This document shows, piece by piece, positions 1 through 64,000 of a stretch of 64,000 bases of DNA. The notes beneath the pieces were generated by a model, which saw nothing but the letters and a program-made list of their open reading frames with translations, made no database searches and was not told the DNA's origin. The position numbers were made by a program, and so were the translations under genes. How positions within the stretch are numbered: position 1 is the stretch's first letter; each line of letters begins with the position of its first letter. This DNA is from Leucoraja ocellata (taxonomy: Eukaryota): assembly GCA_036785375.1 (NCBI GenBank), contig JAWMAR010000085.1:7440001-7504000 (forward strand), given 5' to 3'.

Positions 1-665
1 AATGGCCTAATTCTGCTCCTATAACTTATGAACTCATCGATATCCTCCAAGGTTATTGGGCTGAAGTCCTTGGTTCGGGTGATGCAAAAGGCACCAAAGT
101 GCTGGAGTACTCAGCGGGTCTGGCAGCATCCCTGGAGAACATAGATAGATGGTGTTTCAGATCGGTACCCAATGGTTCAATAATTGCTTTTTTTAATCAC
201 GTGTACCAAGGTACAATGGGATTTTCTTTTTGCATACAGATGAGTAAAATATTACCATATATAAATACAATTACCGGTTCATAATGCAAAGAAACAGACT
301 AGTGAGTATATGCAAAGCAGCATCTGTGGAGAACATTGATAGACGATGTTTCGGGTTGCACCCTTCTTCCGATAGACAAGTGGACAAGGGCACTATCAGT
401 GCAATATCTTCAGCAGCTCAATGATTTGGCATGAGAAGTCAACTTCAAGTCTATACACAGAGGAGTCTGGAGAAGGGTCCCGATGTGAAACGCTGCCTGT
501 CCTTTCCCTCCAGAGATGCTGTCTGACCGTGTTCAATGGAGAACATGATACTTGTGCTCTAACAAGCCCAATGAATAAATAACCATCAATGTAGACACAA
601 TCAGTCTGAAGAAGTGTCCTGACCCAAAACATCATTGATGCGGCACAGTGTATAGGATAGAGTTA

Positions 666-890
666 TGCCCCTGTCCCACTTAGGAAACCTGACCGGAAAC
701 CTCTGGAGACTTTGCGCCCCACTCAAGGTTTCCGTGCGGTTTCCGTCATTTTTGTCAGTCTCCCTACCTGCTTCCCCTACCTGCAACCTCCGGCAACCAC
801 CTGCAACCTCTGGGAACCACACGGAAACCTTGGGTGGGGCGCAAAGTCTCCAGAGGTTTCCGTTCAGGTTTCCTAAGCGGGACATGGGCA
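666..890. mobile_element. PIF/Harbinger-type MITE inserted in a SINE
   Basis: Inverted repeats of about 70 bp (TGCCCCTGTCCCACTTAGGAAAC...GTTTCCTAAGCGGGACATGGGCA), with TTA duplicated at 663-665 and 891-893. Confidence 0.8.
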
Positions 891-3059
891 TTAGTGTCCG
901 GGGTGATCGCTGGTCAGTATGGACTAGGTGGGCTGAAGAGCCTGTTTCTGTGCTGTATCTCTAAAGTCTAAAGTAAAGTCTGAGGTCTAAAAGTTTCCTA
1001 TTAAATCTTGCCCTCCTTAAACCTATGTACTGTTGTTCTCGATTCCCCTACTCTAGAAAGAGACTCTGTGTGCCTGCCTGAAGTATTCCTCTCATGATTT
1101 TGTACACCTCTACAAGATCACCCCTCATCCTCCAAGGAATGAAGTCCTCGCCTGCTTAACCTCTCTCTATGGCTCACGTCCTCGAGTCCCGGCAACACCC
1201 TCATAAATCTTCTCTGCACTCCTCTGCAGCTTGGCACCACCTTTGTTATAGCATTCTTCAACATCTTGTCAAACAGTAGAAGGCAAACATGCAAAAGGAC
1301 TCAGTTTAGTGTGCAGACAGTGTTTCGGAAGACGCTGAGCATGTTCTTTGTTTACATTGGATATCAGGGAGGCTGTTACAGCTCAGAGTTGGTGACAGAG
1401 ACAACACTTGATCAGCCCCTTGGCAACGTCATGCTGGATGGATGGCTTCTGGGCTGTTCCGTCTATCCTCCTTGCCCACGGCTGATTAGACCAGTTGCCA
1501 TGCCAACCACCAAGGCTGAGGAGCAACATAGCGAGGGAAATCGCTGAGCAACTTTGTAACAACACGTTCCTTTATGGATATACGGAGCTGCAGATGCTTC
1601 TTTACAAAAAAAAAGAACATGTAGAGATAATTTTAGACTCTACTTTCGGGAGAACTTTAGTTTAGTTTTGAGATACAGTGTGGAAACGGGCCCTTTGGCC
1701 CACCGAGTCTGCTCCAACCAGCGAACACCCCATGCACTAGCACTATCCTACACACTGGGGACAATTTGCAATTTACCGGAGCCAATTTACCTACAAACTG
1801 TACGGCAACTCTTCCGCTGTGACACTACGCTGCCCTGAATGGTAACTATTTTTCTTTTTTTACACACTAAGGGTGGTAGATATTTGAAACGAGCTGCCTA
1901 AAGAGGTAGTTGAGGCAGGTACTATCATAATGTTTAAGAGGCATTTGGACAGGTTCATGGATAGGATGGGTTTAGAGGGATTTGGGCCAAAGGTGGGTAG
2001 GTAGGACTAGTGCAGATGGGGCATGTTGGTCGGTGTGGGCAAGTTGGGCAAGGGCCTGTTAACATGCTGCATAAGTCTATAACTCTATAAGTATTACTTC
2101 ATGGATCTTAATCTTCAAATATTCAAAATGAACCCCACTGGTCAGAAATTGTAGCTTCACAGAAAGTGGATGACAGCTACAGTGAAATAAAGTGAGGTCA
2201 CTCCTGTTCCAATCCCTATCCACAGCTCAGAAAGATCCTTAGAACATAGAGCATGGAAAAGTACAGCGCAGGAACAGGCCCTTCAGCCCACAATGTCCTA
2301 TTCCTACTGTACCATGTTCCACAAAAGGACACAAAGTGCTGGAGGAACTCAGCAGGTCAGGCAGCATCTCTGGAGAGCATGGATAGGTGACGTTTCAGAT
2401 CTCGCAGTATCTTCTCAGCTGTTATCAGGAACGATGCTATGACCAACTAGAGAGCGGCCCTGACCTCCCATCTACCTAATTGGAGACCTTTGAACTATCT
2501 TTAATTGGACTTTACTGGGCTTTATCTTGTATTAAACATTATTCCCTTATATCCTGTATCTGTACACTGGATGGTTTAATTGTAATCATGTATAGTCTTT
2601 CTGCTGATTTGATAGCACAACAAAAAGCGTTTCACTGTACCTTCGTACACTTGACAATAAACTAAACTATACTAAACCTGCTGAGTTACTCCCGCACTTT
2701 ATGTCCTTTTGTGTAGTAACCAGCATCTGCAGTTATTTGCATCTATGTTCCATGTTCCATGTTCAAGAAGACTCTCTCGTAAGATAGACACCATGAGAGT
2801 TGAATAAAATCAAATGTGTTTTTTTCAATCTGCTTCCATAGAGGTTTCGGTGGGAGCTACTTTAGATTTTAGACATACAGCACGGAAACAGGCCATTCGG
2901 CCCACCAAGTCCGTGCCGACCAGCGATCACCCCGTACACTTGCACTATCCGACACACTAGGGCCAATTTCACAAAATTTACCAAAGCCAATTAACTTGCA
3001 GGTCCAGTATGCCCGTGACGTGCATCTCACGTCTCCCAGTAAGAACTTCCAGTGACATG

Positions 3060-3350
3060 GGTGACAAGGTAGCGCTGCGGTAGATTTGCTGCCTTACAGT
3101 GCCAGAGACACGGGTTCAATCCTAACTACAGGTGCTGTCTGTGTGGAGTTTGCACGTTTTCCCTGTGACCGCTTGGGTTTTCTCCGGGTGCTCTGGTTTC
3201 CTCCAACATCTCAAAGACGTGCAGGTTTGTAGGTTAATGTGTTTCTGCGAATTGTCCCTGGTGTGCAGGATACTGGTGATCGCCGGTCGGTACAAACTCA
3301 GAAGGCCGAAAGGCCTGTTTCCATGCTGTATCTCTAACACTGAAACTAAA
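3060..3350 (+). mobile_element. HE1-like tRNA-derived V-SINE
   Basis: tRNA-like head (gcggtaga..gggttcaatcc), central ggagtttgcacgtt..ggtttcctcc domain and CR1-like tail ggcctgtttccatgctgtatctctaa. More than 30 full or partial copies occur in the window. Confidence 0.85.
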
Positions 3351-4514
3351 AGGAGAACTAATCACAATTGCCACACAAATCACAGTTGACCAGGCACCTG
3401 CCCATTGCAAATTAATGGTTGAAATCCTAATCTCCATTGACAAATTAGAATAATCCCTACTTTGTGTGATTTCAGCAGAGATGTTGCATTAGAATAACAG
3501 CTGTCACTGCTAATATCAAAAATTGCATTTCTGAAACAAATTAATCAGTTATTCAAGCTTCAACAATATTTGAAGCAACATATTTTATAATGGCACACTG
3601 GCATTTATCAGTCTGGGGATTGAGTATAGATGGGTATAAGGACAGAGCCAACAATGGGCCATTATGGGCTCCACCCTTCCTGAGGTCTTCATGTTGCCAG
3701 CCCTGATATGTTCTGGCCTTTTCTCGCTTTCAGTTTCACCTCATCTCTATCTTTCAACTGAAGAAGGGGTTCCGACCTGAAACGTCACCCATCCATGTTC
3801 CCCAGAGATGCTCCAGCACCTTGTGTTTAGCTTTGCTATAAACCAGAAATAAGAAGGTCCAGAGAGGTAGAAAGCAGGCAAGGGATGAGATCCAGGTAAA
3901 GTCTTCCCCTATCCACTCCTCCCCCATTTATACATTCTCCAAGTGACCGTGGCTTTCCTCTGGTTTCCTCTCACACTCCAAAGACGTACAGGTCTGTAGG
4001 TAATTGGCTGCGGTAATATTGTAAATTGTCCCCAGTGTATAGTATAGTGCTAATGTACGGGGTGATCGCTAGCTGGCGTGGACTCAGTGGGATAAAGGGC
4101 CTGTTTCCATGCTGTATATCTAAAATCTAACCATGTAATTTAGGGTCGGACCCTCTATCAGTCTGAAGAAGGGTCCTGATCTGAAAGTTGTCTGTTCATT
4201 CCCTCCACAGATGCTGCTTGACCCACTGATTTCCTCCAGCAATTAATGTTTTGCTCCAAGTTCCAGCATCTGCAGATTTTGGTGTCACTAAAAGTAACAT
4301 TTATTGTCTGACTCTTTATGCTCATGGATGTTTCTTGGATATTGGTTGTGACAGCTGGTATATTCAGCGGTGGGGAGGGGGATAAATTAGGAAGTAATAT
4401 GGGTGACAAGAATGGAACAGTTGTCACATGATGTTCACTTGGGCCCCACACTGTGGCTGCAGCAATAGTCAGTTTACCAACTGCAAAAATGATTTCTCCC
4501 TTGAAAGAACCAGT

Positions 4515-4782
4515 GACGGCACAGTGGCGTATCGGTAGAGTTGCTGCCTTACAGCACCAGAAATCTGGGTTCAATCCTGACTACGGCTGCTGTCTGCACA
4601 GAGTTTGTGCATTCTCCCTATAACCGCATGTGTTTTCTCTGGGTGTTCTGGTATCTTTCAAAGACCGACAGGTTTGTAGGTTTAATTGGCTTGGTAAAAT
4701 TGTAAAATGTCCCTAGAGTGTGGGATAGTGTTAATGTACGGGAATCGATGGTCGCCGGAAACTCAGTGGTGCAAATGGGCTC
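4515..4782 (+). mobile_element. HE1-like SINE
   Basis: Same head and core. Confidence 0.8.
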
Positions 4783-5124
4783 AAAAAGGGAAAAATCAAA
4801 TCACAGATGCATGTAACCTAAAATAAAATAAAGTACTTCTAATATTTCAAAGGACTGTCAGCACTTGTGCAAGCTGACCTTTTGGGGTCAATGGCCATTC
4901 ATCATGTCCCAAACTGTTAACTCAAAGATGCTACCTGACCTGTTGAGCATTTCCAGCATACTCTCCTATCAGTTTGGCCAACGTGACATTTAAGCATACA
5001 ATCAAATTGCATCACAGCTTGGTTTGGGAACTACACTACCCAAGACCGCAAGGAATTTCCATGCTGTATGTCTAAACCAAACTAAACTAAACCATACAGG
5101 TTTAACACCAAGATGTTTACACCT

Positions 5125-5980
5125 TTGTGCTGAAGTGGAGGTGGTTAAAAGCTTCAAGTTCCTGGGAGTAAATATCACCAGCAACTTGTCCTGGACCAAC
5201 CATATCGAAGCAATGGAAAAGAAAGCACACCAACGCCTCTACTGTCTTAGAAGGCTAATGCCCCTGGCCCACTTCGGAAACCTGAACGGAAACCTCTGGA
5301 GACTTTGCGCCCCACCCAAGGTTTCCATGCAGTTCCCGAAGGTTCCCGGAGGTTATTGTCAGTCTCCCTACCTGCTTCCACTACCTGCATTCTCTGGCAA
5401 CCACCAGCAACCTCCAGGAACCGCACGGAAACCTTGGGTGGGGCGCAAAGTCCCCAGAGGTTTCCGTTTAGGTTTCCGTTTAGGTTTCCTAAGTGGGACG
5501 GGGGCATTAGGAAGTTCGGCATGTCCCCAACAACTCTCACCAACTTCAACAGATGCGCAATAGAAAGTATTTTATTGGGATGCATCATAGCATGGTTTGG
5601 GAACAGCTCTATCCCCGAGACTGCAAGAAATTACTGAGAATTATGGACACAGCCCAGACCATCACACAAACCAACTCCCTTCCATTGACTACATCTACAC
5701 TGCACGCTGCCTCGGCAAGGACACCAGCATAATCAAGGATGAGTTTCACCCCGGGCACACCCCCTTCTCCCCTCTCCCATCAGGCACAGGATACAGAAGT
5801 GTAAAAACGCACACCTCCAGATTCAGAGACAGTTTCTTCCCACCTGTTATCAGGCAACTGAACAATCCTACCAACAACCAGAGAACCGTCCTGAGCTACT
5901 ATCTATCTCACTGGAGACCCTCAGACTATCTTTAATCAGACTTTACTGCACTCTATCTTGCACTGAACAATATTCCAATT
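5125..5980 (+). mobile_element. L2/Rex1-Babar-type LINE 3' fragment (RT C-terminus)
   Basis: FKFLGVNITSNLSWTNHI..KKAHQRLYCLRRL..FGMSPTTLTNF..IESIL.GCI.AWFGN..LPSG..YRS..T.RFRDSFFP. Related tails occur near 2420-2670, 16720-16970, 24140-24400, 27560-27830 and 40330-40670. Confidence 0.8.
5259..5506. mobile_element. Second copy of the Harbinger-type MITE, inserted in a LINE
   Basis: Same TIRs as 666-890 with TAA/TTA flanks. It interrupts the LINE frame between LRRL and RKFGM. Confidence 0.8.
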
Positions 5981-6589
5981 ATCCCATTGTCGGCCTGTTT
6001 CCGATATAAACTTTAGTGATCGTACAGTGTTGTGGAAATTACAAACAGCCTTGATTGGACTAGGGACTGAGTGCAGAACCATTTACATAAGTGCGAGTTT
6101 ATGCAAGTCGCCTAAGTCAGGGAGTGCCTGTATTTCTCAGGTAACCTTGAGAAGGCATCACAGATAGAGTTTGTTCACTATTACATCCTATTACTCATAT
6201 TGTAAAATTGACAAGGTGTTTTATTGACAGCAGCATATTTTGGCCAATGCTCTGTTGCCTGCTGGCAGACAGTGACTCAGACCGCATGCTGTGGGCTATC
6301 CTAGACTTTGCTTCATGCGAACCTAGACATTGGATCTCATTTGTTCCCCTTTTTTGCCGAGCTATCTCCCCAGTGCTGTTTTTGAAAGTTCTAACTCAAA
6401 GGCCAGGACTGAGCATGAAGTTGAAGCTGAAATGGGTATAGACGATAGGACAGACACAATGTGCTGGAGTAACTCACTGTGTCAGGCAGCATCCCTGGAG
6501 AAAAAGGATTTAGTCCAGTACTTTTAGTTACCCCAACACTTTTGTGTCTATCTTTGGTATAAACCAGCATCTGCAGTTCTTTATTTCTA

Positions 6590-7170
6590 CATAGAAGTTG
6601 GGAGGTTATGTTACAGTTGTACAAGACATTGGCGAGTCAACATTTGTGGTATTGTGTACAATGTTGGTCACTGTGTTATAAGAAAGATATTGTTAAACTG
6701 GAAAGCATGCAGAGAAGATTTACGAGGATGTTGCCAGGAGTTGAGGGCCTGAACTATAGAGAGAGGTTGGGCAGGCTGGACTTTATTCCTTACAGGAGGC
6801 TGAGGGATGATCTTACAGGGATGTATAATATCATGAGGCAAATTGGTTGGATAAATGCACAGTCTTTTACCCAGATTAGGGGAATCAAGAGCAAGAGAAC
6901 ATAGGGTTAAGGTGAGAGGGGAAATATTTAATAGGAACCTGAGGGCAACCATTTTTAAACAGTGGGTGGTGGGTATAAGGAATGAACTACCAAAGGAGTA
7001 GTTGGGTCAAGTACTATCACAAACTTAAAAAAAAACATTTGGACAGATACATGGATAGGACAAATTTAGAGGGATATGGGCCAAATGTTGGCAGGTGGGG
7101 CTTGTCGATGGGGCATGTTGGATAGCATGGGCAACTTGACCCAAGGGCCTGTTTCCACACTGGTATGACT
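6590..7170 (+). mobile_element. CR1/HER1-type LINE 3' fragment
   Basis: MLQLYKTL..YCVQCWS..KKDIVKLESMQRRFTRMLPG. It ends in the gggcctgtttccacactg tail shared with the SINEs. Confidence 0.85.
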
Positions 7171-8049
7171 GTGGCTGAGAGGGAGGGTATAAACACCGCA
7201 GTCATCTCACATTTTTGAAATAAGTCAGAAATGAGTATATAAAACCAGGAACAATATCACTGGCTCTTTAGCAACTATCCACGCCATCTCAAGGAAAGAT
7301 TGCACTGAAGGAGAAGTGTACACAGGATATGATTCACAATGACAAATCCACTCATGAATCACTGCGTTCATATGGCAGCTTCTGGCAGACAGAGAATAGA
7401 TAAGGTCTGGCATTTATAACTCATTGTAGTACTGTACTCTGACCCTTGAGCAGTCAAAATGTTGAAACAAGGAACTGCAGATGCCTGTTTACAAAAAACA
7501 CACAAAGTACTGGAACAACTCAGCAGGTCAGGCAGCATCTCGAGGGAACATGGATAGGTGACGTTTCAGGTCAGAATCTATCAGGAGCCCAACCTTAAAA
7601 TTAACCTATCCATGTTCTGCAGGAATGTTGCCTGAGCTACCTATAAGTAATAGGAGCAGAATTAGGCAATTTGGCCCATTAAGTCTACTCCACCATTCAA
7701 TCATGGCTGATCTATCTTTCCCTCTCAACCCCATTCTCCTGCCCTCTCCCAATAACCCACTTGACAGCTTTACTAATTAAGAATATGTCAATTTCTGCTT
7801 TAAAATTACCCAATGACGGCCTCCACAGCCGTCTGTGGCAATGAATTCAACAGATCATGGATAGGCGACGTTTGAGTCAGGATCTATCAGAAGGACCCCC
7901 AACCCGAAACGTCACCCATCTATGTTCTCCAGAGATGCTGCCTGACCCACTGAGTTACTCCAGCACTTTGTGGCTTTTTTCTAACTACACACCTGGCTAC
8001 GATCTCCCTTTATCCTGCATCTGAACCTTGGACGGCACGCAACAAAAAG

Positions 8050-8340
8050 GGGGCTGCACAGCATTGCTGCCTTATAGCACCACTGATGCAGGTTCAATTC
8101 TGACTATGGGTATTGTCTGTATGCAGTTCATACGTTCTCCATGCGACCACGTGGGTTGTGTCCTGGTGCTCCGGTTTCCTCCATGTCCTTAAGATGTGCA
8201 GGTTTGTAGGTTAATTGGCCTCAGTAAATTGTCCCCAGTGTGTAGCATAGAACTGGAGAACGGAATGATCGACGGTCAGCGTGGACTCGATGGGCTGAAG
8301 GGCCTGTTTTCTCACTGTATCTCTCAACTTAACTAAACTT
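8050..8340 (+). mobile_element. HE1-like SINE
   Basis: Same core and (aaact)n tail. Confidence 0.8.
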
Positions 8341-9075
8341 TTCACGAAGCTCGGTACATTCAGGCGGGGCGAGGAGAGGGACAATGGTTTGAGGTACAGC
8401 AGGGATGGAGGCGATGGCTTCAATGGGCCTGTGGCCAGATGTAGCTGGGACTGTAAAATGGCAGCAAAATGGTGCCTCGTGCCTGCAGACTCAGTGGGCA
8501 GTTCGGTACCTTCTAGTCTAACCAGCAGATTGGGCTCATGTATGGTGATAGTCTTGCTGAGCTGTATGCATAAAAAATGTTAGTGTAATTATTTCACGTG
8601 ATAATAATGAAGCAAATAGACGTGACAATAATAAACTAAACTAAGCCAAACATAGGTTTTTGGTCCCATCTCTGTCACATCATTCCCCTTTGTTTACTGA
8701 ACGTGGAACCAGTTCCTTACATGCAGTATATCATCTGGTCCACTCAGTCCCCACATTATCAGGAGAAGCTGCAGGGAGAAGTGGTGGGGGGGGGGGGTGG
8801 TTGGATCCCAATTTGGGTCGGTGTCCTTGCGGGATTGTTCTGCAGATAGTTGTGCAACAACCCTCTGGCTGTGTACATTGAGGAAAGGCACGTGAATCAC
8901 TCCGCCTACATGCTGTGACAAGTTTGGCAGACAGAGAATAGCTCGGATTTCCACCGGGGACTGGTACCCTAGTGTACAATGCAGGTTCCAGTCTGAAGAA
9001 GAGTTCTAACTCAAAACGTCACCAAACCGTGTTCAGCAGAGATGCTGCCTGACCCACTGAGTCACTCCAGCATTT

Positions 9076-9585
9076 AGTTGCCATAGAGGGAGTACAGAGA
9101 AGGTTCACCGGACTGATTCCTGGGATGTCAAGACTTTCATATGAGGAAAGACTGGATAGACTCGGCTTGTACTCGCTAGAATTTAGAAGATTGAGGGGGG
9201 ATTTTATAGAAACTTACAAAATTCTTAAGGGGTTGGACAGGCTAGATGCATGAAGATTGTTCCCGATGTTGGGGAAGTCCAGAACAAGGGGTCACAGTTT
9301 AAGGATAAAGGAGAAATCTTTTAGCACTGAGATGAGAAAACCATTTTTTACAGAGTGGTGAATCTCTGGAATTCTCTGCCACAGAAGGTAGTTGAGGCCA
9401 GTTCATTGGCTATATTTAAGAGGGAGTTAGATGTGGCCCTTGTGGCTAAAGGGATCAGGGGGTATGGAGAGAAGGCAGGTACAGGATACTGAGTTGGATG
9501 ATCAGCCATGATCATATTGAATGGCGGTGCAGGCTTGAAGGGCCGAATGGCCTACTCCTGCACCTATTTTCTATGTTTCTGTTTC
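9076..9585 (+). mobile_element. Young CR1 LINE 3' fragment
   Basis: QRRFT.LIPGM..RLDRLGLYSLEFRRLRG C-terminus with a (ctatgttt)-type tail. Confidence 0.88.
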
Positions 9586-10691
9586 TAGTGTCTATCGTGG
9601 GTTCCAGACATACTTTTAATCCAAGGACTGTAGATTTTACATTAGACTTTAAAGATACAGCACGGAAAGAGGCACAGAGTCCACGCCAAACAGCAATCAC
9701 CCCGTACACTAGCACTAAATTGTCCCTAATGTGTAGGATAGTGTTAGGGTACGGAGTGATCGTCGGTCAGTATGGACAGGTTGGGCCAAAGGGCCTGTTT
9801 CCATGCTGTATCTCTAAATCTAAAAACTAAAACTAAAAACGGGTTATAATGAGTAATCTGTTCATGAATCACTCGTCCACATGCTGTGGCATGTTTGGCA
9901 AGGGTAGAATTTCAGTCCAAGGCTGGTACAATGATGTGTAGTGCAGGGTTGCTGTATGTGTAGTGGTTACCTCGGCAACAGTGCAGACAGAAAGAAAATT
10001 GGGTAAACGATGTGAACAGCAATAGTGTAAAATGTGCTATTCCATACTGACCCGGGTCCCGTGCCTGGGAACGGCCTGAGGAACGGCACTGAACAATGAA
10101 ATGGAACCGCAAAGAGAATTCACTATAAAAAATGCCAAGTAGATCACAACCCAATGGTATGAACACGGAATTCACCAATTTTTTGATAACTAACTATTGA
10201 GTATAGAAGTTGGAAGGTCATGTTGCAGTTATATACAATGTTGGTAAGGCCATATTGAGAATATAGTGTTCAATTGTGGGCACCAGAGTAGAGGAATCGA
10301 GAACCAGAGGGGAGAGGATTAAGGTGAGGGGGGAAAGATTTAATACGAACCAAAGGTTTAAGAAACCTAATTGGAGAGAGTATGTTTAAAGGGATATGGG
10401 CCAAATGCAGGTAGGTGGGTCTAGTATAGCTGGGACATGTTGGGCTGGAGGGCCTGTTTCCACATTGTATGACCCTAACACTATAACCAACAACAACCTC
10501 TCTCCCTGTGCCCTACATGGATGCACACCCATTTCTCCCACTATTCTGCCCCCCTCATTTTCCCTTCTTTCCCGTTCCCCTTCCCCTTCCATCTACATCC
10601 CTTTATCTGGCTTCACAATTCACTTCTCACAATTCTTATCTCATAGCCTTTGTCTCCTTTTTATCTCAGGCCTTTGTTCACCCCTCGGCCA

Positions 10692-10696
<5 letters not shown>

Positions 10697-10739
<43 letters not shown>
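10697..10739 (+). repeat. Poly-C tract (43 nt)
   Basis: Directly visible. Shorter C/G runs lie near 23672, 25697, 32543 and 42781. Confidence 0.95.
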
Positions 10740-11057
10740 ACCTGTATCCACCTATCACTCGTCAGGCTTTGTCCTGCCCTCGCATATACTAGGTTTCTTC
10801 CACCTACTACAATCACTCTGAACAGAAGTTTCCTGACCCGAAACGTCACTTATCCATGTTTTCGGGAAATGCTGCCTGACCCGGTGAGTTACTCCAGCAC
10901 TTTGTGCTTTTTGCTCAATATTCCAAAATCTACAGTTCCCTTGTATCCCAAGAATTCAATGTAAATATCAACACCAGGAAATGCAGATGCTGGTGTCCAA
11001 AAATAGACAGAAAGTGCTGGACTAACTCAACGGTTCGCAGATAAAGTGGGACTCCTT

Positions 11058-11358
11058 TTAGTTTAGTTTATTTTATTATAGAGAAACAGCGTGGAAACAG
11101 GCCCTTCAGCCCACCTAGTCCATGCCGACCAGCGATCCCTGTACACTAGTTCTATCCTGGAGACGGGATGATTTACAGAAGCCAATTAACCTACAAACCT
11201 GTACTTCTTTGGAATGTGGCAGGAAACTGGAGCACCCGGAGAAAACCCCACGCAGTCACAGGGAGAACGTACAAATGCCATGCAGACAGACAGTCAGGAT
11301 CGCACCCGGGTCTCTGGCGCTGTAAGGCAGCAACTCTACCGCTGCGCCACAGTGCCGT
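11058..11358 (-). mobile_element. HE1-like SINE
   Basis: Full-length antisense copy. Confidence 0.85.
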
Positions 11359-12265
11359 CCACAAGGGACTAGTTATAAATTACATCACACAAGGAGATGA
11401 TTATTTAATTATTTGGAGTTTCCCTATTAGTTCCTTCAGTCTCTGAAACACTGGAAACTTGAATCAGTCGATCGTACTGTTGCCAGCATCAGCTAAATAA
11501 CCAAGAGTTGGCAGTATTTTGTTGTCTTGCAACACTGACTCTTATTTGGCACAAAAGTCTGAATAGTGAAGTCAATGCATGACATAACGTCGCAGTTTAC
11601 AGTGAAGACACGGGTCCAAGCAAACTCCTCAATTGTCCATTATCTCTCTCTCTCACACACACACACACGTATATTACAATATGACACAAAGTGCTAGAGT
11701 AACTCAGCGGGTCAGGCAACATCTCTGGAGAAGATGGATAGGTAATGTTTCGGGTCGGGGGCCCTTCTTCAGACTGTTTATGGTGCGGCCGGAGAAAGCT
11801 GAAGGGAGGTGTGGGCATGGCAATGTCTGGTGAGTGATAGGTGGATACAGGGGAGGGTTTGGGGAAGTTTGATTGGCAGATAGGTGGACAAATGTTAGAG
11901 ATGAGAAACAAAAAGTGTGAGATAAGGAGAGAAGAAATGTGAAATGTGAAGCTAGAGGATGGAATATACGTGGAAAAGAGTGGGGGAGGGGAGTTGAGGG
12001 GAAAGGGAGGAATGGGTGCGTGTTCATGTGCATTTGTTCCACCTCCTCCTCTCTTCCACTTTTCTTCCTCCTATTATCACAACCCGACCCAAAGCATTGT
12101 CTATCCATGTGCTCCAGCGATGCTACCTGACCCGCTGAGTTACTCCAGCACATTGTGTCTTCTCTTATGAAACAGCATCTGCGGTTCTTTATATCTCCTA
12201 CAACCTGCTCTTTAGAGATGGGAAAATATTGGACAAGACAATGTTCCTGGTTCTTTTGTAAAATT

Positions 12266-12865
12266 ATAGAAACATAGAAACATAGAAATTAGGTGCAGGA
12301 GTAGGCCATTCGGCCTTTCAAGCCTGCACCGCCATTCAATATGATCATGGCTGATCATCTAACTCAGTATCCTGTACCTGCCTTCTCTCCATACCCTCTG
12401 ATCCCCTTAGCCACAAGGGCCACATCTAACTCCCTCTTAAATATAGCCAATGAACTGGCCTCAACTACCCTCTGTGGCAGAGAGTTCCAGAGATTCACCA
12501 CTCTCTGTGTGAAAAAAGTTCTTCTCATCTCGGTTTTAAAGGATTTCCCCCTTATCCTTAAGCTGTGACCCCTTGTCCTGGACTTCCCCAACATCGGGAA
12601 CAATCTTCCTGCATCTAGCCTGTTCAACCCCTTAAGAATTTTGTAAGTTTCTATAAGATCCCCTCTCAATCTCCTAAATTCTAGAGAGTATAAACCAAGT
12701 CTATCCAGTCTTTTTTCATAAGACAGTCCTGACATCCCAGGAATCAGTCTGGTGAACCTTCTCTGCACTCCCTCTATGGCAATAATGTCCTTCCTCAGAT
12801 TTGGAGACCAAAACTGTACGCAATACTACAGGTGTGGTCTCACCAAGACCCTGTACAACTGCAGT
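12266..12865 (-). mobile_element. Young CR1 LINE 3' fragment
   Basis: ORF 12364-12768 QRRFTRLIPGMSGLSYEKRLDRLGLYSLEFRRLRGDLIETYKILKG..FFTQRVVNLWNSLP, with a (catagaaa)n tail. Confidence 0.9.
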
Positions 12866-13714
12866 TGTATCCAGATCCAGATTGGTGAATGTTTCAACTG
12901 CAGCTTTTATATTTAGCAATAAAATGACAAATTGAATTAATAAACATTTTCAAGTACATTTTTGCATTTTTTAAAGTAATATTTTTCTAAATCCCAATCA
13001 AATAACTACAAATCTCACCCAAGGCAGCTAATAAATGAACACTTTGAAAATGCCATATATAAGTCCCTGAACTAATTTCATCTTCATAAATGAGAAAACT
13101 ATTATCCTTGGAAAGATTGTAGCACCGACTGATACGAGGGTTTGAAGGTTCAAGGCATGAGAAGAGATTGCAAAAGGAGAGTTTTGGTAGATACACCCCT
13201 GAATTTGGAAGATTGAAGGGTGGTCCCATTTTAAAAAATTGATTTAAAGATTCAAGAACATGGCAACAGGCTCTAGGACCCATCGAGTCCATGCTGACCA
13301 TCGAATACCCGCTCACACAATAGTTCTATGTTATCCCACTTCCTTATAGTCCACAGTCCAAAATATTAGTGACAAACTAGGGGCAATTTACAGAGGGCCA
13401 AGTAACCTACAAACCCGTGGGAGTAAACTGGAGAACCTGGCGGGAACTCACGGGGAGAATGTGCAATCTCCACACACACACAGACAGCACCTGAGGTCAG
13501 GATCAAAGCCAGGTCTATGGCATTGTGAGGTAGTAGCTCTATCAGCCGCGCCACCATGCTGCCCTTTAAATGATTATCTGATTTCATCAGTGATATAAAA
13601 AGAAACAACTTTCTTTGATTAAAGAACCCAAGAAAGATTAAATTGGCAGCTCGGTTTCCGAGATGTGAAATCAAAAATCTCTTTACGTTTAGGTTTAGAT
13701 TTATTTACACTTTT

Positions 13715-14005
13715 TAGAGAAACAGAGCGGAAACAAGCCCTTCGGCCCATCGAGTCTGTGCCAACCATCGATCATCACTAGTTCTATCCTACACACTGGC
13801 GACAAATTACAATTTTACCGAAACTAATTAACCTACAAACCTGTACGTCTGTGGAGTGCGGGAGGAAATTGGAGCACCTGGGGAAAACCCAAGTGTTTAC
13901 AGGGAGAATGTACAAACTCTGTACAAACAGCACCCGTAGTCAGGATCGAACCCGGGACTCTAGCGCTGTGAGACAGCTACTCTGGCGCTGCATCACCGTG
14001 CCGCA
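13715..14005 (-). mobile_element. HE1-like SINE
   Basis: Full-length antisense copy; another lies at about 13250-13565. Confidence 0.83.
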
Positions 14006-14639
14006 GCTTATTATTATCACATGATAATAACCAAGATACAGTGAAAAGCATGATGTCCAGTCAGATTAGATAAGACCATACCAAAATACACAGTGGCAAC
14101 CTCATCTCATTCCCTTAAAATATTCATGATTAATATCACCAGATGTTTTTAACAAATACTGGAAATGCTGAGCTTCGGAAATGAAACAGAACTTGTTGGA
14201 AATTCCCAGTAGTTGATTTGTGGTGAGAGGAAAGAAAATAACAAGGCTAATCTCATTGACATCCAGATTCTGCAGATATCTGACAGCTGCCTCAGCTAAA
14301 AAAATTTTTTTTATAATATACGACAAAACAAATGAAAAGACAATGTTCTGTGTGACTGTAAATACTCTGGAATACCGAGCAGCCAGTCTTGCCTCTCTCT
14401 CAGTCGTGTTTCTCATATGGCTCTAATATTGCAGTCCCTGAATTAGTTTAGTTTAGTTAAGTTTACTGTCATGTGTACCGATGTACAGTGAAAAGCTGTT
14501 TGTTGATGCTATCTAGTCCCACCCCTGTCCTTTTAGTTTCCCTGTATCACCCACCACTGATGTCAATAATGCATTTAAAAATACATTTTGGGCAAAAAGG
14601 GTTTAGAGGGATATGGACCAAATGCAGGCGAATGGGGCA

Positions 14640-14950
14640 AATGCTGCCTGTGGCGCAGTGGTAGAGTTGCAGCCTTACATCGCCAGAGTCCCGGGTTCAA
14701 TCCTGAGTACGGGTACTGTCTGTGGAGTTTGTACGTTCTCCCTGTGACCACATGAGGTTTTTTCGGGTGCTCCAGTTTCCACCGGCACTCCAAAGATGAA
14801 CAGGTTTGTGTGTTAATTGGCCTTGGTAAACATTGTACATCGTTCCGTGTGTAGGATAGTGCTAGTGTGCAGGGATCGCTGGTTAGCACGGACTCAGTGG
14901 GACGAAAGGCCTGTTTCCGTGTTATATCTCTGAAGGTTCAAGTCTAAACT
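14640..14950 (+). mobile_element. HE1-like SINE inserted in a CR1 tail
   Basis: Full-length copy with CR1 3' sequence on both sides. Confidence 0.82.
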
Positions 14951-17900
14951 CTTTAAAAAGACATTTGGACAGGGATTGGGTAGGAAGGATTTAGAGGGAT
15001 ATGGGCCAAATGCAGGCAAATGGGATAAGTGATGGCAGCCCAATATGCCAACTTGGTCGGCAAGGACAAGGTGGGCTGAAAGGGCAGTCTCTGTGCAGTA
15101 CAGCTATGTGACTCTATAAATTAGTGATAGGAGTGTTTTCTTCTCTTTTGCATCATTTTGTTTTCACTTTTGCTTCACTTCACACCACTAAATACTTCTC
15201 TTGTTGCTTCTTGTAACAATGGTACTTTTAAATAGGTTTCCGGGAAAATGCATATCAGTAGCCAGTATGACAGGTTTTTATACTTTCCTCAGTTACAAAG
15301 AGGCATAAAATGTACATAATAAAGTCAAACATGTGGGTGTCGAAAAGCAATTGCCACATGCAGACATAATATTATGGGCAAAACACTCAGTGCTGGAGGA
15401 ACTCAGCAGGTGAGGTAGCATTTGTGGAGAGAATGAACAGATTACTTTTCTGGTCAGGACCCTTCTTCACTAATATTTTGGACTGTGGACTGTATATGAG
15501 AACGTGGGATAAGATAGAACTAGTGTGAACAGGTGATCGATGGTTGCCGTGGATTCAGTGGGCCAAAGCTCTCATATGCTGGGGTTGAATTACTCAATCT
15601 TCCATCTACCTCTTTGCTGTTCTTACACTTCTTTCATCTGCATTTTCTCTCTTGCTCTGCAAATTCCCCCTCGTGTGCAGGGAGTGGATGAAAAAGCGGG
15701 ATAACATAGAACTAGTGTGAATGAGTGAGGGTGGTCGGCGAGGACTGGGTGGACCAAAGGGCCTGTTTCCATGCTGTATCTCTAATCTAAACCCGGGCTT
15801 ATGGACGGTCTGTTCAAAAGTCTGTTAACAGAGGGGAGGAAGCTTTTCATGCATAACATCAAGTGATGAAACGGGCATCAAAATGACTGCAGCAGCTGCT
15901 TGTGTGTCTGGATGTTATGTGTAAATTTGTCCATAAAGTAATATAAATGGCCCAGGTGACTCAACCATTGGCAAGCTTCCACAGATTGAAGTCCGTGTCA
16001 GCAGTTGTGAAAGGCAACATGCGCAAGACGCAGTGAAATTCCTTTTCAACTGATCAGATTTGGCGCCGTTTTTACCCCCGGCTAGGTCTTATGGAGAGGC
16101 GCCCATCCAGGGGAGCTCCAGGCTTCTGCAGGGCCTCCAGCCATCGCCTATGTCTGGATCGTCCAATGAACCGTCGTCCCTCTCCTTGCCCTGCCACCTT
16201 TGTGCCCTGTGGCCTTGAGGGCGCAGGAGGGAAGACCCCGGTTCACTTTCCTACCGGCCTTGCTCCTCGTGACTGTCGTCACTGGCTCCCTCCTCTTCGG
16301 TTCTCCGGTCTTCGGGGGATGCGCAGGGCCCAGGCTCGGTGGTTCCACACCCCTCCCCCCACAGACCATGGCCCACCGGGTCTATCTAGGCATGTTCCCA
16401 GTTCCGCGGTGGGCGAGCGAGGCCCGCTGTCGGGTTTGCCCATAATCACCGCGATCCTTCTGCCATGTAGCACACAGACCAGTCTTGCCGCGTCCACTAT
16501 TCAAGGTTGTTTGCTGACTGTCTCTGTTTAGGGAAATAACGCTGTACTTCTCGGCAAGGGAAACCCCAAAGACATAGCTGGAAAGAGTTGTTTGCGGGAA
16601 GACCTGTTTCCAACAGGAATTGCATGTTTCTGGAATGCAGCAAAAGCTTGATTTGGTTATTGGTTGCTATCTCTAACCATATCAGGGTGAGGCCGTCATT
16701 GTTCATGAGTTCGTAAGTTATAGAACCATCCTACCAACACCTAGAGAGCAGACCTGACCTACCATCTTCCTCCATGGAGGCACTCGGACTATCTTTGGTC
16801 TGACTACTGGACTTTATCTTGCACTAAACGTTATTCACATTATTCCCTTTATCCTGTATCTGTACACTGTGGATGGCTCGATTACAGTCATGTATTGTCT
16901 TTCCGCTGACTAGGTAGTGCCTGACAAAAGCTTTTCACTGTACTTCAGTACACGTGACAATAAACAACTCAACTCATAGAAGCAGAAGTAGACTATTCAG
17001 CTCATCGGATTTACTCCGTCATTCAATCATGGCTGATCTATTTTTCCCTCTCAACCCCATTCTCCTGCCTTCTCCCCATATCCTTTGACACCCTTTTAAT
17101 CAAGAACCTGTCAATCTCCATCTGAAAAATACCAAATGTCTTGGCCTCCAAAACTGTCTATGGCAATGATTCACCACCCTCTGACTAAAGAAATTCCCCT
17201 CATCTCCTTTCTAAAGGTATGTCCCTTTATTCTGAGGCTGTGGCCTCTGGTCCGAGACTCTCCCACTAGTGAAAATATCCTCTTCACATTCACTTTATCC
17301 AGGCCTTTCACCAGTCTCGATTCTCCAAATTTACCCATTGCGGAAGTTGGACTTTGTCTCTGGAACTGATGTGCAACAATGCTGAGAACTATATCCTGCA
17401 CTCTATCTTTCTCTTTGCTCTATTATATTTGAGTTTGGCTTGATTGTATTTGTATATACTGTAGTATTAGCTTTTAATTGGATAGCTTGCAAACAAAGCA
17501 TTTCACTGCACACGTGACAAAATAAATCTAAGCCTAAACCACTCATATGCTGGGGATAAATGACCGAATCCTCCAATCTACCTCATTGTGGCCCTTGCAC
17601 TTATTTTACTTGCACTTTCTCCGTAGTTATAACACTATATTCCGCACTCTGTTTATTTCCTCTTTTGATTGATCTGTTGTACTCTTGTATGGTATGAACT
17701 GCCTGGATAACATGCAAAACGCAGCTAATTACTGTACCTGGGTACACGAGACATTAATAAACCTAAACCTGAAAAGTGTCCTGAAATTTCCATAGTAATT
17801 AGCCACAGTTACTATCATCGTAGCAGTGTGTTTATGACATCACCCCCCCCCCCCCTTCTTTAAGCAAACCAGCATTGTGTCAAAGGTTATGGGGAGAAGG

Positions 17901-20017
17901 CAGGAGAATGAGGTTGAGAATGAAAGAGATCAACCATGATGGAATAACGGAGCAGACTCAATGGGTCGAATGGTCTAATTCTGTTCCCATGACATGAACT
18001 TAAGAACTTATAACATAAAGGTTTGAAACTTATCATGAGTGGAACTATTTGTTTAAGAAGGAACTGCAGATGCTGGAAATTCGATGGTAGACAAAATTGC
18101 TGAAGAAACTCAGCGGGTGAGGCAGCATCCATGGAGTGAAGGAAATAGATCTAGGCGGTCCAGTAAACATAATTCCAGCAAGCAGGCAAGAGCTTTGAGG
18201 TGTAATTATAATAATGAGTGAATCACTCTAGCAACAAAGCAGCTTAACTAAAAATATAAAATTACAAGTCTGCTGCTTCCTCCAGCTTCACAATTCACAA
18301 CTCTTCAATCCTTTAGTCTCCCACCTTCTGTCTTTTCAGCTCAGGCTTTTGTCCAACCAGTTGACTATCAAAAACCCTCCTCACCTGTATCAAATTATTA
18401 CTTAAGATAGACACAAAGTGCTGGAGTAACTCAGTGGGTCAGGTAGCATCCCTGGAGAAAACGGATGGGTACCATTTTGGGCGGCGGTGCCTGGCAGGTA
18501 GGGAGGCTGGCCAGGGAGCGTGTGATTTCAAGAGAAAGAATGTGGAGAATTGTTTCCATTTTTTACTTGCCAGGCTTTGTCCTGCCTCTCCTCTTTTCCA
18601 GATTCATTCCCCCTTCCCTCCTCCCATTACAATCAGTCTGAAGAAAGGTCCTAACCCGAAACATCACCAATCCATGTTCTCCTGAGATGTTGCCTGACCC
18701 ACTGAGTTAACCCAGAACTTTGTGTCTTGTTTTGTAAACCAGCACTTGCGGTTCCTTGTGTTGCCATGTTTACAATATTTCTTTTAAATTTTAGTTTGGA
18801 GATACAGCGTGGAAACAGGGCCTTCGGCCCAAAGAAACCCCGTCGACCAGCGATCACCCAGACACTAGAGAATCTACAAATGGCGTACAGACAGCATAGT
18901 CAGGATCGAACTTGGGTCCTTGGAGCAGTATGGCAGCAACTCTACCGCTGCACCACCATGCCGCAGTTTATTATTATTAAATGTGCCAAGATACAGTGAA
19001 AAACATATTACCCAATCAGTTTAGATAATACTATACCATAATATGCAGTGGCAACTTCAACGCATTCCTTTAAAATGTTCATGATTGATATCACCAGATG
19101 TTTTTAACATAAATACTAGAAATGTCGGGCTTCTGCAATGAAACAGACCGTACAAAAATCCGAACAGACAGCACGCGAGGTCAGAAACAAACCTGGATTT
19201 CTGGCGCTATAATTCTACCGCTGTGCCACTGTGCTGCCCCAACTTGTTTCTTGTTTCTTATCAAGATAGACTAAAGCAGGACTGTGTTTGTTGACTCTGA
19301 TGTGTGAAGGTCACTCTAAACTACTCCGCACCAAAATAACACACAATCAACATGATTTTCAGCATAACCTTGTACTTGTCTTGTCAGGCACTGCTGAATG
19401 GCGTAGCCTCTATCCTCAATGGAGAGAATTTTAACCCCAGAAATAGGCACTTTAGGGGCAGGTGAGGCTTGCAATTAGTTTATGACTGTGATTGCGTGAA
19501 CATATGTGAACATATGATGAGCGTTTGACCGACTGAATGAGCCGAATGGCCTAATTCTGCTCCAAGAATATATGAATTTATGAACTAATTGCAGATTAGC
19601 AGCATTTATCTTTTCCCCTTTGAGACAAAGAAGACCTAGCAGTCAAAGTCGAGAAGTGATTTGACTTGAAACATCACCTACGATGTTCTCAAGGGATGTT
19701 ATCTGACCCCCTGAGTTACTACAGCACGTTGTGTCCTACTTTGTAAATCAACATCTGCAGTTCCTTGCTACTACAGCCAAATCATGTATTGCATGCAACT
19801 GGGCAGATATTGATGCAATTAATATTTTCAGGATACCAATTGATTTGTTTTATTGATACAGCATGGAAACAGACCCTTAGGCCTACCGAGTCCACGCTGA
19901 TCATCAATCACCCCTTCACATTAGTTCCATGTGATCCCACTTTCACATCCACTCCCTACACACTATAGGCAATTTTTCAGAGGCCAATTAACCTACAAAA
20001 CCCACATGTCTTTGGAA

Positions 20018-20312
20018 TTAGGTTTAGGTTTAGAGATACAACATGGAAACAGGCCCATCGGCCCACTGAGTCTGCGCTGACCAATGATCACACGTACACT
20101 TGTTCTATCCTACACACAAGAGGCGATTTACAGAGGGCCAATTAACCTACAAACCCACACGTATTTGAAATGCGGGAGGAAACCGGAGCACCTGGAGGAA
20201 ACCCACGGGGTCACAGGGGGGACGTGCAAACTCCACACACAGACAACACCCGAGGTCAGGATCGAACCCGGGTCTGTGGTGCTGTGAGGCAGCGGTTCTA
20301 CCAGCTGCGTCA
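20018..20312 (-). mobile_element. HE1-like SINE
   Basis: Antisense copy with a partial copy at 19855-20015. Confidence 0.82.
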
Positions 20313-20860
20313 TTGTTTATTTAAACATAAATGTTGAGTTGCATAGCTTTGGGAATGACTATGCGTGGATTTAATGCCACCTTAGCAACTACAGGGTTAA
20401 GCAGTCAAGTCACTCAGTTACCAACAAGGTTGCAGAGGCCTATATGTACTGGAATAGAAATCGACCTCACACAAAATATTCAAATCAATAACCACACTCC
20501 CAGGTCTTTAATCTTCATTATCAGTATGAAGTGCAACTGTTAAACCCTTGTATCTGTGAGTAACTGTATGGTGCAGGAAGGAACTGCAGATGCTGGTTTA
20601 AACCAAACATAGACACAAAAAGCTGGAGTAACTCAGCGGGTCAAACAGCATCTCTGGTGAATAGGAATAGGTGATGTTTCAAGTCGAGACTTTTCTTCAG
20701 ACTGGTTATTCCAGCTTTTTGTGTCCATCTTTGGTGACTGTATGGACTTGTTTGTGAGCACAATGAAGAACAATGCAGAAACAAGGAACTGTAGAAACAC
20801 GGCTAGACAAAAATGCTGGAGAAACTCAGCGGGTGAGGCAGCATCTATGGAGCGAAGGAA

Positions 20861-20900
20861 ATAGGCAACGTTTCGGGTCGAAACCCTTCTTCAGACTGAT
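20861..20900 (-). ncRNA. Putative minimal hammerhead ribozyme in a Penelope terminal repeat
   Basis: Reverse complement is aucagu-CUGAAGA-a-GGGU-uucg-ACCC-GAAA-C-GUU-gccuau. The core and stem II are intact; stem III is reduced to palindromic ACGU. Activity is untested. Confidence 0.6.
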
Positions 20901-21209
20901 GTTAGGGTGGGGGGGGAGAAGAAAGGAAGAGATGGAGCCAGTGGGCTGACGGAGAGCTGAGAAGGGGAGGAGAAAGTAGGGACTACCTGAAATTAGAGAA
21001 GTCGATCTTCATAACGCTGGGGTGAAACACATATCGGCACAGCTGGTAGAGAACCTACAAACTCTGTACAGGCAGCATCTGTAGTCAGGATCGAACCCAG
21101 ATCTCTGGTGCTGTAAGGCACCATCTCTACTGCTGCCCCACCGTGCCGCCCCTAAATTTTTTGTCTATATTTTGCCCCTAAATCTCAGAAAGTATCACAG
21201 CCAATGATA

Positions 21210-21615
21210 AAGAAAGAACTGCAGATGCTGGAAAAATCGAAGGTAGACGGAAAAAGCTGGAGAAACTCAGCAGGTGAGGCAGCATCTATGGAGCGAAGGA
21301 ATAGGCGACATTTTGGGTCGAGACCCTTCTTCAGACTGATGTCAGGGGGAGGGGGGGGAGAAAGGAAGAGGCGGAGACAGTAGGCTGTGGGAGAGCTGGG
21401 AAGGGGAGGGGAAGGAAGGAGAAAGCAGGGACTACCTGAAATTGGGGAAGTCAATGTTCATACCACTGGGGTGTAAACTACCCAAGCGAAATACGAGGTG
21501 CTGTTCCTCCAATTTGCGACTCACTCTGGCCATGGAGGAGGCCCAGGACAGAAAGGACGGATTCGGAATGGGAGGGGGAGTTGAAGTGTTGAGCCACCGG
21601 GAGATCAGGTTGGTT
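21210..21615 (-). mobile_element. Penelope-like retroelement 3' fragment (GIY-YIG C-terminus plus terminal repeat)
   Basis: QPDLPVAQHFNSPSHSES.LSVLGLLH.QSE..LG..GMNIDF followed by the terminal repeat containing ctgaagaagggtctcgaccc. Confidence 0.85.
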
Positions 21616-21809
21616 ACATTTACAATGAAAAGATTTCGAGAACTGTAAAAGGTATAGTAACATTATAAACAAATATCCTTTAGCATTTCCTCATTGACTG
21701 TGTCAAAAGTGAATATTGTTGTAGGTTTATTTATGCATCATATCCACAGATGCACTAGTATCAACTAAGAGAATGTTTGATTGTAATATGTACCGACAAT
21801 GGAACATTG

Positions 21810-22120
21810 AGATGAGGCTCTCACAAGGGTCTCCTCGATATCCCGCAGCTCCGCTCTTACTCCCCCTCCCGCTCTCGTAACAAGGAGAGTCCCCCTTATC
21901 CTCACCTTCCACCCCATCAGCCGTCGTATACAACATATAATCCTCCAACATTTTCACCACCTCCACAGGAATCCTACTACAGGTACTGGCCCCTTCTTCC
22001 CATCTCCACCCCTTTCTGCTTTCCGCAGAGACCGTTCCCTCCGTAACTCCCAGGTCAACTCGTCCCATCCCACCCAAACCACCCCCTCCCGAGGTACTTT
22101 CCCCTGCAACTGCAGGAGGC
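21810..22120 (+). mobile_element. Penelope-like RT-endonuclease linker fragment
   Basis: Manual translation ERVPLILTFHPISRRIQHIILQHFHHL and PPLSAFRRDRSLRNS..GTFPCNCR. Confidence 0.78.
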
Positions 22121-23039
22121 AGGAGTGAAACCAAAAGGATAAAGAGTTGCGGACTGTGAAACGGAGGAAGGAATGTAGGTGGAGGGTGAGGGGGAAGGAT
22201 GAAACTGCTGCAAGGGCAGCCAGGGTTCAGGGGGGGAGGAGAGGGAAGTGAAAGGTGAGGGGGAAGGAGGGTGTTTGTGGATAAGTTCCCCTAAAATAAA
22301 ATTAATTGCCTAAAATAAAAAGTCCACATTTGTGATCGGTGTGAAACAAAGAGGTTTAAAGGTCTATTTCACTGTATTTGTGGTCAGCAAACATGGGTCC
22401 CTATCCAAACGTTTCCTATCCATCTTCTCCAGAGATTCTGCCTGATCCGCTGAGGTACTCCAACACTTTTTTTGTAAACCGGCATCTGCAGTTCCTTGTA
22501 TCGCAGCTTCGACACTCAATTCCCTGACTGATCAAGTCCCGTATGCCAAAAGTCTTCTTCACTTGCAACGTTACTTTCAGGGAATTATGTACTTAGACCC
22601 TCTGCTCTACAACACTCCCCGCGGCCCTACAGTTCATTGTGAAGGCTCTGTACCGGCTTGGCTTCTCAAAATGCAACATCTCACTCTTATCTGAATTAAA
22701 CTCCATTAGCCATTCATTAATCTCTATCTATTCCCTTAACTCCCTTTCCACCCAGGATGTCATTATTCAGCTATTAGGAAAACTCTAGGCACTAGAAATT
22801 GTTCCATCTTTTCTTTGGGGTCAGTTTGGGTCACTCTAATCCTGTTTATAGAAGTTAAAATCAGCCTGCAACTTCAACAGTGAGATTCACAGAACGACAT
22901 TGCTGGGTTTCCGTGCATAATGCAGTGCTGAGGCTGACGTTAATTTGTTGTGGCATTCCCTATTCTTGCAAATTCTCACAGTTGTCAATGTTTCACTCCT
23001 GCTATCATTACAGCCTGGACTTAAAGAGACATACCACAA

Positions 23040-24115
23040 CGGCACGGTGGCCTAGCGGTAGAGTTGCTGCTTTAAAAAGCTTACAGCGCCAGAGACCCAG
23101 GTTCGATCCTGGCTATGGGTGCTCTCTTCATGGGGTTTGTACGTTCTCCCTGTGACTGCATACGCTTGCTCTGTCATATTTGGTTCCCTCCCACACTCCA
23201 AAGACGTACAGGTTTGTAGGTTAATTGGCTTATATAAATGTAAAATTGTCACTAGTGTGCGTAGGATAGTGTTAATGTGCGGGGATCGCTGGTCGGTGCG
23301 GACACAATGGGCAGAAAGGCCTGTTTCCGCTCTGTATCGTTAAACTAAACTAAATTCATGCAACACACAGCTACAGGGAAGTGTTGCTATCGATTGAATG
23401 AATACTGAAACTGTCCAGGGCAGTACGGTTCGCAGAGGTAGAGTTGATGCCTTGCAGCGCCAGAGGCCTGGTTCGAACCCGGCTACGGGTGCTGTCTGTA
23501 TGGAGTTTGTACATTCTCCCCATGACCGTGTGGGTTTTCTCCGAGATCTTCGGTTTCCTCCCACATTCAAAGACGTGCAAGTTTGTAGGTTAATTGGCTT
23601 GGTATAAATGTAAAATTGTCCTAGTGTGTGTAGGATAATGTTAATGTGCGGGGATTGCTTGTCGGTGCGGTGGGGGGGGGGGGGGGGGGGGGGGAGGGGA
23701 AGGGGCTGTTTCCACGCTGTATCTCTAAATTAAACTAAACTCACGCAACACACAACTCCAGGAACGTGCTGCTACCGAATGAATGGATACCGCAACTGTT
23801 GCCAGTCAAATGTCTTACAGCGCCAGAAACCCGGGTTCGATCCTGACTACAGGAGCTGCCTGTAAGGAGTTTGCACGTTCTCCCCGTGACCGAGTGGATT
23901 TCCTATGGTGCTCAGTATCCTCCCACATCCCAAAGGCATGCGGGTTTGTAGGTTAATTTGGCTTCTGTAAAATTGCCCCAAGTTGGGAGTGGATGAGAAA
24001 GGGCGATAACATAGAATTAGTGTGAGTGGGTGTTCGATGGGCCGGTGTAGACTCAATGGACAGATGAGACTGTTTCCACGTTGCATCTCCAAAACTAAAA
24101 ACTAATCTAAAACGT
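23040..24115 (+). mobile_element. Three head-to-tail HE1-like SINEs separated by a repeated spacer of about 62 bp
   Basis: SINEs at about 23040-23353, 23419-23740 and 23813-24115; spacers at 23356-23418 and 23741-23800. Confidence 0.85.
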
Positions 24116-27100
24116 AAAGTGTACTTAATTGTCATTGGTACCTATCAACTGAGCCATCCTATCAACAACTCAAGAGCAGTTCTGAGCTACTATCTAAGTC
24201 ATTGGAGACCTCAGACTATCTTTAATCGGACTTTACTGGACTTTATCGTGCACTAAACGTAATTCCCTTTATCCTGTATCTGTCCATTGTGGATGACTCG
24301 ATTGGAATCATGTATAGACTTTCTGCTGACTGCTTAGTAGGCAATAAAAACGTTTCACTGTACCTCAGTACACGTGACAATAAACTAAACTAAACTAATG
24401 GACAATGAAATTATTTCCTATAGCAGGGTGACCAGAACTGAAACACAATGCTACAAGTATGACCTCAGCAGCATCTTGTACAACTGTCCCATTACTGCAG
24501 TATTTCAGGCCTGTAAAAACTATACGCAGAGATAGGATAATAAACAAAAAATATCAATAAATGAATAACCGACTAGCGCACAATAACTCAAAGTCCTGGG
24601 TATTACCAAAGGCGACCATCGTTCATAGTTGAGGTTAGTGTGGTATGGTGTTCAAGAGCTTGATGGTTGCTGGGAAGGAGCTGCAGTCTGAAGAAGTCTC
24701 GACCCGAAATGTCACCTATCCATGTTCCCCAGAAATGCTACCTGACCCGCTGAGTTACTCCAGCATTTTTTGACCTTTTGTGTATTGGACGTCATCTGCA
24801 TTTCTTTGTCTCTGCACTCTGTTCTTGAACCTGGAGGTGACAGTTTTCATACTCCTGGACCTTCTTCCGATGGCAGGAGAGAAATGAGAGCGTGGCCAGG
24901 GTGGTGTGTGTCCTTGATGATGCCTTTTTAGAGGTGGTGGGAGGTCAAGACCTGTGATGGACCGCTAATCTCCTTCGTTCCTGGTCGTTTGATTTGCCAA
25001 ACCATGATTCACCAAGTCAATATGGCTGTAGAATTTCAGTCACCCTCCAAGGTATTAGTCAAAAAATGACTGTGCACTGTTTTACCAAGTTAGTTATTGA
25101 AATGCAAGATGTTCTGTGCCAGTGGAAAAGGCACATCAAATACAATGATTCGTGCAAATTCTCACAGCTGTCAACGTTTAACTACTGCTATCTTTGCAGG
25201 CTGCTCTTAAAGGGACTTACCACACTCACACAACACACAGCGACAGAGAAGTGTTGCTACTGAATGATTGGATATTGCAACTGTCCAGAATCAAGTGCAT
25301 TTAATTGTGGGATGTACCGACAACGGAACAATTAAATTCTTTCCTCGAGCAGCACTGTGGCACAGCGGTAGAGTTGCTGCCATTACAGCGCCAGACCCGG
25401 GTTCGATCCGGACCACGGGTCCTGTGTGTAGGGAGTTTGTACTTTCTCCCTGTGACCGCGCAGGTTTGCTCCGGGTGCTCCGGTTTCCTCCCACACTCCA
25501 AAGACGTGCAGGTTTGTAGGTTGATCGGCTTTGGTACAGGCTTGTAAATTGTAATAGGGATCGCTAGTCAGCATGGATTTGGTGGACCAAAGGGCCTGTT
25601 TCCACACTATCGCTGAAACTAAAACTAAACCTGCTTCTAGTTCCTTTGTTCATATTGCAATTCATAACAGAGATAGAGCATTAACTCCGGGGATTGGGGG
25701 GGGGGGGGGGTGGGGGGGGAGGTGCTTAACGTCTAGTGTGTAGGGAGTGGATGTGATAGTGGGGGTAACATAGAACTAGTGTGAACGGGTGATGGATTGT
25801 CGGCATGGACTCGATGGGCGAAGGGCCTGTTTTCCATGCTGTATTTCTCTGAGCTCTAAACAAGGTTTTATTCTTTATCCTGTGTCTGTACACTGTGGAC
25901 GGCATGATTGTAATCATGTATAGTCTTTTTGCTGACTGGAAAGCATGCAACAAAAAAGCTTTTTCCTGTACCTCGGTATACCCGACAACCATAATAAACG
26001 AAACTTTTACATTCTTGTGAAGTCACTTATCTGAAATGGCAGCTCCTGCCTGCAATACAGATTGTTATAATAATACTCCTCAGTGATCAGATAGATGATA
26101 ATGCTGGGGAAGTTTGCACTATTCAACTTTGGAAGAAGTGAACACTTTTTGAAGGGAGTAAAAGACACAAGGCAAATGAAAAGAAATTAAACTAGAGCAA
26201 GGCAAGGAAGCAAGTTCAAACTAGTAGAAGTCAGGTCCAATATTCAAGCCAGGAAACTGTCACTCAAACAATGTGTGAACAATGCTTTGTATAGAGGTCC
26301 AGGTAAATCCAGATATAACGATCCAGGTAAACGGATGAGGAGCAGTGAATGTCCTGATTGAGAGCAGACAAAATTTAGCAGAAGGAAGAGTTAAGAAAAA
26401 CTGAATATAATAAAAAGGATTGATGGTTTATACCTAGAAGCTGGTTTATACCCAGATGCTGGTTCATACTCAAGATAGACACAAAATGCTGAAGTAACTC
26501 AGCGGTTCAGGGCAGCATCGCTCGCAAATTGGATAGGTGGTGTTTCAGGTCGGTACCCTTCTTCAGACGTATGTTTTGATCAACATAAAAATTTTATGAC
26601 AGACACAGCATTCATACAATCACCCAAACACTAGTTCTATCCTACACACTAGGGACCATTTACAGAAGCCATTAAACTTACAAATCTGCACGTCCTTGGG
26701 ATGTGGAGGAAACTGGAGCACCCGGAGAAAACCCCACACGGTCATAGGAAGAACGTGCAACCTCTGTACGGACAGCACCCGAGGTCAGAATCGAACGTGG
26801 GTCTCTGGCGCCGTGAGGCAGCAGCTCTACCGCTGTGCCACCTCAAACCTGATGGTCATCCTTGTATATATAACTCTGCACACAATATCAGCCAAACAGC
26901 TCAGCAAAGATTACAAGAATATTAAGGCTGTCAAAGTGAAATGATTTCGACAATTTTATTGTGCTATTTATAGTAAGTGATATTTTAGTTTAGAGATATG
27001 GCATGGAAAGACAGTATTTTGTACACTTTATAGGGTCTATATAACCAGCTGTCTTTTCCTTTTTGCTACAAATAAACCGGTTATTTACAGGAAGGCATAC

Positions 27101-27132
27101 ACACAAAACCAATGCAGTGACATTGGGCGTTT

Positions 27133-27430
27133 GGGTGGCACAGTGGTGCAGCAGTAGAGTAGCTGCTTCACAGCGCCAGAGACATGGGTTCGATCCTGAC
27201 TATGGGTGCTGTCTGTGAGTTCTCCCTGTGACTGCTTGGGTTTCCCTGGATGTTCAGGATTCCTCCCACATTCCAAAGACGTACAGGTATCTAAGTTAAT
27301 TCGCTTCAATAAAATTGTAATTTGTCCGTAGTGTGTAGGATGGTGCTGTGTACGAGGTGATCGCAGGTCGGCGCAGACTCGGTGGGCGATAGGGCCTGTT
27401 TCCGCGCTGCATCTCTAAAGTATCTCTCAA
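27133..27430 (+). mobile_element. HE1-like SINE
   Basis: Full-length. Further copies lie at about 25348-25630, 26620-26842 (-), 28628-28940 and 29310-29850 (-). Confidence 0.83.
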
Positions 27431-28986
27431 ATACTGAGTATAATTTAACAAGCTGTGTATAGTGTTAATGCTTGGCCAACAGTGCCATACACTCGAGTTC
27501 CAAACTTTAATTTGTTTCAAATTAACTTTATTTCAAATTGTTTCAAATCAATGACTTGTCCCACCCGGTCATTCCTTCTTCTCCCCGCTCCCACCCAGCA
27601 GAAAATACAGAAGCTTGAGAGTACACACAACAGACTTAGGAATAGCTTTTTCCCCTCTGTTATCAGGTTTCTGAATGGTCCTTCCTTAAGCTAGGGTACT
27701 GTCCAATTCACCGCTACCCCATTGCGGGCATTGGACTTTGTCTCTGAAACTGATACGCTACATTGCAGAGAATTATACTCTGCACTCCGTATCTTCCCCT
27801 CTGCGCTACCTATTGTACGTGAGTTTGGCTAGTTTGTAGCTTTTCTGTCTACCTATTAAGATTTAATAGGAACCCGAGGGGTAACTTATCATTCAAAGGG
27901 TGGTAGGTGTATGAAAGGAGCTGCCAGAGGAGGTAATTGAGGCACGTATAATCGCAACGTTTAAGAAACATTTAGACAGGTACATGGATAAGTTGGTTTA
28001 GTGGGAAATGAGTCAAATGCAGGCAGGTGGGACTAGTGTCGGTGTAGGCAAGTTGGGCACAAGGGCCTGTTTCCACACTGTATGATAATGTCAATTACGA
28101 CATTTGGATTGACATATAGATAGGAAGGGTTTAGAGGGCTATGGGCCAAATGCAAGCAAATGGGACTAGCTCCATGTGCCAAGTTGGTTGGCATGAACAA
28201 GGTGGGCTGAAGGGCCTGTTTCCGCCCATGGCTCCATGACAGATCACCTAATTTTGCTGCCAGTTATAGTGTCGAGATAAAACGTATGTCCTTGTACATT
28301 TTCCTCTGCATGAGAAAGCAGATAATTTCTCCGCACTTCCTAAGGTCAAATGGCTGAATCTGTAACAATTCCTCAGTGCAGCTGGCACTTAAAGATAAAG
28401 CAGGAACATTTACCAGCATGACCTACCCTAGTCCGAAACCCGAGAAAGCAAAAATTAGAGACAAAAATAGCAAGACCATTGATTGAACAAAATTCAAAAC
28501 TTAACACTACGAACTCCAACTAAACTCTGACATACAAACTGTCCTATGTTGCAAAAAGGACTTTGAGCTTTCTTTTGTTTTGGACTAATATATATTTATA
28601 TTTATTGAACTTTTTTTTGTTTAGCTCAATAGCACAGTGATAAAGTTGCTGCCTCACAGCCCCAGAGACCTGGGTTCAACCCTGACTGTGGGTGCTGTCT
28701 GTACGGAGTTTGTACATTTTTCCTGTGGCCATGTGGGTTTTCTGTTTTTTCTGGACCATGGGTGCTCTGGTTTCCTTACACACTCTAAAGATGTACAGGT
28801 TCATAGGGTAATTGGCTTCAGTAAAAATTGTAAATTGTCCCTAGTGTGTAGGATGGTGCTGGTGTACAAGGATCGGTGGTCGGCATGGACTCGGTGGACT
28901 AAAGGGCCTGCTTCTGCGCAGTAAACTAAAAAGTAAACTAATGTGTTATCTATGATTATAGTCTTATCGTATAGTATTATAGTGTT

Positions 28987-29023
28987 ATCAGTCTGAAGAA
29001 GGGTTTCGGCCCGAAACGTCGCC
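28987..29023 (+). ncRNA. Putative minimal hammerhead ribozyme in a Penelope terminal repeat
   Basis: aucagu-CUGAAGA-a-GGGU-uucg-GCCC-GAAA-C-GUC-gcc, with a GUC cleavage triplet. Confidence 0.55.
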
Positions 29024-30169
29024 CCGCTGCACCCGCTGTGTTTCTCCAGCATTTTTGTGTACCTTCAATCTTCCAGCATCTGCAGTTCCTTCTTGAACAC
29101 TGTTATCTATGATTACTGTGTTTACAGACTTGCAATGCTGCTGCAAGTAAGAATTTCATTGTTCTATTTAGGTACACAAGACGATAAAACACTTTTGACT
29201 CTTGGCCCTCAGCAGTGCTGCCTGATCTGCTGAATTACTCCAACTCATTCTTTTGTAAACCAGTATTTGCAAGTCCTTGTTTCAACACACTCAACACTTT
29301 GTGTATTTTTAGTTTAGTTTTATAGATATAGCATGGAAACAGACCGTTGGGCCCAACAAGTCTGCGCCCACCATCGATCTCCCATTCACACTAGTTCTAC
29401 ATTATCCCACTTTCTCATCCACTCCCTACACACTAAGGAACAATTTACAGAGACCAATTAACGTACAAACCTGCACGTATGGGATGTGGGAGAAAACCAG
29501 AGTATCCAGAGAAAACCCGCGCGGTCACAGGGAGAACGTGTAAACTCCACGCACAGACAGCACCCAAGGAGAAATTTATTTAGTCAGAGGGTGGTGAATC
29601 TGTGGAATTCATTGCCACAGATGGCTCTGGAGACCAAGTCATTGGATATTTTTAAAGCGGAGATTGACAGGTTCTCGATCAGCAAGGGTGTCAAGGGCGA
29701 GAAGGCAGGAGAATGGGGGTTGAGCAGAGAAAGGTAGATCAGCCATGGTCGAATGGCAGAGCAGACTCGATGGTCCAATGGCCAAATTCTCTTCCTATGT
29801 CTTATGGTCAGGATCGAACCTGGGGTGCTGTGAGGCAGCAACTCTGCCAGTTGTTTTAATACATATCCCACTTTAATACAAATCAAACTGTTGCAGGGGT
29901 GAAGTAACAATGTAGCACATGTGTACATTTGTAACAAGAAGCAGTAGTGGAGTCCCACAGGGATTGAGGCGGGAGGGAAGAAACCGAGAGGAGGCAGAGG
30001 GAGGGGATGTGGGGAGGAATGGAAGGAAAGAAGGAGGGAATGGGGGTGAGTGAGAGGGAGGGAGAACGCAGGGGGAAAGGAGAGAGAGGCGGGAGGGAAG
30101 GAGAGAGAGCATGGGACGGGAGGAGAGGGGAGAGAGAGAGGGAGGGAGGGAGCAAAGATCCTAGAGAGA

Positions 30170-30560
30170 GGTGGGAGTGAAGGAGAGTAGGCGGGGAGAA
30201 GGTGGAGGAGGCGGAGAGAAGGTGGAGATCCGCCGCCTCCTGCCCGCTCCCATTACCTGTCGGGCTGGCAGCGCAGCGGTTCCCAGCAAAGATCTTTGGT
30301 TCCCAGCGTTGTGTGTTCCCTCCCGGCCGTCGGCGAGCGCGGCTTGTTCTCTTGGGGGAGGTTTGATTCAGGTTCAGTGTCTGCAGCGAGCGGCGGAGCG
30401 GGAGATCGCCCCATGGTGCGGGGAGCGACACCGGGATCCCGGGCGTGAAGCCGGGGGAGAGAGAGAGACTGCGAGAGGCGAGGCGAGGCCATCCCGGCGG
30501 GACATGCGGCGCTCCGCCGCGATCCTCCTACTGCCGGCCCCTGCTCTGCGGTGAGTCTGG
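30170..30560 (+). promoter_or_regulatory. CpG-island promoter and 5' UTR of PTGFRN
   Basis: High GC and CpG density compared with the rest of the window. It contains the leader exon and is flanked by purine-rich tracts. The TSS is not determinable. Confidence 0.75.
30504..30550 (+). CDS. PTGFRN: PTGFRN exon 1 coding part (signal peptide); apparent +1 frameshift in CCCC run at 30538-30541
   Basis: gacATG in CpG-rich DNA followed by a consensus donor G|GTGAGT at 30551. It reads MRRSAAILLLPA. Removing one C gives MRRSAAILLLPALLC-G, phase 1, which joins exon 2 (GLTLG/RVVKVP) as a typical signal peptide. Confidence 0.72.
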
Positions 30561-30824
30561 GGGAGAAAGGGAGGATAGAGAAGAGGATGAGGGGGAGGAT
30601 GAGAAGGGGAGGGGGGGGGGGGGGGGAGAGAAGGAGGGGAAGAGGGAGGTGGAGAATGGGGAAAGAGGGTGGAGAAAGGGAAGTAAAGAGAGTGAGAGAA
30701 GGAGGAGAGGGAGAGGGAAAGAGGAAAAGAAAGCGGAGGGAGGGAGAAATTGAGAATGGGCGTGCAACTGGGGGGAGGTGGAGAGACGGTGTTGTGAGAC
30801 TCCAGGCCGGCGGGCGGGCGGGTC

Positions 30825-31024
30825 NNNNNNNNNNNNNNNNNNNNNNNNNNNNNNNNNNNNNNNNNNNNNNNNNNNNNNNNNNNNNNNNNNNNNNNNNNNN
30901 NNNNNNNNNNNNNNNNNNNNNNNNNNNNNNNNNNNNNNNNNNNNNNNNNNNNNNNNNNNNNNNNNNNNNNNNNNNNNNNNNNNNNNNNNNNNNNNNNNNN
31001 NNNNNNNNNNNNNNNNNNNNNNNN
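30825..31024. other. Assembly gap (200 N)
   Basis: Run of exactly 200 N; the true size is unknown. Confidence 1.
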
Positions 31025-34000
31025 AATTTGGATTAAGTATGAATAAGGTTAGGCTAAATTACATTCCACAATAGAGGCAGCCTCTGACCAACAGGCGCAG
31101 CACATGAATGACTATATTCATGTATTGAAATCAGATTATAATTCATGCTGTTATGCATATATAGAGAGAAAAAAACAGAAACAAGGCAAGAGTTGGACTT
31201 CCATCACTGTTCTGCACAAATAAATCAATCAACCTTACCCTTTGACTATAGAAACAAGACAAAAATAATGCCACATATTCAATCGTATATGGTTCAATGA
31301 AATTAAGATATATATGGAAACAGGCCCTTCAGCCCACCAAGTCCACACCGACCAGCAATCTATCATACACCAGTTCCATCCTGCACTCCAGGGACAATTT
31401 ACAGAAGCCAATTAACTTACAAACCTGCACTTCTTTCGGATGTGGGAGAAACCAAAATATCCAGAGAAAACCCATGTGGTCATAGGGAGAATGTACAAAT
31501 TCTGTACAGACAGCACCCGTAGTGAGGATCAAATCTGGATCTGTGGTGCTGCAAGGCAGCAACTCTACCGCTGCGCCAACGTGCCACACCATTAAATTAT
31601 TTTTTCTGTAATATATTTATTATGGTGTCATGTCAATAAAGATGAACACATGATTCTGATTTCTGCCCTTAGTTGGATAATACACATCTCCAGTAATTGT
31701 GTTTTATGGCTGGTTTTCAACCTCTTCAGTCTGAAGGTCTCGACCCGAAACATCACCCATTCTTTCTCTCCAGAGATGCTGCCTGTCCTGCTGAGTTTTT
31801 CTAGTTTTTAGTGTCTATCTTCAGTTTAAACGAGCATCTGCAGTTCCTTTCTACACTCCTTGTTAAGCGAAACGGGTTCTATTCTCGTAATATTATTCAC
31901 CTCAACTAAGTTTTTTCTTCACCTCGTTGCTGCAGAGAATACAATTCCAGTTATCAAATCTTTCTTCAAAGTGAAAAAAAAATTCCAGCCCTGCCAACAT
32001 CTTCAAAAATTGCCCCTGGATCCTCTCCAGAGCAATTGTACCCTTTCTACAATGTGTCATAGTCTTACAGCATGGAAACAGGCCCTTCATCCCAACTTGT
32101 TCATGCAGATCAAGATGCCCCATCTAAGCTAGTCCCATTTATCTGCATTTGGCCCAGATCCTTTTAAACCTTGTGTGTGAATGAGAGTGTGTGTCAGTGA
32201 AGCGGCGACAATATCCGGAGTGAGCGGAGTCTTGGTGATGCCCGGGGAGCGTTTCCCTCTCCCCCCTCCCGGGAGGGCTGGCCAGCCCTGGGCAGGTTAG
32301 GGTCAGTGACCCGGGGGTCAGACATCGGAGCGGCTCTGGAGGCGGCACTGACGCCCTCACACACTCGGTCCACTCCTGGCTCTGGGCCGGGGTTAAAACT
32401 CCATGCGGTGTGGACAGAGCGGCGGACTGACACAGACAGAGCCACCGGGGGTGGGAGGTGTGAGCGGTGCCTCAGGGGGGGGATCGGTGCTGGGACCACT
32501 GCCGTGTCTCACCTACCACACCATCTGCACGGGAGAAACTACTCCCCCCCCCCCCCCCCCCCCCCACAAATTATCCCGCGGGCCGGTAGTTTGACAGCCC
32601 TGCTTTAAACCAAGTTGGCAGCCCTGATATAGTTCAGTACAAGATACGCATCTCAGATGCTGAGTCTGAAGGTTTGTTCTTTGCAATCGTCCTGAAGTGA
32701 CTGTAGCGTTTGCATGTTGATGGAGTTGCTGCTGTCATTTCAGCAACATCAGGATGCTTTTATTGTCTATTGTGCTTATTTGTCAGTGTCGTTTTAACAT
32801 TGCAGGGCCAGTGTGTAACCGATTACAGCCCACCCCAACTCTCTGCTCTCTGTTTTACCAGATTAAGGTGTTTATTTTTAGAATTAATTCCCCCTTCAAC
32901 CTTAGATGAATACAAATAGTTCAGTTTTAGTTTTTTATTGTCAGGTGTACCGAGGTACAGTGAAGTGTTTTTTTGTTGCGTGCTATCCAGTCAGCAGAAA
33001 GACTGAAGAAGTCTGAGGAGAGGAGGTGGGGAGGGAAGGAGGAGAGCAGGGAATAGAGGGATATAGATCATGTACAGGCAGAAGAGATCAGTTTAACTTG
33101 ATTACTCATGTTTGGCACAAACATTGTGGGCTGAATGGCTTCTTCATGTGCTGTACTGCTCTATGTTCTAGTGTAATTTGAAATGGAAACAAGCCCTTCA
33201 GCCCAACTCGTCCATGCTCACCAAGATACCCCATCTAAGCCAGTCCCATTTGCCCACAAGTGGCCCATTCCCCTCTAATCGACGTCCAGCCGTCTTTTAA
33301 ATGTTGATATAGTCCCTGCCTCAGCTAACTCCTCTGGCAGCTTGTTCCATCTACCAACCACCCTCTAAGTGAAAAGGTTGCTCCTCGCGTTCCTATTAAA
33401 TCTTTCCCCTCTTACTTTAAACCTGTGTCCTCTGGTTCTTGATTCCTCTACTCTGTGCATTCACCCTATCCATTCCACTCACGATTTTATGCTCATATTC
33501 ACTGATTGAGAATTACACCATTCTTTAATCATGTAGACAATAGGATTTGTAACAAGGTTCAGAAATGAATGTGTGTATTTCAAGGAGAGGGGCAGTAAAT
33601 TAAGCACACAGCGATGTCCCCTTCTCACTTCTACAGAAGTATGCTGCCTTCTTCCATGCCGGTATTTATTATCAATGAATGCCTCTTATTCCGAGTACAT
33701 AGAATTTCAACACTGCCTTCCAGACAAAGACTGCGTTTCACAACAGATATGGTCTTCAGTAACGTAATTTAACTCCGGCAGGGGCACATGACGAGCAACC
33801 CATGTTCCCAAAAGGAGTGTGTAGGAAGGAGCTGCAGATGCTGGTTTACACAGATGATAGATACAAAATGCTGGAGTAACTCAATGGATCTGGCAGCATC
33901 TCTGGAGAAAAAGAATAGGTGGCGTTTCAGGTTGAAGAAGGGTCGCCGAATGAAACGTCACCTCCTCCTTTTCTCCAGATGCTGCCTGTCCTACTGAGTT

Positions 34001-35291
34001 ACTCCAGCATTTTGTGTCTATTTAAGGTTAGTCAAGCTGTCCACAGTGTAGATACCGGATAAATGGAATAAGGTTTAGGGCCAGACAAAATCCAGAAAAG
34101 GCCAAAGTCTCAAACTCAATAGCAGCATTTCTGTTTGAGACCTGCCGCAGTAACACCCCTGGGTTTAAGTGACACAAATCCTTCCTTTCAGGAAGATTGT
34201 CACAAAATGCTGGAGTAACTCAGCAGGATAGAAGGAATGGGTGATGTTTCGGGTCGAGACCCTTTTTCAAAGGGTCTTATCGATGCCCATCCCCGCATGG
34301 CCCGGTTTCAGCATCTTCCGGCTGTATCCTTAGTTTAGTTTAAAGATACAGCTCGAAAACAGGCCCTTCAGTCCACAGAGTCTGCGCCGATCAGCGATCC
34401 CCGCACACTAACTCTCCTACACACTAGAGACAATTTAACAGAAGCCAGCTAACTTACAAACCTGTTCATCTTTGGAGTGTGGGAGGAAACAGAAGCTCCC
34501 GGAGAAACCCCATGTGGTCAGAGGGAGAACGTACAAACTCCATACAGATAGCACCCGTGGTCAGGATCAAAGCAGTGTCTCTGGCGCTGTAAGGCAGCAG
34601 CTCTACCGCTGCCCCACCATACCGCACAACATGTAATCATGCTTAGTTTTTCCGCTGTCCGGATAGCAGGCAACATAAAGCTGTACCTCGATGCATGTGA
34701 CAATAATAAACTAAACTGAAATAATGTCAGCTTTGACTTTCGAATCCTGTGCGGTGTGAAAATGCTGTTTGGGTGACTCATCCCGAGGAACATGAATTCC
34801 CCAAGATCGTTGTGTTTCACTTTAACAATCTCAATCTTCACTTCAGCAAATCTGAATGTGTGTGCGGTCTGTGTGATCGGTAACCTCGGATGTTGCTGAT
34901 ATAACTTTTGCCACAGAAATGTCCCCAAGTTCGTCAGAATGGAAAAGCTCACACCAAACATTTTTTGTGCACCTCACTGTTGCCATGGCGATGCCCTAAA
35001 AAACGTTTTGAGGGAATTGGCAGCTAAGCCGTATTGTAGGGAAGTTGTATGGAGTCACGGTATGGTGTTACCAGTTGCATTTGTATGGGTTTAAGCTAGT
35101 TTTCACTCTTGCCATTGAAGTATGGTTTCACTGTGCTAATCACTCCCTTTTAACTTGCCCTTGTAGTCATTGTTCATTTGTAACCCTACACGACAACAAC
35201 AACATTCATTTTTATAGAATGGAATTAAAATGAACTGCAGAGGCTGGTTTATATGGTCTCATCTTTGATTATGTGAATTTTGACCAGGATA

Positions 35292-35535
35292 AAGTGCCAC
35301 TGGATTTTGTCTACACTAAAACAGTGTTATATAAAAATGGACACAAAATGCTGGAGTAACTTAGAGGGTCAGACGGCATTTCTGGAGAACATGGATATGC
35401 GGTTGGGTCTGAAGAAGGGTCCTGACCTGAAACGTCAACTATGCATTTTCTCCAAAGATGCTGCCTGTTACTCCAGCATTTTGTATCCATTTTTATATAA
35501 CACTGTTTTAGTGTAGATAAAATCCAGTGGCTCTT
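35292..35535. repeat. Long inverted repeat (arms of about 69 bp)
   Basis: 35292-35360 is the reverse complement of 35467-35535 with about 3 mismatches. Confidence 0.92.
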
Positions 35536-36644
35536 CATCGTAGTTGGCCAAAAATGATATAAAGCCAAAGGTGAAAAGACCTTCAGGAGAAGATGTGAGG
35601 AGATTTATACTCTAGATGTTAAAGCGAGAAAGCGTGGAAACAGGTCCTTCAGCCCACTAAGTCTGCGCTGACCACTGATTCCCAAACATTAGTTCAGACT
35701 AAGTCTGAAGAAGGCTTTCGACCCAAAGCGTCACCCATTCCGTCTCTCCAGAGATGCTGCCTGTCCAGCTGAGTTACTCCAGCATTTTGTGTCTACCTTC
35801 AATTTAAACCAGCATCAGCAGTTCTTTCCTACACACTAGTTCCATCCTATACACTAGGGACAATTTACATAAATCAATTACCTACAAACCTGTATATCTT
35901 AGGAATGTGAGAGAAAACTGGAGTATCCAGAAGAAATCCACGTGGTCACAGGGAAAACCCACATAGATAGCACCTGTAGTCAGGATCGAACCCGGGTCCC
36001 TGGTGCTGTGAGGTAGCGGCTCTACCTATGTGTCGCATGGTCCAATCCTGACCTCGGCTGCCCTCTGTGCAGAGTTTGCACTCTCTCCCTGTGACCACGT
36101 GGGTGTCCCCCGGGTGCACTGGTTTCATCCCAAAGATGTTCAGGTTTGTAGGTTAATCGGCCTCTGTAAATGAGAAGAGGAAGTGACTGGGTTGAGACTG
36201 GTCCTTGATTATGCCAGTGGCCTTGCCAAGACAGCATGAAATATATAGTGTGAAGTGTTGGCCCACATCCCTCTAAATCTCTCCTATCCATGTACCTGTC
36301 CAAATATATTTTTAACATTGTTCCATATACCCACTATATTATTTGATGCATTTCTGTGTTTATTAAATATAGCTGATCTCCTCTGGGTGTAGTTCACAGG
36401 CTTTTTGCTTTCAGTTTTGGATTTGGTGTCATGTTTTTTCTGATTAATCTAAGAGTTAACCATGACTGCCATTGTGTCAGTCTCCAATAACAAGCACAAT
36501 CTGCTGGAGACCTGACACAGAACAGAAACCTCAAACAGTTAGGCTGCAAGTTTTGTGCTGGCCTTTTTGAAGCTTGGCAGGGTCTGCATGCTGTTGAGAT
36601 ACATTTCCATTTGGCTTTTTCATAGGCAAAATAATTACTTCTTT

Positions 36645-36935
36645 AGAGTTCAGAGATACAGTGTGGAAACAGGCCCTTCAGCCCACTGTGTCCGCGCTGA
36701 CCAGTGACCACTCCGTATACTAGCACTATCCAACACACTAGGGACAATTCACAATTTTACTGATCTAACTTTACAACCTTTGCAGTGTGGGAGGAAAATG
36801 GAGCTCCTAGAGAAATCCCATGCAGTCACAGGGAGAATGTACAATCTCCGTACAGACAGCACCAATAGTCAGGATTGACCCCGGGTGTCTGGCGCTGTAA
36901 GGCAGCAACTCTACCGCTGTGCCACTGTGTCGCCC
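36645..36935 (-). mobile_element. HE1-like SINE (intron 1)
   Basis: Antisense copy. Others in intron 1 lie at about 31305-31590, 34330-34625, 35620-36025, 39468-39755, 45825-46240 and 52312-52580. Confidence 0.83.
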
Positions 36936-37339
36936 TTGCTGTTCCTGAACCTGGTGGTCACAGTTTTCAGACTCCTGTACCTTCTTCCTGATAGCAGGAG
37001 TGAAAAGTGAGAGTGTGGCCAGGGCGGTGTGGGTCTTTGACAATGCTGGCTGCCTCCAGATTTGATAAATAACAAGCCGATAATAGACGTACACATAAGC
37101 AATAGAACGGGAGTCAAGAGTTTAATTGTCACATGTATCAGTAACGGAACAATGAAATTCTTACTCGTTGCAGCTTAACAGGCCCATTAATACAACAATA
37201 CACAGATAAATATATAATGATCATAATACAATAAATTAATAATTACCCAATTTAATAAAGTGTCGTTCTTTAAATGTGAGTGAGTGACTTAAAGAGACGG
37301 TGGACTTGGAAATAAGTCACTGAAAGGTAAAACAACAGA

Positions 37340-38590
37340 GCATGCTTGACTAATCTTCTGGAATTTTGTGAGGATGTAACTAGGAAAATGGACAAGGGAG
37401 AGCCAGTGGAGGTAGTGTACCTGAACTTTCACAAAGCATTTGATACAGTCCCACATGGGAGATTAGTGGGCAAAATGAAAGCACATGGTATTAGGGGTAG
37501 GGTACTGACATGGATAGAAAATTGGTTGGCAGACAGTTAAACAGGGATTAACGGGTCCCTTTCAGAATGGCAGTCAGTGACTAGTGGGGTACCGCAAGGC
37601 TCAGTGCTGGGACCGCAGCTATTTACAATATACATTAATGATTTAGATGATGAGATTAAAAGTAACATTGGCAAATTTGCAGATGACACAAAGCTGGGTG
37701 GCAGTGTGAACTGTGAGGAGGATGCTATGAGGATGCAGGGTGACTTGGACAGGTTGGGCGAGTGGGCAGATACATGACAGTTGCAGTTTAATGTGGATAC
37801 ATTTGAGGTTATCCACTTTGGTGGCAAAAACTGGAAGGCGGATTATTATCTGAATGGTGTCAAGTTGGGAAAAGGGGAAGAACAACGAGATCTGGGGTGT
37901 CCCTGTTCATCAGTAACTGAAAGTAAGCATGCAGGTACGGCAGGCAGTGAAGAAAGCGAATGGCATGTTGACCTTCATAACAAGAGAAGCTGAGTATAGG
38001 AGCAAAGAGGTCCTTCTGCAGTTGTACAAGGCCCTAGTGAGACCACAGCTGGAGTATTGTGTGCAGTTTTGGTCTCCAAATATGAGGAAGGACATTCTTG
38101 GTATTGTGGGAGTGCAGCGTAGGTTCACAAGGTTAATTCCCGGGATGGCATGACTGTCATAAATTGACAGAATGGAGCGGCTGGGCTTGTAAACTCTGGA
38201 ATTTAGGGTGAGAGTGGATCCCATTGAAACGTATAAGATTATTAAGGGATTGTTCACGCTAGAGGCAGGAAACATGTTCCCGATGTTGGGGGGTCCAGAA
38301 CTAGGGGCCACAGTTTAAGAATAAGAGGTAGGCCATTTATAACGGAGATGAAGAAAAACTTTTTCACCCAGTGTTGTTTGTGAATGTGTGGAATTCTCTG
38401 CCTCAGAAGGCAGGGGAGGCCAATTCTCTGGATCCTTTCAAGAGAGAGTTAGATAGAGCTCTTAAAGATAGCGGAATCAGGGGATTTGGAGAGAAGGCAG
38501 GAACGTGGTACTGACTGTGGATGATCAGCCATGATCATATTGAATGGCGGTGCTGGCTCGAAGGGCCGATTGGCCTACTCCTGCACCTAT
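37340..38590 (+). mobile_element. CR1 LINE, about 1.25 kb 3' part with decayed reverse transcriptase
   Basis: CLTNLLEF..VVYL.F.KAFD.VPH, SGVPQGSVLGPQLFTIYINDLD, KFADDTKL and LYKALVRPQLEYCVQFWSP, with internal stops and frameshifts. Confidence 0.92.
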
Positions 38591-38829
38591 TGGAGTAACT
38601 CAGCAGGTCAGACAGTATCTCTAGAGGGCGTGGATAGGTGACATTTTGAGTCGGGACACTTCTTCTGAGTCTGACACATGTAGGTACAGCACAGTTCAGA
38701 AGAACAGAGTCCTTTGCTGGATATCTTGCACAATGTACCTCTCCAAACCTCCTCAACTGAAAGGATGGATTAAAGTTATTTTGTTCCATTTCAATTGTCA
38801 CAATAATTTTAACTAAACTTTAATCTCCT

Positions 38830-39293
38830 TTAGATAGACACAAAATGCTGGTCAGGCAGCATCTCTATAGAAAAGGAATAGGTGATGTTTCGGGTCGAGA
38901 CCCTTCTTCAGACTGAGAGTTGGGGGAAAGGGTAACTAGTGGGATGAAAAGGTATAAAGAACCAAAAAATGAAATGTATGAAAAGAACAAATCACTGTTC
39001 ATACCCCTCTCGTTATCATCTCTTCCGCAGCCAACAATGAACCATTGTGGGCTCTGCCGCTCCTTGAACATCCTTTCTGGCCTTGATTTGTTCTTTTCAT
39101 ACCTTTCATTCTTTTGTTCTTTGTATCTTTTCATACCTCCAGTTTCCCTCTCCCGTGACTCTCAGCCTGAAGAAGGGTCTCAACCCAAAACGGCACCTAT
39201 TCCTTTCCTCCAGAGATGCTGCCTGACCCGTCAAGTTACTCCAGCATTTGGTGTCTATCTTCCGTGTAAACCAGCATCTGCAGTTCCTTCCTA
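38830..39293 (+). mobile_element. Longer Penelope-derived fold-back element
   Basis: Inverted arms about 38830-38992 and 39085-39260 around a Penelope 3' internal piece, ending ccagcatctgcagttccttccta. Similar elements lie near 10490-10940, 11680-12200, 18280-18770, 33815-34022, 49515-49752, 53125-53560 and 59305-59515. Confidence 0.75.
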
Positions 39294-39999
39294 AGCATTC
39301 AAAGTATTTTAATTGTAATGTGCGATGTGATAGCAGTATTTGCTCATGACAATCGATAAGTATTCCAGTCGATTTATATTTTGGTTTGCGTTTTGATTTT
39401 GTTTTGGTTTGTGAATTTGACTTGGATGAATGGAGTGAAATCTTTCTGGGAAATATGTGTAAACATTGGCACGGTGGCCCAGTGACTCATCGGTATAGTT
39501 GCTGCCTCACAGCGCCGGAGACCGGGTTCGTTCCTGACACAGGTGTTGTCTATGCAGAGTTTGCACGTTCTCTCCGTGACCGCATGGGTTTTCTCCCACA
39601 CTCCAAATATATGTACAGGTTAATAGGGTGTCGGTTAAAAATTGTAAGTTGTCCCTAATGTGTAGGATAGTGCTAGTATACAGGGTGATCACTGGTTGGT
39701 GTAGACCCGGTGGGCCGAATTGCCTGTTACTGTTTTGGATATCTAAAGTAAACATTAAGAACATAGACCAGTACAGCCCTTTGGATCATAATGACTGTGC
39801 TGAACATGATGCCATGACCAACTCTTATCAGCCTGCACATAATCCATGTCCCTCCTTTCCCTGCATATCCATGTGGGTGAATACATTTACCACTTTGCAT
39901 AGATGCTGGAAAAAAACCGAAAGGCTAACATGATACAATCTGCATTTTGCTTATTCATTTTGCCAATCTTGCCTCCCACATGTAAAGACTGGCTCCTTC

Positions 40000-40312
40000 C
40001 AGAACAAGGGGTCCCAGTTTAAGGATAAAGGGGAAACCTTTTAGGACCGAGATGAGGAAAACATTTTTCACACAGAGAGTGGTGAATCTCTGGAATTCTC
40101 TGCCACAGAAGGCAGTTGAGGCCAGTTCATTGGCTATATTTAAGAGAGAGTTAGATATGGCTCTTGTGGCTAAAGGGATCAGGGGGGTATGGAGAGAAGG
40201 CAGGAACAGGATACTGAGTTGGATGATCAGCCATGATCATATTGAATGGCGGTGCAGGCTCGAATGGCCAAATGGCCTACTGCTGCACCTATCTTTCTGT
40301 GTTTCTATGTTT
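40000..40312 (+). mobile_element. CR1 LINE 3' end
   Basis: MRKTFFTQRVVNLWNSLPQ and the 3' UTR hairpin and tail. Confidence 0.85.
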
Positions 40313-41965
40313 CACCTATCCATGTTTGCCTTCCAAAGTAAAGTCGGATCAAAGATAGTCTGAGGGTTTCCAGTGAGGTAGATAGTAGCTCAGGACTGCT
40401 CTCTAGTTGGTGATAGGCTGGTTCAGTTGCCTGATTACAGCTGGGGAAAAAACTGTCCCTGAATCTGGAGGTGTGTGTTTTTACGCTTCTGTACCTCTTG
40501 CCTGATGGGAGAGGGTAGAAGAGGTAGTGGCCGGGGTGAGACTGGTCTTTGATTATGCTGGTGGCCTTGTAAAGTGTAAATGGAATCAATGGATGTTTGT
40601 GTGATGGTCTGGACTGCGTCCATAATTCTCTGCAATTTCTTGTGATCTTGGATGGAGCTGTTCCCAAACCACGTTCTTCCATTAGTGTGTTTTGTGTGCC
40701 GTCATTGACAGCAGAATTATTTGACCAAGTATCTTGGCAATAATGTTCCAGTTGGGAGGCTCACGAGTGCATTTCTTTGAACCATGCATGTTGCAATGCC
40801 TGCCATTGTCTCGGGAGATCTGTGGAAACAATGCGTGAGAAGAATGGGTTCAGAATGTCGGAATATGCATTCATCTATTCAAACATAGTTTGCTTTTAAT
40901 TGTAGACTGAAGGAACTGCCAATGCTGGCTTACAAAAAAAAGACAAAGTGCTGGAGTAACTCAATGAGCCGGGCAGAATTTCTGGAAAACATGGGTCGAT
41001 GATGTTTCGAGTTGGATCCTTCATCAGTCTGAAACATCACCTATCCATGTTCTACAGAAATGCTGCCTGACACGCTGAGTTCCTCCAGCATTTTGTGTTT
41101 TGTGCCTTAAATTGACCCCTGATTTGTGTTCCCACCATCTTTGCCATAATTCCTTGATTTATTTTACCCAATTTAAAAACATTGTCCAGTTTTCAATTGC
41201 CTAACTGGCTCTTAATCTTTCAGTTGAGAAGAAATTCCCATCGTTGTTCCTTGTTCCAAAGCAGTTAGTCAGACCCCCCATGTTGAATTGCAGCTCCCCT
41301 GGTTTAATATGCTCAGTTTGTCTATCTTGTTCTTCTAACCTTCTGATCCATTAAACATTACCATGTCTCCTAATTCAGCAGCCATTTCAAACTCCGTTGT
41401 GCAACTCTACTATCTGTTTGAGAGCTACATTAAACATTTCTTGCAAACTACTTATGATGCTTGCCTGTGAGAGAATAGACCCTTTATCCATGTTGTCTCC
41501 GGCTTGTCTATTAATGACTGAAGCACGTCACACAGGCTGCCTGCAATTCTCCTGCACTCTTGCCGTTAGTATGCAAAAGGACATAGGGTTTTGAATCAGT
41601 AGTAAGGAAGACAAATTCAATGCTAGCATTTATTTATAGAGGACTTGAATATAAAATGTAATGCTGAGGCTTTATAAGGCACTGGTCAGACCACATTTGA
41701 AGCATTGTGAGCAGTTTTGGGCCCCATATCTGAGGAAGGATGATCTGGCACTGGAGAGAGCCCAGAGGAGGTTTACGAGAATGATCCGAGGGATGATTGG
41801 TTTAACTTATGATTAGCGTTTGACGGTACTGGGCCTGTACTCCCTGGAGTTTAGGAGGATGAGGGGGTACCTCATTGCAACTTACTGAATAGTGAAAGGC
41901 CTGGGTAGGGTGGATGCAGAGAGGATGTTTCCACCAGTGGGAGAGTCTAGGACCATAGGCTATAG

Positions 41966-42374
41966 CAGGGGTCGGCAACCTACGGCCCCCAGGCCGAATG
42001 CAGCCCGTAACCTGAAATCATCCGGCCCTCAGGCGGATTTTTTTCCTCATAATCATCCGGCCCGCCGAGCTCCTGCGCAAAGCCACCAGCACGGCCGCGC
42101 ACCTTCTGTGAACACGTTTAAGATCTGCAGATGCTGGGGAAATCTAAGATAGATAAAAAAATTGGAGAAACTCAGCGGGTGAGACATGCAAGAATTGCAT
42201 GAGGCTGCCTCACCCGCTGCGTTTCCTCAGCATTTTTGTCTACCTTCTGTGAACACGTGATTTGATGCCTGCCATCCTGGGCGGGACCCATGTGTACACG
42301 TGATAGATGTGGCCCGCCATCCGCTCACAGGCATGCGTCCCGGCCCCTATGCAGAACAAGGTTGCCGACCCCTG
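41966..42374. mobile_element. hAT (Charlie-type) non-autonomous DNA transposon
   Basis: Perfect 16-bp TIRs CAGGGGTCGGCAACCT / AGGTTGCCGACCCCTG and an 8-bp TSD GGCTATAG (41958-41965) / GGTTATAG (42375-42382). Confidence 0.9.
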
Positions 42375-42458
42375 GGTTATAGCTTCGGAATAAGAGGACG
42401 CAAATTAGGGGAATTTTCTTCAATCAGAGGATGGTGAATCTGTGGAATTAATTTCCAC

Positions 42459-42524
42459 AGACAGCTGTGGAGGACGTCACGGACAGCTGTGGAGGACGTC
42501 ACGGACAGCTGTGGAGGACGTCAA
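42459..42524 (+). repeat. 22-bp tandem repeat x3 (ggacagctgtggaggacgtcac)
   Basis: Directly visible, within CR1 sequence. Confidence 0.95.
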
Positions 42525-45500
42525 TTAATATTTTTAAGGCAGAGATTGACGCGGGTTCTCGATTACGATACGATAAAACTTTATTCATCCCCGGACGGAA
42601 ATTGGTCTGCCAACAGTCACAACACACAAGGTCCATGAAAACTTGAAATTAAAAATGAACACAAAAAGAAAAAGACAAGCGACTGTTGGCTGGTGGCCGT
42701 GTGCACAGCGCCTTGACCGGAACAAATGAACAAACAAACGAACACAGACTTATCTGCTGGGCAGAGGATTCTAAACTAGTCCCCCCCCCCCCCCCCCCCC
42801 ACACCGGGTCTCCCTTTGATTTCCCACCGTCCATCACGGCCTTCCCCCACGCCGGGTTCCCATTGTCACTCCCTCCTCCCCTTGCTCATAAGACAAGAAC
42901 ACATAACACACCCCCCTCCCCTGTAATATGGGGGCTACGTATATTCGTAGTGTCATACTGCGTGGAAGCAGGCCCTTCGGCCCAGCTTGCACACACAGAC
43001 AAACATGCCCAACTACACTAGTCCCATCTGCCTGTGTTTGGCACGTTCCTCTAAACCTATACTATCTGTATATCTGTCTGAATGTTTCTTAAACATTGTG
43101 AAATGCCTGCCTCACCCACCTCCTCTGGCAGCTCATTCCATATATCTACCACCCGCTGTGTAAAAAAAGTTGCCCCGCCGGTTCCTATTAGATCTTTCCT
43201 CTCAACTTAAACTGATGTTCACAGGTTCTCGATCCCCCCCCCTGCTCTGGGTAAAAAACTGCATTCACCCTATCACCATTCAGCCTCCTTCAACAATGAA
43301 CAGCAAAGCAAATTGTTTTTCTTTAATTCAGAGCTTTAATTAAATGCATTTCGGGCGCATTTTTTGTAGGAAAGCTCTTTCAGTCATGGAAGAGGAAAAT
43401 CTCAAAACTTTCCTTGAAACTAAATGGAAATAGGGGGATAATTTCATGTGCCTTAATATTGATGACGTTTTTGACTGAGACCAAAGGATTAGTGGTCCAG
43501 CTGCAGCTTTGGGAATTGTGAAAGATGTTGAGAAAGTCAATGACTATTCCCAGCACTTGGTGAAATAGCAATAAGGAACATGTGTTTAAGATTATCGTCG
43601 GACCATGGATAGGGATAAAGGGGTTATTAAGACTTAGAATGCTTTACCGCAAATGGCGGTTGAGCAAAACTTTGAGAAATTTGCTGACTACTTTAAATGA
43701 GAAAATTGAAGAATATTGTTAAAGAAATATACTGGAATATAGAGGTGGAGAGAACAGTAGAGCTGCTGCCTCACAGCACCAGAGACCCGGGTTCGATTCT
43801 GACTTCAGCTGTCTGTGCTGAGTTTGCACGTTCTCCCTGTGACTGCATGGGTTTCCTCCGGGTGCTCCGGCTTTGTCCCACATCCCAAAGACGTGCAGGT
43901 TTGTAGGTTAATTGGCTTCTGTAAACATACCTATCCAGTCAAAAGAAAAACTTCACATGATTAAAATCAAGTCATCCACAGATGCCAAGTTAAACTAATC
44001 TCCCCAGCCTGCACATAAACCACATCCCTCCATTCCCTATATGTCCATCTGCCTATCTAAAAGCCTCTTCTATGCCACTATCATATCTGCCTCCACCATC
44101 ACCACCGGTAGCATATTCCAGGCACCCAACACTGTCTATAGTAAAAAAAACATGTGCACATATTCTTCAAACTTTGCCTGTCTGACTGTAAAACTATGCC
44201 CTCTAGTATTTGGTATTTCCACCCTGGGGGGTAAAAGGTTCTGACTGTCCACCCTATCTATGCCTCTCAGAATTTTATATATTTAAAGATAAATATCTTG
44301 ACTGAAGTGACGAGTAACTAAGCTCGATGGATCTACACTTCATCTTCTGCCACCGCCATTGTATGATTTTATTTTAACCATTCTTGTGTTAAGCCTGTAT
44401 TTAGTATTGAGTATAATATATTCCACCCTGTGCCAATGTGCTTGAGTTTTTGGAAATAGTATTAATCAAACTTTCTACTTCATGAACATAACAAGCAAAC
44501 CACATTCTCCCTGTGACCATGTGGGTTTTCTCTGGGTGCTCCATTTTCTTTGCACTTTCCAAAGACGTACAGGGTTGTAGGTTAATTGGCTTCTGGAAAT
44601 TGTTCCTAGTGTGTTGGATAGAACTAGTGTACAGGAGACTAATGGTCGGAGTAGACTCAGTGGGCCTATTTCCACACTGTATCTCTAAACTAATTTGGCC
44701 TGGATAGAGTGAATGTGGAGAGAATGTTTCCACTAGTGGGAGAGTCTAGGACCAGAAGTCATAGCCTCAGAATAAAAGGACGTTCCTTTAGGAAGGAGAT
44801 GAGGAGGAATTTCTTTAGTCGGAGGGTGGTGAATCTGTGGAATTAATTGTCACAGAAGGCGGTGGAGGCCGTCAATTAATATTTTTACGGCAGAGATAGA
44901 TAAATTATTGATTAGTATGGGTGTCAGGGGTTATGGAGAGAAGGCAGGAGAATGGGGTTAAGAGGGGAAGATAGATCAGCCATGATTGAATGGCGGAGTA
45001 GACTTGACGGGCCAAATGGCCTAATTCTACTCCTATCATTTATGAACTTATTATGAAAAGGACATAAAGTGCTGGAGTTAATCAGCGGCTCAGACCACAT
45101 CTCTGGAGAACATAGAACAGTCACGTCTCGTCTGAAGAAGAGTTCTAACCTGAGATGTGTTCTCCAGAGATGCTGTCTGACCTGCTGAGTTACTCCAGCA
45201 CTTTGTGTGTTTTGTAAATTCAATGCAGGTGGCCTCATTTGTGCTTATTAGCATTAGGTGTGGGAGTGGTTGTTAGGAAGTTGCAGAATCAACAAGATTT
45301 ATAAAGAATCTGAAAGAGAAGGCAAGGAATAGTGGAAGTCCCGAAGAATGGAAACATTTTAGAAGCCAGCAAAAGATGACTTAAGAGAGTGGGGGTAAAG
45401 TATATTAGGAGAGTTAGCTTGCAAGAAATATCAAAACTGCAAATAAAATCTTTCATGTGAACAGAAAGATAAAGTAGCCAATGGGAAATGGCAGGGATTT

Positions 45501-46672
45501 ATTTTGCTTTCACTTTCATCAAGGTTTCACTGCTGTTTCTTGCACCTGCAAAATATATGAGTTTTGGTTCAGGACCCGTCTTTGCGCTTCTTCAGGGTCT
45601 GAAGCAGGTTCCCGACCAGAAACATCACCTGCACATTCCCTGCACTGATGCTGCCTGACCTCCTGAGTTCCTCCAGCATTTTGTGTGTTTGCATTTGGCG
45701 ATGACTGGTCCCTCCCTCTTTGGTCAATTTGCCCCGGTAAAATGCAAATGGCCCCCTGCACATTACAAATGAACCACTTTTCTTAGACATAATGAAGTTT
45801 ACTTTGCCAAAGTAAAGTAACTCATCTGGTAGAGCCGCTTCCTCACAGCACCAGAGACTCGGGTTCCATCCTGAATGCAGGTGCTGCCTGTGTTGAGTTT
45901 GCACGTTCTGTTTGTGACCGTGTGGGTTTCTTCCGGGTGCTCCAATTTCCTCTCACATCCAAAAGACCCAAAGGGTGTCAGGGAAGGCAGGAGAATGGGG
46001 TTGAAAGGGAAAGATAGATCAGCCATGATTGAATGGCGGAATAGACTTAATGGGCCAAATGGCCTAATTCTGCTCCGATAACGTATGAACTTATGATATG
46101 CGGGTTTGTAGGTCAATTGGCCCTCTGTAAATTGTCCACTAGTGAGTAGGGAGTGGATGAGAAAGTGGAATAACATAGAACTAGTGTGAACGGGTGATCA
46201 ATGGTCGGCATGGACTTGATGGGCCGAAGAGGCTGTTTCCAGGATCCATGAAAGTAGTTCCTCTCAGTAGAGGCTCCTCTGTGTGATCTTATTTGGGAAA
46301 GATGATATTGTTATCCTGGCAGTTCTGGGGCTACCAGTTGTCATCAGATTGTTCTGCCTCAGGTGCAGGCTGTCTTTTTCTTCCTGAAGCTTAAAAAAAA
46401 AGAACGTTTGCTGAAATGATGATTAGTAGGTTTTGCCTGTGCATGGTGATGTGTGAGGTGTGTTTTCATGCTGTGGTATGTGTGTGGTTTCCATCACACC
46501 TGTGGCTGATGGGGAAATAGCAAAATGGGAATAGGTTGTGGTTAATGGTGCACTTACAGCAGCATGGAGATAGCTTCTCCGTGCAGGTCTGATGCAGCAC
46601 TTCTCCCTTTCTGAAGCCATCTACCAATCTATCTAAAATAGACACTAAATGCTGTATGGAGGTCAGGCAGCA

Positions 46673-47045
46673 GAGAAACATCGAAAATAGGTGCAGGAGT
46701 AGGCCATTCGGCCCTTCAAGCCAGCACCGCCATTCATTGTGATCATGGCTGATCGGCCCCAATCAATAACCCGTGCCTGCCTTCTCCCCATATCCCTTAA
46801 TTCCACTAGCCCCTAGAGCTCTATCTAACTCTCTCTTAAATCCATCCAGTGGTTTGGCCTCCACTGCCCTCTGTGGCAGGATATTCCACAAATCCACAAC
46901 TCTGGGTAAAAACGTTTTTTCTCACCTCAGTCTTAAATGGCCTCCCCTTTATTCTAAGGCTGTGGCCCCTGGTTCTGGACTCGCCCAACATTGGGAACAT
47001 TTTTCCTGCATCTAGCTTGTCCAGTCCTATTATAATTTTATATGT
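46673..47045 (-). mobile_element. CR1 LINE 3' fragment nested in a Penelope-derived element
   Basis: Antisense CR1 tail and C-terminus. The host element gcagca...gcatctcaggagaaaagg resumes after it. Confidence 0.8.
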
Positions 47046-47059
47046 AAATATATGTTATC

Positions 47060-48200
47060 CAGCATCTCAGGAGAAAAGGAAGAGGTGATTTTTCGGGTCG
47101 AGACCCTTCTTCCGAATGAGAGGGTGCAGGAAAACTAGAGATATGAAAAGGAATGAAGAACAAATTTCATAAGTCATAGGAGCAGAATTAGACCATTCGG
47201 CCCATCAAGTCTACTCTGCCATTCCACCATGGCTGATCTATATTTCCCTCTCAACCCCATTTTCCTGCCTTCTCCCCATAACCCCTGACACTAATCAAGA
47301 ACCTATGAATCTCCAACTTAAAAATATCCATAAAAAATGAATTAAAAGGTGTACAAAAGAGCAAATCAAAGCCAGCAATCATGATCAAGGAAATGTGGAG
47401 CCCACAGTGGTCCATTGTAGGCTGTGGAGAAGGTGATAATGTGAAACTAAGCAGGACGACAGTGATACTAGTAGGGCGACTAGGGTGGGGGAGGGACAGA
47501 GAGAGAGAGGGAATGCAAGGGCCACTTGAAGTTAGGGAAATCAATTTTCATACCGCTGGATTGTAAGCTGCCCAAGCAAAATATGAGGTGCTGTTCCTTC
47601 AATTTGTGGGTGGCCTCTGACAATGGAGGAGGTCTAGGACGGAAAGGTCAGTGTGGGAATGGGAGGTGGAGTTAGAGAGCTTGGTAACCAGGAGATCGCG
47701 TAGGCCAATGCGGGCTTGGCGAGGTGTTCAGCGAAACGATGGCTCAGTCTGCGCTTGTTCTCGCCGATATATAGAAGTGCACACCTAGAACAGTGGATAC
47801 AGTAGTTGAGGTTGGAGTTTAATGATTCAGTCCTGCTTTATTTATCACAAATGCAAGTGCATATATTACACATGCGGGCGCCGCCATTTTTGGTTGCATT
47901 ATTCAAAGTCTGGTCGGCCCACCTGGCCATCTTTGGGTCCCGAGGGCGCCCCCTGCAGCCTAGGTTGAAGGCGTTGGAGGCATAACTCCGGATCACCCTC
48001 CTCCATGGGGAGTTACAAGTGAACCTCTGCCTCACCTGAAAGGACCGCTGTGGTCCCTGGACAGAGTCGAGGGAGGAGGTATAGCGACAGGTGTTGCAGG
48101 GGAAAGTACCTGGAGAGGGGGTGGTTTGGGTGGCAAGGGATGCGTTAACCAGGCGGTTGCGGAGGGAAGGGTCTTTGCGGAAAGGGGTGGAGGTGGGAAG
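47060..48200 (-). mobile_element. Penelope-like element, decayed GIY-YIG region with insertions
   Basis: The minus strand gives RQRFTC..YCIHCSRCALLYIGENKRRLSHRFAEHL..KLKEQHLIFCLGSLQSSGMKIDF. It is interrupted by a CR1 end (about 47165-47335) and a unique insert (about 47818-48010). Confidence 0.82.
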
Positions 48201-50719
48201 ATGTAGTGCATGGATACCTCGAGAGGATGGGTGAGCTGACTGGGGGCAAACCTCCCATGCCCTGGGTGACGATCTGGGGCTTCCGAGGTCGGCTGCGGAA
48301 GGCGAGGGGACGGCGCGCTTTGTGTTAATTCCCAGAATCGCGTTTTACACAAAGTAACATTTTTATTTTCCTCTGCGTTACTGATTTACCAACTTTGGGA
48401 TAGGGATTGCAAATGTGTAAATTAGGCACAATATTTCTTTTGGAGATGCAAGGAACTGCAGATGGTGAAATCTGGAGAAAAGTGGAAGCAAAATGAATGT
48501 CAGTATTATTTTCTTTGGATAATTCTTCTCAGCATTGAGTCCCTTCGCAATTCTATTCTAGCACCTTGTTATTCGATACACAAGGAACTGCAGGAGCTGG
48601 AAACTCAAGCAAAACACAAAATGCTGGAGGAACTCAGCGGGTCAGGCAGCATCTGTGGAAGGAAATGGACAGAACACATCTCCCTGCACACACACACTGC
48701 CTGACTTGCTGAGTTCCTCCAGCAGTTCGTGGTTCATTCAAGATTTCAGCTTATCTGGTTTCTTGTGCATCCTGGGATAATAATAATAATATGATTCAGT
48801 TCAATAACGAAGCACGGTGGGAAATAAGCTGGGTTTCTGTAGGAAAGTTGTGATGAAGGGTCAAGTAGCTGGGAGAAGGCAGGAGAATGGGGTTGAGAGG
48901 GGGAGATAGATCAACCATGATTGAATGGTGGACGAGACTATGGGCTGAATGGCCTACTTCTGCTCCTATGACATGGACTTGGGTCATAGAGCCATACAGT
49001 GTGGAAACAGGCCCTTCGGCCTAACTCGCCCACATTTCCCAGCTACATTAGTCCCACTGCCTGCATTTGGCCCATATTGCTCTAAACTGTCAAATGTTTC
49101 TGAGATTTTCTTAAACATCTGCCTCAACTATCTCCTCTGGCAACTCATTCCATACGCCCACCACCATTTGTGTGAAACTTTACCCCTCAAGTTCTTATTA
49201 AATATTTCCTCCCTCACCTTAAACCTGTCCTCTGGTTCTTGATTCCCCTACTATGGGCAAGAGACTCTATGTCTCCCGATCTATTCCACTCATGATTTTG
49301 TATACCTCTATCAGATCACCCCTCATCCCTCTGCACTCCTAGGAATAGTCCCAGCCTGCTCAACCTCTCCCTGCAGCTCAGGCTCTTGTGTCCTGGCAAC
49401 ATCCTCGCAAATCTCCTCTGTACCCTTTCCATCTTATGGCTGAACAAATTCCTTTTTTTTTTTGCCGTTCAAATATGAAATTGAAAATCGTTTGACGTTA
49501 CCGAATCTTGTGGAGACAAGGAGAACCGCAGATGCTGGGATCTTGTGTAGAGCATAAAGTGCTGGAGGAACTCGGCGGGTCAGGCAGCATCTGTGGAGGG
49601 AATGGATGGGCGACCTTTCAATCTGAAGAAGGGTGTCCACCAGAAACGTCGCCCGTCTGTGTCCTCCACAGATGCTGTCTGACCCACTGAGTTTCTCCAG
49701 CACTTTGTGGCTCTTTTTGTAAAGCAGCACCTGCAGTTCATTGTGTCTACATGTGTGGAGTTTGCATGAACTGGCTGTGATTGCTTGTGCTTCCCTCAAG
49801 TGCTCCAACGCTGGTTGTGAGTATAATGGCTGATGTAAATGCACAATTGGGACATAAAACTGAGCAGCGTGGTGGAGGGGCATGTGAGAAAGAATAAGCT
49901 GCAGGAAAATGGGACTGGTGGAAATGCTCTGAAAGCTGGCATTGACTTGATGGGGTGAATGGCCTCGAATGTCCCAGGGAAACATGAGAGGTGTAACAAA
50001 AGTAGTGGAGAGGAAACGTGAGTGAAATGGCTTCTGGAAAACTGATAACATTTTTTGTAGTCCTTCATAAGGTTGTTCACTGAAATAGAAGCTTGTGAAA
50101 TTGAATGCAAGTTATTGATCTAGCTGAGTAGTATGAGAGGCTGTAAAGATAATGGCTGTGCAGGTGTGACAAGTCGTGTCCCTCAAGGTTAGGTAATCTA
50201 AGTCTAACTATTCACTTTTTATAGCCACGTTTGATGACTGGCTGTGTATCCAATCTTGCTAATGTTTTAGACGTAAAGGACATTGACAGCAGTATAGACA
50301 AATTAAGATTCAAAGATTAATTGAATGAGCAATACGGCTAAGACATTTCAACCTAGACAAGTGTGAAGCCATTCATTTTAGACATAAAAGTGACTGAATG
50401 TACAGTAGATAACACAGAACCAGTGTGAGTGGGTTGCTGAGGACTCGTTGGGTCTAAGGACCTTTTTTCAATGCTGTATCACTAAACTAAACTAAAGATC
50501 GATTGATTTGAGCGAACACCGAAACAAAATTTCAACCTCGATTGTAGACATAAAGAACGGATAGAACATAGATAGAACGTAGAACAGTACTGCACAGGAA
50601 CAGGCCCTCAGGCCACAATGTCTGTGCCGATCATGATGCCAAGACGAGACGCATGGTGCTGGAGTAACTCAGCTGGTCGGGCAGCATCTCTGGAGAACAT
50701 GGATAAGTGACATTTTGGG

Positions 50720-51135
50720 TCAGGAACTTAATTCAGATTGAAAGTTCCCCACCCAAAACATTACCTATCCATGTTCGCCAGAGATGCTGCCTGATCTGCT
50801 GAGTTACTCCAGCACTTAATGTCTTTTTATGTAAACCAGTATCTACAGTTCCTTGTATCTGCATGATGCCAAGGCAGGAGAATGGGGTTGAGAGGGAAAG
50901 ATAAATCAGCCATGATTCAATATTCAATATTCAGGAACTTAATTCAGATTGAAAGTTCCCCACCCAAAACATTACCTATCCATGTTCGCCAGAGATGCTG
51001 CCTGATCTGCTGAGTTACTCCAGCACTTAATGTCTTTTTATGTAAACCAGTATCTACAGTTCCTTGTATCTGCATGATGCCAAGGCAGGAGAATGGGGTT
51101 GAGAGGGAAAGATAAATCAGCCATGATTCAATATT
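50720..51135 (+). repeat. Direct tandem duplication, 211-bp period, 2 copies
   Basis: 50720-50924 is repeated at 50931-51135 with no differences seen by eye; the ORF track shows twin peptides offset by 211. Confidence 0.95.
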
Positions 51136-51358
51136 GGTGCCAACAATATGGGCCAAATGGCCTAATTCTGCTCATATGAATTGTGAACTATGAATTTATC
51201 ACTTCCGGACCCTAATAATCTGAAGCTATTTGTTTACATGAATATGCTGCTGTGGCGATGAGGAACATCTTTGCATTGTTGAGGCTTAGACAATGTTTGT
51301 CTTTACCAGCTGCTGGATTCTGCTTCTGAAAGCAGTGCTGAACAAGATTAATGGAGTA

Positions 51359-51763
51359 CAGGTCCACCACCGTTTTTCCTGCAAAGGTGGTCCGGCACCT
51401 CCTATAATCCGGACTAAATTACGAGAGTGCACTTGAAATCCGTCCCTGTAAAAATGTGGTGCCTCGGCCGGGTGAGGTGGCCGATCTCGACCTCATTGGG
51501 GCATCGTGGCCGATTGGCAGGTCGAGTTTCCCTCCTGCGGCTGGTTCTCTGGAACTCCAGCCCGACTGGAGCCGGCAGATCTGTTCCCATAGCCAACTTT
51601 GCGGCCAGTATCTCAGCCCCTCAGTTGCCGAGGTGGAGAGGCCGACAGAGGTCACGGCCTACAAGAGGAGTTGAACGCTACCGTGACCTCTGTTGGTCCG
51701 GCAAAACGGATAATCCGGAAAGACTCTGGAATGAAGTGTGCTGGAAGGTCGGTGGTGGTCCTG
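51359..51763. mobile_element. Tc1/mariner (Tigger/pogo-like) non-autonomous element
   Basis: TA|CAGGTCCACCACCG ... CGGTGGTGGTCCTG|TA: 14-bp TIR with 1 mismatch, TA flanks and a CpG-rich interior. Confidence 0.75.
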
Positions 51764-54700
51764 TACCCCAGGACTTTGTAGATAAGGAAAGGTCTTGGCA
51801 TGTCCACAGTGTTAATTGTTAATTAACTAGACTTTTATTCTAGTTCCTTAAAAAGTTCATAAGACATAGGCGCAAAATTAGGCCATTTGATCCATCAAGT
51901 CTACTTTGCCATTTGATCACGGCAGATCTATCTTTCCCTCTCAACCCCATACTCCTGCCTTCTCCCCATACTAATCAAGAACCTGACATTTTCTGCTTTA
52001 GATTCCTGGTGACTTGGCCTCCACAGACGTCTGGAACAGGCACAAATACTGTACATAGATACAATCAGTTCAAACCCAGGTACAATAGGTAGAGCAAAGT
52101 TAGCATAGTAGCGCATCACTTCCTCAGACAAAGCCTACGTTTTGGGGTTTTGAAAAGCTAGTTGACGTATATATGGGACTCTTAATGACATTTATATTTT
52201 ACGAAGGCAGTATAGTTCATGAGAAAAGCTAGTTTCTGAGACAGCACAGAAACATACATCTGTTTAAAGTTGGGAAAGGGAGGGTAGCTGAATTAGTTTG
52301 GCACAATAGACCACCGTGGTGCAGCGGTAGAGTTGCTGCCTCACAGCGCCAGAGACCTGCATTTGATCCTCACTGCAGGTGTAGTCAGTACGGAGTTTGT
52401 ACCTTCTCCCTGTGATAGCGCGGGTTTCCTCCCACATCCCAAAGATGTGCAGGTTTGTAGCTTTTGTTAACTGTCCCTAGTGTGTAGGATACTACTACTA
52501 CACGAGGTGAGCGCTGGTCGGCATGGATTTGGTGGGCAGAAGGGCCTATTTCCACGCTGTATCTCTAAAACTTAACTAAGCCACCTGCAGTGGGTATAAT
52601 GGAAAATTCACACATCCATTTCAGGGACGAATGAGGGAGTTTGCATCTCATCAGCTGTCATGGGCCGTTGGGTTTCTATTTAGCTTGACATTACGATGTT
52701 GGTCCTAACTGGATTTGTCTATCAGAATGTTTCCAGATGGTGGACTTCAGCAATCCACTGACACTATATTTCACGTTCTTCCCTCCGGTGAAGTTGAGAA
52801 CTAATTTGATTGGTGCATCTACTACATAAAAATGCGTACCTCTGCAAATGATCCACATGCAAAACAGGCTCATGCAAGTCAACACTATGCTCCCAAGAAT
52901 GTAATTTAAGGAAATTGGATGCAAATTTCATTCCCCATGTCTTAAAACATAGGAGCAGAATTAGGCCATTTGGCCCATCGAGTCTACTCTGCCATTTGAT
53001 CATGGCTGATCTATCTTTCCCTCCACCACATTCTCCCCATAACCTTTGACGTTCTTACTGATAACATGCATCTTGAGTCCAGTAAAGTAGAAGGGACTTG
53101 AACTATTGACTGCAACAATGCACCAGTATGCTGGTTTACCAAAAAAGAACACAGAGTGCTGGAGTAACTCAGAGGGTCGGGCAGCATCTCTAGAGGATAT
53201 GGATTGGTGACGTCTCAAGTTGTGATCCTTCTTCAGTCTGAGGGGTGGGGTGGTGAAGTGGAGGGGATTCAGCACTGGGTCTACCCCATCTATGACTCCA
53301 GAATCCCCGCCCCCCCCCCCCCCAAAGACTGATGACTGAACGGAAACATTGCATTTACATTCCCTTCACAGATGCTGCCTGACCTGAGTTCCTCCAGCAC
53401 TGTCTGTTTTCACAAAAGCGGTGTTAAGGTTGAAAACAGCAAACGATGGATTCCCTAAAGAAACACAATTTTGTTTTCCAGAGATGCTACCTGACCCGCT
53501 GTTACTCCAGCACTTTGTGTCTTTTTAGCTTGCAAACCAGCATCTGCAGTTCCTGTGTCCCTCTGAATTCCAATCCAGGCGACACTCTGTGTTCTGGTCC
53601 CAGAAGCGGATGTGAAATCACACATTACAATTGCTCACTCCCAACAGCAGCATTTCTTACTTTTTATAATGTTTATTTTCCCAACGTTTTTATAATAAAA
53701 AATAAGGAGGCATATTTTTTCAGATTGACAGCAAAATATTATTGTCTAACAAGATAAATATTAGCACAGGAAAGGGAACTGCTTTATGCAGGTAAAACAT
53801 TTCCTTATCCTTGGGTGCTGGGTTTCTGAAGTTATTGCCCAGCCTCCCGCAAGCTCCAATACTTCTTTGTTCATGTTTCTTTTGTGCTACGCAACCCTAC
53901 AAAGTAATCTAATCTTGCATAATTTGGTAACCCTGGACACCAATTCTTAATATGCAAAAAAATCTGGCAGTGAGTACTGTCCCTAGTTCATCAATTGCTT
54001 TTATTATCGCTACTTTGTTCTTGGTTAGAAGGTGTGGAACCTTGCCCACGCTCTCACCTCAACAGACTGAACAGTTGATTTATCTCTAGTCCTAGGGCCT
54101 TCACGTTTGTGTTCCTCAATTGTTCAATGCTACCTTATTGTCACGTGTACCCAAGTACAGTGACATTCTTTGCTTTGCATCGATGACATAATGTTACCTC
54201 ATTTCAAGACTGAAGTTGAGGTTATAATGAACCCTCTTGAAGGTAGATCAGAAGAATTTATGAGGATGTTGCCAGGACTCGAGGGCGTGAGCTATAGGGA
54301 GACGTTATGCAGGCTAGGACTCTATTCCTTGCAGCGCAGGAGGATGAGGGGTGATCTTATAGAAGTGTACAAGATCATGAGGGGAATAGATCTGGTAGGC
54401 GCACAGTCTTTTGCCCAGAGTAAGGGAATCGAGCAGGTGGGACTAGTGTAGATAGAACTTGTTGGTCAGTGTGGGTAAGTTCGGTTGAAGGGCCTGTTTC
54501 CATACTGTATGATTCTATAAGAGTCTGCACCTGTACTATCTGAAGAGGGGTATCCACCCAATTGTAGTCTATCCATTCCTGCCAGAGATGATTCCTTCAG
54601 CACTTTGTACTTTAATCTAGAATGCATTGTTGTTTAATATTAGAAATTAAAAGAATTGAAGCATTTAAAGTATTGTCTGCAGTTCTGGTCGCCCACTTCA

Positions 54701-55007
54701 GGAACAATGTGGAATGCTTTGGAGAGGGTGCAGAAGAGGATGTTGCCTAGATTAGAGGGTATTACCTATAAAGTGAGGTTAAACAGACTTGGATTGTTTT
54801 TTCTCTGGAATATTGGATGTCGAGGGGAAACCTGATAGAAGTGTATAAAATTATGAGAGGCATAGATGTGGTAGACAGTCAGAACATTTTTCCCAGGATG
54901 CAATGTCAAACAGCTTTATGGTGAGAAGGGCAAAGTTTAAACAAGATGTGTAGTGGCATTTAAGAAACTTTTTGATCGGCACATGGCTATGCAAGTAATG
55001 AGAGGAT

Positions 55008-55487
55008 AGGAAACAAAGAAACATAGAAAATAGGTGCAGAAGTAGGCCATTCGGCCCTTCAAGCCTGCACCGCCATTCAATATGATCATGGCTGATCATC
55101 CAACTCAGTATCCTGTTCCTGCCTTCTCTCCATACCCCCTGACCCCTTTAGCCACAAGGGCCATATCTAACTCCCTCTTAATTATAGCCAATGAACTGGC
55201 CTCAACTACCTTCTGCGGCAGAGAATTCCAGAGATTCACCACTCTCTGTGTGAAAAAAGTTTTCCTCATCTCGGTCCTAAAAGATTTCCCCTTTATCCTT
55301 AAACTGTGACCCCTTGTTCTGGACTTCCCCAACATCGGGAACAATCTTCCTGCATCTAGCCTGTCCAACCCCTTAAGAATTTTGTACGTTTCTATAAGAT
55401 CCCCCCTCAACCATCTAAATTCTAGCGAGTACAAACCGAGTCTATCCAGTCTTTCTTCATATGAAAGTCCTGACATCCCAGGAATCA
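55008..55487 (-). mobile_element. Young CR1 LINE 3' fragment
   Basis: ORF 55105-55641 C-terminal part is nearly identical to the 12364-12768 peptide. Confidence 0.9.
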
Positions 55488-56344
55488 CGAGCAGGCAGAG
55501 ATGATTATATAACTTGGCATCATGTTTTGCACGGACTATGTGGGCCGAAGGGCCTGATCCTGTGCTGTACCTTCTACCTGTTCTATGTTCGAAAACCCAA
55601 TGCGCCTGGATGTTATATACTATTATCTTCAATAATTGCACATTTTAAGAATGCAAAACTTAACATATTAGCTTCTAAGGTTAATCTCTGTTCAGATCCC
55701 CCCCCCCTTTTCTCTCTTTCCCTCTTACCTCCTACATCCGTTCTCCCCCCCTTCCCCACCCAACACTTCTCTGCAAATCCTTATCGCTAATATTTCCTGT
55801 ATTGCTTTGAGAGTCGGCTTCTATGGCGGATCTTGCATTGTAAATGCTGTATTCATTATTCTGCTTGATTAAGAATATGCCAGCCTCTTCGCCAGTTCAT
55901 TTGGGTTTTTTTTAATAACTGCTTCCATTTTCAGCAATTTCAAATATTCTATGTATTACAGGAGCAGAATTAAGCCATTTGGTTCATCAAGTCTACTCTG
56001 CCATTCCATCATGGCTGATCTATCTTTCCCGCTCAACCACATTCTCCTGCCTTCTCCTCGTAACCCCTGACACCCTTACTAATCAAGACTCTTTCCATCT
56101 CCACCTTACAAATACTCACTGACTTGGCCTCCCCAGCCTCTGTGGCAACGAATTCCACAGATTCACCACCCTCTGACTAAAGACATTCCTCCTCATCACC
56201 TTTCTAAAGGTACCTCCTATTATTCTGAACTGTGCCCTCTGGTCCTAGACTCTCCCACTAGTGGAAACATCCTCTCCACATCCACTCTGTCCAGGCCTAA
56301 TTACAAGAGTGGTCATCGTTTGCTTGTTTTTCTGTGTCTTGCAG

Positions 56345-56710
56345 GGCTGACTTTGGGTCGTGTGGTAAAAGTTCCGACCGGTCCCTTGTACCGTGTGGTG
56401 AAAACGCCCGTCAGTGTTCCCTGCAATGTCAGCGCCTACGAAGGGCCCTCGGAGCAAAATTTCGATTGGTTTGTCTTCCGCAACGGCGGATTGGTGAAGG
56501 TGATCAGTACGTTGGAAGTCGAGTTTTCCGATGCCGAGTACAAGGACAAAGTAGCGGCCGGTGACATTTGGGTGGAGAGGCTGGGTGACAGCTCTGTTGA
56601 GCTGCGCTTCAGAAGTGTAAAGTTCGAGGATGAGGGGAGATATCATTGCCAAACTCCCAGTACAGACGAAAACAGTAGGGGAAATTATGAAGCCCGTGTG
56701 AGTTTAAAGG
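56345..56710 (+). CDS. PTGFRN: PTGFRN exon 2, Ig V-type domain 1
   Basis: Acceptor tgtcttgcAG and donor G|GTAAGT, 366 nt, phase 1-1. RVVKVPTGPLYRVV..PCNVSAYEGPSEQNFDW..YHCQTPSTD..GNYE resembles the mammalian PTGFRN N-terminus as recalled (RVVRVP..CNVSDYDGPSEQNFDW..CSTPSTD..GNYE). Confidence 0.95.
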
Positions 56711-57096
56711 GTAAGTTCCACCCTTTGTGCTATTAATTTTGATTGCATCTGTATAAATGTTTCTTAAACGTTGTGATAGTACCTTTCCTAACTATCTCCT
56801 CCGGCAGCTCGTTCCACATACCCACCACCCTTTGTGTGGGCAAAGTTAGCCTTCAGGTTCCTATTAAATCATACCCGCGTTTTGTTTAGTTGGTAATCTT
56901 GATGCATTCATTTATCAGTGTCATAGAGTGAAACAGCGCGGAAACAACTTGCCCACACCAACCAACATGTCCCATCTACACTAGTACAATATGCCAGCTT
57001 TGGGTCCACATCCCTCCAAACCTGACCTATCCGTGTACCTGTCTAATTGTTTCTTAAACGTTGCAATAGTCCCTGTCTCAACTACCTCCTCTGGCT

Positions 57097-57350
57097 CACA
57101 AAAATGCTGGAGAAACTCAGCGGGTGCAGCAGCATCTATGGAGCGAAGGAAATGGGCAACGTTTCGGGCCAAAACCCTTCTTCAGTGAAGAAGGGTTTCG
57201 GCCCGAAACGTTGCCTATTTCCTTTGAAGAAGGGTTTTGGCCCGAAACGTTGCCTATTTCCTTCGCTCCATAGATGCTGCTGCACCCGCTGAGTTTCTCC
57301 AGCACTTTTGTCTACCTTCGATTTTCCAGCATCTGCAGTTCCTTCTTGAA
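57097..57350 (+). mobile_element. Young Penelope-derived fold-back element with hammerhead motifs
   Basis: Inverted arm 57097-57185 plus sense arm and tail. 14-bp TSD tacctcctctggct (57083-57096) / tacctcctgtggct (57351-57364) inside a CR1 fragment. Confidence 0.85.
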
Positions 57351-57530
57351 TACCTCCTGTGGCTGTTTCACACACCCACCACCCTTTGTGTGAAAAAGAT
57401 ACCCCTCAGATTCCTATTATATATTTCTCCCTTCACCTTAAACCTTTGTCCTCCGGTTCTCGATCTCGCTACTCCTATGCAAGAGACACTGTGCGTCTAC
57501 CCGAACTAATCCTCTCATGATTTCATACAG

Positions 57531-57959
57531 TGATTCCTGATAAACTCGCTGTGCTGCCTGCAAAGTCCAGAAGCCTAACCAACACAAACCACACAGAAGG
57601 GACGCCAATGGAGATTGAGTGTGTTGCATCGACGTCAACATCGTCAACAGTTTCCACCCATCTCTCTGTCACGTGGCAGTTGACCAAAAACGGAGGTGGT
57701 CCAGAGGACATCCTGTCCTTCACTGCAGATGATCAGTTACTGCCCGGGGCTTCGTACACCGATCGATATTGGCACGGCGACGTTAGGATGAACTTGGAGG
57801 GAAACGGCGTCTTCAGACTCGTTGTTGACCACTTGCTGCTGGAGGACAGTGGTGTCTACTCTTGTGTGGCAGCCGAGTGGGTCAAAGAAGATGGCTTCAA
57901 CTGGAAGAAGCTCCATGAGAAAGAGGCAACCATCAAAACCATCAGAGTTCAGCCATTAG
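57531..57959 (+). CDS. PTGFRN: PTGFRN exon 3, Ig domain 2 (EWI-motif domain, here EWV)
   Basis: Acceptor catacAG and donor G|GTACCT, 429 nt, phase 1-1. C..THLSVTW..RYWHGDVR..DSGVYSCVAAEWV matches EWI-family domain 2. Confidence 0.93.
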
Positions 57960-58034
57960 GTACCTCGTTGCCAGATCCTCAGTTGGATTTTGACAGATAG
58001 GTGAACCGCCCATTTTAATGGGTGGATCCACAGT

Positions 58035-58212
58035 TTGGATGGAGCTGGTGGGACAGGTGTGAAGAGGGAGGTGGTGGGACGGACATGATTGGGAGTTGGG
58101 AGGAACATGAGGAGAGAGTAGGGACAGCCATGAAGAGGGAGTTGGGACAGACATGGAGGGAGTTGGTGGGACAGGAGTTGGGATGGGGAGTGAGGAGGGA
58201 GGTTGATGGGAT
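58035..58212 (+). repeat. Degenerate G-rich minisatellite in intron 3
   Basis: Recurrent gggagttg(gt)gggacagacatg-like units of about 21-24 bp. Confidence 0.65.
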
Positions 58213-59582
58213 AGGCTGTATGCGCAAGATTTGCATGTGATAATTAGTGCTCTCAAAACCGGGAAGGAATTAAAGGGAGGTGTATTTTGCAAAATTTGCA
58301 TTATATTTGACTAATCTTAGCAGAATCAAATTGAGAATACACAGGTACATGGTTTAAATGTGAGGGGACCAAGGAGACACTTTTTCCTTAGGGTTACGAG
58401 ATTGTGGAAGGTGCCTTTATATACATCGAAGATAATAGACACAAAATGCTGGCGTATCTCCCAAAAACATCGCCTATTTCTTTTCTCCAGAGATGCTGCC
58501 TGACCCGCTGAGTTACTCCAGCATTTTACATAGAAACATAGAAAATAGGTGCTTGAGTAGGCCATTTGGCTCTTCGAGTCAGCACCGCCATTCAATACGA
58601 TCATGGCTGATCATCCAAAAATCAGTATCCCGTTTCAGCTTTCTCCCCATATCCCTTGAATCCCTTAACCCTAAAAGCTAAATCTAACTCTCTTGAAAAC
58701 ATCCAGTGAATTGGCCTCCACTGCCTTCTGTGGCAGAGAATTCCACAGATTGCTTTCTGTGGCAGAGAATTCCACAGATTTTGTGTCTACCTTCGGTATA
58801 AACCAGCATCTGTAGTTCCATCGTAAGCCAACATAATTGTTGCAGCAATTCCTCTGGGTTGCTCCAAGATAATTAATTGCCAGTATCACCATGTGTGGAA
58901 AGGTTCAAAAGCTGGGTGAAGGAGATGGGTGTGGATATACAGGTATGCCAGATGCCTGGAATTACTGCTTGAAGGGGGAGTTAGGGCACAGGCATGAAGA
59001 GAGGGCTGAGTATGTTCCGAAGTGCTAGATGGACTCGATGGGTTGGGCAGCATCTGTGGTGAGAATGGATGGGTGACATTTCGGGTCGGGATATTCCTTT
59101 AGACTGAATTCAGACTTTTTGAGAATGAAGAAGGGTCCCAACCTAACATATTGCCTGTCCATTGCTCAAGATTCCAGCATCTGCAGTTCCTTGTGCATAT
59201 GCTTTGAGTAAATGTATTTCTACTAATTTTTATTTTGATCATTTGCATGACCATTAATTGCCATGACGCTTTTGGGACAGAATAGGACTATTAATCTCAG
59301 ATGTAGTAGAAGCAAAGAACTGCAGATGCTGGTTTACAAAAAAAATGCACCGTGCTGGAGTCCGGCAGCATCTCTGGAAAGCATAGATGGGTGATGTTTC
59401 GGGTTAGGACCCATCTTCAAACTCTGTAGAAGGCTCCCGACCGGAAGCATCACCTATCCATGTTCTCCAGAGATGCTGCCTGACCCACTGAGTTACTCCA
59501 GCACTTGGTGTCCTTCATCGAACTTGAAATACTCTTTGCAGGGAGGAAGTTTTTACTAAAGAATGTGATTTCTGTGTTACAG

Positions 59583-59966
59583 CCCAGACTCTAAACGTCT
59601 CTGCAAGCGGAGGGACCCTCATGTTGAACAAAGGTGACGAGATTGATCTTGTTTGCAGTGTAACTGGTGCCGATGACTTCAGTGTTGAGGTTGGCTGGTA
59701 TTTCAGCACATCTCTGCCGACGGATACTCAAAGCAGCAAACTTCTGGTGCACATGAACCTTGCAGCCATCGTCAACAACTCGGACTTTGTCACGTTAAAC
59801 AGGATCAGCGGCAGCGAATACAGACTGAGAGTGCAACAAGCCGATGAAGGAGACAGTGGATATTACTACTGTGCTGCCTCTGTGTGGGTCCCACATACCA
59901 ATGGGTTAAAGCGCAACGCAGCAGCGAAGACCTCCGATCCTCTCCACGTCACTGTGACACTTCTAG
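59583..59966 (+). CDS. PTGFRN: PTGFRN exon 4, Ig domain 3
   Basis: Acceptor tgtgttacAG and donor G|GTAATC, 384 nt, phase 1-1. LVCSV..VGWYF..YRLRV..DSGYYYCAASVW is an Ig V-set pattern. Confidence 0.92.
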
Positions 59967-59979
59967 GTAATCTCTTCCT

Positions 59980-60272
59980 TTAGACTTTAGAGATACAGCG
60001 CAGGAAACAGGCGCGCCAGTCTGCGCCAACCAGCGATCACCCTGTACACTAGTTGTATCCTACCCACAAGGGATATGTGCCATTTACAGCAGACAATTAA
60101 CCTACAAACCCGCATATCTTTGGAGTGTGGAAGGAAACCAGTGCACCCACAGAACACCCACACGGTCATAGGGAGAACGTAAAACTCCGCAGTCAGCACC
60201 CACATTCAGGCTCGAATCCAGGTCTCTGGCGCTGCAGGGCAGCACCTCTACTGCTGCACCACTATGCCGCCC
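59980..60272 (-). mobile_element. HE1-like SINE immediately downstream of the exon 4 donor
   Basis: Full-length antisense copy; its tail begins about 13 nt after the GT. Confidence 0.85.
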
Positions 60273-60755
60273 TAACAATCGAGAGTTTTGGAAAACTTCC
60301 TTAATGATCTTCCTTCGTCGTTTTGCGTGTGCGAGTAATTGTGTATAATTAGCAACATCACATGAAGTTTAGCGAGCATGGAATGCCTTTGTGTTGACTG
60401 CAAGTGACTCCTTGACATTGCGCAGTGCTGAAATAGGATCGATTCTAATGGTTAATTATATGAAGATAAATGAATGGTTGTCATTGCAAAGAATGCTGGT
60501 TAGAAGCATGTTTTTCCAATTTACACTTTGTGGTTTAGCAAGGCCATTGGAGAGAAAAGGACATTCTAGCTTCCTTCTGAAAGGAAGGTCGCGGCACAGT
60601 GGTTTGGCAGCAGAGTTGCTGCCCTACAGCGCCAGAGATCCAGGTTCCACCCTGACTAAGGATAGCGTCCATCTGGAATTTGTACATTTTCCGTGTGATC
60701 GTGTGGGTTTTTTCCGGGTGCTCCCATTCTCCAAAGACATGCAGATTTGTAGATT

Positions 60756-60947
60756 CACAAAAAAGCTGGAGAAACTCAGTGGGTGCAGCAGCATCTATGG
60801 AGCGAAGGAAATAGGCAACGTTTCGGGCCGAAACCGGCCCGAAACGTTGCCTATTTCCTTCGCTCCATAGATGCTGCTGCACCCGCTGAGTTTCTCCAGC
60901 TTTTTTGTGTACCTTCGATTGTCCAGAATCTGCAGTTCCTTCTCAAA
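60756..60947 (+). mobile_element. Young Penelope-derived fold-back element inserted in a SINE
   Basis: Near-perfect palindrome plus a tail of about 40 nt. TSD-like cagatttgtagatt (60742-60755) / caggtttgtaggtt (60948-60961). Confidence 0.85.
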
Positions 60948-61655
60948 CAGGTTTGTAGGTTAGTTGGCTTTGGTAAAAGATGTCCCTAATTTGTAGGAAA
61001 ATGCTGGAGTACGGGTGATGACTGGTTGGCGTGGACTCGGTGGGCTGATGGTCCTGTTTCCACGCTGCTTGTCTAAACTACCAAATTAGCCTTTAGATAA
61101 GATTCACAAAGTGCTGGAATAACTCAGCAGCTCAGGGAGCATATCTGGAGAATATGGATAAGATAGACACAATGCCTTGCCTAGCAAGAGCCTATCAATA
61201 TCCAGAGGTTTTTAGGGTGTTATTCAGATCCTGGCTATAAATCACCCTTAAGTTTCCTGTTTTGCTGCATTCTAAATTTTTAGGTTAGAGATTAGAGAGT
61301 TACAGTGTGGAAACAGGCCCTTTGGCCCACCAAGACCATGCTGACCAATGAGCAAGCTGTACACTAGCAATAGCATTACCGAAGTCCAGTAACCTACACA
61401 CCTATTCGTCTTTGGAAGGAGACAGAAGCACCCAGAGAAAGCCCACAGAGTCACGGGGAGAACGCCCAAACTCCATACAGAACCATGGTCTCTGGCCTGT
61501 AATGCAGCAACTCTACTGCTGCACCACTGTGCCGAATGTGAAAGGTTAATTCTCAAGAAGGGTTCTGACCAGAAATGTCACCCACCAATGTTCACCAACA
61601 TTCTGTGCACTTTTTTTGTGAACTAGCATCTGCAGTTCATTGTGTCTCTCTGAAA

Positions 61656-61688
<33 letters not shown>
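61656..61688 (+). repeat. (GATT)8 microsatellite forming the tail of an antisense SINE stub
   Basis: Directly visible and followed by agacagcatggaaacaggccc. Confidence 0.9.
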
Positions 61689-61690
<2 letters not shown>

Positions 61691-61905
61691 AAAGACAGCA
61701 TGGAAACAGGCCCAGAGTCAAAAAAAGGCACAAAGCGCTGGATTAACAGGCAAAGTGTCTGGAGAACATGGATTGCTGACTTTTGTGCTAGGAACCTTCT
61801 TCGGGCAAATAGACCTCAGTCTATTGAAAGGTGACCCCCATAGATAATAACGTTGACATCATATTTTCAGTTGCATTTATATTAAAGAGGAATCTGAAGA
61901 AGGGT

Positions 61906-62210
61906 CATAGAAACATAGAAAATAGGTGCAGGAATAGGCCATTAGGCCCTTCGAGCTTGCACCGCCATTCAATATGATCATGGCTGATCATCCAACTCGG
62001 TATCCTGTACCTGCCTTCTCTCCATACCCCCTGATCCCTTTAGCCACAAGGGCCACATCAAACTCCCTCTTAAATATAGCCAATGAACTGGCCTCAACTA
62101 CCTTCTGTGGCAGAGAGTTCCAGAGATTCACCACGTTCTGTGTGAAAAATGTTTTTCTCATCTCGGTCCTAAAGGATTTCCCCTCTATCCTCAAACTGTG
62201 ACCCCCTTGT
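61906..62210 (-). mobile_element. Young CR1 LINE 3' end nested in a Penelope-derived hammerhead arm
   Basis: It splits ctgaagaagggt|...|cccgacctgaatcgtcacc and is the same CR1 subfamily as 12266 and 55008. Confidence 0.85.
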
Positions 62211-62499
62211 CCCGACCTGAATCGTCACCTGTCCATGTTCTCCAGAGATGCTGCCTGACCTGCTGAGTTACTCCAGCACTTTGTGTCCTTTTGTGAGAGG
62301 CAAACCTCTGTTTTATAAACTGACATCTGGACAGGTACATGGATAGGAAAGGTTTCGAGAGATACGGGCAGGAGGGCCTAGTGTAGATGGGGCATATCGG
62401 TCAGCGTAGGCAAACTGAGATGAAGGGCCTATTTCCATGCTGTATGATGATGACTCTGTGCAGTTGCTTGTGTCCACATCTCTGTTCTAATGTTTGCAG

Positions 62500-62922
62500 A
62501 TCCCACGTACACCGTTCTCTCCAGATCCCTGAGGATGCCCAATTCCTCAGGGGACGCAGCGGAACTTGAGTGCGAAGTGTTGGACTTGCACAACGCTGAT
62601 GAAGCCAAGTTAACCGTGGCCTGGACCTTCAAGCCGAACGTGTCCATTGGAGTTGCTGGTGAGAGCGGGCTGATAGCGGAGATGGATCAAGATTGGACTC
62701 TGAAACTGAACCCTCGCTATAACGAGCGAGCCCAAAAGGGAGAGATAACCTTTACCAAACCCATGCCACATACGTTCAAGTTTCAGATGCAGCATGCATA
62801 TGTCTCTGACAGAGGGGAATATTTCTGCAACGTTTCTGCCTGGGTTAAACAACGAGGAAACACGTGGATGAAAAAACAGGAAATACTTTCCTCTGCTATT
62901 GTTATGGTCTGGAAAACTGAAG
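62500..62922 (+). CDS. PTGFRN: PTGFRN exon 5, Ig domain 4
   Basis: Acceptor tgtttgcAG and donor G|GTAAAA, 423 nt, phase 1-1. ELECEV..TVAW..MDQDWTLK..RAQKGEITF..DRGEYFCNVSAWVKQR..W resembles PTGFRN domain 4. Confidence 0.95.
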
Positions 62923-63673
62923 GTAAAATGCCCCTCAACTTTCTGTGAGGACATTGTTCCCCTGACCCGTTGCTATGCTGTTATTTTATTTGGGGGTGAC
63001 ACTGTGCGCAATTTTGGAGTTGCTGCCTTACAGCGCCACAAGCTGCGGGTACTGTCCGATTCATCTCTACCCCATTTCATCTCTACCCCATTGCAGACAC
63101 TGGACTTTGTCCATGGAACTGGTGCACTACAATGCTGAGTGGGTGCTATAGTGGCACAATTGGTAGAGCACAGCTGGCGGAGGTAAAGAGCCTTACAGCC
63201 CCAGGGACCCGGGTTTGATTCTGACCTCAGCTTCTGTCTGTGACAGTGGGGGTTTCCTCCGGGTGCTCCGATTTGCACCCACATCCCAAAGATGTGCGGT
63301 TTAGTAGATTATTTGGCCCTCTGTAACTTGCCCCTGGTGTGTATGGAGTGGATGACAATGTGGGATAACATAGAAATAGTATGAACAGGTGATCGGGGGG
63401 GGGACGAGTAAAGATCAACAATGGACCCGGAGAAGGGCGTGGGGGTGGGAGAAGAAGGAAGAGGGACCAACGGGACTATGTTGATTACTTTTGTAACTTT
63501 GTCAGCGGCCGATACGTGGCGACTCTTGGAAATACTTGTGTATTGTATACAAAGCAAAGAAGCTCACTGTGGCATTGTACATGTGATACTCAAGCTGTCC
63601 TTTGGTGTATTAACCAGCATCTGCAGTTCCTTGTGTTTCAGCATGTAATGTTGGTGTCCCCTCTGCCCCTCAG

Positions 63674-64000
63674 ACCCAGGGCTCAGTGTCATGGCAACTG
63701 AGGAGAAACCAGCAGCTGCGATGGGACACACGTTTGAAATGACGTGCAGCGTTTCAGCAGAGCACGTGGCGGTCCCCTACTACTCCGTGGTGGTAGCGAT
63801 GAACGAGCCGGCCTCCATCGACAGCAAGAGGCTTATCTCACTGACGCGGGAGTCGGTGGTGAAACTGGAGCAGTGGGATGTCAAGGACCGGCCGGAAGAC
63901 ATTATCCTGGAGAAGGTCAGCGACCAGGAATTCCGATTCCGTCTGTACAGGACTCAGTTTTCCGACCAGGGCTCGTATTACTGTCTTGTCCAGGCGTGGA
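63674..64000 (+). CDS. PTGFRN: PTGFRN exon 6, Ig domain 5 (truncated by window end; absent from the ORF track)
   Basis: Acceptor tgcccctcAG at 63672-63673. Manual translation DPGLSVMATEEKPAAAMGHTFEMTCSV..YYSVVV..ISLTRESVVKLEQW..IILEKVSDQEFRFRLYRTQFSDQGSYYCLVQAW resembles PTGFRN domain 5 (GNTFEMTC..SVVKLENW..LEKV..EFRYRMYQTQ). Confidence 0.95.

Follow-up and report, generated by a model that had tools for sequence, protein, structure and literature searches.

Short hammerhead-bearing repeats in a 64-kb region of Leucoraja ocellata as probable 3′-end copies of an autonomous Penelope-like element

Hammerhead motifs in the window

The window, i.e., the whole stretch of 64,000 nucleotides that was analysed, carries a hammerhead-like motif recurring on both strands, as had been noted originally. 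With up to 5 substitutions allowed, 29 matches were obtained; exactly three had no mismatch, at the sites where intact copies were expected (20867-20894 (-), 28993-29020 (+) and 57158-57185 (-)), and the motif was present at 13 of the 13 sites claimed to hold degenerate copies. A profile search gave 73 matches in the window, or 72 without one duplicate, occupying 6,900 bp (10.8%), and in all, intact copies numbered 3 and those that are decayed or partial ~70 (Table 1). A descriptor using only the structure of the minimal hammerhead matched nine times, as against 0-1 matches in each of 20 shuffles. In the whole 3.44-Gb genome, exact 31-mers of the young motif numbered 33,344 (0 for the reversed control), and the 33-mer directly 3′ of the motif had 91,452 exact matches. 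Positions within copies are given relative to C3 of CUGAAGA (= 0), which in the focal copy is window position 20894 (-); cleavage is predicted between +27 and +28.

Table 1. Copies of the Penelope-like element (PLE) and their features in the window
Feature	Position	Strand	Remarks
Intact minimal hammerhead core	C3 20894 to H17 20867	(-)	CUGAAGA, bulged A, 4-bp stem II with UUCG, GAAA, ACGU, U17
Predicted cut, focal copy	between 20867 and 20866	(-)	inferred from standard hammerhead numbering
TCAGT directly 5′ of core	20895..20899	(-)	invariant in six subfamily consensuses
G-2, main 5′ stop of the family	20896	(-)	G-2 and U-1 form the sole contiguous stem I pairs
Focal copy, 5′-truncated PLE end	20801..21024	(-)	blastn of the L197 unit against the window
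Older copy	21210..21621	(-)	GIY-YIG C-terminal remnant 21438-21621, decayed hammerhead 21307-21334, tail
ORF fragment, aa 987-1088 of P0001, orientation reversed	21811..22119	(+)	tblastn
Old copy, Zn-linker and GIY-YIG remnant 47528-48230, decayed hammerhead 47087-47114	47057..48230	(-)	
Short copy, starts ~6 nt before C3, intact core, ends at L	28986..29100	(+)	
Head-to-head pair	57097..57349	both	intact core 57158-57185 in the minus arm, which ends near S; plus arm terminates at L
Head-to-head pair joined inside stem II, arms near S and at L	60755..60947	both	
Young copy starting ~4 nt 3′ of the predicted cut, ending at L	18052..18148	(-)	
~60 further older short copies	87..62295	both	profile matches

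The core sequences CUGANGA, GAAA and NUH were accompanied by a bulge and a palindromic 15.2-16.2 pair, which together make up a minimal type I hammerhead. Both the additional A that follows A9 and an ACGU without a loop were found as expected. The UUCG loop on stem II was likewise present, but its closing pair is U-A or U-G, not the C-G pair that closes the stable cUUCGg form. Stem I consists of 2 contiguous pairs only. An Rfam scan of the window returned no hammerhead match at E <= 5, and those Rfam microRNA matches that were checked lay on hairpins or inverted pairs, all under the cut-offs.

The original interpretation was right in that the motif is a minimal type I hammerhead, derived from Penelope, with a stem III that only two molecules together could form. 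The proposed novelty of the system did not survive comparison with the literature, since the motif, the bulged base after A9 and the palindromic 15.2-16.2 pair have already been described for metazoan PLEs (Cervera and de la Pena 2014, PMC4209133). According to that description, the minimal hammerheads, which include those of fish Neptune elements, share with the present one the same core, the bulge between 9 and 10.1, the G10.1-C11.1 pair, the lack of loop 3 over the palindromic 15.2-16.2 pair, the location in the pseudo-LTR and the occurrence mostly as single, dispersed, truncated copies. Differences are found in stem length (4 bp in stem II and 2 bp in stem I here, versus 7-8 and 4-5 bp in the Schistosoma examples) and in copy number (more than 33,000 exact copies here, versus ~4,000-9,000 in coelacanth and Xenopus) (PMC4209133).

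The focal copy comprises the last codons of an ORF, a pyrimidine tract, the hammerhead and a spacer, and terminates at the short 3′ end S. Remnants of GIY-YIG coding sequence were confirmed at 21438-21621 (-) and 47528-48230 (-), the second one extending beyond the span that had been assigned to it; another repeat interrupts the latter copy near 47166-47330. The short copy at 28986..29100 has a ~20-nt deletion 3′ of the cut site, a 15-bp target duplication and ~30 nt of filler, and the pair at 57097..57349 has a 39-nt re-read duplication (57186-57224) in its plus arm and a target duplication of ~14 bp.

The parent element

Walking upstream from long copies recovered an RT-GIY-YIG ORF and then full-length elements. 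The autonomous parent is intact, with a 3.93-kb unit and a 1,217-aa ORF encoding RT and GIY-YIG; at locus L197, two hammerheads 3,934 nt apart flank this ORF, which is uninterrupted. Intact ORFs were seen in 3 of 10 long loci (L197, L200 and L202), and 3 of the 10 look like duplicates of one insertion. The unit begins with the hammerhead (0), followed by S (~+93), a 35-nt tail, a further 3′ end L (~+131), the 5′ UTR and the ATG (+164), after which come RT, GIY-YIG, the pyrimidine tract and the next hammerhead. Three of six independent full-length elements reaching the tail begin at ~S.

The encoded protein, P0001, contains DKG, an RT with YIDD, a CX4CxxC linker (CNRKRCNTC), GIY-YIG and CCHH (CSRC, then two His). 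The Pfam matches to RVT_1 (E 8e-5) and GIY-YIG (E 0.012) were weak and under the curated cut-offs; homologues at E <= 1e-20 numbered 973, with identities of up to 54%, and a PDB sequence search with P0001 gave no match. A single ORF with a PLE-type RT and, at the C terminus, GIY-YIG is the make-up of an EN+ PLE, and the EN+ layout was found too: partial tandem pseudo-LTRs, an inverted truncated copy, a one-sided tail and target duplications. Judged by the CX2-5CxxC linker and CCHH, the clade pattern is that of Neptune/Nematis, the linker being common to Nematis. Elements of this group, as characterised by Craig et al. 2021 (10.1101/2021.04.23.441226) and Arkhipova et al. 2013 (PMC3846280), share with it RT, a CX2-5CxxC linker, GIY-YIG with CCHH, and DKG, and likewise show partial tandems, an inverted 5′-truncated copy, a one-sided tail and target duplications. 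At 1,217 aa, ~320 aa of them in a proline-rich spacer, the present ORF exceeds most of the listed relatives (mostly 700-960 aa) in length. This spacer (residues ~165-490 of P0001, L197:2780-6433) lies between the N-terminal region and RT, and most of the listed relatives are shorter overall by 250-500 aa. At L199, L200 and L205, a young full-length element was noticed to have inserted into an older member of the family, within the spacer of the repeat unit, with duplication afterwards.

It had been suggested that most copies in the window form a non-autonomous, retrozyme-like family. Against this, most of them are colinear with the pseudo-LTR of the intact element and are dispersed as singles or head-to-head pairs; they grade into ORF-bearing and full-length elements and do not constitute an independent non-coding family. 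Tandem units of 150-450 nt with a hammerhead in each, as in retrozymes, were absent from the window and were seen in a few arrays elsewhere (L327-L330). The repeats are very probably 3′-end copies of an autonomous PLE with a known minimal hammerhead in its pseudo-LTR, the short ones being likely abortive cDNAs and not a separate retrozyme family.

3′ ends of the copies

Copies end at two discrete points, S and L, and target duplications, frequent at the flanks, measure ~9-17 bp. In the short head-to-head pairs that were read, one arm ended at S and the other at L in 7 of 7; among the loci reaching past the tail (see below), L302 and L320 have S on both arms. These ends, which match the internal two-site initiation of an anole PLE, correspond to the known PLE tail. 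In that element, Poseidon PAc of Anolis carolinensis, two internal RT starts bound a tail ~90-135 nt 3′ of the hammerhead, as here, RNA beyond the start sites is needed and both strands are primed, to which the present element can be likened (Frangieh et al. 2024, PMC11167929). The two differ in that the present element combines a Neptune/Nematis-type linker with an ATG after the tail, whereas the ATG of PAc is described at stem II (PMC11167929). By our model, the element protein would bind RNA downstream of the tail and prime RT internally at S or L from nicked DNA, and priming of both strands would give the head-to-head pairs.

It was also noticed that AGAUGCUG near +47 (window 20830-20850 (-)) is complementary to CAGCAUCU in the tail (e.g., 21220-21235 (-)). 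A helix between the two, enclosing S, was predicted for all six subfamilies (see below) together, and may be an RT-binding structure.

5′ ends of the copies

The 5′ ends were read in 97 copies from the first 100 matches listed for the 33-mer; without 11 segmental duplicates, 86 remained, a sample confined to young subfamilies and to the initial 4.9 Mb of a single contig. As an aside, the segmental duplicates (11/97 sampled copies) lie in the first 3 Mb of contig C1, many of them in opposite orientation. The starts (n = 86) were distributed as follows: 25 reach at least 250 nt upstream, 12 are at -249 to -7, 26 at -6 to 0, 15 at +1 to +10, 4 at +11 to +27 and 3 arms (2 events) at +28, with a single start beyond that. 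Roughly 30% of the young copies start no more than 6 nt before the core, chiefly 2 nt before it, and ~2% at the predicted cut. Among the copies reaching C3, 26 of 63 stop at -6 to 0, compared with 12 of 37 over the next 243 nt, a per-base rate 47-fold higher. Genome-wide, the first mismatch was at -1 in 2,594 copies, at -3 in 5,107 and at -4 in 3,061, and CAGT continued in 18,901; many copies of the -4 class take their A from the target duplication. The main stop is G-2, which by our estimate accounts for about 25% of young copies. Several copies have the target duplication followed directly by GTCTG, and many old copies in the window align from about the same start, the profile extending just 12 nt upstream.

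The sequence at this edge, TCAGT, is presumably initiator-like. A physical RNA 5′ end at ~G-2, above all a transcription start at the Inr-like TCAGT, appears reasonably likely, the overall chances of a start site being about even. Many templates would then have their 5′ end at ~G-2, where RT would run off after 95-135 nt and leave the short copies. A cap-derived extra G at this end was rejected, as the base before GTCTG, scored by eye in the first 100 matches listed, was C in ~37, G in ~34 and T in ~29, with no excess of G. On inspection, a Pol III SINE starting at -2 was rejected for its internal T run, and an HDV-like ribozyme at -2 because the fold has no room.

An intron-like arrangement was observed at window 20897-21010 (-), where a pyrimidine tract ends in CAG right before the core and a GT-type donor is present near the stop codon. 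In Drosophila Penelope, an intron ends at helix I (PMC4209133, PMC2377424), and the promoter is internal and TATA-less with the start upstream of an intron (PMC2377424). A search of 1.07 Mb of loci for splicing from the candidate donor found no junction, nor was one seen among the joints listed for RNA of a related organism, and a spliced-RNA origin of the -2 end is not supported.

Permuted units and tandem arrays

A pattern spanning the tail and 5′ UTR had 164 exact matches in the genome; the first 100 matches listed gave 81 loci, or 75 loci reaching past the tail after removal of 6 repeats. In 58 of these 75, permuted mini-units or arrays were found, in which a point y at the ORF start is bluntly joined to an upstream point x and the sequence then runs to S or L. 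Termination at S or L applied to 57 of the 58, a flanking match of at least 8 nt was present in 42, and 17 loci had at least 2 junctions (two to four). Distinct junctions numbered 56, two mis-called ones being excluded: y was at +186 to +299 in 54 of them, 46 share at most 2 nt and 6 share at least 7 nt. The point x was mostly at -283 to -17; five loci had it at ~-2 and three at +28/+29. Unrelated points (~-130, -183 and -50) have junction clusters comparable in size to that at the cut. Back-splicing and lariat origins were rejected, as 0 and 1 of the 56 junctions, respectively, fit them.

Two loci were informative as to the template. L332 (G000:C188:3671484-3672013) has an inverted arm and three forward passes inside one 14-bp target duplication; all four passes stop at +28, the predicted cut, and re-entry is at +199 and +201. 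At L299, re-entry took place at +226/227 three times, from different points. These junctions point to a linear RNA with a fixed end that was re-entered by RT, as a covalent circle could give neither. We suggest that RT at the template end would sometimes jump to a 3′ end in the ORF start, 55-170 nt past L, and recopy the same RNA; that this yields the permuted units and small arrays within one insertion is probable. Repeated template re-entry is a likely route to retrozyme-like arrays. Long copies would be made from RNA that runs on across the hammerhead, be it as read-through tandems or as ligated circles. The minimum of +186 for y may, by analogy with PAc, reflect the stretch of RNA that the protein needs.

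The arrays could alternatively be rolling-circle copies of covalent RNA circles (ligated fragments) or result from DNA-level duplication after insertion, which we consider rather unlikely. Circles have been proposed for PLEs (PMC4209133), and several observations fit them: identical junctions recur up to four times, the units of L327 differ at 0 positions, one junction is common to both arms of an inverted insertion in L302, L310, L321, L329 and L334, and first units often start near S, as they would after one full round. Repeated identical junctions (L327, L328 and L329) and those common to both inversion arms fit either precise jumps or a covalent circle. On the other hand, successive rounds differ in their junction in L299 and L332, and whole arrays, with the inverted arm included, lie within a single target duplication, which speaks against later DNA duplication as the source of the junction. 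Counting against our own model, the inverted arm continues well beyond the forward arm's junction in 4 loci (L319, L328, L336 and L351). Both routes, circles and jumps, may be in use, re-entry of linear RNA by RT being the reading that we prefer for the arrays in general.

Later passes also bear on the stop at G-2, which, with a similarly low probability, might reflect, with no RNA end involved, a pause of RT on long templates or else a preference for nicking or joining there at the near-palindrome TCAG-T-CTGA. In five molecules whose first pass had crossed -2 and gone far upstream, the second pass stopped near -2 (at -7 to +5; L336, L345, L370, L372 and L375), fold-back junctions use the palindrome TCAG-T-CTGA, and the cap-derived G is absent among the first 100 matches listed, all of which a pause would accommodate. 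However, where the template is known to reach upstream, stops near -2 have about a third of the frequency, with 5 in ~35 later passes (crossings counted by hand) versus 26 in 63 first passes (p ~0.007); this deficit speaks for a distinct population of RNA with its end at -2 rather than for a universal pause. Moreover, in L297, L314 and L364, RT re-entered from ~-2 to a downstream 3′ end and then stopped at ~-2 again, and the blunt joins and short re-primed pieces at G-2 look like run-off.

Tandem arrays were observed at L327, L328, L329 and L330, with units of 372, 241, 291 and 236 nt and an intact hammerhead in each full unit, and these are candidate newborn retrozymes. Retrozyme-like arrays are rare, with 164 versus 91,452 exact matches. 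They resemble the animal non-LTR retrozymes (PMC7229834; Li et al. 2026, bioRxiv 2026.07.22.740005) in having units, of 173-372 nt, that stem from a PLE pseudo-LTR and carry the hammerhead or its 3′ part. The copies in the window differ from animal retrozymes as described in PMC7229834 in not being tandem and in having a minimal, not a canonical, hammerhead. The present arrays, lying inside single target duplications, look as if born at insertion, whereas Li et al. suggest post-insertion local amplification (bioRxiv 2026.07.22.740005). Bacterial DRT2, in which one RNA segment is copied repeatedly into tandem cDNA (PMC12039810), offers a likeness.

Repeated copying of an RNA segment is also known from end-to-end jumping by R2 RT and from repeat addition by telomerase. 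Unlike in DRT2, R2 and telomerase, the re-copying here is deduced from genomic copies only, is imprecise and rare, and resembles a by-product of transposition.

The predicted cut site

Truncations at the cut were counted with patterns having a transversion at the base before +28, +27 or +29, 30 matches of each being inspected. The patterns gave 1,004, 671 and 799 matches, respectively, and the upstream hammerhead was lacking in 22/30, 5/30 and 18/30, from which ~740 truncations were estimated at +28, ~110 at +27 and ~480 at +29, although internal deletions, or fold-backs at a palindrome (GGCC), are among those counted. The step from +27 to +28 is clear, at about six-fold (p = 2e-5 on the sample fractions), but +28 is not in excess of +29 (p = 0.41), and the peak at the cut is a modest one. 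Truncation at the cut is ~1/10 as common as at -2, an estimate for which the denominators differ. Exact joins at +28 occur in L332, L320 and L017, and L332 provides the best single hint of cleavage in vivo.

When 422 copies were clustered on the sequence 3′ of the cut, six subfamilies emerged, with 28-108 members and a divergence of 2-19%, two clusters with 4 and 5 members having been set aside; the older clusters are 10-20% from their own consensus. The six consensuses do not differ in CUGANGA, the bulge or GAAA, and H17 (U/C) is the sole variable base of CGUH, compared with 10 invariant positions in the next 20 nt. The block +48 to +85 is well kept too (29 of 38 columns), indicating that conservation is not peculiar to the ribozyme. 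Changes in stem II are one-sided, from U-A to U-G, and no two-sided compensatory change was seen across the six consensuses. In folding calculations, pairing probabilities were <=0.001 for stem I and <=0.045 for stem II, and a dimer in the hammerhead fold had ~-6 kcal/mol versus -21 to -49 for the best dimer fold; the hammerhead is thus predicted to be disfavoured both as a monomer and as a dimer, in agreement with reports that other PLE hammerheads have low activity or depend on protein (PMC4209133, PMC11167929).

RNA of a related organism (three raw-read runs and one contig run, oligo-dT or single-cell) had no start or end peak in its reads, which come mostly from passive copies. Read depth was in the thousands over +10 to +135 versus less than ~40 over the ORF start, and most reads run into unrelated sequence.

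That the hammerhead is catalytically dead here, and retained as a promoter or protein-binding sequence, would accord with the two-pair stem I, the unfavourable folding, the want of compensatory change and the weak peak at the cut site, as well as with insertion of the anole PLE in vitro without cleavage (PMC11167929) and with the 8 of 9 Xenopus dimers reported as uncleaved (bioRxiv 2026.07.22.740005). We nevertheless think it improbable, given that all catalytic core bases are invariant in the six subfamilies with variation at tolerated positions only, and that truncations rise at +28 and joins fall exactly there as described above. Somewhat better than even are the chances that the hammerhead cleaves just a small minority of the templates, likely with help of the protein and as a dimer; it would thereby contribute the few ends at +28.

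Origin of the short copies and relation to known systems

The remaining alternative is a self-propagating non-autonomous retrozyme or SINE, i.e., short, ribozyme-cut, circularised RNAs transcribed from short copies and retrotransposed in trans. Most window copies do lack coding sequence and have a common sharp 5′ boundary, there are tandem arrays of 173-372 nt whose units are nearly identical, a few junctions recur at separate loci (~-50/+250 in L298, L317, L329 and L346; -130/+241 in L327 and L372), and vertebrate retrozymes are reported to be derived from PLE pseudo-LTRs (bioRxiv 2026.07.22.740005), but the idea is very unlikely to be right, for 1) short copies, ending as they do at S or L, are without the sequence to at least +186 that is present in all 56 re-entry junctions, RNA beyond the start sites being required by the anole PLE too (PMC11167929), 2) few copies start at the cut, 3) array junctions are mostly unique and away from the cut, and 4) arrays occur at no more than 164 places, against 91,452 for the 33-mer. 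Derivation of the short copies from the autonomous PLE is the explanation retained here.

The motif, the type of family and the insertion layouts are already known or canonical, and the family itself may already be catalogued in Dfam or Repbase. In the literature searched, whose scope was text outside subscription journals and figure-only supplements, no account was found of this PLE family, of a pile-up at -2 or of re-entry arrays. The PAc study, in its account of insertion, has no reads at the cut site and, in the text covered, describes no 5′ pile-up or re-entry arrays (PMC11167929). Among the questions presented as open in PMC11167929, PMC4209133 and bioRxiv 2026.07.22.740005 are the tandem and inverted insertions of PLEs, the role of the hammerhead and the origin of animal retrozyme arrays. 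Tens of thousands of near-identical young copies, along with intact ORFs, make each step countable at base resolution, and statistics on ends and junctions render such questions about PLE replication directly testable. What is added here is the junction record of permuted units and arrays at 58 of the 75 loci past the tail. Tentatively, and with somewhat less than even confidence, we propose that the copies are a fossil record of the PLE cycle, in which RNA starts at the 5′ edge of the hammerhead, RT primed a short way downstream makes a strong-stop-like cDNA, which is inserted unless the telomerase-related RT re-enters the RNA repeatedly at a protected 3′ end to give retrozyme-like arrays in a single step, and a few percent of the templates are cut in vivo.

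Other features of the window

A second abundant short repeat of ~110-165 bp, which is the one at 47166-47330 inside the old PLE copy, is present at more than 20 other sites. The segment 21050-21155 (-) resembles what we take to be a tRNA-like SINE head; ARAGORN detected no tRNA genes in the whole window. An assembly gap of 200 N is located at 30825-31024. A near-perfect hairpin of 200 bp at 5276-5477, unrelated to the PLE family and with a sub-threshold Rfam microRNA match, is possibly a MITE.
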